A stretch of 61,340 nucleotides of DNA, filler included, from Dirinaria sp. TL-2023a (Eukaryota), in NCBI GenBank assembly GCA_051941275.1. It is 4 parts of 4 records of this genome, joined end to end, with 100 filler letters (N's around TTAATTAATTAA, not from the genome) between each part and the next. Parts side by side here need not be neighbours in the genome. Positions count along the whole stretch, not along the records: positions 30,793 to 46,044 come from JAVEBF010000557.1; 3 more parts are not named here. One strand, given 5' to 3'. A program made the translations under genes and the position numbers. Positions 1-61,340 of this stretch are shown here, one piece after another (the stretch's first letter is position 1; each line of letters starts with the position of its first letter). A model generated the notes under the pieces. It had not been told where the DNA came from. It worked only from the letters and a program-made list of their open reading frames with translations, and ran no database searches.

Positions 1-3000
1 TAATCGTCCTGGTACATACTCAGATCCGGGGCGTACTCGGGGCGCGGGATACGTGGGTCTGTCGCGATAGGTTGTTGTTGTTGCTGGCCTCCGGCTCCAG
101 TATCATTGCGGCTGCCGCCCCATAACAGCGCTACTAACCTCCCCAACGCCCTGAGCAGCACATAGGCTCCTCTTGCTATTTGATCTAGCCATCCTGCCCC
201 TTCTTCTTCTACTAAGCTTGCTCGCTTGCTTGATCTAAGCCTTTCCCGCCCACCGGCTCTGACCCCGACACTCTCTCCGGCTTCGCCCCCCAACCACCGC
301 CATAACATTTTTTCGAATACGAACGGCGGCTCAGGGGCATAGATATCGACGCCGTACCCGTCGAACGCGTATGCGTACCGCGGGTGGCAGTAGATGTTGC
401 AGGTGACCGTTTCGGCGACGTACCAGAGCGTTCCCAGCACGAGGAGCAGGCCGAGGGGTGTGAAGCGGGGGATGTAGGAGTGCGAGGAGCGGCGGCGCCA
501 GAGGGTGGGTAGGGGGAGGGAGATTGTGGTTAGGGACGGGGATGAGGAGGAGGAGGAGGATTGGAAGATGTTGAGGGTTATGAGCGAGGGAGGAGATGCG
601 GACGATGGGGAACGGCGGCCGCATTTGGAGCAGGGCCAGATGAAGTCGTGGAATTCGCCTGCTTCGGTGCATTCTGGTTCCGCGAGTTCGGAGTCTGGGG
701 GGTTGTTTCCTTTTTTGTTTTGGGGGGCAAGGGTGAGGGTACGGTTACGGTTGGTGGTGGATGAGGCGACGGCACGTTCTAGCGATGCGATGTTCTTCCG
801 AGCGTCCCGGATCGAGGGGAGTAGTGCGCTCAGGCGCGAGAGTTGCCGCGTGTAGGGTTTTAGATCGTCGGTGGCCGGTGTTTCGGTTTCGTCGTTCTCT
901 TCTGATGCAGAAGGCGATGGAGCGGAGGGGAGGGAGGAGCGGTTGTCGTTGTCCGCTAGAATTTCCTCCAGCGATTGGATAGTCGATTCACCGAGTTGGA
1001 GAGGAGATCCCTCTTCTGCTCCTTCTTCTTCGGAATCAGAGCTGTGTGCTATCAGCGGGTTTTGCCCCGGCTGATAACCCGATGCGAGGGATGCTTTTGC
1101 TGCGGTTATCACCGATTCCAGCGCCGATTTCGGTAGTGGCCGGCTTGTTGTTGATCGCTCGGGCTTGGTGTCGTATTTTGGGCTTAGCTTTTTGACCAGA
1201 TCAGATGTTGCCAGTTTCCGCTTTTCGTTCCCTTCCAGGATGAAGTCTTTGTCGTCTTCGACGTTGGGGGTTGGCATTGGAGGACCACGGCCGCCGGCTG
1301 GTAGCGGAGTATCGACCCAAGCACCGGTAACCATGGGGGTTTTCAAGGTCACATTGGGCACCGGTGGACGAGGGCTTTCCTCGGAGATCGTATGGTCGAT
1401 CCAACCTCCTGTTATGTGGGGCGTTTTGAGTCTGGCTTTCGGTTTGGTAGGTAGCGGCGTTTCTTCTACTTGGGGTGCTGTCTGAGACATTCTCTTGTCA
1501 GTTTGCAAGTCATCATTGCTAATGTCAGGACGATTCTGTTCCCTGCTTGAGGACCGCTCTTTTTTCGCGCCGGACAACCCAACACTTCCAGGCCTTTGTT
1601 GTGCTCTGGCGTCAATGGAAGTTGAGTGTCCTTCCGATGTAGAGACTGGACTCGCACTTGTGGCCCTGGCCAGCTTTTGAAGTATGTCCCGTGAATCATG
1701 ACGCTCAGGGCTTGGCCTCTCGGCTGGGTCTCTATGCCTGTCAGTGCTCGAGCTAGTCTTCTTCAAGTCAGGCATGCTTCGATAGACAACCACTGGCGTA
1801 TCTGGAATAGGCTTGCCATCGTCTTCCAAAGTACCCTCGATTCTGTTGTCCAACAGTCGTTCTTCCCGTTTTGAACTCCGTGATGATCTACTAATAGACC
1901 TTCTTCGGTCTTGCATTGATGTACGGCCTCCATTCTGCGGCGTCATTTGGCCCAACCTTTCTCGCGAAGTTCTCTCGCGAATCTCGCCCAGGCGACTTGT
2001 TGCCACAGCACTCTTCTCCAGCCTATCGATCTCGCGATTTCGAGTCTCATCAGAGCTGACATTCCGAATCCTCAACGGCGGACTGTCTGATACTTGTAGC
2101 GATCGGCCAGTAAAGTCAGCGTCCACGTCCCACCCCGACGCCCTATCTCGTAGTGCATTCGGAGGAATAGAAGTATTGGACATGGAGGAGGACCGTATCT
2201 GAGATGAGCCATTCTCCTCAGATGGAAGGGGAACGTCAGCCGCGGCTTGTATCCACTCGTCAATCGGCTCATCCCACTCACGCCTCTCGGACTCGGCAAT
2301 AATCGGGCTGTCAGCTTTCTGCTTCGTGGGAACATCTCCTGTGAGCTTGCCACTCTTGCTATTAATCCTACTCAGCCAGTCCTTGGGAGGCTTTGCTTTC
2401 CGACCCCAAGCTTTTGGGAGGTTCAAAGAGGGGTCCGTGCCCCTACTGCTAATGCTCCCTCCGAAAGCACTTCCTAATGATTCGGAGCTATCGTTACGCC
2501 TTCTCAAGTTTTCTACCGTCAACCCCACCCTCTCGCCCACACGCGCTTTGCTGAATATCTTGACGTTGCTACGTAATGCACCGTTCAGCCGCTGAGAATC
2601 TCTTTCATACTGTGACATGCGTGAATCACCCGAGCGCTCTGTCTCGTCCAAGCTTGATCTTTGGGACCCATTCTCAGAATGTTGGAGACTGTTCTCCTTG
2701 TTGTCTGAGTACTGTCTGACTGGGGTAGGCTCTCTTGACGCTTTCCGTGACGCCTTTAGAGAGGTAGGTGATGCTGTATCCGAAATCGCATCTGGTCCTG
2801 AAAGCTCTGCGTCTCCTGGTCCCTCGTTGTAGTCGTACCCATACGCATCCATGCCGTCTATGGACTCTTCTTGGGCCAGGCTCTCTTCATCCACGATCCG
2901 CTGGTAGGCCTCAGCTAGACCTCGAGGAGGGGAGGATTGGGAGTGGTAAGAAGATGCCGGCGAGACGAGAGACTGATCACGTCCCCTGGCTGGACTCGGT

Positions 3001-3419
3001 GTCCTCACGCGCACATCATCGCCAACTGGAACGGCCGGACTTGACCGTGGTCGCGCATTGCTTTGGCTTGGGAGTGGTTTTCGGTCGTGCTGTGCAGGGC
3101 GCTGATCCGGAGAAGAAAAGGAGGAAATCGGTCTCTGGTTCTCGTCGCTGACGCTCGGCGCAGCTTTGAACGCGGCAGCAAGAGAACGTCCAGCAGTCGA
3201 AAATTGTCGGGATTTGCCACGGCCATGCTGGCGCTTCGGCGGACTCCTCGCTGGGCTGGGGCTGGGTACATAGGAGGTGTTGAGGCTCTCGGTGAAGAAT
3301 TCGGGCGGCTGCTGCGACGGCGCGATTCGACGTGATGCAAACAACGGTTGATCGCGTTTCAAGTTGGTGATGGACTCCTTCCTCTTTCTGGTGGGAACTT
3401 CTGGACTTGAGGGAGGCAT
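1..3419 (-). CDS. Conserved hypothetical fungal protein (~1139 aa, Ser/Pro/Arg-rich, C-terminal TM and Cys motifs); 3' end truncated at contig edge
   Basis: ATG at 3419. Hand translation of both ends is open in the same frame (SPPRGLAEAYQRIVDEE near the N-terminus; CTEAGEFHDFIWPCSKCG, TM LGLLLVLGTLWYVAE, CNIYCHPRYAY, GYGVDIYAPEPPF near the C-terminus). Seven Ser-rich + strand shadow ORFs (505, 871, 1165, 1495, 1813, 2326, 2617) all lie in the matching antisense register. Absent from the ORF track because there is no stop before position 1. The middle was not fully translated. Confidence 0.8.
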   Translation of the reverse strand, partial: MPPSSPEVPTRKRKESITNLKRDQPLFASRRIAPSQQPPEFFTESLNTSYVPSPSPARSPPKRQHGRGKSRQFSTAGRSLAAAFKAAPSVSDENQRPISSFSSPDQRPAQHDRKPLPSQSNARPRSSPAVPVGDDVRVRTPSPARGRDQSLVSPASSYHSQSSPPRGLAEAYQRIVDEESLAQEESIDGMDAYGYDYNEGPGDAELSGPDAISDTASPTSLKASRKASREPTPVRQYSDNKENSLQHSENGSQRSSLDETERSGDSRMSQYERDSQRLNGALRSNVKIFSKARVGERVGLTVENLRRRNDSSESLGSAFGGSISSRGTDPSLNLPKAWGRKAKPPKDWLSRINSKSGKLTGDVPTKQKADSPIIAESERREWDEPIDEWIQAAADVPLPSEENGSSQIRSSSMSNTSIPPNALRDRASGWDVDADFTGRSLQVSDSPPLRIRNVSSDETRNREIDRLEKSAVATSRLGEIRERTSRERLGQMTPQNGGRTSMQDRRRSISRSSRSSKREERLLDNRIEGTLEDDGKPIPDTPVVVYRSMPDLKKTSSSTDRHRDPAERPSPERHDSRDILQKLARATSASPVSTSEGHSTSIDARAQQRPGSVGLSGAKKERSSSREQNRPDISNDDLQTDKRMSQTAPQVEETPLPTKPKARLKTPHITGGWIDHTISEESPRPPVPNVTLKTPMVTGAWVDTPLPAGGRGPPMPTPNVEDDKDFILEGNEKRKLATSDLVKKLSPKYDTKPERSTTSRPLPKSALESVITAAKASLASGYQPGQNPLIAHSSDSEEEGAEEGSPLQLGESTIQSLEEILADNDNRSSLPSAPSPSASEENDETETPATDDLKPYTRQLSRLSALLPSIRDARKNIASLERAVASSTTNRNRTLTLAPQNKKGNNPPDSELAEPECTEAGEFHDFIWPCSKCGRRSPSSASPPSLITLNIFQSSSSSSSPSLTTISLPLPTLWRRRSSHSYIPRFTPLGLLLVLGTLWYVAETVTCNIYCHPRYAYAFDGYGVDIYAPEPPFVFEKMLWRWLGGEAGESVGVRAGGRERLRSSKRASLVEEEGAGWLDQIARGAYVLLRALGRLVALLWGGSRNDTGAGGQQQQQPIATDPRIPRPEYAPDLSMYQDD

Positions 3420-4517
3420 AACAACGGATTGGCGACTCGAGTTCCGCTAAGAATAGGTAGCATAGTTGTCATGCACCAATAGCGCAATAATGAGAAAGAT
3501 GGTCCGCATTCTCAAGTCTACACTGCGAAGATGTTTAGCCGGAGATGTTTCGCTTATCGTGCACCGGTGTATTAGTCAGCAGAACCAAGCCAGATGCACC
3601 AATCAAATTACATCATCATCACTTCATCATCACTCTGTCGCACTTCTACTTTACACAGTACTGCGATAGTCAAGTACTACTATGTACATCTCTACTCCCA
3701 GCAGTCTATCAACGCGACGACTCTGAGGCACAGCGAACGTCTGATCGACATCACAGCTTATTATCGCCTGGGCCGGCATTGTTCGAATTCAACCCCAAGC
3801 TCACAGGGAGCCAATGGTATTCGGTCTTCCAGCTCAGCGGGGCTCGCCAGGCTCCCGATGACGATGCTTGATCGCATCCTCTGGACCACTTGGACCGTTG
3901 AGCTATCTAGCAATGCCACTACAATGCCTAATATAGTCCATCAATCTCAACTTCTCCCACGGTTCCTGACTCCGCAACACGGTAGTACTATCGGCAACTG
4001 GACGGACGACATGCCGAGGCTTCGCCGTTATTTGCAGCCGTCCGAAGCGCGAACCAGATGATCCAGATCTCCTCACTCCTCATGCAAGCGATGCAGTCGA
4101 TCTGCGTACTCGCATTACTCTCCTTTCTCCTTACCTTATACATACTTCTACCCCGGACTCTTCCCTCATGACTGGATCTGACGTTACATCCATCGTTGCC
4201 ATGCTTCTTTCGGACTAGGTTGCACTCTCTGCCCGTTCAAGCGTATCGAAGGCTACCAGCCTTTTAGATGCATCCCCGGCTAAAAATGAGGGGAAGGCAA
4301 TATGTTCGTTTGGGGTAAGGTACACCGCTGATGTCTCCCCAAACTATCTCCTCCATCTACTGTCTCGTATAAGTGGAACATCCTAGCCCCATTGCTCAGT
4401 CATTTCTTCTCGCTTTCCACAGCATTATCCCGTTCTATGCTGCCTACTTCTAGGGATTTGGTTTTTTCCCATTTCTTCTCCCAGCTCGTGCCTCGTCCTT
4501 ACTGCAATCCATCCAGC

Positions 4518-6130
4518 ATGCATTTCCCAAAGGTCTACAATACCTACTTCCTGGCCGTCATAGCTACGGTTGGCGGCGCGTTGTTTGGTATGTTGGTTGA
4601 CGTTCACGATGATTGTATGCGCTATGACTCATGCATTTTGGAGGTTTCGATATTAGCTCCATGAGCGCCATCATTGGGACCACCCAGTACACTGATTTCT
4701 TCAATGACCCCCACGGTATTGTGCAAGGCGCCATTGGATCTGCGCTCGCCGCTGGCTCCGTCGTCGGTGGGTTGTTTGCAGGCCCACTTTCCGATAGGGT
4801 CGGAAGACGGGATGCCATCTTCATCGCCTGTCTCTTCTGGCTCGTCGGCACAGCGGTACAAGTCGGCGTGAATGGCTTTGGCATGCTGATTGCGGGCCGG
4901 ATCATCAATGGCATATGCGTCGGTATCACCTCTTCGCAAGTCCCAGTGTACCTGGCCGAGATTGCCAAGAAGGAAAAGCGTGGCTCTATCATTGTCATTC
5001 AACAGTTAGCCATCGAGTGGGGTATCCTCATCATGTACTTCGTAGGGTATGGCTGCTCTTTTATCGCAGGTCCGGCGTCCTTCCGAACCGCATGGGGCAT
5101 ACAATTTATCCCTGCTGCTGTTCTCATGCTCGGCACTCCGTTCCTCCCTCGCTCTCCGCGCTGGCTTGCAAAAGTCGGACGAACCAAAGAAGCCATTGAA
5201 GTTCTTGCCAAGATTCAAGCTCATGGTAATATGGATGACCCGCTGGTAGTCGCTGAGTGGGCAGAGATCACCACGGTTCTGCAAGCGGAACGGGAGGCTG
5301 CGAAAGGCTGGCGCAAATTCATCAAGAACGGCATGTGGCGCCGCACGCTGGCCGGCATGTCGGTGCAGGCATGGCAACAGCTGTCCGGTGCAAATGTAAT
5401 GACGTATTACGTCGTCTATGTCTTCCAGATGGCCAATCTGCATGGGAATATCAACCTCATTTCGTCCGGTGTCCAGTACGCACTCTTCATTGTTTTTACC
5501 GCCTGTACGTTCTTCTTCATCGACAACACCGGCCGCCGCCCCTTGCTCATTTACGGCGCCATCGGAATGGGTATCTGCATGTTCGTTGTTGGCGGCTGTT
5601 TGGGCAACTACGGCACTTACGTTCCCGAGGGGGTGCAGGGCAATCTCAACGTTGTCGTAAGCGTCAGTGGGGCGCCAGCGCACACCGTCATTGCCTTCTC
5701 CTATCTGCTCATAATCGTCTATGCTCTTACCCTTGCCCCTGTAGCATGGGTCTACGCCGCCGAGTGCTGGTCGCTCGAAACGCGTGCCACGGGGATGGCC
5801 CTCGCATCCATCGCCAATTGGCTCTTCAACTTCGCAATCGGCCTCTTCATCCCTCCTGCCTTCCACAACATCTCCTGGAAAACCTTCATCATCTTCGGCG
5901 TCCTCTGCTTTGGAGCCGCCATCCAGGCTTTCTTCACCTACCCGGAAACGGCACGGAAGTCGATTGAAGAAATCGAAGAGCTCTTCAGCAAAGGCGGTCC
6001 TTTGCCCTGGCACACCAAGCCCGGCCAAAGCCACCTGGACGCAAAGATCGCGGAGGTGGCGGACATGCAGAAAGAAGGCAAAGGGCACATCGAGTCAGTT
6101 GCGCACGTGGAGCTCAGTGAGAAAGTTTGA
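4518..6130 (+). CDS. MFS sugar porter (high-affinity glucose/hexose transporter-like); exons 4518-4587, 4644-6130
   Basis: Spliced N-terminus MHFPKVYNTYFLAVIATVGGALFGFDISSMS. Sugar-porter motifs DRVGRR, VPVYLAEIA, PRSPRWL, QQLSGANVMTYY, GRRPLL, PETARKSIEEI. About 12 hydrophobic segments. Confidence 0.95.
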
Positions 6131-6535
6131 AATGTGCAGCGAGAGCGCCTCGCCCTCACGTACGTTGGGTAGAATACTGCAAATCCGATCAAAAAGTTCT
6201 GCGGTTACGGCTGCAACGTTTTAGCATTGGATGAGATGTATATATGTATGTTCTTGTATATACAACCTTTACAAACTTCGTTTCGTAAGGCCAATTGCCT
6301 GGTTATGAAAAGGAAGTGAAGGTCTAGGGTCACTTACTTCCACTGTTTTCCGTTCTTGCTTCTGCACAACTACTACGAATGACAGTGGAACGCTTCCTAT
6401 TGCCGCAATTCTGTGTCTTACTAGCCTCTGAGAAGTGATGTTGTAGGATTTTCGAGGGAGCCGGGAAACAAGAGAACTTCCTAACACCATGCGCGCAATG
6501 AACAGCTTATCTTACATCAACTTGATCGATGCTAT

Positions 6536-7597
6536 TCACAACCCCGGCGGATCCAACCCGCTCAAAAACCGATCCGCCAACCTCTCCTCCCTCCTCTTCG
6601 CAATCTCCCTCTTCCTCTCCTCCACCATCCTCTTCTTCGCCTCCTTCCTCCCTTCCCTCTCCCGGGTCAACCTCTCCGTCTCCCGCCGCTCCCTCCCCAG
6701 ATCCTCCATCTCCTTCGCCCTGTTCTCAGCATCCTGACTAAAAGCATAGAACCCAACACCTTTACTCCGGATCTCCTTCGAGGCGTCGTAGTGCACCGCT
6801 TCCGGCGGCGTGGGACTGCGATCGCGTTTCGCAGCCAGGGATTCCATCCGCCGCGTCAGGTTCGCGTCGGGATTGAACGCCGCGGCCTGGATCGTGTCCC
6901 CGACGATGACGTTCTCGGGTCTCGAAGGCCGAGCGCTGAAACTCGCCAGCTGCGCCTCGGCGTAGGCTTGTGCGTTGCGCCGCCGCTGTTCGCGCGAGGC
7001 GGAGGCTTGGGTGCCTTTTCGCAGCCGCCCGAATTCGTCTTCGTATTCTACTAGAGTCTCTTCTTCCTCCGCTGCCTCGGTGCTATCTCCTCCATCATCG
7101 TCAGAAGCAGAGGACGTATTGCTTTTATGGCCATCCTGGTTGTCCTCCTTCTCCGCCCATTTCCGATCGAAATCCACCAGCCCCAGCTCCTCCTTGTTCT
7201 CCCGCCCCGCGCGCGGCACGTAGTCCCCCCTCTTCATCGCCGCGTACAGCCGCGCTTTCTCCTCCATCTTCCGCTTGCTCCGGTGCCATGACGAGGGATC
7301 GATCCCTTCGATGCTCGCTGCGTGTTTCTGGTCTAAGGAACGGTTGTCGCCGGAGCTGCTTGAGAGATCGGCCAGGGCCCGCTTTTTGGATCCTTTGTTG
7401 TGAGTCGTGAAGATGTCGGTTTTGGTTTTGGAGGGGCGAGCCCGCGCGCTGGTGGTGGTGGAGGAGGGGGGTTGCGAGAGGAGAGAGCTGAGCGTGCTGG
7501 AGAAGAGGGTGCTGCTGCTGGATGATGGGGTGCTGGATGTTGAGGTGGGTAGCTTGGGTTTGTTGCGGGTCCCGTATAGGGAGGAGGAGGATGACAT
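6536..7597 (-). CDS. CCDC174/DUF4078-family coiled-coil protein
   Basis: Motifs KRKMEEKARLYAAMKRG, LVDFDRKW, VEYEDEFGR and HYDASKEIRSKGVGFYAFSQD. The likely start is the internal ATG at 7597 of ORF 6536..7717. Confidence 0.8.
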   Translation of the reverse strand: MSSSSSLYGTRNKPKLPTSTSSTPSSSSSTLFSSTLSSLLSQPPSSTTTSARARPSKTKTDIFTTHNKGSKKRALADLSSSSGDNRSLDQKHAASIEGIDPSSWHRSKRKMEEKARLYAAMKRGDYVPRAGRENKEELGLVDFDRKWAEKEDNQDGHKSNTSSASDDDGGDSTEAAEEEETLVEYEDEFGRLRKGTQASASREQRRRNAQAYAEAQLASFSARPSRPENVIVGDTIQAAAFNPDANLTRRMESLAAKRDRSPTPPEAVHYDASKEIRSKGVGFYAFSQDAENRAKEMEDLGRERRETERLTREREGRKEAKKRMVEERKREIAKRREERLADRFLSGLDPPGL

Positions 7598-7738
7598 TGT
7601 TATGATAGTGATTACTCGGTCTGGGACACGGTTGTAGAGGATTAGGGTTGCGTATGTCTTTACTTCTACAACTGTTACGAATACCTTAGGGCAAGTATGA
7701 GGTCCGTATTGAGGCATGTATAGGTCTAAGCCCCGAAA

Positions 7739-7745
7739 TCACGTG
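7739..7745 (+). promoter_or_regulatory. TCACGTG E-box (Cbf1-type bHLH site) in the short divergent promoter between the DUF4078 gene and HOM6
   Basis: TCACGTG lies in the 263-bp gap between the divergent ATGs at 7597 and 7861. Function is inferred only. Confidence 0.3.
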
Positions 7746-7860
7746 TTCCGTACGATGTCGCTAAGGTCGTCAAATTTGCGGCACTTTATTCCGACTACAT
7801 GTCTTCAGGAGTCTTGGATTTGGTGATCATTCAGAAAGTAAATCTGCCTCCGCTCACAAA

Positions 7861-9210
7861 ATGCCGAAGCAGGTATTCATTGCAGTAATAGGTATGAGTC
7901 TTCAATCTCTGACACGTCCGGTCTAGATTTTCGTCCTTATGTAGCGGTAAGACATGATTTGATTCGATGCTTTTTCATTCTCTTTGCGATTGCACGTCAT
8001 CATTTCAGAAGTGCAATTGATTAAGATCAATATCTTGCTTTTTCGAATTTTGTATTGTATTCCATGCCCCTTCACGTCTGACCTTCAGCAGGCGTGGGTG
8101 GAGTAGGCCGTTACTTCTTAAGCCAGCTGCACGATCTCCATCAACGTTATCCACATGCCACCCTAAGTCTCATATCAAGAAGTACAAAAAGCTTCTTCAC
8201 CTCCGATTTCAGCCATGGCTTGTCAACTACGGATTGGGAGGCGGACCTCGCGGCCTCCAAGCAGCCGGTCCTTAGCATGCAGGAGATTCTCGAGTACCTT
8301 GCCAACGCCCCTGGAAAGAGTGTAGTCATCGACAACACCAGCAATCAAGACGTCGCGGACTCTTATCCACTGTTACTAAGAAGAGGCGTTAGCATTGTGA
8401 CACCCAACAAAAAAGCGTTCAGCGGGAGCGACAGCCTATGGGATGATATCTTTCACGCAGCATACTCGCCGACGAATCCGCGCGGTGGCTTAGTCTACCA
8501 TGAGTCTTCCGTCGGCGCTGGACTACCTGTAATCTCCACACTCAAAGATCTCGTCGAGACCGGAGACGAGGTCACAAAGATAGAAGGTATCTTCTCGGGC
8601 ACCATGAGCTTCCTCTTCAACAGCTTCGCTCCCGTAGCGGGTAGAGGCGGTAGATGGAGTGCAGAGGTCCAGAAAGCGAAGGATGCCGGATACACCGAGC
8701 CTGATGCACGAGACGACCTCAATGGTCTCGATGTAGCAAGAAAGCTTGTGATCCTGGCAAGACTGGTAGGCCTCAAGATTCAGAGTACGAGCAGCTTCCC
8801 AGTGCAGAGCCTTATTCCAAAAGCTCTAGAGACTTTAGAATCGGCCGATGAGTTTATGCAGCGACTGCCAGATTTTGATTCCGAGATGGAGGCAGTAAAG
8901 GAAGAGGCGGAGAAAGATGCCAAAGTTGTTCGGTTCGTCGGTAGCATCGATGTTCAAAGGCAAGTTGTCAAGGTCGGTCTGGAGAAGTTTGAGAAGACCC
9001 ACCCAATTGCTGCATTGAAAGGGAGCGACAATATAATCAGCTTCTCTACTAAGCGGTACGGCAGCAATCCCTTAATCGTTCAAGGAGCCGGGTAAGCTCA
9101 TTCTGCCTTATCGGTGTGACCACCGGCTAATGTTGAACAGTGCTGGTGGCGAGGTCACAGCTATGGGAGTCACAGCAGACTTGATCAAAGTGTTGCAGCG
9201 CATCTCATAA
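7861..9210 (+). CDS. HOM6: Homoserine dehydrogenase; exons 7861-7891, 8092-9091, 9141-9210
   Basis: Spliced Rossmann motif IAVIGVGGVG; VIDNTSNQ, VTPNKKAFS, ESSVGAGLPVISTL, GIFSGTMSF, GYTEPDARDDLNGLDVARKL; C-terminal QGAGAGGEVTAMGV restored by the GT-AG intron 9092-9140. Confidence 0.96.
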
Positions 9211-10275
9211 GAACGATGGTTTCTTGCTACCTCGGAAATTGCATAGCCTCACGTGCTCGTGATCGGACAATCTGTCGTTCGCTAATTTCCGTTCTGGCCC
9301 GGGGCAACTCTTCCCTTTGCTAAGAGTCAGAGCCGGGTGAAGTCACGGCATGCGTTGAGTGAAATGACCCTCTCATTAGCTCGTACTTCGATGATGTTGC
9401 CCCTCTCTCCCCCGTGGTGTTGTAGTGATAAGCCGAACCCGGCTCTCGGATCTGCTATCTCTCATCACTTATCACAGCTACTCAAGAACAAAGCGTTGTT
9501 GTGTCAGTACCCAATTCTGAAAGAGCCAATGAGGTGATGTGAATTCAATCGAACAAAGAGCACCTCCTTAGCGAACAGTCAGAATGCTTTGTTTCTGTCC
9601 TTGCCTTCGCTTAACATAATAAAGACCCAATGCCCCTGTCTGACAATAGGTCCGCTAGCCGCTGATCAGAAGTCGGGATCAATATCACGAGCCAGAAAGT
9701 GGTTCCACAGACGCGCTACGCCCTATTGTAAGCTGATAGACATCAGCTCGGACTGACTTCACTTCCATTGGCTCCCTTTCCAGCCCATAATACTGATACC
9801 AAGGCGGCCGCGTGATTGGATGACAAACAACATTGTACCTACCTATTGAGCCCAGGAAGTGCTATGCCCTCATAACTCGCTTACCAGGGATGATCGTAGG
9901 GACCTTGACACTCTGTTGTTCAGGAAATTGCAACACGAGCGTGTTTGCCCCCGAGAACAATATCAGGAAAAGTGGAGCCGGTTCAACAGCTCTCCTAGGG
10001 TGATAAACACCACCAACAACACGCGCCTCAGGAGGGGGAGTATTTAAACCCCCCTCACTCCTTCTCCCACAATCCCTTTCTTCCTTCTTCACCTTCTCGC
10101 ACTCACTCACTCACTCACCTGCGAACTCGCTTTTCCAGATTAACTATCTGCATCAGCGAATTCGTAACCTTCTTCTTCAAAGAACCAACCTCACTTTACT
10201 TCATCATCATCCGCTCTTGTCTTCGGACATCTACACCTCTTTACTTTACTTGTTGATCCTGGATCGATAAGTAAG

Positions 10276-13200
10276 ATGTATTTCAGCTACATTGCAACCG
10301 CGACGGTAGCCGTCGTGGGCTCCCTTTTTGCAAGCAGACATGAAAACATCGCTGCCCAACGCCACCAGGTCGCTCAAACTGGTGATTTTCAACCCCGCTG
10401 GGGGCTCAAATGCGATTCGGTCGCAGATTACATAGACGGGTTCGCGTCTGCCGAGTGCGGACCGTTTAAGTACGACCCCAAGCCTGACCAACATCTCTTC
10501 GCCGTAAATCACCCTGCTCCTGTTCAGGAGGTATTATCAGTGGTCGACACCAAAGCCAAGGATGATGACGAAGATGAAGACAGCAAAGGATCGCGTAAGT
10601 CTTGCTCTTTCCGACGTGGTGATCTACACTGACATGTTTTTAGTCTTGGGGTTATTACCATACTCTTCCCCGGGTTGCAACTGCGTACTCGACTCCACAG
10701 TTGGAGGTGGGAACGACGACAACGATGGATTTTGTAAGTCATGTGTTTTTTCCCCCCAAAGTGTTGATCTCAGCTGACAAATCTTTAGTCGCGGGTTTCC
10801 CCCTATCCCCTTGGGTGGGCTATGCCTTCATGACCGTGCTGGGCCTCGAGGTTGCGCTTGCTATCTTCGTCGCATGCGGCTTTATCCTGCTCATCGCTTG
10901 GTGGGTGTGCTCTCAGGCTGCCGGCTTCGTCAAACGTCTCTTCATCGCTTCCTCTACTTTATCACCTGCTCAGCGCGTGGCACGCCTTCACAATAAAGTG
11001 TTAAGGGCAGGTAGAGTTGAAGACGATGGGCAGTTGAGATACTCGCTGGACTCGATCGTGCAGTTCGATCAGAACATCACCACCAACAAGAACAATCTGG
11101 AAACCGAGCTCCGGACAAGAATTACTCAACATGACCAAGAGCTCCGGGATCGGGATACCGAGCTCAAGGATCGGGACACCAAGTTGAGTACCGCGGACGA
11201 CAAATATCAGCAGCTCCTCACCGAAACGGACAACAAGTACAAGCAGCTCGAGCAGCAGAAGCGCGACGAGGCAAAGCAATTCGCCGAGGACAAGTCGGAA
11301 TGGTCTGCCGTGCGCACCGACTTGGAGAAACAATTAGCTATAGGCGATGACACTGTGAACCTTTTGAACGATTTCCGAGAGCAGGACAGTAAAGCGAGAA
11401 AAGAAATCGAGAGAAAGGCCGCAATGTACAAGGATTGGTACGAAGATAGACGGGTCCGCGTCAAATATTTCCGGGATCTGAACGGCATGTTGGCCCAGGA
11501 TCTCGCAACAGCCAAAGCTCAAGCACCACGGATCGACACTGCAAAAGTGGACGAGTTGACCGCGCAACTCACGGAACTCCGCGCCCAACACGAAGACGTT
11601 CTCCTAACCCAAGGATGGAACCTGAGTGGGGCAAACATTCAGATCGGCCAACTCTCTCGAGAAGCAGCTCAGCTGCGTGAGCAGCTGACTGCGAAGAACG
11701 GAGAGTGTGGGAAGCTCGAGCAGCAGCTCAAGACGAAGACCGGAGAGAACGCCAAGCTCGAAGAGCAACTGAGTACGAAGACCGGAGAGTACAAGAAGCT
11801 CGAGGACATTCAATCCGAGCTCGGCAAACGACGTTCGCAATTACAAGCTCGGCTCAAGACGAGTTACTCCGAGAGGAACAAGACTGATCGGGAAGTGAAA
11901 CGGGTGAATCTCGAGCATGACAAGCTGAAGGGAGAATCCCAAGCGCTCAAGGCCCAGCTTGAATGCGCTCAACAAGAGATCGCGCTGTCCAGGATGCGCC
12001 ACACTCAAGCCGTTCAAGGTATTCAGGCCGAGCAGCGACTCAGGGCTCGAATCATTCGATCAGCCAATACACGTACTCGTGCTCTCCGCTCGAAGTTTGA
12101 GCGAAAACTTCGTCAACAACGTGAGCTGCTGCGTAAGCGATCGAACACGGAGGGGCAAAAGCCAAAGGAACCAGAGCCAGAGGCAGAATCTGGAGGGAAT
12201 GGCGATGATTCGCCACCACCAGGCCCGGCTCCTGGTCCTTCGAACCCAGTGCCCGCTCCAGAAGACTTGCCGGGTCCTTGGGAATTCCTTGGTGAGACGC
12301 CCCGCAGCCCGGGGGGAGGACTCGACTTCTCGTCGACCTTCCCGCCAATGTCGCCGATAGGGTCGATCCACAGCCTATCCTCCATGCCTCCGCCCTCCAT
12401 GCCTGAGTTCGGGTTTCTTGGCAACGAGCCCAGTGGGTCTTCGTCTGATCCGGCTGCTCCCACCTCTGCGCCTGGCCTCCCTCCCCAGGATTCTGCCCCG
12501 ACTAAAGAGACCGAGTCGTCAATTGATCCGGCAGCATTGGCATTGCCTGAGCCAACTCTGGAAGAAATCCAGTCTCTTTCGATGGATCCAGCTGTGATCG
12601 CTCTGCCTGAGCCAACCCCAGAAGAAGCGGAGTCTCTTTCGACGGACCCAGCGACGATCGCTTTGCCTGAGCCAACCCCAGAAGAAGCGGAGTCTCTTTC
12701 GACGGACCCGGCAACGATCGCTTTGCCCGAGCCAACTCCAGAAGAAGCGGAGTCTCTATCGACGGAGCCAGCAGTGATCGCTCTCCCTGAGCCAACACCG
12801 GAAGAGACCAAGTCTCTAGTCACGGAGCCAGCAGTGACTGCTCTGCCCGAGCCAACCTCGCAAGAGGCCGAATCTCTCACAACAGATCCAGCGGCAATTC
12901 CGATGCCTGATTCAAAGCCGGACGAGACCGAGTGCTTAATGAATGACTCAACCAAGACTTCCCCACCGCTGCCAACCGCTGCAGAGACCGTTGCAGAGAC
13001 CGCTGCAGAGACGAAGTCGCCGTCAACGCTGCCGAGTAATACTGAACAGGAGCAGCAGCCGCACGGGCAGCCGCACGAGGACACAGAAATGGCGGACAAT
13101 GATTCGCTTTTCGGAGGCTCGGACATGGACATCGATGATGTTCACGAGGGCAACGACGATGCATCGATGGAGGATCCCTCGCGTTCCGACGAGGATGAGG

Positions 13201-14546
13201 ACATGCCACCCGCTCCGCCGGCAGACGAGCATGGATCAGAAGACACTGACATGGCTCCAGCGCCACCAATGGAAGACCCGCCAGCTGCGCCTCAGCCAAT
13301 AGTAGCTGCACCACAGAATTGGCGTCCATCTCCTGTACCTCAGCCAGTAACAGCTTTAAGACAGAATTGGCGTCCATCCCCTGTGCCTCAGCCATTGGCG
13401 GCTGCACCATCCAGCTCGGTCATGGACTTTTACCGGAATAGGTACACCGCGCCCAGCGAACCACTTCCAGTCAATCCGGCGAACGAAAGTAGGGCTATTA
13501 CGGGCAATGCACCACGTGCAACCGGGGGCCGAGCACCAATTTACGACCCGTTGGGGAGAGGTGCCATGCCGGTTCCCGCTACAGCTCCGGCGACGCCGTC
13601 AATCCTTAGCTCCAGCGGAACTCGACCATCGGCAGTGTACGATCCACTGTCGATGAGCCCCAATCGGCCAGCTCCGGTCGCTGGACCGACACCGATCCCC
13701 CGCCTGACTCCAAGTCCACAGGGATCCGGTCCTTCCGGAGGTGCCTCCTTGGCTTCGTTGACATCGCCTGCGCCCTCGACCCCGATGCCTCAGCCCCGCT
13801 CCAACATCCCCGGCCTGTTCCTAAATGATCACTTCCCGGCGCCTGGATTCCGCTCCAGCCCTACTCCTGCACCGGCACCCGCTTCTCGTGCCGAGTCAAG
13901 CGAGGAAGGAGTTTCGAGCCAGTTACCTGCGGGTCGGAAGGTGCGAGAGATAAAGCGGATAAAGACATCGTCTTGCCAACCAGAGAACCGTAGAGCACCG
14001 CAAGGTGCTCCTGGCAAGGTTCAAACAACATCTGGTTCCAGCATTTTGGCCCAAGCGGCCTCCGCAGCCTCGGCCTTCCCAACGAACTACTCCTTTTCTT
14101 TTGGTGGTCCTTCGACTCAACCATCTGTCTCCTCCACGGCTCCGGCATCAACTGGCTCAATTTTTTCTTTTGGTGCCCAGCAACCTGGTGGAGAGGCAAA
14201 AGAGCCGGAGAAGTCTCTAAAGCAGAGACAAGAAGGACTCCATCAAGCTGAGGCAGAGTATAAAGTGGCACTGAGGAGCAAAGACGAGCTCACCATCGCA
14301 GAAGCCCGATTCAAGATGTCAGAAGCCAGACTGGCGTTGGCGAAATGCGGCAGAAACCAAATGATACGATTAAAAACTCAGGCTGAAGTGGCTGAAGACC
14401 GGTTGAAGCTTGCGAAGGTGCGCGGAGACGAAATTGCGATTGAGGCCGCTGAAATCTGGTCCAAAGAAGCGAAGCTGAAAGAGACGACATATCGGATGAA
14501 CCTCAAAGATTTGGCGGCCCGTGAAGAGGCAAGTCGGATGAACTGA
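10276..14546 (+). CDS. Orphan ~1390-aa protein: N-terminal hydrophobic leader, one TM region, long coiled coil, Pro/Glu-rich tandem repeats; exons 10276-10594, 10644-10733, 10789-14546
   Basis: Two GTAAGT...CTGAC...TAG introns (10595-10643, 10734-10788) join ORFs 10276, 10562 and 10701 in frame. TATTTAAA at ~10041 is followed by a CT-rich tract. TM: VLGLEVALAIFVACGFILLIAWWV. Confidence 0.8.
11676..11803 (+). repeat. ~3 x 42-nt in-frame repeat (14-aa double heptad, EQQLxTKTGExxKL)
   Basis: Units gagcagctgactgcgaagaacggagag, cagcagctcaagacgaagaccggagag and gagcaactgagtacgaagaccggagag recur at 42-nt spacing. Confidence 0.85.
12522..12941 (+). repeat. 7 x 60-nt coding tandem repeat (20 aa, TDPATIALPEPTPEEAESLS)
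   Basis: Units start at 12522, 12582, 12642, 12702, 12762, 12822 and 12882. Central units are near identical and the outer ones are diverged. Confidence 0.95.
13290..13410 (+). repeat. ~2.5 x 48-nt coding repeat (PQPxxAxxQNWRPSPV)
   Basis: cagaattggcgtccatc occurs twice, and cctcagcca occurs three times at 48-nt spacing. Confidence 0.8.
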
Positions 14547-14665
14547 GTAAATCCGCAGCAACACTCAAGTACCGGCGGTTTACGTCCTCCAAGTATATCC
14601 TGCATCTTTGATCACTAATCTGTCGACTCTCAACCACCTCCACTATCCGCTGCGACATCTTGCGA

Positions 14666-15013
14666 TCAATTGATCGAAATTTCGAAGCTCATCATGTCAC
14701 CCATTGCATGGTTCGAGCATCTGAATTCTTAGATCTTGACTGCGAGGCTGTTGATTTCTACCTCTCTTCAGCATCATCTGCCGTCTTTGTGGGTGGGTCA
14801 ATCGATCGGACTTGGGAAGTTGATTGCATGGTTTGGATATCCGGTGCTCCTCGCACTGGTCATGAATTATTTTAAGGGTCATGGATCACCGCCAATCGTC
14901 TTCCAAGCGTCTTCACCGCCATCTGCAGTATCTTTCAGTCAATCGATCGGATATCCGAAGCTCACTATGTCATCAATTGCATAGTTCGAGCATCAGAATT
15001 TCTGGATCTTGAC
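14666..15013 (+). repeat. Degenerate non-coding direct repeat: two ~76-nt copies (14666-14741, 14939-15013) plus a partial middle copy (~14797-14841)
   Basis: tcaattgatcgaaatttcgaagctcatcatgtcacccattgcatggttcgagcatctgaattcttagatcttgact vs tcaatcgatcggatatccgaagctcactatgtcatcaattgcatagttcgagcatcagaatttctggatcttgact; about 80% identical, mostly transitions. Confidence 0.8.
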
Positions 15014-15303
15014 TACTTGATCACCGCTTGGAAAGCCAGATACCTGTCATGATCGCGATGAACCATATAATGTCAAACGGAAGACGCACTGGATCGGAGT
15101 CGAATGTCACTAGGTCAGGATTTATAAATGGGCTTGAGGCACACTGAATGAAAGCGCATGGGCAGGGAAGGCTGAGAATGGAGGGCAATGGAGATACAGC
15201 GGAGGAAAGCCGTCATCGAAACATCATACCTTATTCATTGGGCGAAGAAGAAGTCGAGAGAAGAGCACATCGCGAGAAAAGCAGCAGCTGAAAAGCACTC
15301 ATC

Positions 15304-15403
15304 NNNNNNNNNNNNNNNNNNNNNNNNNNNNNNNNNNNNNNNNNNNNTTAATTAATTAANNNNNNNNNNNNNNNNNNNNNNNNNNNNNNNNNNNNNNNNN
15401 NNN
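15304..15403. other. Artificial contig-joining spacer (N44-TTAATTAATTAA-N44)
   Basis: Exactly 100 nt; the palindromic core has stops in all six frames; identical to the other two spacers. Confidence 0.98.
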
Positions 15404-16501
15404 CCCTCCTGCAGTCTGTGGTCAGCATGTCGACGTGATGTCCCTCAACAAATCGAAGCGCTGGTGCATGATAGCGTACAGAATCTGGGAAGCCATAGCG
15501 TCGGATCCCAGTCTTGCCGTTGTATCGGGAGTGCAGATGAAGTCTTCAAATTTTTCTTTCCATTTCAAATAGAAGAAAATCCTGCCCAACATTCAAAGAT
15601 GCGCGAAATCGAATGTTCCGGCGTTCGTGGCTTCAGTCGTGATCCAAGCCTGATTCAAAAGCAAGGCATTGACCCTCACTACAGTGCGGTGGACGCCTAC
15701 AAGCACCTGGCACCCATAATTGACACAGATCGAGGCATGGAGTGGCTCATGGGTCTTACTCAGTCGAAAGGCGCAAAATTCCACACAGAGACCATCAACG
15801 ACGACCTTTTCATGCAAGAGGAAATCCTGCTCAACCGCTTCTCAGCCGCTGTTCTCATCAACTGTATCGGTATCTCAGCCCACACGCTCGCAAACGACAA
15901 AACCTGCTATCCCCTCCGAGGAGCCCTGATCCGCGTTCTCAACGACGGCACCGACTTTTCAAAGGTTCACTCCTCGCTCGTCATCGCCGCTGACGCAGCG
16001 CACGACAATGAAATTGTTTTCATAGTTCCCCGGAATGATAACGTTCATCTTATTGATGGTATTGCTCAGCCTCACAAGGGGGAGCTCGACCTGACCCTTG
16101 AGTCCCCCGAAACCCAACGCATGCGTTGCCGCGCGGAGGCTTTTCTCCCTGGACTCAAAAATGCCCGTCTTGATCCCGAATATCCGCTCGCTCAGAGTTT
16201 GCGACCGGCACGTGAACGCAATATTCGTGTCGAGCGCGAACTGCGAACACGAACTGTTATGCTGCACGGCGAACAGGTAGAACAGCCCAGTCGAATCATC
16301 CATTCTTATGGTCACGGTGGCTTCGGATGGAGTTTGAGCTTTGGATGCGCTGCAGATGTGGCAGAGCTGGTCGAGAACGTACTACATAATCTTCCTGCAG
16401 CGGACATGAAATCACACGAAAGCATTGAAGCTGGAGATGCGCATGTCCAAGCACTAAGGAATCAGAGTTTAAGAAATCAGTCTATCAGAGCGGTATTGTG
16501 A
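15404..16501 (+). pseudogene. D-amino-acid oxidase-like FAD oxidoreductase, 5'-truncated by the contig edge and frameshifted (pseudogene or homopolymer error)
   Basis: The frame from 15405 reads PPAVCGQHVDVMSLNKSKRWCMIAYRIWE...KSSNF, then needs one extra T in the T5 run (15551-15555) to join FFPFQIEE...YPLRG...IVFIVPR...LRP...IIHSYGHGGFGWSLSFGCA (DAO C-terminal motif). Confidence 0.75.
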
Positions 16502-17565
16502 AAATGTCTAAGGAGTAGTGTCCTTGAAAAAGAGTATGTAAAATGTGACGGAGTAAGACGTTGGGCAAAGTTGAAACCTTAGCAACGGATTCATGTTTGA
16601 AGTCTGTATCATAGCCTGTTTACTTGCAATACTGAGTGAAAGAGCTTTCGCATCGTGTAAAGCTTATTGCAAAGATGTGAGACATGTAAATCTGCGACCT
16701 AGAATCAATTTTCGAATGAGTTCGTTTACTGATTTTTGATCGCGATTCACCAATCTACACATCAAACCATCTTTAGCACTAGCTGTGCAGGAACGCTTAG
16801 ATTACGAAAAATAGATGTCGTCAAGTTTCTTGCTCGAGTCGTCTCTGTGCATTAATGAAAAGTCGTTTGATGATGGGATACGCTGCTTATGAATGTATTT
16901 AGATACTTGAATTTTGAGGATCTCTAACATTTGGAACATCACAGACTAGGCCACTAAATGCATACTATTTGATACTCGAAAGTCTGTCATCTCTACAATT
17001 TTCCCTCTCTTCTAGAAGTTCTGCTTATCTCTAGCTTCCAGATATGTTTGCAGCATGGAAACCTCTGCATTTATTTGCTTCTTGACGCTATTTGTTAAGT
17101 GCTCTGCACCTTCTTCGCACTTACGCTTCTCACTTCTCAGTATCATCATGATTGTAGTATAACCTTTTTTTAACATCATAAAATGACTTGATCAATGCAT
17201 TTTGCCCGGAATCCCATAAGACATTTATGATAGCGTCGACCTCGTATGTAGAGATCGTTAGAAATGGGTGTTCTTACTCCTACCGATATTTTCAACACTT
17301 CTTAACGAGTTAATCCTATGATACTTGTTAACACGGACCAATAATCAAGGAGGGTTCCCAACACTAGTTTATCACTATACCTTAAACAGCTTCATAGCTC
17401 GATCGATCATCACAGACCTATTCATCACCACCCGCGTTCAGACATCGAAACACTGATCTTGGCGGGTGTCCTATTTATTTGACTTGATTAACCTTAATCT
17501 CCAGTCATCAATTTATCCTACATTGAGTCAAAGAAAGCGATTTGGAACGATTCAAGGCATTTACA

Positions 17566-18907
17566 ATGGCATTGGACCTTCTGTTGTTCGCCTTATGCTT
17601 GATGAGCATTATTTTCTCCTTCGAGACTCTTCGTCTTTCCAAATATCATGTCTCAGAACATATGAAGAACCGCGGCAGAAAAGAATCAGACATTGACGAA
17701 AATCATCCGAATGCTACTAGCATTGAAACTCTTCGTGAAGATTGGCGAAAGCGCCGACGCTCGTTAAAAAGATCAAGGCAACACAAAAATCGTTTCAGCC
17801 GCCAACACAATACCGCAATAACTACCACTAACACGAGAGATCCAAAGGAGAACCTCTCCCAATCACAGTTCGTACCAGTCAAGATGGGAATGAATCAGTT
17901 AGTAAAGCTCCTGGGATCAGACCGCCGCTGTCTCTCGGGCTCACGGCGCTTCATCAATCATTTCCCAATCGATGCAAAGAAACCCTTATCGACTCCAAAT
18001 ACCGCGCAGGTAAGCTTTACTCCTTGCGAACTCGCGGCGCCTCCCAACTTCTTCGGATTGTACATACATAACCTTCATGTGGAGCAGGCTAATGATGTCT
18101 ACTACAATAGCTGCGGAGCCCCTTTTTCCAGAAACTGCCATATGAGCTAAGAGAGCTCATATACCGTCAGCTATTGGTGTCGCAATTGCCTATAGAGAAT
18201 CCAGCTATGATCATGCATAAGTCGGAGCCCACGATCAAAATGCGTGCAAGCATCCAGATCGATGGGGACGCCAGCAGTTTTGGCATCGATCCGTCCATTC
18301 TGCGTGTTTGTTGGAAATCTTACACCGAGGGGCTACCCGTGTTGTACGAGAAGAACGTCTTCAAATTTCACTGCGCGACATCTCTCACGTGCTTTCGATT
18401 CGAAGATCTTCCACTCGTTCAGCACATCCACGATAGGCGTCAGATACAATCGGTATTCTTCGCTCAGCTAACTCGCCATGGACGATTTTCAAGGGTTCGG
18501 AGGCTGAAGATTGATCTTGGTAATGATTACGATCATTTCAAAGGTCTTTTAGAGGAGTGCTTCGGCATCTATAGGCAACGAGCCTCGCTGATTGCAAAAT
18601 GGGCACAACTCCTTCAAACCAGCGCGCATAGAGACGGGTCCGCATTTATCAAATTCCCGATGCTAGAAGAGTTGGAACTCGACTTCTCAGAATTGAGATT
18701 AGGCGCCGATGACCGATTGGATGTAAGTCATGTTGGGAGCAACGTATGACGGTGCTGACATGACTCCAGGTGCGCCCCTGGATCCAGAAATTCCGAGGAC
18801 AAACAGGGCTTAAATCGCTTATAATTACCGGAGTGCTAAGCCTCGAGACTTTGCAGAAATTGAGAAAGGGGCTCTTGCGCGAGGGTGGCTTTTTTGAGTG
18901 CTGGTGA
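17566..18907 (+). CDS. F-box-like fungal hypothetical protein; exons ~17566-18009, 18111-18722, 18770-18907 (start uncertain)
   Basis: GT-AG introns 18010-18110 and 18723-18769 keep the frame. Exon 2 begins LRSPFFQKLPYELRELIYRQLL and contains ILRVCWKSYTEGLPVLYEKNVFKF, a pattern typical of fungal F-box-like/DUF7730-type proteins. Confidence 0.7.
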
Positions 18908-20482
18908 GCAGAGATTCAGCGTCGAAGACTTAAAGGCTGCTGCTGTTTGGAGTTGTCATGCTCGTTCAATTGGGGGATGCGGAGAAGTATACTGCTTGAA
19001 GGAGCACAGGAAATAAACAAGTAATCAATGTTCTCGAAAAAATAGATGTTTCGTCTTCCTCGTTGATGGAAAGCTAAGTCTTCTACTAGACCGAGTTCTT
19101 CGCACAAGCATGCGTCCACCCACAAATGTCCTGGACTACTAGCTCAATCAGCTCCTCTTCTTAGAGCTCGTAGATTACTCCCCTTTTCAAAGCCCACGAA
19201 TAAGTGCATTCAGTCATGACGTTTTGCCCTCGACTACCACTTGGCCAATTCAACTTGAATTGATGTTATAACCCACCTTAGAACAGCGAGAATTTTCCAC
19301 CAACGGTTCGACACGCAATCTCCTGATAGCGGTCCATCGGTATACACAGCTGTCACATGTAAAGTAGACCACAATAGCCCCAATCAATGGTGATCCCACA
19401 AGGTATGATTTCATGAGACTTCAAGTGTCAACAGACTTTTGTGGAGATATGTCCAAGAAAAGCGTTGCAGCAACCAGTGCAGTAGGTCAAACCTTTGTAT
19501 AGCCGAAGCTATTTGAGAACTCGCATTGATCCGAACTGGGTTGCTGTTTTCAGACGCTAGAAAGCATTTTTGGAATCCTACGATAATCATATCAGATGCA
19601 ATGACCAGCCGCAATACACGATCGAGACTAAATGCCCATTCTCCACGTCCTCTCACTTTCCTTCAAGCGTCTTCAGAATCAGCAAGATTCAGCACTGAAT
19701 GATGGAACTGACGGTGAGAAATCGTGAAATTCTGGACAAGAAACGGATGCCAAGGCGATCGGAATCTTAAAAGATGCTTATGATATTGAAAAGCGTCGAG
19801 TTTGTGTCGAGCGATGCCTTTCTGCTGGGAAGTCCTGCTCTCGATAATTTATTTTCGGAGGCGATGAAATAATAGCTGTTTTTCAGCTATTGTCGATTTT
19901 GTCGTGTCGATCTATTGATGCAGACGATATTATACAAAGATGATTGTACCCATGAAAGCTCTATGAATCGAGCCTTACGAATGCAAGACAAGTTTTCTAC
20001 TCTGAAAACATTCTCTCTTTTTCAGACGCAAGTAATTCCCTGTCGGAGATTTGATGAGTACTCGTACAGTCCGTAACAGCACAGAGACGAAAGAATCCAG
20101 ACTATTCCCATCCGTATGAGCAACACTTTGTAAAACCTCATTCCGACACAATCCAACATCTTTGTCTGATGGAAACCTCGATACAGATGAACGTGTGTAT
20201 ACTCGCGAATTTCTTCTCATCTTTCAAACCATTCCTCGGCCTATGATCCACACTTCTAGCCACGCGGATGATGTCCGCGCTTAGCCCGTACTCCACGTAG
20301 TCTACTTCCACGAACTCATCTTCATTTCGATATTTAGAGACCAGGACAGATCGACGACTCTGAGGCTGTGATTAGCGTTCCTCGGTACATCGATAGTCTT
20401 CGCTATGCGCTCACTCGCTACTAAAAGACGGACAGTGATCAAGGAAACCAAGAAGCGCGAGAGATACGATTTCTGAGCAATC

Positions 20483-23116
20483 TCAAGGGGCAATAGTCAT
20501 TGCGCTCCATCTCACTACCATAATACCGAGATCCTCATTCAGATCCTCAGACTCGGATTTTATTGGACTCGGAATGTTCCAGCTCACCGGCACGTCTTTG
20601 CGCTGAGACAATTCCCTGCCTGCATTGAGGTACCCTAAGGCGTCAGCTGGGAGCCTAATCCCTAACCTCTGCGAAAAAGTTTTGGCTCCACTGAACATTG
20701 TGACAACCAGAGGAGTATGGTCGATATACTTGTACATGAATGCGCAGGCGTGAACGAACAGGTCTTGACTTTCACGATGGATACTGAACAAAGGCATCAA
20801 CTTGAATAGGAGGAAGTAACAGAAGTACACTGTCATAATAACGTTGCTCTCAACCTCGAATGGGCGCATTTGATCCAAAATACGCACTTGTCGTAGAAGA
20901 CTCCGGCAATGTTCAAGGCAAATCTCTGCGGGAGTCTGACTGTCTTCGGACAATTTGGTCACAGGCCGAAGTCCTAGCAGATCGCCATAAACAATTATGA
21001 CCCCTAGGTGGAGCATGCCCCTATGTAAAGCATGGTCAGAGACTAAAGCCTGAGGGAGTTCCAGTGAGACTAATAGTTGATCAGAGTGACGTACTGTAGG
21101 ATAATATTGAGACGTTGAAGATTTAACTCGACAATGATCCAGGTATGAAGAGTATCTCCCAGTTGGGATAGGTCGTCAAATAGTTGCTTTCTTGTCTCAG
21201 CATCCGCTTCATCTCCCGGTCGACTAGCAACCTCGGAGCGGTGGGTCAAAATGCGAGCATATACCTCGGCAATGTCGGATTGCATATTCAAAAGGTCTTC
21301 CGAGGTGGCAGCATAAGCAACAGGTTCCATATATCTTCTATTCCGCTCTGCAAAGTGCCGAGGAACTTGGGGCGTAGAAATAAGCGGAGTTTCCTGATAT
21401 AGAGAAGCGATTATACTGTGAAGGATAAGTACATCAACTCGGAAACGCAATGAGAAGATTATTGACTTGCCAATCGAGCCAAAGTAAACCCCACGCGGTT
21501 TGTGAAACCGGGACTCTGAGTTTGTCATCTTCAAGCTGCTTGATTTTCGTGCGAGCTGAATTCTTATCGAGTCCAAGTCGGCGGTACATTTCGGCTCCCG
21601 CAATGCGAAATATTGCACCTGCGCGCTCCATTCCTTCGACCGATGAGTATCCATAGAGAACGTACAAAGCCTCATAGTAGTCAAAGAGTTCTTTCCGAAT
21701 TCACGTTCTAGAAGCTTACGAGCTTCATCCCAAAACCGCTCTTGAAGTTTTCCCCTACAGGCTTTGTTTACAGCCCAAACGTGTTGAGAATTGATCTACA
21801 AAGGTGAGACGTTAGAGTGTTGATATTGTGCAAAGTTTTTCGAGCAAGTGAGAGCCTACCGCAGCGTAAGCGGATATAGCGTTTACGAGGACTGGAGAAC
21901 AAGTTGATGCGCTACCTATTTGGCCCGTCGCCATGTCCGCTACAAAGGCTTGCCGGTTTATGAACGGCATGATAATCGGTTGATAATGGTGGAAAAAGAC
22001 GGAGATAAGTTGAGAAACAATGCCATTGCCGGCTACAGTTGTCCACGGTCGCGCTAGCACTTTTATGTCGCTCTCGTCAAGGGCTACTACATCGAGCAGT
22101 CTGAGTCGCTCGTCATTATCCTTGCCACCTGAAGTTGCCAGTATTTGCTGAATTTGCGGATCGCCATGTTGAACAAAGCTCAGTACTGAGGAGGGATCAC
22201 TACCGGATCGGATGCGTTAGAGAACACCAAATAACTGGGCTTCTGGCATGACTTGGATGTAGTGGTAGAGTTGCTCCAATGTCTCTACGGCATTGCGCAA
22301 CGAGCGCAATCTCCTCAACCCAGTCGATCCGTCGCTCGCACCACGGAAGCTATCTTCGGGGTTACGATTGCTGGGCACTAGGTTTCTCTCATCGTCTCGA
22401 ACGTACGAAGATTTTAATTGATTTACCGAGTCGTCCGTATGATGGAAGTCTTTTTCAATTCCTCGATCGTGAAGCATTAGATTTCTCGCATTTGGTCCGG
22501 TAACTGTGAAGTCTGATCTGTCCGGGGCAAGATAATCTGGAGGGTCTGTGTTGGTTTGAACATTGTCCTTGTTGCTTGTATCGCTCAATGAACCTCTGGA
22601 AGCTTGCAACAAGACGTCGCCCTCTTTGACGTGCTGCAGTACGGAAGACGGATCCTGTTTCGATCTTAAGCGGCGTAAGATTGCTATCGCCTCAGGCTCG
22701 GATCGGCATTGTAAAGCGTGGAGGAGCTCTTGAAAATCAGTGTTGTCCTTCTCAAGGTCCTTATGCTTTCGTTTCAAAGCCGACATCCGCGTCTCATTCT
22801 CAGCTACATCATAGATACACCTTTGGGATGTCTTAGTGCATGACTGACAAGATGGCCTATGACCGGAACACTAGTACTACATTGTCAGATTGCTCTGATC
22901 CTAACTTTGCCATCTAGCACGAGTTCGAGGTCTTACCTTTATCTTGGACTTTCGGCATCTTTCGCAGGCTGTCAGTGTCAACCCTTTTCTGATCCCGCTG
23001 CGCAAGTTCTTCTCCGGCTCACGCTGGGGGGAGTCTTCATGTTGTTCTGACGCTGGCAGCAATGGAACGTGGGATCCTTTCGATGGTTGACTTGACTTGC
23101 TGTGGGGCGATGTCAT
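20483..23116 (-). pseudogene. Zn(II)2Cys6 transcription factor pseudogene (in-frame TAA at 22217-22219; 1-nt deletion at ~21672)
   Basis: ACERCRKSKIK + intron 22871-22936 + CSGHRPSCQSCTKTSQRC gives a complete six-Cys cluster. Middle-homology region: PWTTVAGNGIVSQLISVFF, CSPVLVNAI, ERFWDEARKLL, SLTTM/ALYVLY. The reading continues in frame past the TAA. Confidence 0.85.
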
Positions 23117-23761
23117 AGGTGGCCGTGCGATAATAAGAGGTAAAAGCTATCGAATAATCAAGAGGTACCTGATCCAGGATACGAAGAAGGACATGGATCG
23201 AGGGCTGTGGGGAGGGACCGGTCTAGACCCGACTTAGTAGTATCTCCGCCAAGACACTAAGCCTAACAAGACATGAAGTAGTGATGCTTTATTTGGATAC
23301 TTTAGGCTATAAGTACTGCAGGGAGGTGGACCCTTGGACCCTGGAGTGCTGGGCCCCTGAACCCCTGAGCATCTGAACACTAGTGGTGTAGGTGAGTTTT
23401 TGGACCCTGAACACGTGACAGACGAGGGAATGACCATTTCATGAATATTTTCTCGTATCATCGGATTTTTGTCAGTAGCATTGTAGTGTTGAGTGTGTAG
23501 ATTTCTATGTCGAGATCGTTAAAATCATCAATACCATCTCGTAAGCGTACGTTCAAGATCAAGAATATCAGCTGCTGCGCATATGACGTACATCGACATA
23601 TGACACACTGCCATCTCGAATGCCATCCTCGATGACAAGTGAAATTCTGAATCTCTGGGATTGGAAAAAACCCGAAGGTATTCAGTCAAGGGTCCACTTC
23701 TCACAGACCACGAACACAAGCCCACCCATGATTCGCCGGCGGTCCAACAAACCTTCCTCCG

Positions 23762-26605
23762 CTAATCTGTTAAGATGTAAATATTAGCACAAACCCCATT
23801 TAGAAGATACTCCCCCATCAACGCTGAGACGTGTTGCCCTTCCCCTCCTTTGTTCTCCCTTGTTCGGTTTCCTTTTCCGCCCTCACGTAAAGATAACATT
23901 AGAACAGGAGTAGAACTCACGCTATCTTGCACTCCTGCGTCGCACGGGCTAGTCATGTATCTTGACCAATTTGTATGGGCCCCCAGACTTATCTCCTCCG
24001 CATTCGTAAGTGTGCCACCCATCGCCTGCGGCTGGGTGCCCTCTGCTGCATCAGCTGCGGGTTCACCGTACAAATCTCTGAACGAATGGCAAAGAATTTT
24101 GTGTAGCTGATCGATACTGCCGTAGAAGGGAGAAGTAAAGGGTGTGCTCGAGAACAGGGTTTCATCACGAGAGTCTGATTTCGAGTTCGAGTTGGAGGGG
24201 AAAGGAGGCGCGGTTGTTGTGGATGACGAAGTGCCGAGTGCGTCGTAGTGGATGAAAGTCGATGTGGACGAAAAGGTCGATGTGAAGGATGTCGAGCTCG
24301 GAATGTCACCTCGCTCATGATATTCATGGCCCACCATTACTTTGTAGATTTCGCTCGCCTGCGCATGGAATTTTCTAGCTACATTGTCTGCGGAGGCGCA
24401 GAGCTCAAGGAGATCAAGACACTGTTTGGCGAGATCGATGTCGGGTGTGCAGTCGTCACGCGAGAATCCTGCAGCGACCGCCTTGATCACCCCAAGCGCA
24501 AGGTAATTGAATGCCATGTATGAAGAGAAGATGCAGAGCCAGCACTTCTTGAAAACGCCATCTCGGCTCATAAGGATCCCCATAAGTCGGGCGATGCTGC
24601 GAGAGGCGTCAAGACCATCTTTAATGGCTTTGCATGCCTCCTCGGAGTTAGATACCGCCTTTCTCATTTCTGGGCTTGGGGAGTGCACCGTTTCCAGCTG
24701 GGTCGACCTTACAATCCTAGCCTTTAATAAGATTGCTGATAGATAAAAGATATGCATAAAGAAGAGGACGCGACGCTGATCTTCAGTGAACACATTGTCT
24801 GCATTAACGTTTTCAAGGCGCATGAATGGCGGGAGATCGGCGTGCCACGACAAGAGTTGAGCGCGGAAAGAGCGAAGTAGGGGCAAGGAAAGAGCGCGGA
24901 AAGAGAGGGCTCGAAGCATTCCCGCTTTGAGGATAGTGACAAAAGTCATTCTCTCTTGGATGAGGCCTTCCACGTCAAGGGAGGCGGGAGGTTTCTGGTG
25001 GATCAACTATGATTATATTAGGAGCTGAGTCGAGACAGGATATGGTACGGGACGGGGTCCACGGGGAGAAAGCACGTCATTAGGCTTTGAAAGGGGAAGG
25101 AAGATAAACCTCCGGCGGTATATCAAAATTACTGCTCGGAACATAGCTCAGAGTGGCACTAAGCCAGCTGCAATGCAGGTTAGATACCCCATTGGAATCT
25201 TCCGGGCGAGAAGCTTACCTTCTCATCATTACTAAAGTTCTATAGGCTTTTCCATGGCCGGCTATACTTTGTTGATTGAAGGAAAGAGGTGGTCGGTCCA
25301 ACTCATCATGGTTCCTACCAAGATAAAGGCCAAGCTCTATACTGATGTCAGTAAAAGTATAGAGAGACGCATTTCGAGTTGTATGCAGTCCATCATTGAT
25401 TGATACTGGCAGAAAAAGATTGAAGAAGTTTTAGGAAAACAAAGGATATAGATAATGTAGCAAAGAGCAGGTATTTGAAGGGTTCTTTGACTTGCCGCAG
25501 TAGGCTAGGGCCACCGTGGAGTGGTCGACAATATTGAACATCGCCAAGAACGAACAAGTCCTCATTGCACCAAACGGATTGAACTTGATGGCCTCGTCTA
25601 GAAAATGTTTGCCCAGCTGATATAACGGCGTTGAATGTTCGGTCAAATCCTTGTCTGAGTCCATGGGCAGCACTGGTAGGGTATCATGATTGAATTGTAG
25701 CCCCACCGCTGCCATACCACACAGCTCACTCAACGCAGCTATTCGTGCAAGCTTCTCGTAATCATTAGCTTCTTGAAATATCCAACTAACGCCGTGCTCT
25801 AGCAGTGGTTCGAGGACGTCGTGCTGAAGCTGCTGGCTCTTTTCGCGGGAGATCACGGGAAACATAATACCCGTGCATGCGTGAAATCGATCAATTGCGA
25901 CCTTTATTGCAAAGAGGGTGCTGGGAAGACTCATTATTTGTATGATCCAATCTTCATTAGCCTTAGATATCTCTGATTGGCCCGTCTTGGTTGCCGTCGG
26001 ATTGTTGAGGGCAGGTGCAAGCGTCATGGAAGTCGCAGTAACGCTACTAGACAGCGCAGGCGGTAATTCTAAATCCACAGGGCCTTCTTGCTCGTTTTCA
26101 AATGTAAGGACAGCATCGGGTTCCGCGCCAGCCCTGATGCGGTTGAGTAATTCGGTCGCTTCGTTAGGAGGTGCGTTTTGAAGCCTCCAATATATTTCTA
26201 ACATCGCACTAACTCTGCCTTCCAGTCGTTCATTCCGGTGTTTCAAGGCGGCATTCCGGGTCATGCCAGGACCGCTAAACCACTCGCAGTACGTGTTGGT
26301 TACCCTGCACTTGCCGCATACTGGGCGTTGACCGTCGCACTGACGTTGTTTCAGCGGAGTCAGCTCCGAGCGCTCTTTATGAATATCAGAGAGAGACAAC
26401 ACCGTCGGCGAAATCTCTTCTTTCAGAATAGGCTCAAACGAACCTTTTGCTTTCTACTTCTGCACGACTCGCAGGCAACTTGGGTGACAGCAGTTCTTTT
26501 CGAAGCTGATCCATGATCTGATTTTGAGCTTGAGGTCCCTGCTGCCGATAAGCCGTGATTACCGGGTGCCGAGTCACTTGGTGGTGGCATGTGTTTCGGC
26601 GGCAT
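23762..26605 (-). CDS. Zn(II)2Cys6 fungal transcription factor (multi-exon)
   Basis: VACESCRSRKQK + intron 26340-26443 + CDGQRPVCGKCRVTNTYC. GC-AG intron 25337-25495. Small exons ELGLYLGR...AYRTLVMMR and WLSATLSYVP. C-terminal LLSWHADLPPFMRL, HIFYLSAILL, FKKCWLCIFSSY. Confidence 0.85.
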
Positions 26606-27631
26606 AGTTATTCTATGTGAAGAGCTCAATCTGATCCAAATTCACTTGAGAGCAAAAGCAAGTATCGACACCTGCCTCGAAAAGTGCCTGAGAGTGCCTA
26701 ACTTGACGTCATGTTTTCGGAGCCATCTCCGACGTTTCTCGCCTCGGCGGCAAAACCTCGGGGGTCAGTCTCATTGGGCTGCTAGTGGGAATTCGTCTTA
26801 TTGAATTGTATCGGTTGATCAACATGAATATCCACTGATCGCTGTGTGCGCATATAGATACGTTTGACCTATATGCAGTCAGCTGACTTAGATACGATGC
26901 GATCTTGTTAAACTACAGTGTTGAGAGACGACACTTAGGTCCCACGGATTTTCCTAACGTATTTTGTTAAGATTATGAGGGTGCGATCCAGGATAAGGTG
27001 CAAGTAGCAAGGTAGGGTGCATAGTATGTATTGTGTAGAGACTATGGAGCAGGTAAGGAGCAGGAAAATACTATGTACACGGTGTGCGGGTGCCAAGGCG
27101 CTAGTGGAGACACTAGGCCCCTTTGGTCAAACCATATAGGTAGGTGGTTATTGCTGTTTCCAACATAAAGAGTAGACACTGTGACTGCTTGGGTATGAGA
27201 GGTAATCATTTAGTATGGTAGTCTTATGATACTGAGTAAGAATTGATGAATGGATGTAGAAGAAAGAGAAGCGAAGAAATGACATTTTGGATATATTGAT
27301 TGACATTCTCCTCTGTTCCTTTCCCAGAAACATACATATTCTTAGCAGAGCAGCAAAGAGCGTCTAAGAAGTAAGACTCCTTTGCCGTAGCATATCGTCC
27401 TCCGTCCCAATTAGAACCCTTCGCTGCTTTTGTTCCATCGTCCCTGATTGACTAATGCACATCAATCATGCCTCATGAATCTGGTGAAATCGTGCTTCTG
27501 TCGAGGTACTAATAACGATGACTTCGAATCATTAAATCTGAGTGTGGCCATGTTCAAAATTCGTGATGTTGCCGAGCAGCGAAGTAGTAAGGTTCGAGCA
27601 TCCAATGAGTGCCTCGAAAAAGCCGCACAAT

Positions 27632-28621
27632 TCACACAGCTTTTGGAAGCTCTAGTTCAACCAGCCACGGCAGCTGCAGAGGATGTTCTTCAGTGCCCTC
27701 GACAGCGGCATTGACAAAGAACGTTTGGGCGCCATATTCTAGAGAATATGCATCTCCTGTGCAGTGACTCGTGGCATAACACCGTTGGGCACGATAATCC
27801 TTTGTTTTCACAACCTTCTGCTCCTTGGATTCCGGTGTGTCGAACTTGGAGGGTCTAAAGCCCGATAACTTTTCTACGACGACGGATCGCTCGTTGTCGA
27901 TATCCGTAAAGTGGGACGGTGTTTCGGTGAGCGTATCGCGCCAAGTGACCAGTTTCGCTCCCCAACCTTCGTGGATGTGCCCGAAGCAGTGCAGCCGTGG
28001 TCGAAGTCGAGCGACAGCGCCGAAAAGATCCGAACATCCAGCCCTCTGCTTGGACTCGGTGTAATCCATGATACCCTTGGGCGGACCGTGGGTCATCACG
28101 AGGTCAGCACCTTTCATGATTTCAAAATTGTGTCCTTGTGCCCGTGGATACTGGAAAGCCCAATCGCCCAATGATGGTGTCCACGGACTAGCGTAGACGG
28201 TCAGTATCGCACCATTCTGCAGAGTAAATTGGTGATTTCCTTCGTCGAGGAAGATAATACCTGCGGCTTTTGCATCCTCGAAAATCTGCCTCGCTTCTCC
28301 GTAATCACCGTATACTTTCCGCACAAGGTCAGGATCTAGGGGTGGTCTTGCATCAGCGACCTTTTTCCGGAAAATGGGTGTATCCATGGTGAAATCGTGA
28401 TTTCCCGCGATGACTAATTTGAGAGGCGCATGGATGTCCTTGAGTAGTCGCATACTGGCGCTGTACTCGTCTAACTTGGATTCTTCGGTAAGGTCACCAC
28501 AATGCACGGCCACATCAGCGCGCTGAAGAGGTTTATCCTCTGACCCAAATTCCATTCCATGAGTGTCGGAGAGGATGAGGAATCGAGTCTTGACAGAGGC
28601 TGAGTACTTAGTAAGTTCCAT
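27632..28621 (-). CDS. Calcineurin-like metallophosphoesterase (MPPED1/2-like)
   Basis: Metal-binding motifs SDTH, HCGDLT, IAGNHD, THGPP and FGHIHE; ATG at 28621. Confidence 0.93.
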   Translation of the reverse strand: MELTKYSASVKTRFLILSDTHGMEFGSEDKPLQRADVAVHCGDLTEESKLDEYSASMRLLKDIHAPLKLVIAGNHDFTMDTPIFRKKVADARPPLDPDLVRKVYGDYGEARQIFEDAKAAGIIFLDEGNHQFTLQNGAILTVYASPWTPSLGDWAFQYPRAQGHNFEIMKGADLVMTHGPPKGIMDYTESKQRAGCSDLFGAVARLRPRLHCFGHIHEGWGAKLVTWRDTLTETPSHFTDIDNERSVVVEKLSGFRPSKFDTPESKEQKVVKTKDYRAQRCYATSHCTGDAYSLEYGAQTFFVNAAVEGTEEHPLQLPWLVELELPKAV

Positions 28622-28989
28622 GATACCGAGCAGTCTAGTATTGATAGTGGAGCAGTGGAGAGCAGTCAACCACGTTGTATTAGGGCTGTTGGAATAGATG
28701 AGAGAGAAATGTGCTCTAGTATAGCTAAAGGGAGAGATAGAAGGATATGATGGATGAGGTATGCTTAGTAATGTACATGGTACAACTAGCGCTATGTAAG
28801 TGGACAATGGCTGCCTTAAATACAGTAAATAGTGTAATTGCCGCCGGTACCCGAAATCCGAAAGGTTGAGGCCGTACTATTCCGAATCTAGGTATCTCTC
28901 GGGTCTATGATTGTTCTCGAAATCTCTCAAGCATGCAGCTGTTGTCCAGCTTCCATAAGAATAAAAGATGTTGCCTTCCACGGACCACG

Positions 28990-30692
28990 CTAAGTCGGCG
29001 AGCCCCCATTGGCCCCACTCAGCTTAAAATACCCCGGTTGCAATTTTTGGAAAACCTGGTCGGGATCATATTTCTTACTGATCTGGATCAACCGCTGCTG
29101 ATTCGCGGGGCCGTACGAAGCGAAAACACTCTGGTTCAGTGATGCATAGTTTTGATAGATGTAATTGTAATCGAGGTTCATGGCTTTGGCGGCGGATTTC
29201 GAGGCGGAAATTACCCGGTTGGCGGCTGCAACGATGCGCGCGTCGTCGGATTTTGAGGTCCACATTATTGCGATGTTCATCACTGGTTTTCGTTTTCCGT
29301 CAGCGATCTGGGTTGGGTTGGGTTTTGCTGTGAAATGAAAAAGGGACAGAGTAATGGAGGGCTTGGCACGGAGCTTAAGCGAGCGCGGCTTACAGATCAA
29401 AGGCCCGTCCGATTCAGCGATTCCCAATGCATTGCCCCCTTTCTTTGAAAAATGCGAGATCATATCCTTCGTAATAGGCTGCATGACCAACGCCGGTAGG
29501 ATCCCCGCGGCATCCTTGATCCCCTCAACCTCCTTGACGAAAAACTCAAGGATCTTGACTTGCAAGTCCGCATTATTTTTGAACGTCGCGGTCGTGTACG
29601 TCTCACGGAAACCGCCTGGGTTTGACGCGTTCAACTCTCGCGCCAGGTCCGACATGCTTGCTATACGCATAGTGGAGGTGATGTTCGGAATGGATGTAAA
29701 TTCGTGGAAGATTGGGGGGTTGATGACAGGCTTTGCGTATTCGTAATCATTGCTGAAGATGTATTGACCTTGGGCATATGCCACTGCGGTGATTAAGGCC
29801 GCGTCGGGGTCTTTGGGGGCATTATTAGCGAAATTATAGAATGCTTTATAGATTGAGACGTTAGCTGTTATGGGGTGTATCGTCATTCCTCCCCACAGGT
29901 TGCCCTGGGGAAACGTTTCCAGCTTGAGAACTTCATGTCAGCATATATATTTTTCAGCCAATAGGTGGTATGATATTAGAAGGGTTTGAAGATTCCCATG
30001 TTGCCCGGAATTGAATCAATTAACATAAGCCGCTAGCCCGATAAGGCATCTATCTTATTTCCACCTTAGGCGACAAGTTTTACCTCCGGAAACGAAACAA
30101 GGGAAACGCGTTACTCACGTCAAATCGTGTCACAATACCGAAGTTGTTGCCACCACCACGCAGGGCGAAATAGAGATCTGGGTTTGCCGTTTGATTCACA
30201 TTATAAATTCGGCCGTTGGCGAGTACCACCTGAGGACGGAGTCAGCGACAAAATGTATGAAGACGATTGCAACTTGACGAACCTCATAATTCCTAACACC
30301 GTCGCATGCCCAGCCGTAACGTCCGGAAAAGAAGGATATGCCACCTGGAATCTGTCAGTAGTCTTCTCCCTGCCTGATGCCTGTATAGGGTGCTCATTGT
30401 AGAGGTCTGTCAAGCAAACCAGCACCAATGCTTAGGCCCTGACGAGGGACGCGTAACAGTGATAGGCAACAGTGATAGGCTGATGGTCTAATGAAGACCT
30501 ATGGTTTAAACGTTGAATTGTATCCCTTCCAGAATACGAGGACCCGAAACGGAAACCGCAAGCAAGGAAAAGAACCGAAAATCAATCCAACAGAGGGCTG
30601 GGAAGGACCGGCCACCTGTTCTTTCCTAGATATCGGGATGGAACACGATAAGATGATTTTTCACTCACCTCCCAGTGTTAAACCACCGACGC
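28990..30692 (-). CDS. FAD-linked oxidoreductase (FAD_binding_4 / berberine-bridge-enzyme-like), 5'-truncated at contig end, multi-exon
   Basis: Spliced [56 protein letters not shown], and C-terminal YQNYA...SYG...[19 protein letters not shown]. Confidence 0.92.
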
Positions 30693-30792
30693 NNNNNNNN
30701 NNNNNNNNNNNNNNNNNNNNNNNNNNNNNNNNNNNNTTAATTAATTAANNNNNNNNNNNNNNNNNNNNNNNNNNNNNNNNNNNNNNNNNNNN
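30693..30792. other. Artificial contig-joining spacer
   Basis: N44-TTAATTAATTAA-N44. Confidence 0.98.
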
Positions 30793-31460
30793 CCGGTGGA
30801 TGATGGATCGATGGATGACCGATGGATAGTAAGCTGGAAAGAAAGGAAAAGAAAAGAAAAGAAAAAAAAAAAAAAGATAGAAGGTCCTACTCAATGAAAC
30901 GGTGTATAGAGTTAAGCAAAGGTAAAATAAGTATGTAATACTTACATACATCGAACCTAACCTTCACAATTTTATTTTCTCCGTAAAATTTTCAAATGTT
31001 TGTACGAGTTAAAAAAAAAAAAGAAAAGAGAAAAGGGACCGCTGCGGTGTTCTTGAATTGAAAATCCAGTGTACCTCTAAAAACGGAGATACACAACAGT
31101 CTCTTTGAAAAAGAAAAAAAAAATTGTTTGGCTAGAAAGGGGGGGGGGCCATGATGGCATATGAGCGAGCATCCCCTCACAGCCTTCCCTGAAATTCCAC
31201 TGATTTGCGCTGCCCACGGCATAAAGTAACCTTACCTTACTTTACTACTCTACCCGTGATCGCTGAATGGTACCTTATACGACGCCTCCCCCCTTCACCA
31301 TACATACATACATAAGGGGTATAAAAATTCACATCCCTTTTCTAAAAACGGAGCAAAGTCCCCCACGCCCCGCTCCACTCTACCCACCTACCCATCCCCC
31401 AAATATGCCAGCTTATTTATTACCCAATGACCAGAGAGAGAATCTTACGCATTGGCTCTG

Positions 31461-34400
31461 TCATGATCTCTGATTGAAGAACCAGCTGCTTCGCTTGTTT
31501 CCTCCGCTGTTGGCCTCCTGCGCTTGCAGTCCGTTCAAGATGGGAAGGCTTGGTCCGCCGCCGCCGTTCATCGTCTCGCCGCCGCCGCCACCACCACCAC
31601 CTCTGAGAGGTTTTGCTATGCGTGAGCCGGCGCCGCCGAAGCTGAAACCGGTGGATGCTGTTGATGAGCCGGAGAAGCCGCGAGCAGAGCCGGCTTTTGC
31701 GGCTTCCAGACGGTCTCTGACGGCTGAGATTTGAGCTTCGAATCTGTATTTCAAGGTCAGTGCATCATCCAAGGCTGTTCTACAGTTCAGCTACTTGCCT
31801 GTGATTGGTGGCAGTCAACTTCTCTTGACTGTCCTGCAGAAGCGCCTCCAGACTGATGATCCGCTCGTTTCTTGCCAATAGCTTCCTTTCCGCAATTGCG
31901 ACTTCCTTTTTCAAGCCTCCATTCTGCTCAACAAGTTGTCTCTGCACATGCGTGAGCTGCTCCAGGTTGCGTTCCAGGAAAGCCATCTTCTTCTGCTGAG
32001 CACGGTTGTTGGAAGTACGGAGGACGTTGTTGTACTGTTCGCGGGTCTCATCCAATGATATCTCAAGCTCGACTACCCGCTCGCACCGGTTTTGCAGATC
32101 GCGCATCAGCGACTTCTTCATCACGTCGAAGTCGGCGATTTGCTGTTGGACTAGCTTGCCGTTCGGAATCGCGGGACCGACTCCATTAGTCGTTGAGCTT
32201 CGAGGCTGCCGTTGCAAGTTCTCAAGATCGGTTTTCATCCGCTGAGTGTCTTCGTCCTTTCGGGCCATTTCCTCTCGCAATTCTTCCACCAGGCCGATCT
32301 GCGCGTCCCGTTTGTTCGCGTAAGCGTCCGCAAGACGGGCCTTGATCTCTTCGACGTCTTCATCCGAAAGGTTGCGCTCAAGCAATTCTTCGTAATCTCG
32401 TTCCACGATCGCTAACCGGTCCTCGAGCTCATCTGTCCTTCGCATCCCGCCGTCTCCAGACTCTGACACATATCGGCTGAGATCGGCTTGCCGAACAACA
32501 CCTTGTGCCTCAACCATACGAGCCTTGAGTTCTTCCAAGTGGTCAGGGGCAACCATTTCGCCGGCAGCGCTAGTATCGTAAAGATTGCTGACCGTATTAA
32601 TGCAGTCTCGGATCTTGGCCTCGTTCTCGGAAAAGACTTCGTCACCCATATCGAAGCCCGCCATCATCTGCGCCATCCTCTCGGCCTTCTTTCTCTCCTT
32701 CTCGTCAAGTGCGGCACTTGTCTCCTTGGCGCTCATGCGAAAGTCTAGAAGCTGTTGCTTCACTTCGTCAAGCTCCGTTGTGAGCTCGGAATTAGCTTCT
32801 TTAAGGCCGTCCATAGTGATCGCAGCCTCTTTGCTTTCGAATGACACCCGCTCAAGCTGCATTCTCAGTTCATTGATCTCCGCGTTCAGCCGATCGTTAT
32901 CCTTGCCATTCCGGCTACTGTTCTCCTTAAGATATCGAAGCTCTTCCCTTGCCTCCTGCAATGCTTTCTCCGCAGCGGCAGCCTGGGTCTCCTTCTCTGT
33001 AATTTGATCTTGTAGCTCATTCTCTCTGCGCAGAAACTCTTCGCGCTCGTCCTTTTCCAGTATCAAACTAGGCGTGCTAGACCTATCACCTACCCTTGAT
33101 TCAGAGCGGCTTGGCGTTTCCGATCTTGCAAGGTCTGATGGCAATCGCGAAGGCGTCCCTGGTCTCTGCGCTCTTGATTCTGCTTTAACTCCAGTCACGG
33201 CACCAGAAGCTAAAGGCTGGGCCCAGGAATCCTTTGGTACGGTCTCGCCGTTCCGCCATGACTGCACTTCTCCTTCCAGACTTGAGATATAAGATTCATA
33301 CGTTGTGACTTGCGTCTGAGCCTTCTTTAGTAGCTGCTTCAGCTCTACCGGGCTAAGTTCAGTGTTGATCTTAGCTTTGTTCTTGATCGCCTTCGCCCTC
33401 ACGCCGAACCTCAAGGTACTTATTGTCTCAACATCATTGAAGCTACTTGGCGAACAATTGATGATCAGTGTAGTTCTTGAGTTGCCGCCTAATGATTCTT
33501 GCAGGATGCGTGTGAGCTTCGAATCTCGGTATGGGATATGGGTTGATTTGCCGTCTGTAAGGGAATTGATGACCATGCCCAACGCGCTCAAGCTTTTATT
33601 GATCTTCTTTGCTTCTTCCAGAGTCTGCCCGCTTGCGCCTGTCTTGCCAACCTTTTCACTACCAGCAAGATCCACAAGGAACAGTTGCCCGCTTTTCGCT
33701 GATCCTGTCTCGACGTTTTTCTGGGTAATGGTGATGACGAAGATCGAGTGTGAACGAGAAGACTCCTGATTCATGTTCGTTGCAGCCGTGGCCCTGGCGG
33801 CGCCTCCTCTTCGCATGACCTCGTAGACTTCTTGTACACTGGATACATATATTTCTAGTAGACCTTTGACATATACACCCCGGCTCTTCTCCTCGTGCAC
33901 AGGTAGATTGTCGTTGTGGGGTACCAGCAGGTCTCGAATTCTTTCCATGTAAATCTCCATGTAGCTGACCCGTACGGTGTACTCGATGTTACCTGGGCTT
34001 CGTAAAATGCTGTCAAACATCCGCTCGACTATGCGTGGTATTATTCCCCTTTGCTCCAAATCGTCGATGTCTGCTCCCATCATGGTGTAGGATTTCCCGG
34101 CCCCCGTTTGGCCATAGGCGAAGACTGTGCCGTTGTATCCGTTGAGTATATCGTCTACTGTGGATCGTATGGAAAAATCGAAGACGTCGATCTGCCGCGA
34201 GTGGGTATCGAAGACTCGGTCAAAGGTGAACGCGCCGGCAGCTTCATTAGACTGTCGCCGATGTCAGCAGGACCACTTGTTTGGGTGGAGGGGTTTTCCA
34301 AAGGCGGTGCAAGGGTTTGCGTACACTGATGCGACAAGTATCATCAGTCTCAAAGTCTACAATCGATTCCCCCCCTGCTGCTATCTCGGTCTTGTTGGGT

Positions 34401-34565
34401 GGACGAAATCGTGCAACGACTGGGCAGAAATATTAGTTTGTCGAATTAGACAGATTGTTTGTTCGGTTCCACGAACCTTTGATCGTATTGCTCGAAGCCG
34501 TATTATTCCTGTTACGAAGAATTAGCTCCGTGAAGGTCTTCGCATCGAGCCCTGACATACGCCAT
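31461..34565 (-). CDS. kinA: Conventional kinesin heavy chain (kinesin-1, KinA/Nkin type), multi-exon
   Basis: IKVVARFRP, P-loop GQTGAGKS, SSRSH, LVDLAGSE, HIPYRDSKLTRILQESLGGN; fungal tail SLMRDLQNRCERVVELE, RIAKPLRGG, KRSSWFF. First exon is ATGGC (34561-34565); the last intron 31744-31798 is GC-AG. Confidence 0.97.
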
Positions 34566-35235
34566 GATGAGAAAAATCGGGCTTGAAGCCCAGGTTATCT
34601 CAAATGAAGTTGCACCTCAATCGCTAGTCCGTTTCCACAATTTGCAGCGATTTGACTACATAAGGAAGTGCGGTGTTTGACTTTGATAGTGATCGGGATG
34701 AATCGCTACAGTGACGCGCTGATGTTGACAAAAGACTAATCAACACCAGATCCTTCAATCACATGTTAAGTCGAACGACATGTTTGAACCATAGTGATAA
34801 ATCACGACAGAACATGTGCGATCAAGAATACTACGAATTGGGTTTTACAGATCTTTCCACACATCCATCTTTGGATATGAAGATTTTCATGTCTCCATGG
34901 ACACCATACATACAGAGCCGTTGCTTGCAGCATGGCCAGATCCGGCGCGGTATGCAAGGGTCCCTCGGCTCGCTCGGCTTCTGCAGCTCTCGGCAGCCTC
35001 CCAGCATGCCAAGCCACTATGGCAGACGGCACTTGCGGATAGGACAAAAGCTTTTGGAGACTTATTCATCCGAGTCACCTTTTATAAGGCATTGCTTCTT
35101 TGCACTTGTCAATGTTTGGCGGACAGGGGCCATATATGTTGAGATGTCATTTTCTTGTAATCTCTAGACCATGCTTGCAGCCACTCGTCGCTTGGAAATC
35201 AGCCTCCCGCCACATCACCGCTCCTCCTAGGTCAG

Positions 35236-37036
35236 CTAGGCCAGAGCGCCCATTGGGTCCCAGGGATCAAGACTATGATTTCACATTAGCATGATATTCC
35301 CGAAGAGGATCGGAGCATGCGCTGCCACATACATCCTTGGCTCTTTCTTGAGCACGTCCCGGACATCGCTTGACACAAACCTTGCAGCAAGTCAGTGGGA
35401 ACAGGATTCCTCATTCGGGAACGCCAACCGTACCTGGGATCAATAACAGCTTGATAGACAAATTGGTCCATCCATGCATCGCTCATGACAAACCAGCCCT
35501 TGGTGCCTGCTGTATCACCCCACGAGTTCTGGACTCGCCACCTCACCGGTTTGTCATCGACAACATGAACACCTGTAAGTACCATTGCGTGTGTCATCTG
35601 ACTCTCACCCGTCATCAGCCGTTGGGCTTTCGAAAGGCCGAAGCGGATGTTGAACCCCAATTCGTAGTCAATGGCATCAATATCCATGATCCCCGCAGAG
35701 GACTGCAGGAACTTCCCCACGTCACTGCCAAAGAAAACCGGTAAATCCTCCTTGAGCATGCCAATGCATGCTTTCTTGATCGTCGACATATCGACATTGA
35801 CATAGCGCGTCCCACGCATTCCGATGATGTTGCCGAGTCTGCTGACTCTGAGTTGATCCCCATACGGGTTCCTAGGGTCATTTACCAGACTGAATAACTC
35901 GTGAATATCCGAACCAGCATTCGCATGCACGGTAGCCTTGCTGGATAGTTCTGCAGCAAATTTCAATGGTGTAGTCTTGAGGCTGCCGAATTTTTCGTCC
36001 TTGTCGTAATATTCCCACGTTATCTCTCCGTTAGGATTTGGAGGTGGTCCAAGCATCAAGGTCAAGATCAGGTGGATCTCCCTCATCATTTTATCTTTCG
36101 CGCCTCCAACAGATGATTTCACGTCCCCAGATTCGCCTGCTAGCTTTCGCAGCTCAAGCGCATTTTCGCGGAGCTTTGTTGTAATCAGTGAGCTCATGGC
36201 ACTGGAGTTCATAGCGTTAAAGGAGTCTGGATAAAGGTGATGAGGAACCTGCGAGCCACCATCAGTCAATATTGGAGCAGTAGCAAAGTGACAATTGGGA
36301 GATGTACCAATCCGTATTTCTCCACCAGATTCGCGACCATATCCCATTGACCGCCATCGCCGACAGGAGAAGACAGCAGTTGCTGTACAAGCCTCCCATC
36401 CAGCGGCTCCTCAACCGTGTCTAGGATTTGCTCCAAAAAGTAGTTGGCTTTCTCGAGCTTATCCCAGAAGAACAAGTATGCCTGGCTCAACTCGAATTCC
36501 TTCAAATTATACTTCTTCATAATCGGGACACGGAAGACATTGGTGGCGGCGAAGAGCCAGCAGCGTCCCGAGGAGCGCTGGTTCGTGATCGGCGATCCTT
36601 CAAGGCTGATCTTGACATTGAAGTTCTGGGTATCGGAGATGTTGACGGAGCGTTGGGTAAGGATGTTCTGGATCTGGTTGGAAGACAGTGCAGCGAGGGC
36701 AAGCCGGTTCTGGTGTGCCCTTGTCAGCCAGCCAGCCAGCCATGCCGTGTAACAATTGTAAAGTCGCTAGGCTAGGTAGAGGTAAGGTAGCAAGATAGAT
36801 ACCTTCGGATCTTGCAGCAGCTCTTTCTCCCATTGCTCCGCGGCGGAGATGGAGACTGTCGGCGAGTACTTGCCGGCCGGGCGTTGTTTCGCATCACCGT
36901 TGACGTAGACATAATCTCTGTCGGATTCATGCGGGGTGGTCTCCTTGACTTCCAACGCTTGCAGCCTTTCCGCCAGCTGCTCCTGGTCCTGGACGGCAGG
37001 CCCGGCAGGCGGCGCCTTTGATATTCCAGCGCCCAT
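35236..37036 (-). CDS. LAP3: Bleomycin hydrolase / cysteine aminopeptidase (peptidase C1B), multi-exon
   Basis: Catalytic motifs NQRSSGRCWLFA (Cys), THAMVLTG (His) and WRVQNSWG (Asn); spliced C-terminus WDPMGALA. Confidence 0.95.
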
Positions 37037-37941
37037 GGTAGTATTCATTTGCTCTTAGACTCTTGTGCTAACCAACAGAGACGTCAGAAAATAGGAGCTG
37101 ATAGCGTTTTTGATAATCTGTATTGCGAGTTGTGTTTGGTAGACCTGGAAGTTGTCACAAGTCAAGGGTGATGATATCGATGCCTACCGTACACCACAGT
37201 GTATTGTATGCATGGGTACCTTACCTTACCTTACTTTATGGTGATGGTTGGCTTGCTGGGCTTTAGCGGGGGAGGAGGGGTCGAAGAGGCCGGCACGAGC
37301 TCCCGTCAGTAGTACATACCTTATGTAGTAGTAGCGGGGCGTAGGAAAGAGTGAACAGATGAGGTGATCACCCGCCTGCCGGAATAGGAATAAGCAACGA
37401 TCTGCATGATGCGGACCTTGAAAACTAGGTAGGTAAGGTACATGTATTGATGATCAAAACGATTTGCAGCTTATCAAAAAAACGGCTTGGCACTTCTCCT
37501 AGCGACATTGACATTATGGAGATTCTCTGGATCATCTCAGGTGCGACTTGATAGTTGATACCAAGGGATCATGAAGACATCATCTGGATAAATAGTCGAG
37601 CGTCGTGCTTGAAGTTCTAGCTGTGGCTTAGCTTATATGCGAGCTACTATACATATACCAGTAAATATCTACTGAGAAGTGAAGTTGAAAAAATGCCATC
37701 TCTCTCGTGAAGGAGATGTAGTACCCTGGCGGTATCCTCCGTCTGCCCAGGAATAGAATGAAGCAGTAAATGGGCCCGTGCTCTTGATGCTAAAATAATT
37801 CAGTGCCAAACACTGTTAAAAGATCATTCCTGAGCTCGTAGTTTTGGCAATACTATGTTTTCAAGACAGTACCGGAATGTTTTCCAGAGATGGCTATGTG
37901 TATATCGATGCTAACAGGCCATGCCATGTTCAGCGGACAGT

Positions 37942-39300
37942 TTATCGTGACAGCGGAGACTTGGGGAGAACGGGAAGACGTTTGTCGGTTGGGTTCCTGA
38001 CTCTCCGCCTGTATTTCGATTTGGGACGCGGCACAGGAGGCATGGACAAGGCTTGAGGCACAACGCTCGGCGCGATGGAGATCGACCTTGCATTGCCGAA
38101 CGTCCAATGCGACGATATCTCGGACGAGGCGAACGTGATATCCGACCGGTTGGACAGAACAGATGGACCTCGGTGAATGTCTCTGGTGGTTTTGGTGCTG
38201 CTTGAGGAATGGATGAATGACGAGTCTCGGACATTGGGGACGCTGGTGTCAATGCTTGGAGGTCGTGTCTTCCTACGCGGAGGTGACGCCGTTGGGGTTT
38301 GCCAGTAGCCTACACTCTGGTCTGCTTTTGCCATCTGTGGCTGTGTTTTTTGGGGCCGTATAGCGAGTGGAGGTACGACCAGCGGCGAAATCGGCTCGGA
38401 AACAATTGAGGAGGACGGGGAGTTCGAGAAGAAAGAGACTGGGTGATGGTAGTCATGCTCCTCGATAGACCTGCGAAAGCTATCACGATCGCCAACAAAC
38501 TTAGGAGGCGGGATCTCGATGGACTCAGGCAGACTTGTTTTGCGCACGCCTTCACTATGCCGTCGATGATCGGGGGACTCGAATGTTACTGTCTTTGGCG
38601 CAAGGTTTCTTGGTCGTCCCGTACTGTTTGATCGCCATGGTAGCGATCGAGGAGGCGATGCCTCACCATCTTCACGGTTTTTGGGCGGTTTCTGAGACAG
38701 CTTTCGCACAATGATCGGCCTTGACAAGGGGCTTGCCGGCAATTCCACAGGTTCTGTACCAGGGATCGCTGGCCCTTTGTATGCCTTCAACAAAGACTCT
38801 GTAATGGAAGCCTGTCTCTTCTTGTTGGTGCCTTGGAACTCGGGAGCGCGCAGAGACCCATTTGGCGATTGAAGACGCGACTCTCCCAAAGTTCGAAATA
38901 CCTTCTCGCTCAGCCTTCTCCGTTCCTTCTGATAATGTTGAGCTTCAAGATCTGTCGAAACAGCCGATATATGTTGGCCGGCGAGCCATAGCGGTGCAGG
39001 GTATTGCAACTCCTTCATATGCGAAGAATCTGTGGATCCCCCTGATCTCAATGTACTCAGGTCCTGCGAATTGAATTCGCCGCTGTCTCGATTACGAAAC
39101 GCGTCAGACAGCCGTACAACCCGTCCATTGCGGACCGTCATATGTCTTGTAGGTTGCCGAGCGCTTTCGGTGCTGCTGCGTTTTTGCTTTGTCTTGCGCC
39201 GTGTTCTCGACCTCGAATATTGGAAAGCGAGGATGATGAGCATCAAGGCAACGAAGAAAGCCAGTAGCGACAAAACGACTATTATGGGCAGGAACTCCAT
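37942..39300 (-). CDS. Hypothetical protein with a single N-terminal TM helix and a Ser/Pro/Arg-rich disordered tail
   Basis: 452-codon ORF from ATG 39300; TM PIIVVLSLLAFFVALMLIILAFQY followed by basic RSRTRRKTKQK. Confidence 0.75.
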   Translation of the reverse strand: MEFLPIIVVLSLLAFFVALMLIILAFQYSRSRTRRKTKQKRSSTESARQPTRHMTVRNGRVVRLSDAFRNRDSGEFNSQDLSTLRSGGSTDSSHMKELQYPAPLWLAGQHISAVSTDLEAQHYQKERRRLSEKVFRTLGESRLQSPNGSLRAPEFQGTNKKRQASITESLLKAYKGPAIPGTEPVELPASPLSRPIIVRKLSQKPPKNREDGEASPPRSLPWRSNSTGRPRNLAPKTVTFESPDHRRHSEGVRKTSLPESIEIPPPKFVGDRDSFRRSIEEHDYHHPVSFFSNSPSSSIVSEPISPLVVPPLAIRPQKTQPQMAKADQSVGYWQTPTASPPRRKTRPPSIDTSVPNVRDSSFIHSSSSTKTTRDIHRGPSVLSNRSDITFASSEISSHWTFGNARSISIAPSVVPQALSMPPVPRPKSKYRRRVRNPTDKRLPVLPKSPLSR

Positions 39301-41316
39301 TGCCGTTTCAACGACACGTGAATCCACGAACACAGGCTAAACCAGCATACGCACAAGCCCAAACTAGCATATCTTTGACAGAGCCAGCAAGGCAGAATTT
39401 AGACCGTTGAGGATCGTAATCAATTGCGATGTCGAGCTTGTGAAGCAGGTCGTGAGAGCCGAGGCTCTTCCTAGATACTCATCATTCACCTTTGAATGGT
39501 CTCGGTAGCTGCAGTGATACTCAGAAATATGGCTAGCGATAGCTTTCAATTGCAATATTGTGCAGCTTCATGTACAAAAGGTGGTTGAACTGCGTGGCAA
39601 AAAGAGCGGTGGATAGTGTATCGAAGCACTACTAATGAATGACTAGGATCGAAAAGAGCATAGAACAATCAGGAAAGATCGCCGCTGATCAAAAGAGAAT
39701 GAGGGATATACAACTCAAATGTATTCAATGCTCATAGGACCCTCGCTTCGAGCATGTCGGCAGCCGGCAGCGGATACTGGCATGCATATGTGGAGAACCC
39801 GGATCCATAAAGCAATATGAGATGGCCATCAGTCAGAGTCTGAACCATGCTACAGCCTCTGGATGATCGCATACTGCACGATCCTTCCGAGGACATAATC
39901 GCACAATAGGTAGCATTCTCGCAAGTAGCTAGTCGCAATTCGGTCTTAGACTGATAATCCTGTTCGTCGCTTCTTGAGTTCTGCAGCAATAGACACCTTT
40001 TTTTGCGTGGCTAGCCATCCTTCACCAGTCCCTGCATCTACTACAACTTAGCAGAGTAAATAACAGTGAAAAATGAATTTGACTTTCAAGCGCTATTGGA
40101 GCAAATACGCGATGTATATCGCCGTGGGTCCATCCCACGCGACATTCTTCATGATGTGAGCTCTATTACTTCTATACGCGAAGACAGTGCCACGCCGGCA
40201 AAGGTCGTAAAAGGTGGGAGTAATCGTCGGTCGCGACGAGCAGTCCAAACGTTTTTGCCACCAATGTTCTCTCTGTTCGTGGCGGATGTCGCATTCGCAT
40301 AAGGGCAACAGTAAAAAATTCATGAGAAAAGTGGTGGGGCATAGAAGTGACTAGGAACGTATGGCACTAAAAAAGGCCTTCTTCCGATATGAGCGCTTGC
40401 GCAAAGGGAAGGCTGACTGATCCGCCAGCTCAGCATGACTTGCATTATCTTGCCGCAGTAGAAGCATGAATGACGAAAGATCAGTGATCGGCCTTAAGCC
40501 TGCGAGATGACCGTTAGCTAGGTCACTTGGGACATGGATTCCGGAAGAGCAAACCGACGCCGTTCAACGGTGACCGTTACTGCTCGATTCACCGATTTTC
40601 GTCCGTTGTCTCTTTGAATTCCAAATTTAACCTCAAACAATCCGAGATGACTGAGTTGCCGCAAGCGAAGCTAGGATGTTAGAGGCACCTACTCTACTAG
40701 ATGATAAAGCTTTGACCTTTTATAAGCCGGATGCTCTTACCTCATCCGGTGCGCTTATGTCGTGGTCTCAGACGATCGTCGGCTACAACCCTGCAGGTCT
40801 GCTAATACCAGAATGAGGATCTTGTCCAAATTTTCCTCTTGATCCGCTTGATTGGGAATTGAGTTTCCTGAACAGGCTCTTGTACAGTAGTAGGATGGTA
40901 TCCGAACAATGGAGTAGGATACAATTCGGCTGGCCGTCCGTGTCATCAACACTCAATGCCTGCAAGGTCGTAATAGTCTTAAGTCAATTGAATTGCCGCT
41001 TCCTCCAATCCAAATAATTTTACGGTTGCAAGATGATTGCCAACTTGGGCGCACAGTACATTCATTTGGTCCTAACAAGTAGCGAAATTGTCCAAATTTC
41101 ATATGACATCTGGGCTGTCCTTATCCAATCATCTTAGGATGCCGGATCGACCAATAAGTGACTGACTTCTCCAGCATATCCACAAGAGCTTTGAAATTCT
41201 TCTCTCTTCACCCAGATTCTCTCGTCCATAGAAAAAGACACCTCCATTGTTCCATCAGGCAATTTTTAGGCTTTCTATAGTTCAATCACCCCCGAGCTCG
41301 AGTTCTTCGTCTCACT

Positions 41317-43380
41317 TCATTTTCGTTGGGATCTTAGCTGTCTTGGACTTAGGCTTTTCGATCTAACCCGGCCAGGACTGTTTTTTGGTCTCTTGTTTGA
41401 GGCGGAGCTTGAATCTTGGCAAAAGGACCGTTTTGGGTGCAAAAGCTGTTCCTGCGACAAGACGTTATTGATCTCTGCTCGGATCCACTCGGCGTTTATT
41501 CGAGCTTTTGCTGGATTTATGCGCTCAAAGAAGAGTAAGTCGCACCCGTTGGACCAGGGAGGTGGTACTTTGTCTTCTGACCGGTATGGCGGCACACCCC
41601 CAATGACGGAGCCATTGAGTCGCATGCCGTCGTAAATAATTAATTTCGACGGATCCCCAACGCTGCGATCCGACCAGTAGACTCGGAAGTGTCTATTGTG
41701 TTCATAAATACCGCCCAGCCATCGGTAATGAGCTGTTTGTAGACCGTTTTGATTGTGATATTCGACGGACACGCAGCTGGCCGTGGACCCAATGAGGTTC
41801 CTGTCCTTGGGAATGGGAGTCTCGCCACTTTTCACCGACGGTATTGTAGGCGTAGGTAAGACTAATCGATAAGGCAATTCACCCTGGATGATTCTAGTCC
41901 GGAATGTTTGCCCCTCACAGCCCCTTCCTCTGCAGCGCCGCCATGGCCTTGGACTAAAGTGCTTTTGGAAAAGGCTTGAGATAGCTTGGGGCTCTCCTTT
42001 CTTCCAGTCATCCATACTTGGAGCGTCGAATTCAAGCACATTGCTCTTTTGGGAATTTGCAGATGCTGTTTGTGGCGACACTCTTGAGCATTTCTCGCAC
42101 GTAGTTTGCTGGTAGCAAGAGTACTCGAATTGACGAAAGCCGTGTGCACATATCTGCCAGGAGTCGTTGGCAGCAAGCATAGATCCGGGTCTACAACCTC
42201 GCCCTAATTCAGTCCTGTGATCATAGTATTGCTTCAAAAAGTTATCTCGACATCTGATGTTTGCATTGATTCCGTAAATCTCCCAAGGCATTGCCACGAC
42301 GTCCCGGAAAGCCTTTTGGAATGAGGTAAAACCCTCTAGAGCTGAGTTCGACACGTCCGCGCTGGTCTGTCCCACATCCATCAGCCGAGCAGCAACTATA
42401 CAACAATCGACATGACACGAATTTCGTGACCATATAGGCCCTCGGCCACGGTAAGGTACAGGATGACCTGTTCTTGAACATCGATAGAAGTGAGGGTCAG
42501 TATTTTGGCCGCGGACGAATTCAACTTGAATTGCAGTGATGCTTGGATCAACTTTGTCATTGAATAAGGACTCAAACGCTTTTTGATCCACAATTGTTTT
42601 AGTTACCGGAGTACGTCTCGTTGGCAGCAGTCTGGAACAACGCTCCGCTATCTGTAGGTTAGCATCGGTTACATCTAGAATTACACGTTTCATTAAATAT
42701 CGTAGATTGTCTGCAGCAGAGATAGGTCTAGGATGGACAGCAGCATTGACTAGGGATACTTGGATGGGCGAGGAAGCATCCGACGGGATCGAGATTGCGC
42801 TCAATGGCTGTTTCGGTGGCATTGTAGCTTCGACATCCGGTCTTGATGTACGCGAAGTCTCATTTGCAGTTGTTAGACCGGAGGTCTCGTCCCCTTCAGG
42901 TAGTGGCGTATTGTTTCGGGAAGACGGAGCATTGACTAGATCTGAAGAAGACTGTGGTGTACCTTGCAGTTGCGGTGACCCTTGCGTGTTCTTAGGAGTC
43001 TGTGAAGGAGACTCCTCTAGATCTCCCGACTCTGAGGACTTCTCTACTGCATCTTTATGTGCTATTTCGCTAACCTGTTCTTCTCGTATATGTTCGTCAT
43101 TTTCTCTCAGTTGCCCAGTTGTCTGAGCTTCAGCATCCTGAACGGCTGCTCTTCGGAAGCATATCGCTGCGTAGGCTTCTTCATCTGTCAACTGGGGTCG
43201 GTAGTCGTCCAGGACTTGCATTGCTCGGAAGATCAAACTCTGCCTTCGCGTTCCGGTGGTCGGCTTAGATCCTCCATAGGTAGTTATGATCTTGTGCAGA
43301 CCGGCTATCGTTGCAGCGTGTTGATTCCAATACTGGATGTTGTGACCACGCCAGATGTCTCTTCGGGGAGCTGGCTCCAT
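41317..43380 (-). CDS. Orphan 687-aa protein, putative USP/PLpro-fold cysteine protease with a zinc ribbon
   Basis: Intronless ORF; GPIWSRNSCHVD (C322), CEKC...CRGRGC, GIYEHNRHFRVYW (H564), LIIYDGM (D584); basic C-terminus. The CDS call is firm; the function is inferred. Confidence 0.7.
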   Translation of the reverse strand: MEPAPRRDIWRGHNIQYWNQHAATIAGLHKIITTYGGSKPTTGTRRQSLIFRAMQVLDDYRPQLTDEEAYAAICFRRAAVQDAEAQTTGQLRENDEHIREEQVSEIAHKDAVEKSSESGDLEESPSQTPKNTQGSPQLQGTPQSSSDLVNAPSSRNNTPLPEGDETSGLTTANETSRTSRPDVEATMPPKQPLSAISIPSDASSPIQVSLVNAAVHPRPISAADNLRYLMKRVILDVTDANLQIAERCSRLLPTRRTPVTKTIVDQKAFESLFNDKVDPSITAIQVEFVRGQNTDPHFYRCSRTGHPVPYRGRGPIWSRNSCHVDCCIVAARLMDVGQTSADVSNSALEGFTSFQKAFRDVVAMPWEIYGINANIRCRDNFLKQYYDHRTELGRGCRPGSMLAANDSWQICAHGFRQFEYSCYQQTTCEKCSRVSPQTASANSQKSNVLEFDAPSMDDWKKGEPQAISSLFQKHFSPRPWRRCRGRGCEGQTFRTRIIQGELPYRLVLPTPTIPSVKSGETPIPKDRNLIGSTASCVSVEYHNQNGLQTAHYRWLGGIYEHNRHFRVYWSDRSVGDPSKLIIYDGMRLNGSVIGGVPPYRSEDKVPPPWSNGCDLLFFERINPAKARINAEWIRAEINNVLSQEQLLHPKRSFCQDSSSASNKRPKNSPGRVRSKSLSPRQLRSQRK

Positions 43381-44064
43381 TCTAGCTGACCGTCTCCAGA
43401 TTCATATTTTACACTCACAAGGCGTTAAGGTAAGTCATTGCGGACAAGCGCTTCGGACTTCAATAGGTCTAGGATGGCTTGAGAAGCAGAGAGCGGGGAG
43501 TGCCTTGGAAATGAAATTCAAAGGACTTGACCACACTAGAGAAGCATGCATTGTGAACAAAGGAGAAGATCCCTTCACTTAGATGGATATGGGAGGGAGG
43601 GCTCACGACCGGATCCGGCGAGTCTGAGCAAAGCCTACCATCAGTGAGTCCAATCTTCGTGCGCTTCATGGCACACAGCACATTTATATCAGCAATTTTC
43701 TACTCGTAAGCTGTCCGAAGTCAGCATCTCTGAGGAACTGCAAATGTGAGTGAACTGCCGGACCAGGTCTAGGGTTAGGCTCAGCAATGGTCGTTCGATT
43801 GATTACGTAAGATACAATCTATTTAGGGTTTGCATAAGGTAAGCCCACCAGACATCAGCACACCAACTTGGCACCAACATCTTTTCGCTGAATGATGCCT
43901 CCAAGTCAACAGAAGACGATTGAAAGGGCTTCATCAGAGGGCCCTATTAGTGATCAAAGCTCTCGCTGACTGTATTACCTGCACTCCTCGTTCCTGCGAT
44001 TTATGATTCAGACAGACGGCTATCGGGTTGCAATCAGTTCTCCGTCATGGGCATAGATCTAGGA

Positions 44065-45252
44065 TCACTGTCTTTCCGCTGTGATGATGTCGCGCCAATT
44101 GCTGCCAAACTTTGCAGACCAGATCCTGTCAATCCGGTCCGCTATTCTCTCACTGGCGTCCCTCCAGGTCTCCCAGTAATTGGTGGCTGCCAAGGATTCT
44201 TTTTCGTGTTCGGCGAGGGTTGTAATCTCGAAACAACTTCCTGCCCAGCTATCAAAATAGTTTTTGTGCGTGTTATCCATTGCGCAATTCTCCTTTGTAA
44301 ACCAGCATATAAATGACCAGACCACTTCGCCAAAACCTAAATAGTCAATCCGTGGTCCGTGAATATATTCAGGCTTGAGTGCAATTGCTTCAGAGCGGAC
44401 AAACTCATGCGTCCTCAGGTTCCGAAGGACCCACGGTTGATCCTCCGGATACAAAGTGGCCATGTCGTATTCGTCTAGGTCTTCGCAGATTCGAGATTGG
44501 AAGTTTTCTGGGAGGCGAGACCACTCTCCGAGCTTCAAGGCGAGATGTCTAAAATGATGAGACGGCCGATATTCCCGATCTTTGTAATTCTGATGTGGCA
44601 CGTACGCTACGGAATGTTGGCGTGGATATTCACGGTAGGGTTCATCTGAATCAGGGTCAAAACATCCATCTTCACTCAATTGCTCCTGCAATTGTTCTAC
44701 CTCACTGTCGGTGAGTAGGATGAGGGGGACATCCGTCGGCTCCGAATCATTTGCCACGCCGACGATACATTGTCGAGCCCAAGAACCGCAGGGAGCGACA
44801 TTCATAGCTCGAATATGCCTGTGGGCAACATTCCACAACGATTGACTCTGGATACCGAGGACAAACAAATCTCTAATACCAAGGTATTGGAATACTTCAT
44901 CAAGCAATTCGATTGGAAGACTCGACAATCCGGATGTGCCTCCAACAGCACGTAAAGTGTTGGTTCCGTCAAGACTTGAACATTCACGCTTCAGCTCGCT
45001 CGTCGTAGTGCCTCGCACAGGCGGTGTATAAAGTTCTTTGCTATACGGACGGTTAGCGAAAGCTCGCATGCATGATAGTACTTGGCCGGGGACTTGGATC
45101 AGATCAATTTGGCGATATTTGGAAGCTTGGGGCACCGCAAGATGCATCACGAAGGCCGCTGGCGATCCATCAAACAGGACGTCGTCATACTTGCCATGGA
45201 TATCAAGTTTCTCCCTTCGCGGTAATGCAATGATTCTCCAATCCTCACCCAT
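44065..45252 (-). CDS. F-box domain protein (fungal family with WVLRNL...ICW...WAG motifs)
   Basis: F-box LSSLPIELLDEVFQYLGIRDLFVLGIQSQSLW; GSWARQCIVGV; WVLRNLRTHEFVRSEAI; GFGEVVWSFICW; WAGSCFEI. Confidence 0.8.
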   Translation of the reverse strand: MGEDWRIIALPRREKLDIHGKYDDVLFDGSPAAFVMHLAVPQASKYRQIDLIQVPGQVLSCMRAFANRPYSKELYTPPVRGTTTSELKRECSSLDGTNTLRAVGGTSGLSSLPIELLDEVFQYLGIRDLFVLGIQSQSLWNVAHRHIRAMNVAPCGSWARQCIVGVANDSEPTDVPLILLTDSEVEQLQEQLSEDGCFDPDSDEPYREYPRQHSVAYVPHQNYKDREYRPSHHFRHLALKLGEWSRLPENFQSRICEDLDEYDMATLYPEDQPWVLRNLRTHEFVRSEAIALKPEYIHGPRIDYLGFGEVVWSFICWFTKENCAMDNTHKNYFDSWAGSCFEITTLAEHEKESLAATNYWETWRDASERIADRIDRIWSAKFGSNWRDIITAERQ

Positions 45253-45727
45253 TTCAGCTAGGTGTTAAATATCGAACCAGTAAAGGATAAGTAGTGGATC
45301 TTTCCGAAATGACAATGACATGGATAAGACTCGAGTATATATAATGAGGAAAGAAAAGTAAGGCATCTGTGAGTCGCGCCGCATTATTTGAGTGATCCTT
45401 GTCCATCCGTCCCCGAATTCAACAACTTAACACTCGGGTGTTCGGGCTGAGGAGGGCGCCTTCATCACGTGCATGAAGTCTTTTGTACGGTTGAATCGAC
45501 ATCTATAACACATGTGTTATGTACATGATATGTCTATGAAGACATATCTCCTCCCATTCCGTCATCATGCTAATGGAATCCTTAACAAAGCGACTTTGCA
45601 GGTAAGGGCCCACCTATCGCAGCATTGTAAATCCACACTTCCAAACCAATCCAAACCCAGATCCATCCAAGACTCAGCAGCAGCCCGGTTTCCCAACCAC
45701 CACCACTACCAAGCCACCATCCCAACA

Positions 45728-46044
45728 ATGGAATCCCCCACCACGAACCCCCCAACCATCATCATAGCTCATCTCGTCCCCTCCGGCGCCCCAATCCGGG
45801 CCGAACTCGTCACCCAGCTGAAAAGCACCTACAAACCGCAGCGCACATCCACGGGCCGCATCGAAATCGTCCCGACCGGCGAGGTCAAGGAAGTGAAGCG
45901 GCTCGTGCCACCAGGTGGGCTGCGCGGGAAATCAATCGAGCAGTGCGATCGCGAGGTCTGGGATAGGGGATTGACTTTGAAGAGCGCGATGGTGGAGGGG
46001 GAGGGGTTGGTGATGGGGGTCGTGGATCTGGACAGGATTAAGGG
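45728..46044 (+). CDS. Hypothetical protein, 3'-truncated at contig end
   Basis: ATG in ACAATGG context and an open frame to the spacer with coding-like composition; no recognisable domain. Confidence 0.45.
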
Positions 46045-46144
46045 NNNNNNNNNNNNNNNNNNNNNNNNNNNNNNNNNNNNNNNNNNNNTTAATTAATTAA
46101 NNNNNNNNNNNNNNNNNNNNNNNNNNNNNNNNNNNNNNNNNNNN
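46045..46144. other. Artificial contig-joining spacer
   Basis: N44-TTAATTAATTAA-N44. Confidence 0.98.
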
Positions 46145-46332
46145 ACCCGATCCCCCAATCCTCCCTGACCTCCATATTACATGGTCTATGGTCTCGTGAG
46201 GATTCCATCGGTGACAAAACACGTTTCGTTCTGTTCGGGCCGCTAGATTAATTGAGAGCCGCCTTTGAAGAGATAGGATTTTTTAGGTTATTGGTTCTGT
46301 CACAGATACGGGCGGTACATACATAAATACGA

Positions 46333-47042
46333 TAGCCACACCACCCCTTCTTCGCATATACGCCATCTTTGCTTTGCTCATACACCACCCTCTCCACTAG
46401 ACCTATCTAGACAGGATCTATGCCTCATAGAGTAAGCATTCCGCGCTTCGGATCATTACTCTTGTAGATTCCCAACTGCTTTCCATTGCAAATAAGGGAC
46501 TCTGACCCGATCTATATACGCAAAATTAAGGGTCATAGGACACTAGGCCCTGACCCTCTAATCGTGACTAGCTTTACTAGCTTCCTTGACATCGTCAGAG
46601 CCTCTAATGAATTCTGACCGCTACACGACAAAGTTCTGCGTGTTACTTGCAGTGACGCTCTGAAAAAAAACTCAAGTGTCATCGACTGCTGAATGCATCA
46701 AATTCGCATCAGAGCACAAATTGATAAGTGGTCATCGTATATATAATTGCATGGCCTAGAGACACTAGAACGATTACATTTTAAAACTGTTCACTCAAAA
46801 GTCTGAAACGTCATGTATCTCGTGAGTCTTGTCATTGTTTTACTCTTTTCGATGATATAGCTCTTCGCAACATTTTGTTGTTCATATTTCTCAGAAGCAG
46901 TTTTAGTGACGATACTCGCGCTGTTATAGACTGATTATCATGTTATCTCAGACATAGATCCTGCCTAAAGAAGTCTAGTGAAGAGGGTGGTGTATGAGGA
47001 AAGCAAAGGTGGTGTATATGCAAAGAGGGGGTGGTGTGGCTA
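46333..47042. mobile_element. Non-autonomous DNA transposon / MITE (710 bp) with 93-bp TIRs, probably Tc1/mariner superfamily
   Basis: 46333-46425 aligns ungapped to the reverse complement of 46950-47042 with 11 mismatches in 93 nt (9 transitions). Flanks are GA (left) and TA (right). No internal ORF. Confidence 0.88.
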
Positions 47043-47399
47043 TAAAGGTTACCCACAAATAAATACATGAGAAAAAAAAAAAAGGAAATCAGGAATCGAG
47101 CATTGGATGGAGATGGGGGAGTTGATAGATTTTTTTTTTTTCAGATTGAGGAATGCTTTAATTGGGTATTGTATTGTATTGTTATTTCAAATGTCCGTGA
47201 ACAAAGTGAACCCCCCCCCCCAAAAAATCTTTGTTTTGACATGGGTAAAGTAGTCGATATGTATATACCTGTCCGACAAGTACCGTAGGTACAAAACATT
47301 CCTAAAGTATGCTCGCTAAGTAAGATACATCAGACGCTCCTTTTCCCCGGCGCGCTGTTGAGGAAAAATCTCTCCACGCACAAACCGCCCTGATTTAGA

Positions 47400-49304
47400 C
47401 TACGCCGTGTCCCTACCCAGACCCTCCTTATACCTCTTCAAAGCTCTATCCCTGCCCACTTTATGCTCAACACACATAGTCGGATACCCCTCTCGCCGGG
47501 CCCTCTTCGCCTCACCTCTACCATACGGATCATGGATCGCCTTGCCCTTGACATCCTTCAACTCAGGGACCCATTTGCGGATATACTCCCCCTCGGGATC
47601 AAAGCGCTCGCTCTGGAGGATGGGGTTGAAGATGCGGAAATAGGGCTGCGGGTCGACGCCGCTGGAGGCGCTGAACCCCCAGCCGCCGTTGTTGGACGCG
47701 AAATCGCCGTCGATGAGGCGGGTCATGAAGTAGCGCTCCCCGAGGCGCCAGTCGATCAGGAGGTCCTTGGCCAGGAAGGAGGCCACGCCCATGCGCGCCC
47801 GGTTGTGCATGTAGCCCGTGGAATTCAGCTGCCGCATCGCGGCGTCGATGAACGGGTAGCCCGTGTGTCCCTCGCACCAGGCGTGGAACAGGTCCATGTC
47901 GTACTCCCATTGGATGTTCGTGTACTCGGGTTTGAAGGATTTGTTCATGCAGACGAACGGCCAGTGCGCGAGCACGTGTTTGTAAAAATCTCGCCAGCCG
48001 ATTTCCGAGATCCAGCCCGCGATCCCTTTGTGCCCGCCGTCGAGCTTGCCGGTGTTGTTGGCTGCGCGGGCGCTGGCCACCGCGGTTCTTGCGCTGAGGG
48101 TGCCGGAGGCAAGATGCACACTTATGACCGCTGTCGCGTTCGCAGCGGGGAAGTTGCGGTTGTCTTTGTAGCTTTCGACTCTTTCCGAGAGGAATTTGGC
48201 TAGGCGGTCATGCGCTTCGTGTTCGCCTGCTGGCCACATGCTCTGAAATCGTCTGCTTTCCTCTTCGGTCAGCGTCCTGTTGGCCGGCGCTTCTGGTATC
48301 GGGCTGTCGAAGAGATTCCGGTGATCTTCACGTGTGCTGGGAGGATTTTGAGCCGGAGGCGGGAAGAGATCGAGTTGGTGAGGATTCTGGTGGATATGCG
48401 CAACCCAGGACCGGAACCAGGGGCTATATACCGCATATTGGTTGCCGGCTCCAGTGCGTAATTCTCCAGGAGCGACAACGCAGGTATCTGGCTCGACCGT
48501 GAAAGCGATGCCTTTCTTCAGCCCTTCTCTCACCATGCTTGCTTCTCGCCGCAGTTCATCGACTTCATACTCGACATTGGCGTACATGTGACTAGCAACC
48601 CACTTCTCGCAAAGTTCGAAAATACGCCGTGGGATATCCTTTCGTTCGTCAATGGTCTCGACGTAGAGCGGTATATCCAGCTTTGCCAGATCTTCTTTCA
48701 ATATCTGTAGTGTTCTCAGGACGAAGTCTACGCGGACGGCGCTAGTGCAATGCGCCTTATAATCCTGCGGCGATATTATGTGTAGGCAGATCAACGGTAC
48801 CCCGTTCGATTTCGCCTTCTGCGACGCCAGATGTAATGCCTTGTTATCCTTTGTTCTTAGGTCGCACTTGAACCAATGCACGACTGCGCTGTGGACCTCG
48901 GTATGTTCTCTTTCCGACTCCGTATCCTTCAATGCCTCTTCGAGCAGCTCAATTGGTCGCGGTATCTCATTGCTGTTATACTGCGCACACCGCGCGTTCG
49001 TCATTTCCGGTGGGTAGAACTCGCGATCGATGATGCCGTATTTCTCCTCCTCTGTAGAATCTTTGTAGGCCGGGAAGTCGCCCTTGGGTCGCTTGACAGG
49101 TGCATCGGCCGACTCGGCATTCTTGCGTTTCGTGCCGAATATGGCGGTTGCTTTATCTTCTTTTGCGCCTTCTGGAGGCATAGCAGTGCCGTAGAAGCAG
49201 GCAGTCCTAGGTAGGAGCGTGGAGCAGCGTTGAAGGAAAATCAGCTTAGTTGGTTGAAAATGTAGCCTATAGCGCTGAGGGGAAAGCAGTAATCGCAGGG
49301 ACAT
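47400..49304 (-). CDS. PHR1: Class I CPD DNA photolyase
   Basis: VHWFKCDLRTKDNKAL, YAVYSPW, PAGEHEA, WRDFY, GHTGYPFIDAAMRQL, GYMHNRARM, DGDFASNNGGW, DPQPYFRIFNP, YIRKWVPEL. Confidence 0.97.
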   Translation of the reverse strand: MSLRLLLSPQRYRLHFQPTKLIFLQRCSTLLPRTACFYGTAMPPEGAKEDKATAIFGTKRKNAESADAPVKRPKGDFPAYKDSTEEEKYGIIDREFYPPEMTNARCAQYNSNEIPRPIELLEEALKDTESEREHTEVHSAVVHWFKCDLRTKDNKALHLASQKAKSNGVPLICLHIISPQDYKAHCTSAVRVDFVLRTLQILKEDLAKLDIPLYVETIDERKDIPRRIFELCEKWVASHMYANVEYEVDELRREASMVREGLKKGIAFTVEPDTCVVAPGELRTGAGNQYAVYSPWFRSWVAHIHQNPHQLDLFPPPAQNPPSTREDHRNLFDSPIPEAPANRTLTEEESRRFQSMWPAGEHEAHDRLAKFLSERVESYKDNRNFPAANATAVISVHLASGTLSARTAVASARAANNTGKLDGGHKGIAGWISEIGWRDFYKHVLAHWPFVCMNKSFKPEYTNIQWEYDMDLFHAWCEGHTGYPFIDAAMRQLNSTGYMHNRARMGVASFLAKDLLIDWRLGERYFMTRLIDGDFASNNGGWGFSASSGVDPQPYFRIFNPILQSERFDPEGEYIRKWVPELKDVKGKAIHDPYGRGEAKRARREGYPTMCVEHKVGRDRALKRYKEGLGRDTA

Positions 49305-49773
49305 GCAATTGCGACAATTGGTTAATTACCCAGCGTAACAGGAAATGGGCAATTTGATCGAGAAGATGAGACGAAAACTACCTAGGGATCAACTGCGATC
49401 AAATGACGACAGAATCCGGACAAGGACAAGATAAGCGAGTTCTTGGCATGATCGAATTCGCAATAACTTAATTCCGAATCCGGACATAAAGCTTTATCAC
49501 AAGGTAAGTCACAGCCATACCAAAAACGAATTGAATCGCTAGTAGGATTTGGAAACCGCAGTCTCTAGAATTGCATGAAGCTCGAGCAATCAAACTGAGA
49601 CTGGTACACAGTTGAGAGACCAGTGACACGCACTTTGAATGGCACGATTGTTTCGTACTGAGGTGGCTCCCAACTCTAGGTCGCTATTCGAGAAAGGGGA
49701 CTCTGGTAGACTGTAGACTTTGTCACCATTGGCCAATACTCCTCGCTGGCAGGATACCACTTGGTCGAGTGGT

Positions 49774-51589
49774 TTATAAAGGACCCAAGCCTAAGCTTCT
49801 CACGACTCTCGCCTCATCCGCCTGCCGCTCTAAAGCCCTTCTCATCCTTTCTTGCATTTCCCTCTCTTCTCTTGCTTGGTCGTCCAGAAGTTCTCCCTGC
49901 CACGGACCAAAGCGAGGATTCTTTCGAAAGCCTACGATGCCGATCTTTTCACCGGTCCATACTGCCAGTTCACTTCGTGGCCCATCGTGGAAAGGCACGA
50001 TCTTTCGAGCCACGTGGCCTGAAGCTGCTGCGCTTGGGGCAGCAAAGATTCCTCGCCGTAACTCGTGATCGACGTCTTCATTGATATTCCATCTCCGTAC
50101 AAGCGTGCGTCCATCCCTCTCTACCCATTTCAGCATTCCGTCTCCGTCGCTGAAGACGATGCATCTACCGTGCGACGAAACGGACAGCAACTTCGAGCTT
50201 GAGGCCGAAGTGCGGTTGAAAGAACTGGTTTCCCGAGAAAACGGATACCTGCCGGAATGTGGAATGGCGTACATATCCAGAGCGCCTTTGCCATTGTATT
50301 CACCGCAGGCAATAAGATCATTCCGATCGGGAGACGAGAAGCATGCAAGGCTCGACAGCTTAGCGCCACTGTAGCTTGTCCCATACAGTTTCGGGAACGT
50401 GCGTCGATCATAAGTCATTATAACTGGAAAGCGCCCAGCCACTTTGATAGATTCGCTAAAAGGAAGATGAAGGATGGAGAGCGGGCAGGTGTGTGATAGG
50501 GGAGCCGCCAGCTCCGATGGGTCCCCAGAGAGGAGACGGTGAAAGTTTGCGGAGCTATCGCGGCCGGCAGATGGTAAAGAGGCGCCAGAATCAAGCCTGC
50601 CATCGTGAGCGTCGGTACCGGACGAGGTATTCTTTGACCAGCGCGGGTCATGTAGATGGAGGCTCAGGGTGGTCCCAACCGTGAGAGGGGATGGGTAGTC
50701 TATCTCCGAGAGAGCGGAGATGGGTGACGGGTATCTATAGTGTGAAACAAGCTGTAGAGTCTCGAGGTCCACCTCATTCAAACCATTCTGTACGGCGAAG
50801 TAGGCTTTGCAACGATGTCTGTCTACGCTTACACACTCCACAGGCGTAGTGCTCATTGCTTTCTCGCTTGTCTGAGTGACTTGGGATGACGAAGGTCTTT
50901 GTGTTCCGTTGGCGGTGAGAAGTCCTCGCTTGCTGGTGGCTATGATGTTCCCACAGATCCGACTCGCCGGTCCGTTGTCGCGCCCAACGTTCCATATCGA
51001 GACACTGCCGTCTTCTCGCGGAGCTACGATTTGCTCCCCGGCCGCGCCAAACACACCTAATCCTCTGATCTCATAATGGTCGTCGTCATATGCTGTTTCA
51101 TCGCGTAATGCCGGTTGCAGCCAGCTTAGAGAAAGGGGCGCGTGCCTGGCAACGTAATCGGCGTACCAGTCGAAGTCTTCCGCAGGAATAGCATCATTAG
51201 GCCTCCACACAATATCGTCGCTGAGAGACCGTTCCCTGGGTATTACTACAAAGGGTTCAGACGCTGAGCCCCCGCCGTTTTGTGCGGCAGAGCGCGCCGC
51301 TGCCCTCAGTTGGATAATTGCAGGGTCATGGACAGGGACGGGACCTCCAGAAAGTAATTCTTGTCTTATTAATCGTGCGAGAGCTGAATATGAGCCTTCG
51401 TTCAATGTCAATTTCCTCCACAGCTCACTGCCACGGGCGACCTTAAGGAAGAGTTTCGAAACTAGGTGAAGGTTGATGAGTTCATGTGGGTTCAAGTCTG
51501 TAAAACTATCAGCATGAGTCTTTCATATCGCAGTGAGGTAAATTACAGGAAAGGATATGTAGTAGAAGCTCATCTGGAAGAGTGTCCAT
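49774..51589 (-). CDS. F-box protein with probable beta-propeller (WD40-like) C-terminus; exons 51547-51589, 49774-51497
   Basis: Spliced F-box MDTLPDELLLHILSYLNPHELINLHLVSKLFLKVARGSELWR; WD-like APREDGSVSIWN and VFSDGDGMLKW. Confidence 0.85.
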
Positions 51590-51952
51590 GTTGCTGCTGA
51601 AGGTCCAAATCTCTTTGCAATGAAGTACAGCATAATCGATAATATTAAGTCCGATGTGGCTTCGGCGATAAGTTTCCGCATTAGGAAAGTACCTCGGCGC
51701 ACGCAGACGCCCAATTGGCTCCAATCTGCGGACTCTTCTTGGGAACTTCATTTTGATGTGCACATTTTTCAGTCATGAATTGACAGAGGATTTCATTTCG
51801 AATTATATCTAATGCAGCGATTTATTTCTCGGAGTGTGACGCACTTTCTGGTCTAGCACACGCTTACCTGTGTATTACATAGGCCTCTCCTGCTATCTAC
51901 AATTCAGCAACATACAAGTAGGTAGACTTATTTCTCCATCTACTTCTCAAGA

Positions 51953-53009
51953 ATGCGAGCGATCCAGATAAAAGAGTACCTGAAGGTAGAATTTCCATAT
52001 ATTTCCATCACTCAGACTTATACCACCTTAGGGACCCCACGAACTTACTGTGACTACTCTCTCTGATCCCGTCCCTTCTTCGTCCCAGTATCTCATTGCG
52101 ATCCACGCGACCGCAACCAATTTCTTCGATCTCCTCCAGATCCGCGGTAAATACCAGCACCAGCCGCCTCTGCCTTGGATCTCTGGCTCCGAGTTCGCCG
52201 GTGTCGTACTCTCAACACCCTCAAATAAGCCCGCTCCTGTTTTCAAAGTCGGCGACAGAGTTTTTGGTGCGGCGCAGGGCGGCTATGCGACACGAATATG
52301 CTGCGAAGAAGACCGATTGAAGCCAGTACCACGCGGCTGGAGTTTTCTCGACGCGGCAGGCTTGATGATCACTGCGCCGACTAGCTACGCGGCGCTGGTG
52401 ACCAGGGCAGGCGTTAAGAAGGGCGACTTTGTGCTGGTGCACGCTGCTGCTGGAGGTGTGGGGCTGGCCGCTGTGCAGGTCGCAAAGGCTTTCGGCGCTA
52501 CCGTGATTGCGACTGCTGGATCCGCGCGAAAGCTGGAGGTCGCGAGGAGTTTTGGCGCTGATCATGGGGTGAATTACAAAGCCAAGGGTTGGGAAGAGGA
52601 AGTCAAGAAACTCACACCAAAGGGCAGAGGAGTGGACATTATCTTCGATCCTGTGGGGATGGTCAATACGAGCTTGAAATGCATAGCGTGGAATGGGCGA
52701 GTATTAATAATTGGCTTCGCTGCTGGTGATATTGAGAAAGTAGCGATGAACCGAGTTTTATTGAAAAACATCAGTCTTGTCGGGCTGCATTGGGGAGTGT
52801 ATGCGAAAGAGGAACCAGAGACGGTAAAGACGGTTTGGGATGGTTTATTCAAGCTGATGGAGCAGGGCAAATTTCGAGGCACTGGGTTCAGAGATAGAGA
52901 ATTTGTAGGATTGGAAAGTGTTGGCAAAGCCTTGGGGATGCTTGGAGACCGAAATACATGGGGCAAAGTTGTAGTTTCTGTGCCACAAGATAGACCAAGT
53001 AAGTTATAG
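51953..53009 (+). CDS. NADPH:quinone oxidoreductase, zeta-crystallin/MDR family; exons 51953-51985, 52032-53009
   Basis: MRAIQIKEYLK+GP; NFFDLLQIRGKYQ, GSEFAG, VLVHAAAGGVGLAAVQ, GVDIIFDPVG, GKVVV. Confidence 0.93.
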
Positions 53010-53451
53010 TATTGATGCCAAAGAACCTCAACGTTCAGACGTGCCATGAAACATCTCCGGAACTCAGAAGAGAAATGGCGACTCGCTGGTGAAAGTCAAA
53101 AAGGAGATAAGCGCTCTGTTCGGTGGATGAGTCTGGCTTGAATACGTAGAAACTCAACTCGACGAGGACAGAGTGTGCACATGCAGAATCTCCTGTCGGT
53201 GAAAACCATGTTGATAGTAGTCTACTTACCAGGCTTCACGTTGGCGGTGTTACTGCATATCAGCCGACCGTCCTCGAGCGTCATATACAGCGGGCTACGA
53301 TCCAGGCTTGGGAAGAGCGGCCGTCACAGAAATGATCCAAAGGACAGCGATGAATATCTATAACTGCTCATTGACCAGTAGAATATTCAACCCAATGCTT
53401 CAATCCTTCACCTGCTGCCTACCTATCTCACGGCGAGGCCAGGGCAGGACA

Positions 53452-55701
53452 CTACAGGGACTGCTTGCCTCTTGTCTCGATAGGAAACAAGCACATGGCC
53501 ACGAAAGCGGCGAGTATCAGTCCTCCGGATGCGTAGATTGGAGCATTGGGATTCACGTTGCCAGCACCGACCGCGACAATCGGGGCACACAGCCCACAGA
53601 TGCGATTAAGGCATGAGGCGATGCCTGTACCTGTGCCTCTGTTCGGGGCTGGGAAAACTTCAGGTGTGCTGGAGAGGTCGTCAGCGGCTCTTCACCGACT
53701 TTAACTCAGGAATGCTTACTATGCGTAGAGAACTCCGTACATGATATTTTGGAAGAATGCTTCTAAGCTACTCATTGCAAGTTGATAATTGGGGCGAGGA
53801 TTCACGGTGAAAAGGAATACCCAAATCCCTGTCAGCAGCGTCGCAACCGCTATGGTGTACTTTCGTCCGATGTATTTGATGTCCACTGTGTAAGCTCCGA
53901 TGATAGAACCAGGGACCCCTATAATTGAGGTGATTGCATAGTTCCGGTAGTACACACTTACGGGCGTCGGTGGGTTGTCGGGGCCTGCGTTTGCGAGATA
54001 TTGGGGCAAGAACGCATTGTAGAGAGGATACCCCATGCCAATGGTAGCCCAGCAAAACCAGATTAAAGCCGCTGCAGATATCGAATCAGTCTATCTCACT
54101 GTACGGGATCCAGGTCGCTATGCATCTAGCGATAGTCCAGGATAAAAGAATAAAGAGTAAGAGAGACCGACTTACTCATCACGCCCAGTTTTCGAGTCGC
54201 AAAAAGAGGACCAATCCTCTCCTTTGAGAATTTGCCGAAGAATCGCTTGACCACTTCGCCTCTGGAAAGCTTTTCATTTGATCCCCCTTCGGGCACTCCA
54301 CCAATTTCGTTCAGCACCTCCTCTGTAAGCCAGGTCTTCCGCTTATTGGAGTACGCGATGCCATGAACGGTAGCCACAGCTTCTGATTGGCGGCCACGAG
54401 ACAGTAGAAACTTAGGTGACTCGTAAAGATGAAAGAAGAAAAATCGGCACACGAACATCATGAAGGTAATCGCTCCCAAGACAATGTTAAAGTAACGCCA
54501 TCCCATACTTTGAGACTTGTGACAACATGGCTCCCCAGGAGCGGAAACGTTGCAAGAGAGCAGATCAGAGTCGCACGAGTATTTCGGGATCAGGCCCCAT
54601 GCCACTGCGATCGGGTTAATACAAAGTAACGATTGCTTTGAACCGTAAGTAGTGTACTAACCGACTGATCCGATCAGCTGACCCACAGGCCACCAGATAG
54701 AAAGCAGCGTGAGCAGATTCCCCGATTCGAAGGGAATGAATTCGAGAAATAAAGCTCCATCGACGGGCAGATTACCGCCGACCCCAAGTCCGAGGCAAGA
54801 GTAGAGGGCACAAGTGCCGATCCAGCTATTCCCACCGCCAACGGCGAGTCCGAAGATACCAGCAATTAACAATGTCATATTGAAGGCAAGGCGGCGGCCA
54901 ATGACATCGGAAGCAATACCCCAAAAAGAAGCGCCGATGCACAGTCCAATGAACGTTGCGCACGTCGTGTAGCGGACTTCAGTAGATGTTGGCCCAAATT
55001 CCGAAGTCAGTTGCGGTAGAGTCAATGCAACACCCTGGGATGATTAGCACACTTTTTGGGTCATGCTTGGCGTATGAATACTTGGAGCCACATGTTGTCC
55101 GCTAGCCATCCAAACCCGCAGAGACAGAAAAGCTTCCATTGATAAGGGCCCATCCCAATGTCCTTAAAGCTGTCAGTATGGCAAGTCGTGAGCTTCCGCA
55201 CAGGAATCAAAAGCGTACTTGGATGGCCTTATTGATTACTTTAGATTTGCCTGCATCATGTCAGATTCACTTCGAGTCTTGAGAACAATCTGTGTGAACG
55301 GTTTGCGCTTTGGCGTTCGCAGGCTTTCATAGTTCTAGCATGGATGAGGGCTAACGCAGGGAAGTTTTGTATCACGTACGGTCATATGCACTATCATGTC
55401 CAGATGCAGCGACGTCTGATAGATCAGCCTCAGGATCTCACCGAAACTTCGGGTTGATGCTCAGCATACCATTTTCGATCTCCGCACGAAGTCCTTCGAG
55501 AGTTGTTGCGCCGTAATTGACTCCAGACTTCTTGCCTGCTTCAACTTCCTTGGAATCTGATGGTAACAGGTCATTCGTGCCAACTTTCTCATCCTGGGCT
55601 GTGACAACAGATGGGTGGCGTTGGGCCTGTTCAAGCGGCACATATACATCGGGGAAGTCGCTCACGTCATGTTTCATAAACGGATTAAAGAAGACGGGCA
55701 T
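53452..55701 (-). CDS. MFS transporter (SV2/SVOP-like), about 8 exons
   Basis: IGMGPYQWKLFCLCGFGWLADNMWLQ, SDVIGRRLAFN, GVGGNLPVDG, GWRY, ESPKFL, PEVFPAPNRGTG and terminal ETRGKQSL, split by GT-AG introns. Confidence 0.9.
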
Positions 55702-56565
55702 TGTAACGATATGAAGCCTCAAAAAGGACGACGGGGCAGCGCTTGCCGTATGGGTCTGAGGATGACTATTGCTGGGAGACCACAATTCAGAGAAGGCGGT
55801 TCACGCTTCACTCTGAAGATTGGTTCGTGTTGCGATCTAGTGTTGTTCGGGCAACTGAGTCACTGAAAATCACTCGCGCAAGCATTGACGCATATGTCCT
55901 ATCAACAAATATGTGATTGTACGATTAAAACAGGACTTGATGTGGTAGTGAAGACCAAACCATCAGCCTGGATGGATGTGGTAAACTCAACGTCCTCGTC
56001 GCAAATAGAGAGACTGGAGTACAAGGCGCAAAGGAATGCTGATAGCGGAAAATTGTTCACGACAGAATCTGACGAAGAAACTGAAAGGAAAAGTGGGGGG
56101 ATCTGTAAGTAATATGAGAATCCCAAAGTCATGGCACAGGCAAAGAGGCAATAATCGTCGACGAGTTTGGAATAATAATATCCAATGACTCCGATCCCTG
56201 CGCAAGGGAGCAATCTTCAATGGCGGGTTGGTGGATTCCCTCGCTCTCCACTAAACCGTACCTGATTCTTGGCTGACTACTGCCGTATCCCGTGCCGTGG
56301 GGTTGAGCTTCCGCTTACGTATTGAGCCATGTTTTGAGCCATGTTGGTTCTAGTTGTCCTCCAAAGCATTATTGTGTATGCCGTTTCGATGCCATGAAGA
56401 CATAAGTGTCGCTTGTATGTTGTTGGGGAACTGAGAGATAGTACATTATATTCACGGCAACGATAGTATGTTGAAGGAGTGGCGTCAAAAGAGCGTTGCG
56501 CGCTGCGATTAAATTTTGCAGCACAATAATCCTTCAACCATCGGCTAAAAGTACTCCGTACTTCG

Positions 56566-56616
56566 CTTGGCCTCTCTCTTGGCCTCTCTCTTGGCCTCTC
56601 TTGGCGGCTCTTGGCC
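56566..56616 (+). repeat. Short tandem repeat (CTTGGCCTCT[CT]) x ~5
   Basis: cttggcctctct cttggcctctct cttggcctct cttggcggct cttggcc. Confidence 0.8.
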
Positions 56617-58874
56617 CCCGAAGTCAAGACATGGATCAAGGCCAACGGACTCGGACCTCGGGAGTAAGCCATTTCCCCCGATCTAGCATCTAAGGGTAGT
56701 ACGGAATAGTACCAGTAGTACCACATTTTAGAAGAGCAGTAAAGGTGCCTTACCAGTTGGAAGAAAGTAGAGGCTCGGAACATAAATAAGGTATGGATTG
56801 CGCTCATTTGCAGCTGCAGGACCCTAAATCACACAAGAGAACCGAGGAAATTCTACGCGCTCGATAGTCGATACTACCACCGTCCATATTTGTCTGGTTT
56901 TAAGCTTCATCCAGTTTCTACATGTTCGACTGATATCTGTAATCTCCCATGACCTGTATCGAAGAGCTACGGGAGCTCTACAAGGCACAGTCCCAACATC
57001 ACAGGTCAATACGAAATTTTTATTGGTCGGAATATGAAATCCTTCAATGGCCGCATTGAACGGCACATTCTTCCCTCTGCAAGTTTGGCTCCTTACTCAA
57101 TGTGATCCTCCATGGATGCAGAAAGCGTCATCCAAACTCTCAATTTTAAGACGTAGAATGCTAGACGCTGCTGCACCCTGACTCGAGTCTCGTCTGTCAA
57201 TGCAAGTCGCGCCAAATGCTCTGGCATTCGCCGCATCTCCATATAGTCATCAAACCCGTCACCAGTGCATAGCGCTAGCAGTGTAAACGCCGTTGACAAA
57301 TTTACATACCTTCAGTAGCATCCGAAGGATCAGTACAGCATCAAAGATCCAAGCTACAAAGAAATCAAAGATGCAGTATCGCATCAGACTATACGAGAGG
57401 CTTTCGGTCGAAAGCCGGCCTCCGATCCTGAGATCACGAAACCTCAAGCGCTGAAACAGCCTCAGGGAGAACTCCATCTCAATACTTTCGGGAAATACCT
57501 CTTCACTCAATGACTAGTGCTGATGTTCCATTCGAAAATTTGCTTCACGAAGATTTCTTGATTCTAGCTTAAAAGGTCTACTTTCTATCAACGACAACAT
57601 CATACATACGTTCAAGAGCTCTGAAATATTGTCGCGAAGGTCAACAAAGTGTCGAAACGAATGTATTTGGAGAGTAATGGAGGCTTTTCCAAACCGGAAT
57701 GCTAATCTGATAGTAGAACGGCAGAAGTAGAGGAGGCTTGGAAGAAACAAAAAATCTCCATGCCTTAGACACGGCGGTGCAAGAGTGGGTACCCGTACGG
57801 TTTATGACCGCTTCAAAGTCTTACTTAAAGGGGCCAGAATTGGCAGTGCAATATCTCAGAGTACGAGATTTTTACCTACCGCGCTTCTGTTCCAGTACGA
57901 GGGCTGGCCATCAATTCGGTGTCAGATATTGTAAGATACATGGCAGGCATTGCATTGAAGGGGGCACTTCTAGCGAGCCTGGGGAGTCAGAGTTGAAAAC
58001 ACATGAGACACAACTACCTCACGCACAGTCATATTGTAGATATCGCTGGGTCTTCTGCAAGGGAGCTAGCTATTGATTGAATTCCCAATAGCATAAAATG
58101 CATTTAGTCCTGCAAGGTCTACCATAACAGCCCGTCTGCCATTTCGGGCGCTACAGTTTATGGAGGCTAAGACCATATGGAAGATCCTAAGGTTGGAGGT
58201 GCGATGTGTAAGTCGCCCAGGTGAATACAAGTAGGCCTTAACAAGCACAGGGCATACTAAGCTGATGATCTTTGGTGGTCTCTCGGGCGACCTTCAGTTG
58301 GCCGCATAAGGGGCGCATATCGCGTTAGCCAGGGCTTTCATAGGGTATTCCCATACCCCCTGTCCGTACATCTGTGAGCACAAACCCCACAATCGAGGCT
58401 TTCATAAATCGATGCATGGCTCTGTCCTAATGCGGAGCCACCCTTCGAATGTTTCAAAGCCTGTCGCAAGCGGAAGTTACGGATCACTTGTCTTCAAATC
58501 CAACTGAGGGTTTTGCATGATTAAGCCTCATGTGAGCCTTTCAGAGGCTGGTTTGTAGCAGGCTCGACTAGCGTCTATTCGCCTAGCGCTAAAGGAGGCT
58601 TCAAGTGGTGGGGAAAAGTGGCAGTGGCGATAATGACAACCTCCCGGAAACCGGGCTCGTCGTGCAACGGTAGACCGATCTTTCACCGCTTGCGCAATTA
58701 CTCCTATTACTCCTACCTCATTTAAATTTGGGCAAGGTACGATATTCGCATTCGCATCGGGACATTCTACGACCAAGTCAAGCATTCCTCCAGAAGTCTA
58801 CTCCAGAGCAAATCACTTCCCCAAGCATAGGATTACGTTAGCGCCACCATTACTACCCACAGCGCTTTGGCGTC

Positions 58875-59796
58875 ATGAAATTCCATACTTCAGCCCTTTT
58901 CCTGCTGCTCTGCGGGCCAATTGTATCATCACTCAGCATTAACAGTGGCAAATATGCACTACCAAGACGAGAAGCGGAAGCGGAGACTGAGATGATTAAC
59001 ACGCCTCTCATTGAGCGTTTCGATGAAGCACTCTTGAGTTATCTTCAGAAGAGAAGAGGCGGAGGCGGCGGTGGAGGGGGAGGAGGTAGAGGCAGCTCGG
59101 GTGGTTCCTCATCGTCCTCATCAGGATCGTCTGGATCAAGCTCGTCAGGCAGTCGCTCGGGGTCCTCGGGCAGCGGCTCAGGCTCGCGGAACACAGGGAC
59201 AGCAAGGTAATTCTGAGCAGAACGAGAGTCGAGAGCAGAGCTAAGAGTTCCGTAGTTCATCATCTTCCATCAGGCCCGCGTACGGTGGTGGCAAATACTA
59301 TGGTGGCGGTGCGACGTCAGCGTATAAATCGGGAACCAGATCGCCTCTCGGTCTGGCTCCGTACGCATTGGTTGGTGCAGGAGCAGGTTTGGTATTCCCT
59401 GGCTTGTGGTTATATGGTGCCTATGCCTACAATTTCGACCACCCGTACCATTATCACAATGCCAGTAATACCACGGATCCTCGGAATAACGAGACGCTTC
59501 CGGTCACATGCCTGTGTGACAAGTACAGCGCATGCGGCTGTGACGACAATGGCAATACAACTTACGTCGACTCACTGTTGGGCAATGGAAGTTCCTCGGA
59601 TCAGAACTCTACCCTTGTTCACGTAGGCAACGTCAATGGGACAAAAACGGTCGTCATCAATGGGACTCTTCCAAATGGTACCGATACCAGCAGCAGCTCT
59701 GCGACTCCAAGTAGCGGAGCACTGAGACAGAGCGTGTTCGAAGCATGCGGCTTTTGGGTTGTGGGGCTAGTCGTTGCAGCAACAGTGTTGACGTAG
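58875..59796 (+). CDS. Secreted Gly/Ser-rich, probably GPI-anchored conserved fungal protein; exons 58875-59206, 59256-59796
   Basis: Signal peptide MKFHTSALFLLLCGPIVSS; Kex2-like KRR before poly-Gly; YGGGKYYGGGA; PVTCLCDKYSACGCDDN; many N-glycosylation sequons; Ser-rich omega region and hydrophobic tail. Confidence 0.88.
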
Positions 59797-61340
59797 CGTT
59801 TTATGTTTATGCGACCATTCATCGACCACTCTTCTGTATCATACCTCGCCAACCCGGGAGAAGGATTGCGAAAGGCGTTTGGGACCGTAGATCCCAGTTC
59901 GGAGGGGTTTTGGCTCCCACTCAGGGGTTATAAGTTGACTATGATATCCACATGTCGCGAGGGGTACGTCACTTGAGTAGAACGATGCTTTTCAGGAGCG
60001 GTTTTGCTTATTCCGAATACCTTCCCTAAATCCAGACTCGGTCCCAAGTAAAAAGTATCGTTGCCCATGCGTTATTGTCATTGAAAATTGTTTAATTCCA
60101 TTTTCCATGACGTGATTAATGCTCTAAATTTAGGTTGGTGCTCGTCATTATTGATGAGTCCAATTTGCCTTGGAATGGAAAGTCCGAGTAGTGAGGTACG
60201 AGTACGTACTCGCACCCTTCTGTGGACCCAAGCAGCCTCAAACAGCCTTAATCATAATATTAATGCCCACAACGACCGATGGAGAACCAAGACAGGAGCT
60301 CTATAGAAAAATATTTTCTCATTTAACGATGCGAAACAACAGCGGATAAATATGATAATAAATGGGGATTAGACAGTACGGCTAAATATTAATGTCCTCC
60401 CAGGCAGAGAGATGTAAGATTTTCGTAGCCTGCCCCGGGCGTCGTCACTATGCGACATTCAGGATGGCTGCAATCAGAGTTTCAAAACAACGTACTACCT
60501 TACGGTCCCCCTCGCTTGATCCCTGCTGCAGCACTCCTGCAGACTGGAAGATTTGATGAGGCCAGGAAAAAGCTGTTTCCGATGTGGCCCGCTTCGGAGC
60601 TAGCTGCGCCAAGCCTAGGAGATTGCGCTACCTGTTGGTTTCTTTTTCGTGACTGAAGCTCCCTCGGAAAAGTGCCCGCAAAACATCGAGCGATTTTTTT
60701 CTTTTCGAGTATAGAACTTCCATACACGAGCAAAGATCTGAAAGACCCATCCGCAATGGTGGATTTCGTTCATCCCGGTAACCCTACGAGTAGAGCGCCA
60801 CCCTAGTGGATTGGGAGAGATCGTGGATAATACGAGCCAACGAGGTTATTGACTGATAAATCCAGCTGGGAGCTGCTAAGCGGATCCAGAACTCAATGCA
60901 CGCCATACCGCATGGGGTGATGATGGGCTAGGATGTTCTTGGGAAGCGTGAGCTCCTATGCCCAACTCCGCAACTCTGCCATGTCTCTCTTCAAGCCTCC
61001 CCCCCCTTCAGCCCGCGGGTTGCCGATGCAACCTCCTCCATGGCCGACCAGGGATTGCGAATCATGCGATGCGCATGGCTGGCCAAAGGCAGGAGAGATC
61101 GTCGGGTGCATGACAACTCCTGTCTGCGCTGTTCGCCATGTTCCAAAATGCACCATCGAGGGGGGTGGGAAATAATGGGGTTCTCTGGCCTCTCGAACCG
61201 ATCGAAAATCAGGGGGGCAGGGAGGCTAAAATAGGATATCTTTGTGGTGGTCGAAGGACTCTGATCCCTCGGCTTATTTTCGAATGGCAGGGCAGGGCAG
61301 GGCAGGATTTGGACGAAAGGAGCTGGATGGTCTGTGACGC

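Follow-up and report, generated by a model that had tools for sequence, protein, structure and literature searches.

The minus-strand open reading frame (ORF) at positions 41317..43380 of the stretch of Dirinaria sp. TL-2023a DNA that we analyzed (61,340 nucleotides, filler included; hereafter, the window) encodes a protein, P0001, that contains a predicted USP-fold domain. Taken together, the results indicate that this ORF is a real, unbroken chromosomal gene of a Pezizomycotina fungus, and that its product is probably an active ubiquitin or ubiquitin-like (Ub/Ubl) isopeptidase belonging to a new, fast-diverging, and previously undescribed USP-fold family. The family extends a known type of system rather than representing a new type.

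Gene structure and domain layout of P0001

The whole CDS of P0001 (41317..43380, minus strand) comprises 687 codons from the first ATG plus a stop codon in a single unbroken ORF, and its stop-to-stop length is 694 codons. The gene had been described as intronless on first inspection, and this was borne out as far as a sequence can show it. The ORF is not a chance ORF. Relatives align across residues 192–651 of P0001 without a gap in the reading, and residues 10–80 are present in the same frame in the related loci L001–L003. The window contains a single copy of the gene. The span originally singled out, 41317-42460, corresponds to residues 308–687 plus the stop codon, that is, to the conserved domain and the tail.

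The predicted protein has four parts. A small helical domain at the N-terminus is followed by a long linker predicted to be disordered, then by the USP-fold domain, which spans approximately 330–420 residues, and finally by a basic tail. In the full-length AF2 model, the N-terminal domain (residues 7–86; 43123..43362, minus strand) has a pLDDT of 81–95 across residues 11–80 in 10-residue block means, with predicted helices at residues 15–21, 25–36, 46–59, 66–73, and 81–88. This domain is present only in the nearest relatives, which are P0002 and, at 42–44% identity, L001–L003; a search for relatives of residues 1–95 retrieved P0002 alone, and the domain had no Pfam match. The linker (residues 87–217; 42730..43122, minus strand) is rich in Ser, Thr, Pro, Gln, and Glu, is predicted to be disordered (pLDDT <50, without secondary structure), and is unconserved among relatives. 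AF2, Foldseek, and VIA delimited the USP-fold domain together with an N-terminal extension and a C-terminal helix at residues 222–647 (41440..42717, minus strand), within which residues 307–624 (41509-42462, minus strand) form the core that can be aligned with solved USPs. The protein ends in a basic Ser/Arg/Lys-rich tail (residues 650–687 plus the stop codon; 41317..41433, minus strand), which is predicted to be disordered, the pLDDT being <50 at residues 656–662, 664–679, and 684–687.

Predicted fold and candidate catalytic residues

We modeled residues 290–640 with AF2 by using 89 family sequences and no templates, and the resulting model had a pLDDT of 93.5 and a pTM of 0.91. Comparison with the PDB by using Foldseek returned 419 matches at E ≤ 1e-3; the best match was USP30 (E 2.2e-11), and every one of the best 40 of the 419 was a USP or USPL1. 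In an exhaustive VIA comparison with 48,161 chains, ranks 1–35 were occupied by USP-fold chains (Z 14.9–20.3) and only 49 chains reached Z ≥ 8. A second VIA comparison, in which 457 of 998 chains reached Z ≥ 8, aligned 277 residues of USP30 (Z 20.6, rmsd 4.1). The VIA alignments cover model residues 17–335, and the best matches, which were canonical USPs, had Z values of about 20 over 260–287 residues. These results support the USP thumb-palm-fingers arrangement as the predicted fold, and the USP fold proposed in the preliminary description was thus borne out by AF2, Foldseek, and VIA through matches to USPs and USPL1. A fold shared with USPs is not by itself proof of function.

The motifs were located by using a script and translation, and re-translation placed C322, CEKC, CRGRGC, H564, and D584 exactly where they had first been noted. 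Conservation was counted in 130 aligned family rows, in which these motifs are the most conserved columns. The Cys box YRGRGPIWSRNSCHVDCCIVAARL (residues 310–333; 42382..42453, minus strand) contains GPIW from residue 314 and NSC at residues 320–322. Its putative nucleophile, C322 (42415-42417, minus strand; model residue 33; 96/130), is the first residue of the helix predicted by AF2 at residues 322–333. By range arithmetic from the first aligned residue, which assumes that the first 11–15 aligned residues are gapless, C322 maps onto C77 of USP30, C276 of USP2, C450 of USP35, C146 of Ubp8, C114 of USP14, and C1716 of MHV PLP2. PDB entry titles name mutants at exactly the residues onto which C322 maps, and for two PLpro entries (C111S and C101S) the mapping is off by one residue. 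In the model, C322 was thereby shown to occupy the catalytic-Cys position of six solved enzymes. Five residues before it lies W317 (42430-42432, minus strand), at the oxyanion position. The early observation that Trp replaces the USP Asn here was confirmed, W being present in 102 of the 130 members and Asn being absent among the eight commonest residues listed for this column. D325, three residues after C322, is present in all 130 rows.

The His box YRWLGGIYEHNRHFRVYWS (residues 552–570; 41671..41727, minus strand) starts with YRWLGG at residue 552 and contains H564 within HNRH. The putative general base H564 (41689-41691, minus strand; 111/130) opens a strand at residues 564–570 after a hairpin in the AF2 model, and Y552 (128), W554 (130), R566 (122), and W569 (124) are also strongly conserved in this box. 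The putative third triad residue, D584 (41629-41631, minus strand; D in 127/130), belongs to LIIYDG (residues 580–585; 41626..41643, minus strand; Y583 in 128/130) and directly follows a strand at residues 580–583. In the AF2 model, H564 and D584 hence lie on consecutive strands, H564 at the start of the first and D584 at the end of the next. What held in the model of the USP-like triad proposed earlier is the placement of C322 at the catalytic-Cys position and the conservation of His and Asp at the expected strand positions.

Between the Cys and His boxes are two putative zinc-ribbon knuckles. The first, CEKC (residues 428–431; 42088..42099, minus strand), has C428 in 126/130 and C431 in 130/130 rows; the second, CRGRGC (residues 483–488; 41917..41934, minus strand), has C483 in 112/130 (17 gaps) and C488 in 124/130, and takes the form CxxC in most relatives. 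The family profile matched Ubp8 at E 0.006 across the CxxC...CxxC fingers, and USP9X and USP18 at E 0.6–1.2 in the fingers region; both knuckles align with the CxxC pairs of these three proteins. This match is the only link to USPs at the sequence level; it is marginal (E 0.006) and confined to the fingers. The zinc ribbon postulated earlier is upheld as four Cys residues in the fingers that match the Ubp8 knuckles at the sequence level. The C-terminal LFYER of the family aligns with ILFYER of USP9X.

Other sequence searches yielded little. P0001 matched no Pfam family at E ≤ 10, including UCH, UCH_1, and Peptidase_C98, and is therefore unannotated, as had been stated. Matches of relatives to UCH_1 were below the cut-off of 22.2 bits, both in 3 of 45 long relatives (14.7–17.3 bits) and in the ORF of locus L010 (19.8 bits). 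In the Atlas, UCH clusters were listed with scores of 0.90–0.93. Against PDB sequences, P0001 alone produced chance matches only (protegrins and phiKZ polymerase; E 0.5–0.7), and profile A1 matched USP18 and USP46 at E 0.6–2.2. Profile A3 retrieved 48 matches from a set of 5.8 billion proteins, every one a family member; because none of them carries a precomputed Pfam domain, they provide no sequence bridge to canonical USPs.

Canonical USPs (MEROPS C19; PF00443 UCH and PF13423 UCH_1; USP30, USP2, USP21, USP35, USP1, USP46/12, and Ubp8) resemble P0001 in the fold of the whole domain (Z 19–20.6, rmsd 3.1–4.5 Å, 254–287 residues). The model shares with them a Cys that opens the first thumb helix, a zinc ribbon with four Cys residues in the fingers, the subdomain that holds the ubiquitin globule in USPs, a His and then an Asp on consecutive palm strands, and the C-terminal LFYER strand. 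However, identity in the structural alignments is 9–14%, no Pfam model recognizes P0001, only a short hairpin precedes the putative catalytic His, and P0001 carries Trp at −5 and Asp at Cys+3, whereas USPs have Asn at −5 (oxyanion hole) and Asn at Cys+3. The family also differs in that its named members are confined to three Pezizomycotina classes and in that 34/130 members lack the Cys.

We infer that the domain probably works in the manner of a papain-type cysteine isopeptidase. H564, oriented by D584, would deprotonate C322, the residue that opens the first thumb helix, and the indole of W317, replacing the usual USP Asn, would supply the oxyanion hole, judging from its position. The fingers and palm would hold ubiquitin or a ubiquitin-like modifier, the C-terminal tail of which would thread to C322 and then be cut from the substrate.

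USPL1 (MEROPS C98, PF15499), a SUMO-specific isopeptidase, likewise has a divergent USP fold missed by USP sequence models. It matched the model in Foldseek (E 7.5e-10) and VIA (Z 16.4, 243 residues aligned), but it lies approximately 4 Z units under the canonical USPs, and 25 other representative USP chains score higher. USPL1 shows that the USP fold can be retargeted to another modifier (PMC8983731).

In SARS-CoV-2 PLpro, the oxyanion-hole residue is a Trp at −5 relative to the Cys (W106/C111; PMC11266423). Coronavirus PLpro and PLP2 (MEROPS C16) share with P0001 this Trp (W317), the thumb-palm-fingers fold with a zinc ribbon, and the correspondence of MHV PLP2 C1716 to C322. They nevertheless matched with Z values of 8.9–12.3 over only 169–207 aligned residues, and P0001 differs from them in being a stand-alone chromosomal fungal ORF outside any polyprotein, with syntenic relatives. 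The likeness to PLpro asserted in the preliminary description stands for the Trp at −5 but not for the domain as a whole, for which cellular USPs reach a Z of about 20.

PLpro and the FMDV leader protease process polyproteins, and P0001 could similarly be an active USP-fold cysteine protease with a substrate outside the ubiquitin family, for example, another protein that it cuts at a short Gly-Gly-like site. The PLpro-type Trp at −5 in 102/130 members (PMC11266423) is consistent with such an activity, as are the matches to processing proteases (FMDV Lpro, Z 10.9, and rubella protease, Z 8.8, in addition to PLpro) and a divergence too great for Pfam USP models. We consider it very unlikely, however, given that the full fingers subdomain and zinc ribbon are retained and strongly conserved and that USPs bound to Ub, ISG15, SUMO, or Fubi match approximately 8 Z units better, and over approximately 70 more residues, than the processing proteases do.

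Family spread and loss of the nucleophile

P0001 had been taken for an orphan protein. This was refuted by the finding that 225 cluster representatives (50% identity) match it at E ≤ 1e-3, and relatives in the 90% clusters match at E values down to 1.1e-207. The named relatives come from Eurotiomycetes, Lecanoromycetes, and Xylobotryomycetes and are annotated as hypothetical. A literature search that included six locus tags of named relatives found no paper on the family, subscription journals and supplements being outside its coverage. USP-fold enzymes are the largest deubiquitinase class, and fungal genome annotation counts USPs through Pfam or PROSITE matches. Because the named members among the 225 representatives are all labeled hypothetical, the family is missing from USP inventories. 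If the family is active, the Ub/Ubl proteases of these fungi, among which are lichen-formers, Onygenales, and Eurotiales, would be joined by a lineage-restricted one with an oxyanion-hole solution otherwise known from coronavirus PLpro.

The full Cys/His/Asp set was present in 92 of the 130 aligned rows. The Cys was absent in 34 rows, where it was replaced by Ser (24), Ala (4), Thr (3), or Gly (3). The His was absent in 19 rows, 17 of which also lacked the Cys, and 94 of the 96 Cys-bearing rows also kept the His. The tree requires at least 12 changes of the Cys state and at least 14 of the His state. Roughly one in four aligned members has lost the nucleophile, which, combined with these repeated Cys changes, indicates that some parts of the family can do without catalysis. 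The joint loss of Cys and His was not significant when relatedness was allowed for (8 independent pairs, median p 0.25); the His changed in the same direction in 3.5 pairs and in the opposite direction in 0.3, and was unchanged in 4.3.

PAN2 (USP52) and Sad1/USP39 have a USP fold without catalysis, and the Cys-less members parallel these pseudo-USPs. P0001 could itself be a non-catalytic pseudo-deubiquitinase of this type, a sensor or scaffold for Ub, a Ubl, or a partner in which the triad is vestigial. Besides the losses and state changes described, this reading could account for the higher conservation of D325 and C431 (each 130/130) than of the nucleophile and for the quick divergence of the domain, which is 31–53% identical between syntenic loci, compared with 80–89% for their CDC45 pieces. 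Pseudo-USPs are also among the structural matches: in VIA, PAN2 chains scored Z 15.1–16.6, with matches at 16.3–16.6, the yeast splicing factor 4msx scored 16.4, and 6ah0_W scored 16.1. These values of about 16 are lower than the 19–20.6 of active USPs, and P0001 itself, in contrast to pseudo-USPs that have lost the Cys or His, retains C322, H564, D584, and the oxyanion residue W317. Furthermore, the full triad in 92/130 rows and the His in 94/96 Cys-bearing rows are hard to explain without catalytic selection in most lineages, and no nuclease or other partner domain was found on P0001 by using Pfam. We therefore regard a purely non-catalytic role as rather unlikely and favor an active isopeptidase. 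With its repeated loss of the nucleophile, the family provides a natural series in which the conversion of USP enzymes into pseudo-enzymes can be studied.

Genomic context and origin

The neighbors of the gene in the window encode a kinesin, a bleomycin-hydrolase-like peptidase, a photolyase, F-box proteins, and metabolic enzymes. A common chromosomal neighborhood was shared by 14 of 18 related loci, 12 of them with CDC45, and the remaining 4 shared another common neighborhood (peroxidase); this conservation holds across 28–59% identity. The neighbors of the window copy were absent at 18 of the 18 related loci. Neither the window nor the loci contain a ubiquitin or Ubl sequence.

The preliminary description had raised the possibility of a mobile or viral origin, according to which the gene would have been recently taken from a virus or mobile element in the form of a PLpro-like protease or a giant-virus USP. 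The unshared neighborhood of the window copy and the lack of an intron are compatible with such a transfer, as is the Trp at −5, which SARS-type PLpro also has. Giant-virus USPs from BFVD also matched well in Foldseek (E 4.2e-11), but they matched no better than cellular USPs, and coronavirus rows appeared only from rank 25 onward (E about 1e-5, TMq 0.34–0.38). A search of IMG/VR viral contigs produced 8 pattern matches and no relatives. No direct or inverted repeats of at least 20 nt were found in 39300-45300, the GC content (0.48–0.49) is similar to that of the surroundings, and the neighbors in the window are of housekeeping type, with no transposase or viral hallmark among them. Together with the two conserved neighborhoods of the relatives, these results leave the proposed origin unsupported and render it extremely improbable.

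A further possibility is that these proteins form a separate, fast-evolving USP-fold peptidase family with a PLpro-type Trp oxyanion hole and repeated nucleophile loss, known only from some Pezizomycotina, with an ancestral site beside CDC45, and dedicated to a non-ubiquitin modifier (SUMO, NEDD8, or an unrecognized fungal Ubl) or to the sensing of conjugates. We consider this reading as a whole distinctly unlikely; if true, the ancestral CDC45-adjacent position would hint at a replication- or cell-cycle-linked role.

The gene upstream of P0001 in the window (44068-45252) encodes an F-box protein (21.1 bits). This F-box neighbor was found at 0 of the 18 related loci, and a functional link between the two was dropped as a candidate. 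In one relative, P0121, a USP-like domain and an F-box occur within one predicted protein, and the F-box protein of the window has the motif alone in common with the F-box of P0121 (E 0.04).

Sequence features and predicted fold of P0001

The gene of P0001, the window protein of interest, is a single open reading frame on the minus strand (41317..43380) with 687 codons from the first ATG and 694 from stop to stop; the shorter span 41317-42460, by which it had been recognized, corresponds to residues 308-687. A script search of P0001 reproduced all the motifs and residue numbers of the preliminary description: GPIW at residue 314, NSC ending in Cys322, CEKC at residues 428-431, CRGRGC at residues 483-488, YRWLGG at residue 552, His564, and LIIYDG, which includes Asp584. 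All lie on the minus strand, and the window coordinates of each motif were re-verified through translation.

The full-length model, which was built from a 39-row alignment (pLDDT 74.9), comprised a confidently modelled helical domain (residues 7-86; 43123-43362, minus strand; block pLDDT 81-95), disorder at residues 87-217, additional elements running into the USP core from residue 222, a long C-terminal helix at residues 623-647, and a basic disordered tail after that helix. Relatives of the helical domain were seen only in the nearest homologues, namely the protein P0002 and the metagenome loci L001-L003 (42-44% identity), and Pfam gave no match in residues 7-86.

We predicted the structure of the domain template-free from an alignment of the window domain and 88 relatives. 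The mean pLDDT was 93.5 and the pTM 0.91, with a pLDDT of at least 90 at 281 of 351 residues. The Foldseek check that had been proposed for the USP fold returned at least 500 PDB matches, of which 419 had E<=1e-3, and all 40 matches listed were USP or USPL1; USP30 ranked first (E 2.2e-11; TM 0.55 query-normalised and 0.67 target-normalised), in agreement with the proposed fold. Among the 998 best Foldseek chains, structural alignment with VIA gave Z>=8 for 457; the best 50 listed were all USPs (Z 19.0-20.6), including USP30 5ohk_A (Z 20.6, rmsd 4.1 A, 277 aligned residues). A second VIA search, independent of Foldseek, covered 48,161 representative chains, and Z>=8 was reached in only 49. Ranks 1-35 had the USP fold throughout (Z 14.9-20.3); CYLD and USPL1 scored 16.6 and 16.4, the pseudo-enzyme PAN2 15.1-16.6, and the yeast splicing factor 4msx 16.4. 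Below the USP-fold chains were the coronavirus papain-like proteases (Z 8.9-12.3, 169-207 aligned residues) and TssM (12.2). The top matches in the viral structure library BFVD were giant-virus USPs (E 4.2e-11), and coronavirus entries appeared from rank 25 down (E ~1e-5, TMq 0.34-0.38). We therefore regard it as secure that the modelled domain is a complete USP fold, much nearer to cellular USPs than to PLpro.

Putative active site and its conservation

We take the USP Cys box to be G-L-x-N-x-G-N-[TS]-C, with the oxyanion-hole Asn at position -5. The segment G-P-I-W-S-R-N-S-C of P0001 matches this pattern without a gap; therefore, W317 occupies the position of the USP oxyanion-hole Asn. The oxyanion-hole residue of SARS-CoV-2 PLpro is W106, five residues before C111, and only Gln, Asn, Tyr, Phe, or Ala can replace it (PMC11266423). 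P0001 likewise has Trp at -5, and this is its sole PLpro-specific trait. The preliminary description was thus correct about the Trp as a local feature (Trp in 102 of the 130 rows of the family alignment), and its label "USP / coronavirus-PLpro-like" holds for the USP fold but not for PLpro likeness beyond that residue.

The position of C322 in related structures was obtained through range arithmetic. The count began where each VIA alignment begins (model residue 33 being C322) and presumed that the first 11-15 aligned residues are ungapped. C322 fell on residue 77 of USP30, 276 of USP2, 450 of USP35, 146 of Ubp8, 114 of USP14, and 1716 of MHV PLP2, the residues named in the entry titles as the mutants C77A, C276S, C450S, C146A, C114S, and Cys1716Ser, respectively. 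The arithmetic was exact in these six of eight entries and off by one residue in the PLpro entries C111S and C101S. In the full-length model, helix 322-333 starts at C322, strand 564-570 starts at H564 with a hairpin before it, and D584 immediately follows strand 580-583. Papain-like and USP enzymes have this layout, with Cys at a helix start, His at a strand start, and Asp after a strand. The family profile aligned marginally with the Ubp8 fingers (E 0.006), over the two CxxC knuckles and the LPxRLVV strand after them, and with the same region of USP9X and USP18 (E 0.6-1.2); the C-terminal W...LFYER of the family also aligned marginally with W...ILFYER of USP9X. These profile links span neither the Cys box nor the His box. 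The profile additionally matched PDB 7kp2_A, a "putative pterin binding protein" (E 0.089; Y-R-G-R-G-P-x-W-S against R-x-R-G-P-I-W-S), probably by chance.

Conservation was assessed in 130 rows, comprising the window domain and 129 of the 171 relatives collected by that stage; judged by eye to be near-duplicates, fragments, or partial matches, the remaining 42 were dropped before the catalytic columns were viewed. Cys occupied the C322 column in 96 rows (Ser 24, Ala 4, Thr 3, Gly 3), His the H564 column in 111 (Arg 11, Asn 3, Gln 3, Glu 2), and Asp the D584 column in 127, and D325 was Asp in all 130. The zinc-ribbon positions C428, C431, C483, and C488 were Cys in 126, 130, 112 (17 gaps), and 124 rows, respectively. 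Ser was the commonest replacement of C322 (24 of 34 non-Cys rows), with His and Asp both kept in 12 of these 24, which may be inactive or may act as serine hydrolases.

Cys and His occurred together in 94 rows, Cys alone in 2, His alone in 17, and neither in 17 (Fisher p 3.6e-10, ignoring the relatedness of rows). On a FastTree tree made after the three trait columns were removed, Cys changed state at least 12 times and His at least 14 times. Across eight independent pairs differing in Cys, His differed in the same way in 3.5, in the opposite way in 0.3, and was unchanged in 4.3 on average; the sign test was underpowered (median p 0.25). The sequences fit a functional Cys-His pair in most lineages, with His decaying once Cys is lost, although this coupling is not statistically established, and catalysis clearly appears to have been abandoned repeatedly within the family. 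The latter pattern would suit a P0001 that is a pseudo-enzyme of the USP fold. Nevertheless, the complete Cys/His/Asp trio is kept in 92 of 130 rows, and we consider the pseudo-enzyme unlikely. P0001 is probably an active Ub/Ubl isopeptidase; that it is a protease acting on a substrate of another kind is more doubtful still.

Family size and annotation

Residues 290-640 retrieved 42 proteins, including the query, at E<=1e-3 from 90% clusters (top relative E 1.1e-207, 82% identity), and phmmer, run exhaustively against 1.84 billion 50%-identity representatives, yielded 225 matches at E<=1e-3, 185 at E<=1e-10, and 70 at E<=1e-30. P0001 is therefore not the orphan it had been called. It is unannotated, as had been claimed: Pfam returned no match to P0001 even at E<=10, none of the relatives matched had a precomputed Pfam domain, and their names from any source were only "hypothetical" or "uncharacterized". 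Among relatives, UCH_1 matched only below its cut-off of 22.2 bits, in 3 of 45 long proteins and in the ORF at metagenome locus L010 (19.8 bits). P0001 falls outside the Pfam USP families as currently defined. A minority of matches had named source organisms (Aspergillus, Penicillium, Penicilliopsis, Paecilomyces, Emydomyces, Coccidioides, Brigantiaea, Letrouitia, Xylographa, and Cirrosporium); three were placed by taxonomy in Eurotiomycetes, Lecanoromycetes, and Xylobotryomycetes, and the others belong to the same classes. The nearest Atlas look-alikes were Basidiomycota clusters (score 0.95). We found no account of these proteins in the literature searched; they are best seen as a divergent USP-fold family that has not yet been described. 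The result is a firm gain in annotation with modest novelty, the kind of system being already known.

Genomic setting and origin

The window consists of unremarkable fungal chromosomal DNA and carries genes for a sugar transporter, homoserine dehydrogenase, FAD oxidoreductase, metallophosphoesterase, kinesin, bleomycin-hydrolase-like C1 peptidase, photolyase, zinc alcohol dehydrogenase, and two F-box proteins, and no transposase or viral hallmark gene was found in it. A metagenome scan revealed 18 related loci (28-59% identity), which come from few assemblies and are not 18 independent genomes. None of six window neighbours looked for was present at any of them. Fourteen loci (L001-L011, L013, L014, and L016) share one neighbourhood, with CDC45 within 6 kb in 12 and Ccdc124/Oxs1 or common downstream genes at the others; two unannotated genes also belong to it. 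The remaining four (L012, L015, L017, and L018) adjoin a peroxidase, with carboxypeptidase Y at two and ribosomal S13/S18 there too. CDC45 was not found in the window, and the window copy belongs to neither neighbourhood. In the CDC45 group, the USP-like domain was 31-53% identical, compared with 80-89% for CDC45 pieces, and has therefore diverged fast relative to this essential gene, but not beyond some other neighbours (38-61% for another unannotated one).

A mobile or viral origin had also been proposed. Against it are the gene content, a GC of 0.48-0.49 near the gene that resembles its surroundings, the lack of flanking repeats of at least 20 nt, the lack of a relative in an IMG/VR scan, and the conserved neighbourhoods of its relatives. 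Such an origin is thus very improbable, and the evidence argues for a chromosomal, vertically inherited gene that has relocated at least once.

The nearest upstream neighbour of the USP-like gene encodes an F-box protein (44068-45252, minus strand; 21.1 bits, cut-off 20.5), and a second F-box-like ORF (49777-51522, minus strand) lies 6 kb further along; the two proteins have nothing in common beyond the motif. The upstream F-box gene is not conserved at the 18 loci. In P0121, a distant relative predicted at 1551 aa, the USP-like domain and an F-box (28.7 bits) share a single chain. The bleomycin-hydrolase-like gene (Peptidase_C1_2), which encodes another papain-clan cysteine peptidase and is ~5 kb away from the USP-like gene, occupies two overlapping minus-strand frames (35289-36410 and 36269-36766; profile positions 16-152 and 152-415), which an intron explains most simply. 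Two very long ORFs, 10644-14543 (plus strand, 1300 codons) and 3-3446 (minus strand, 1148 codons), had no Pfam match at E<=1e-4; the former sits in the most GC-rich region of the window (0.596 at 12001-14000).
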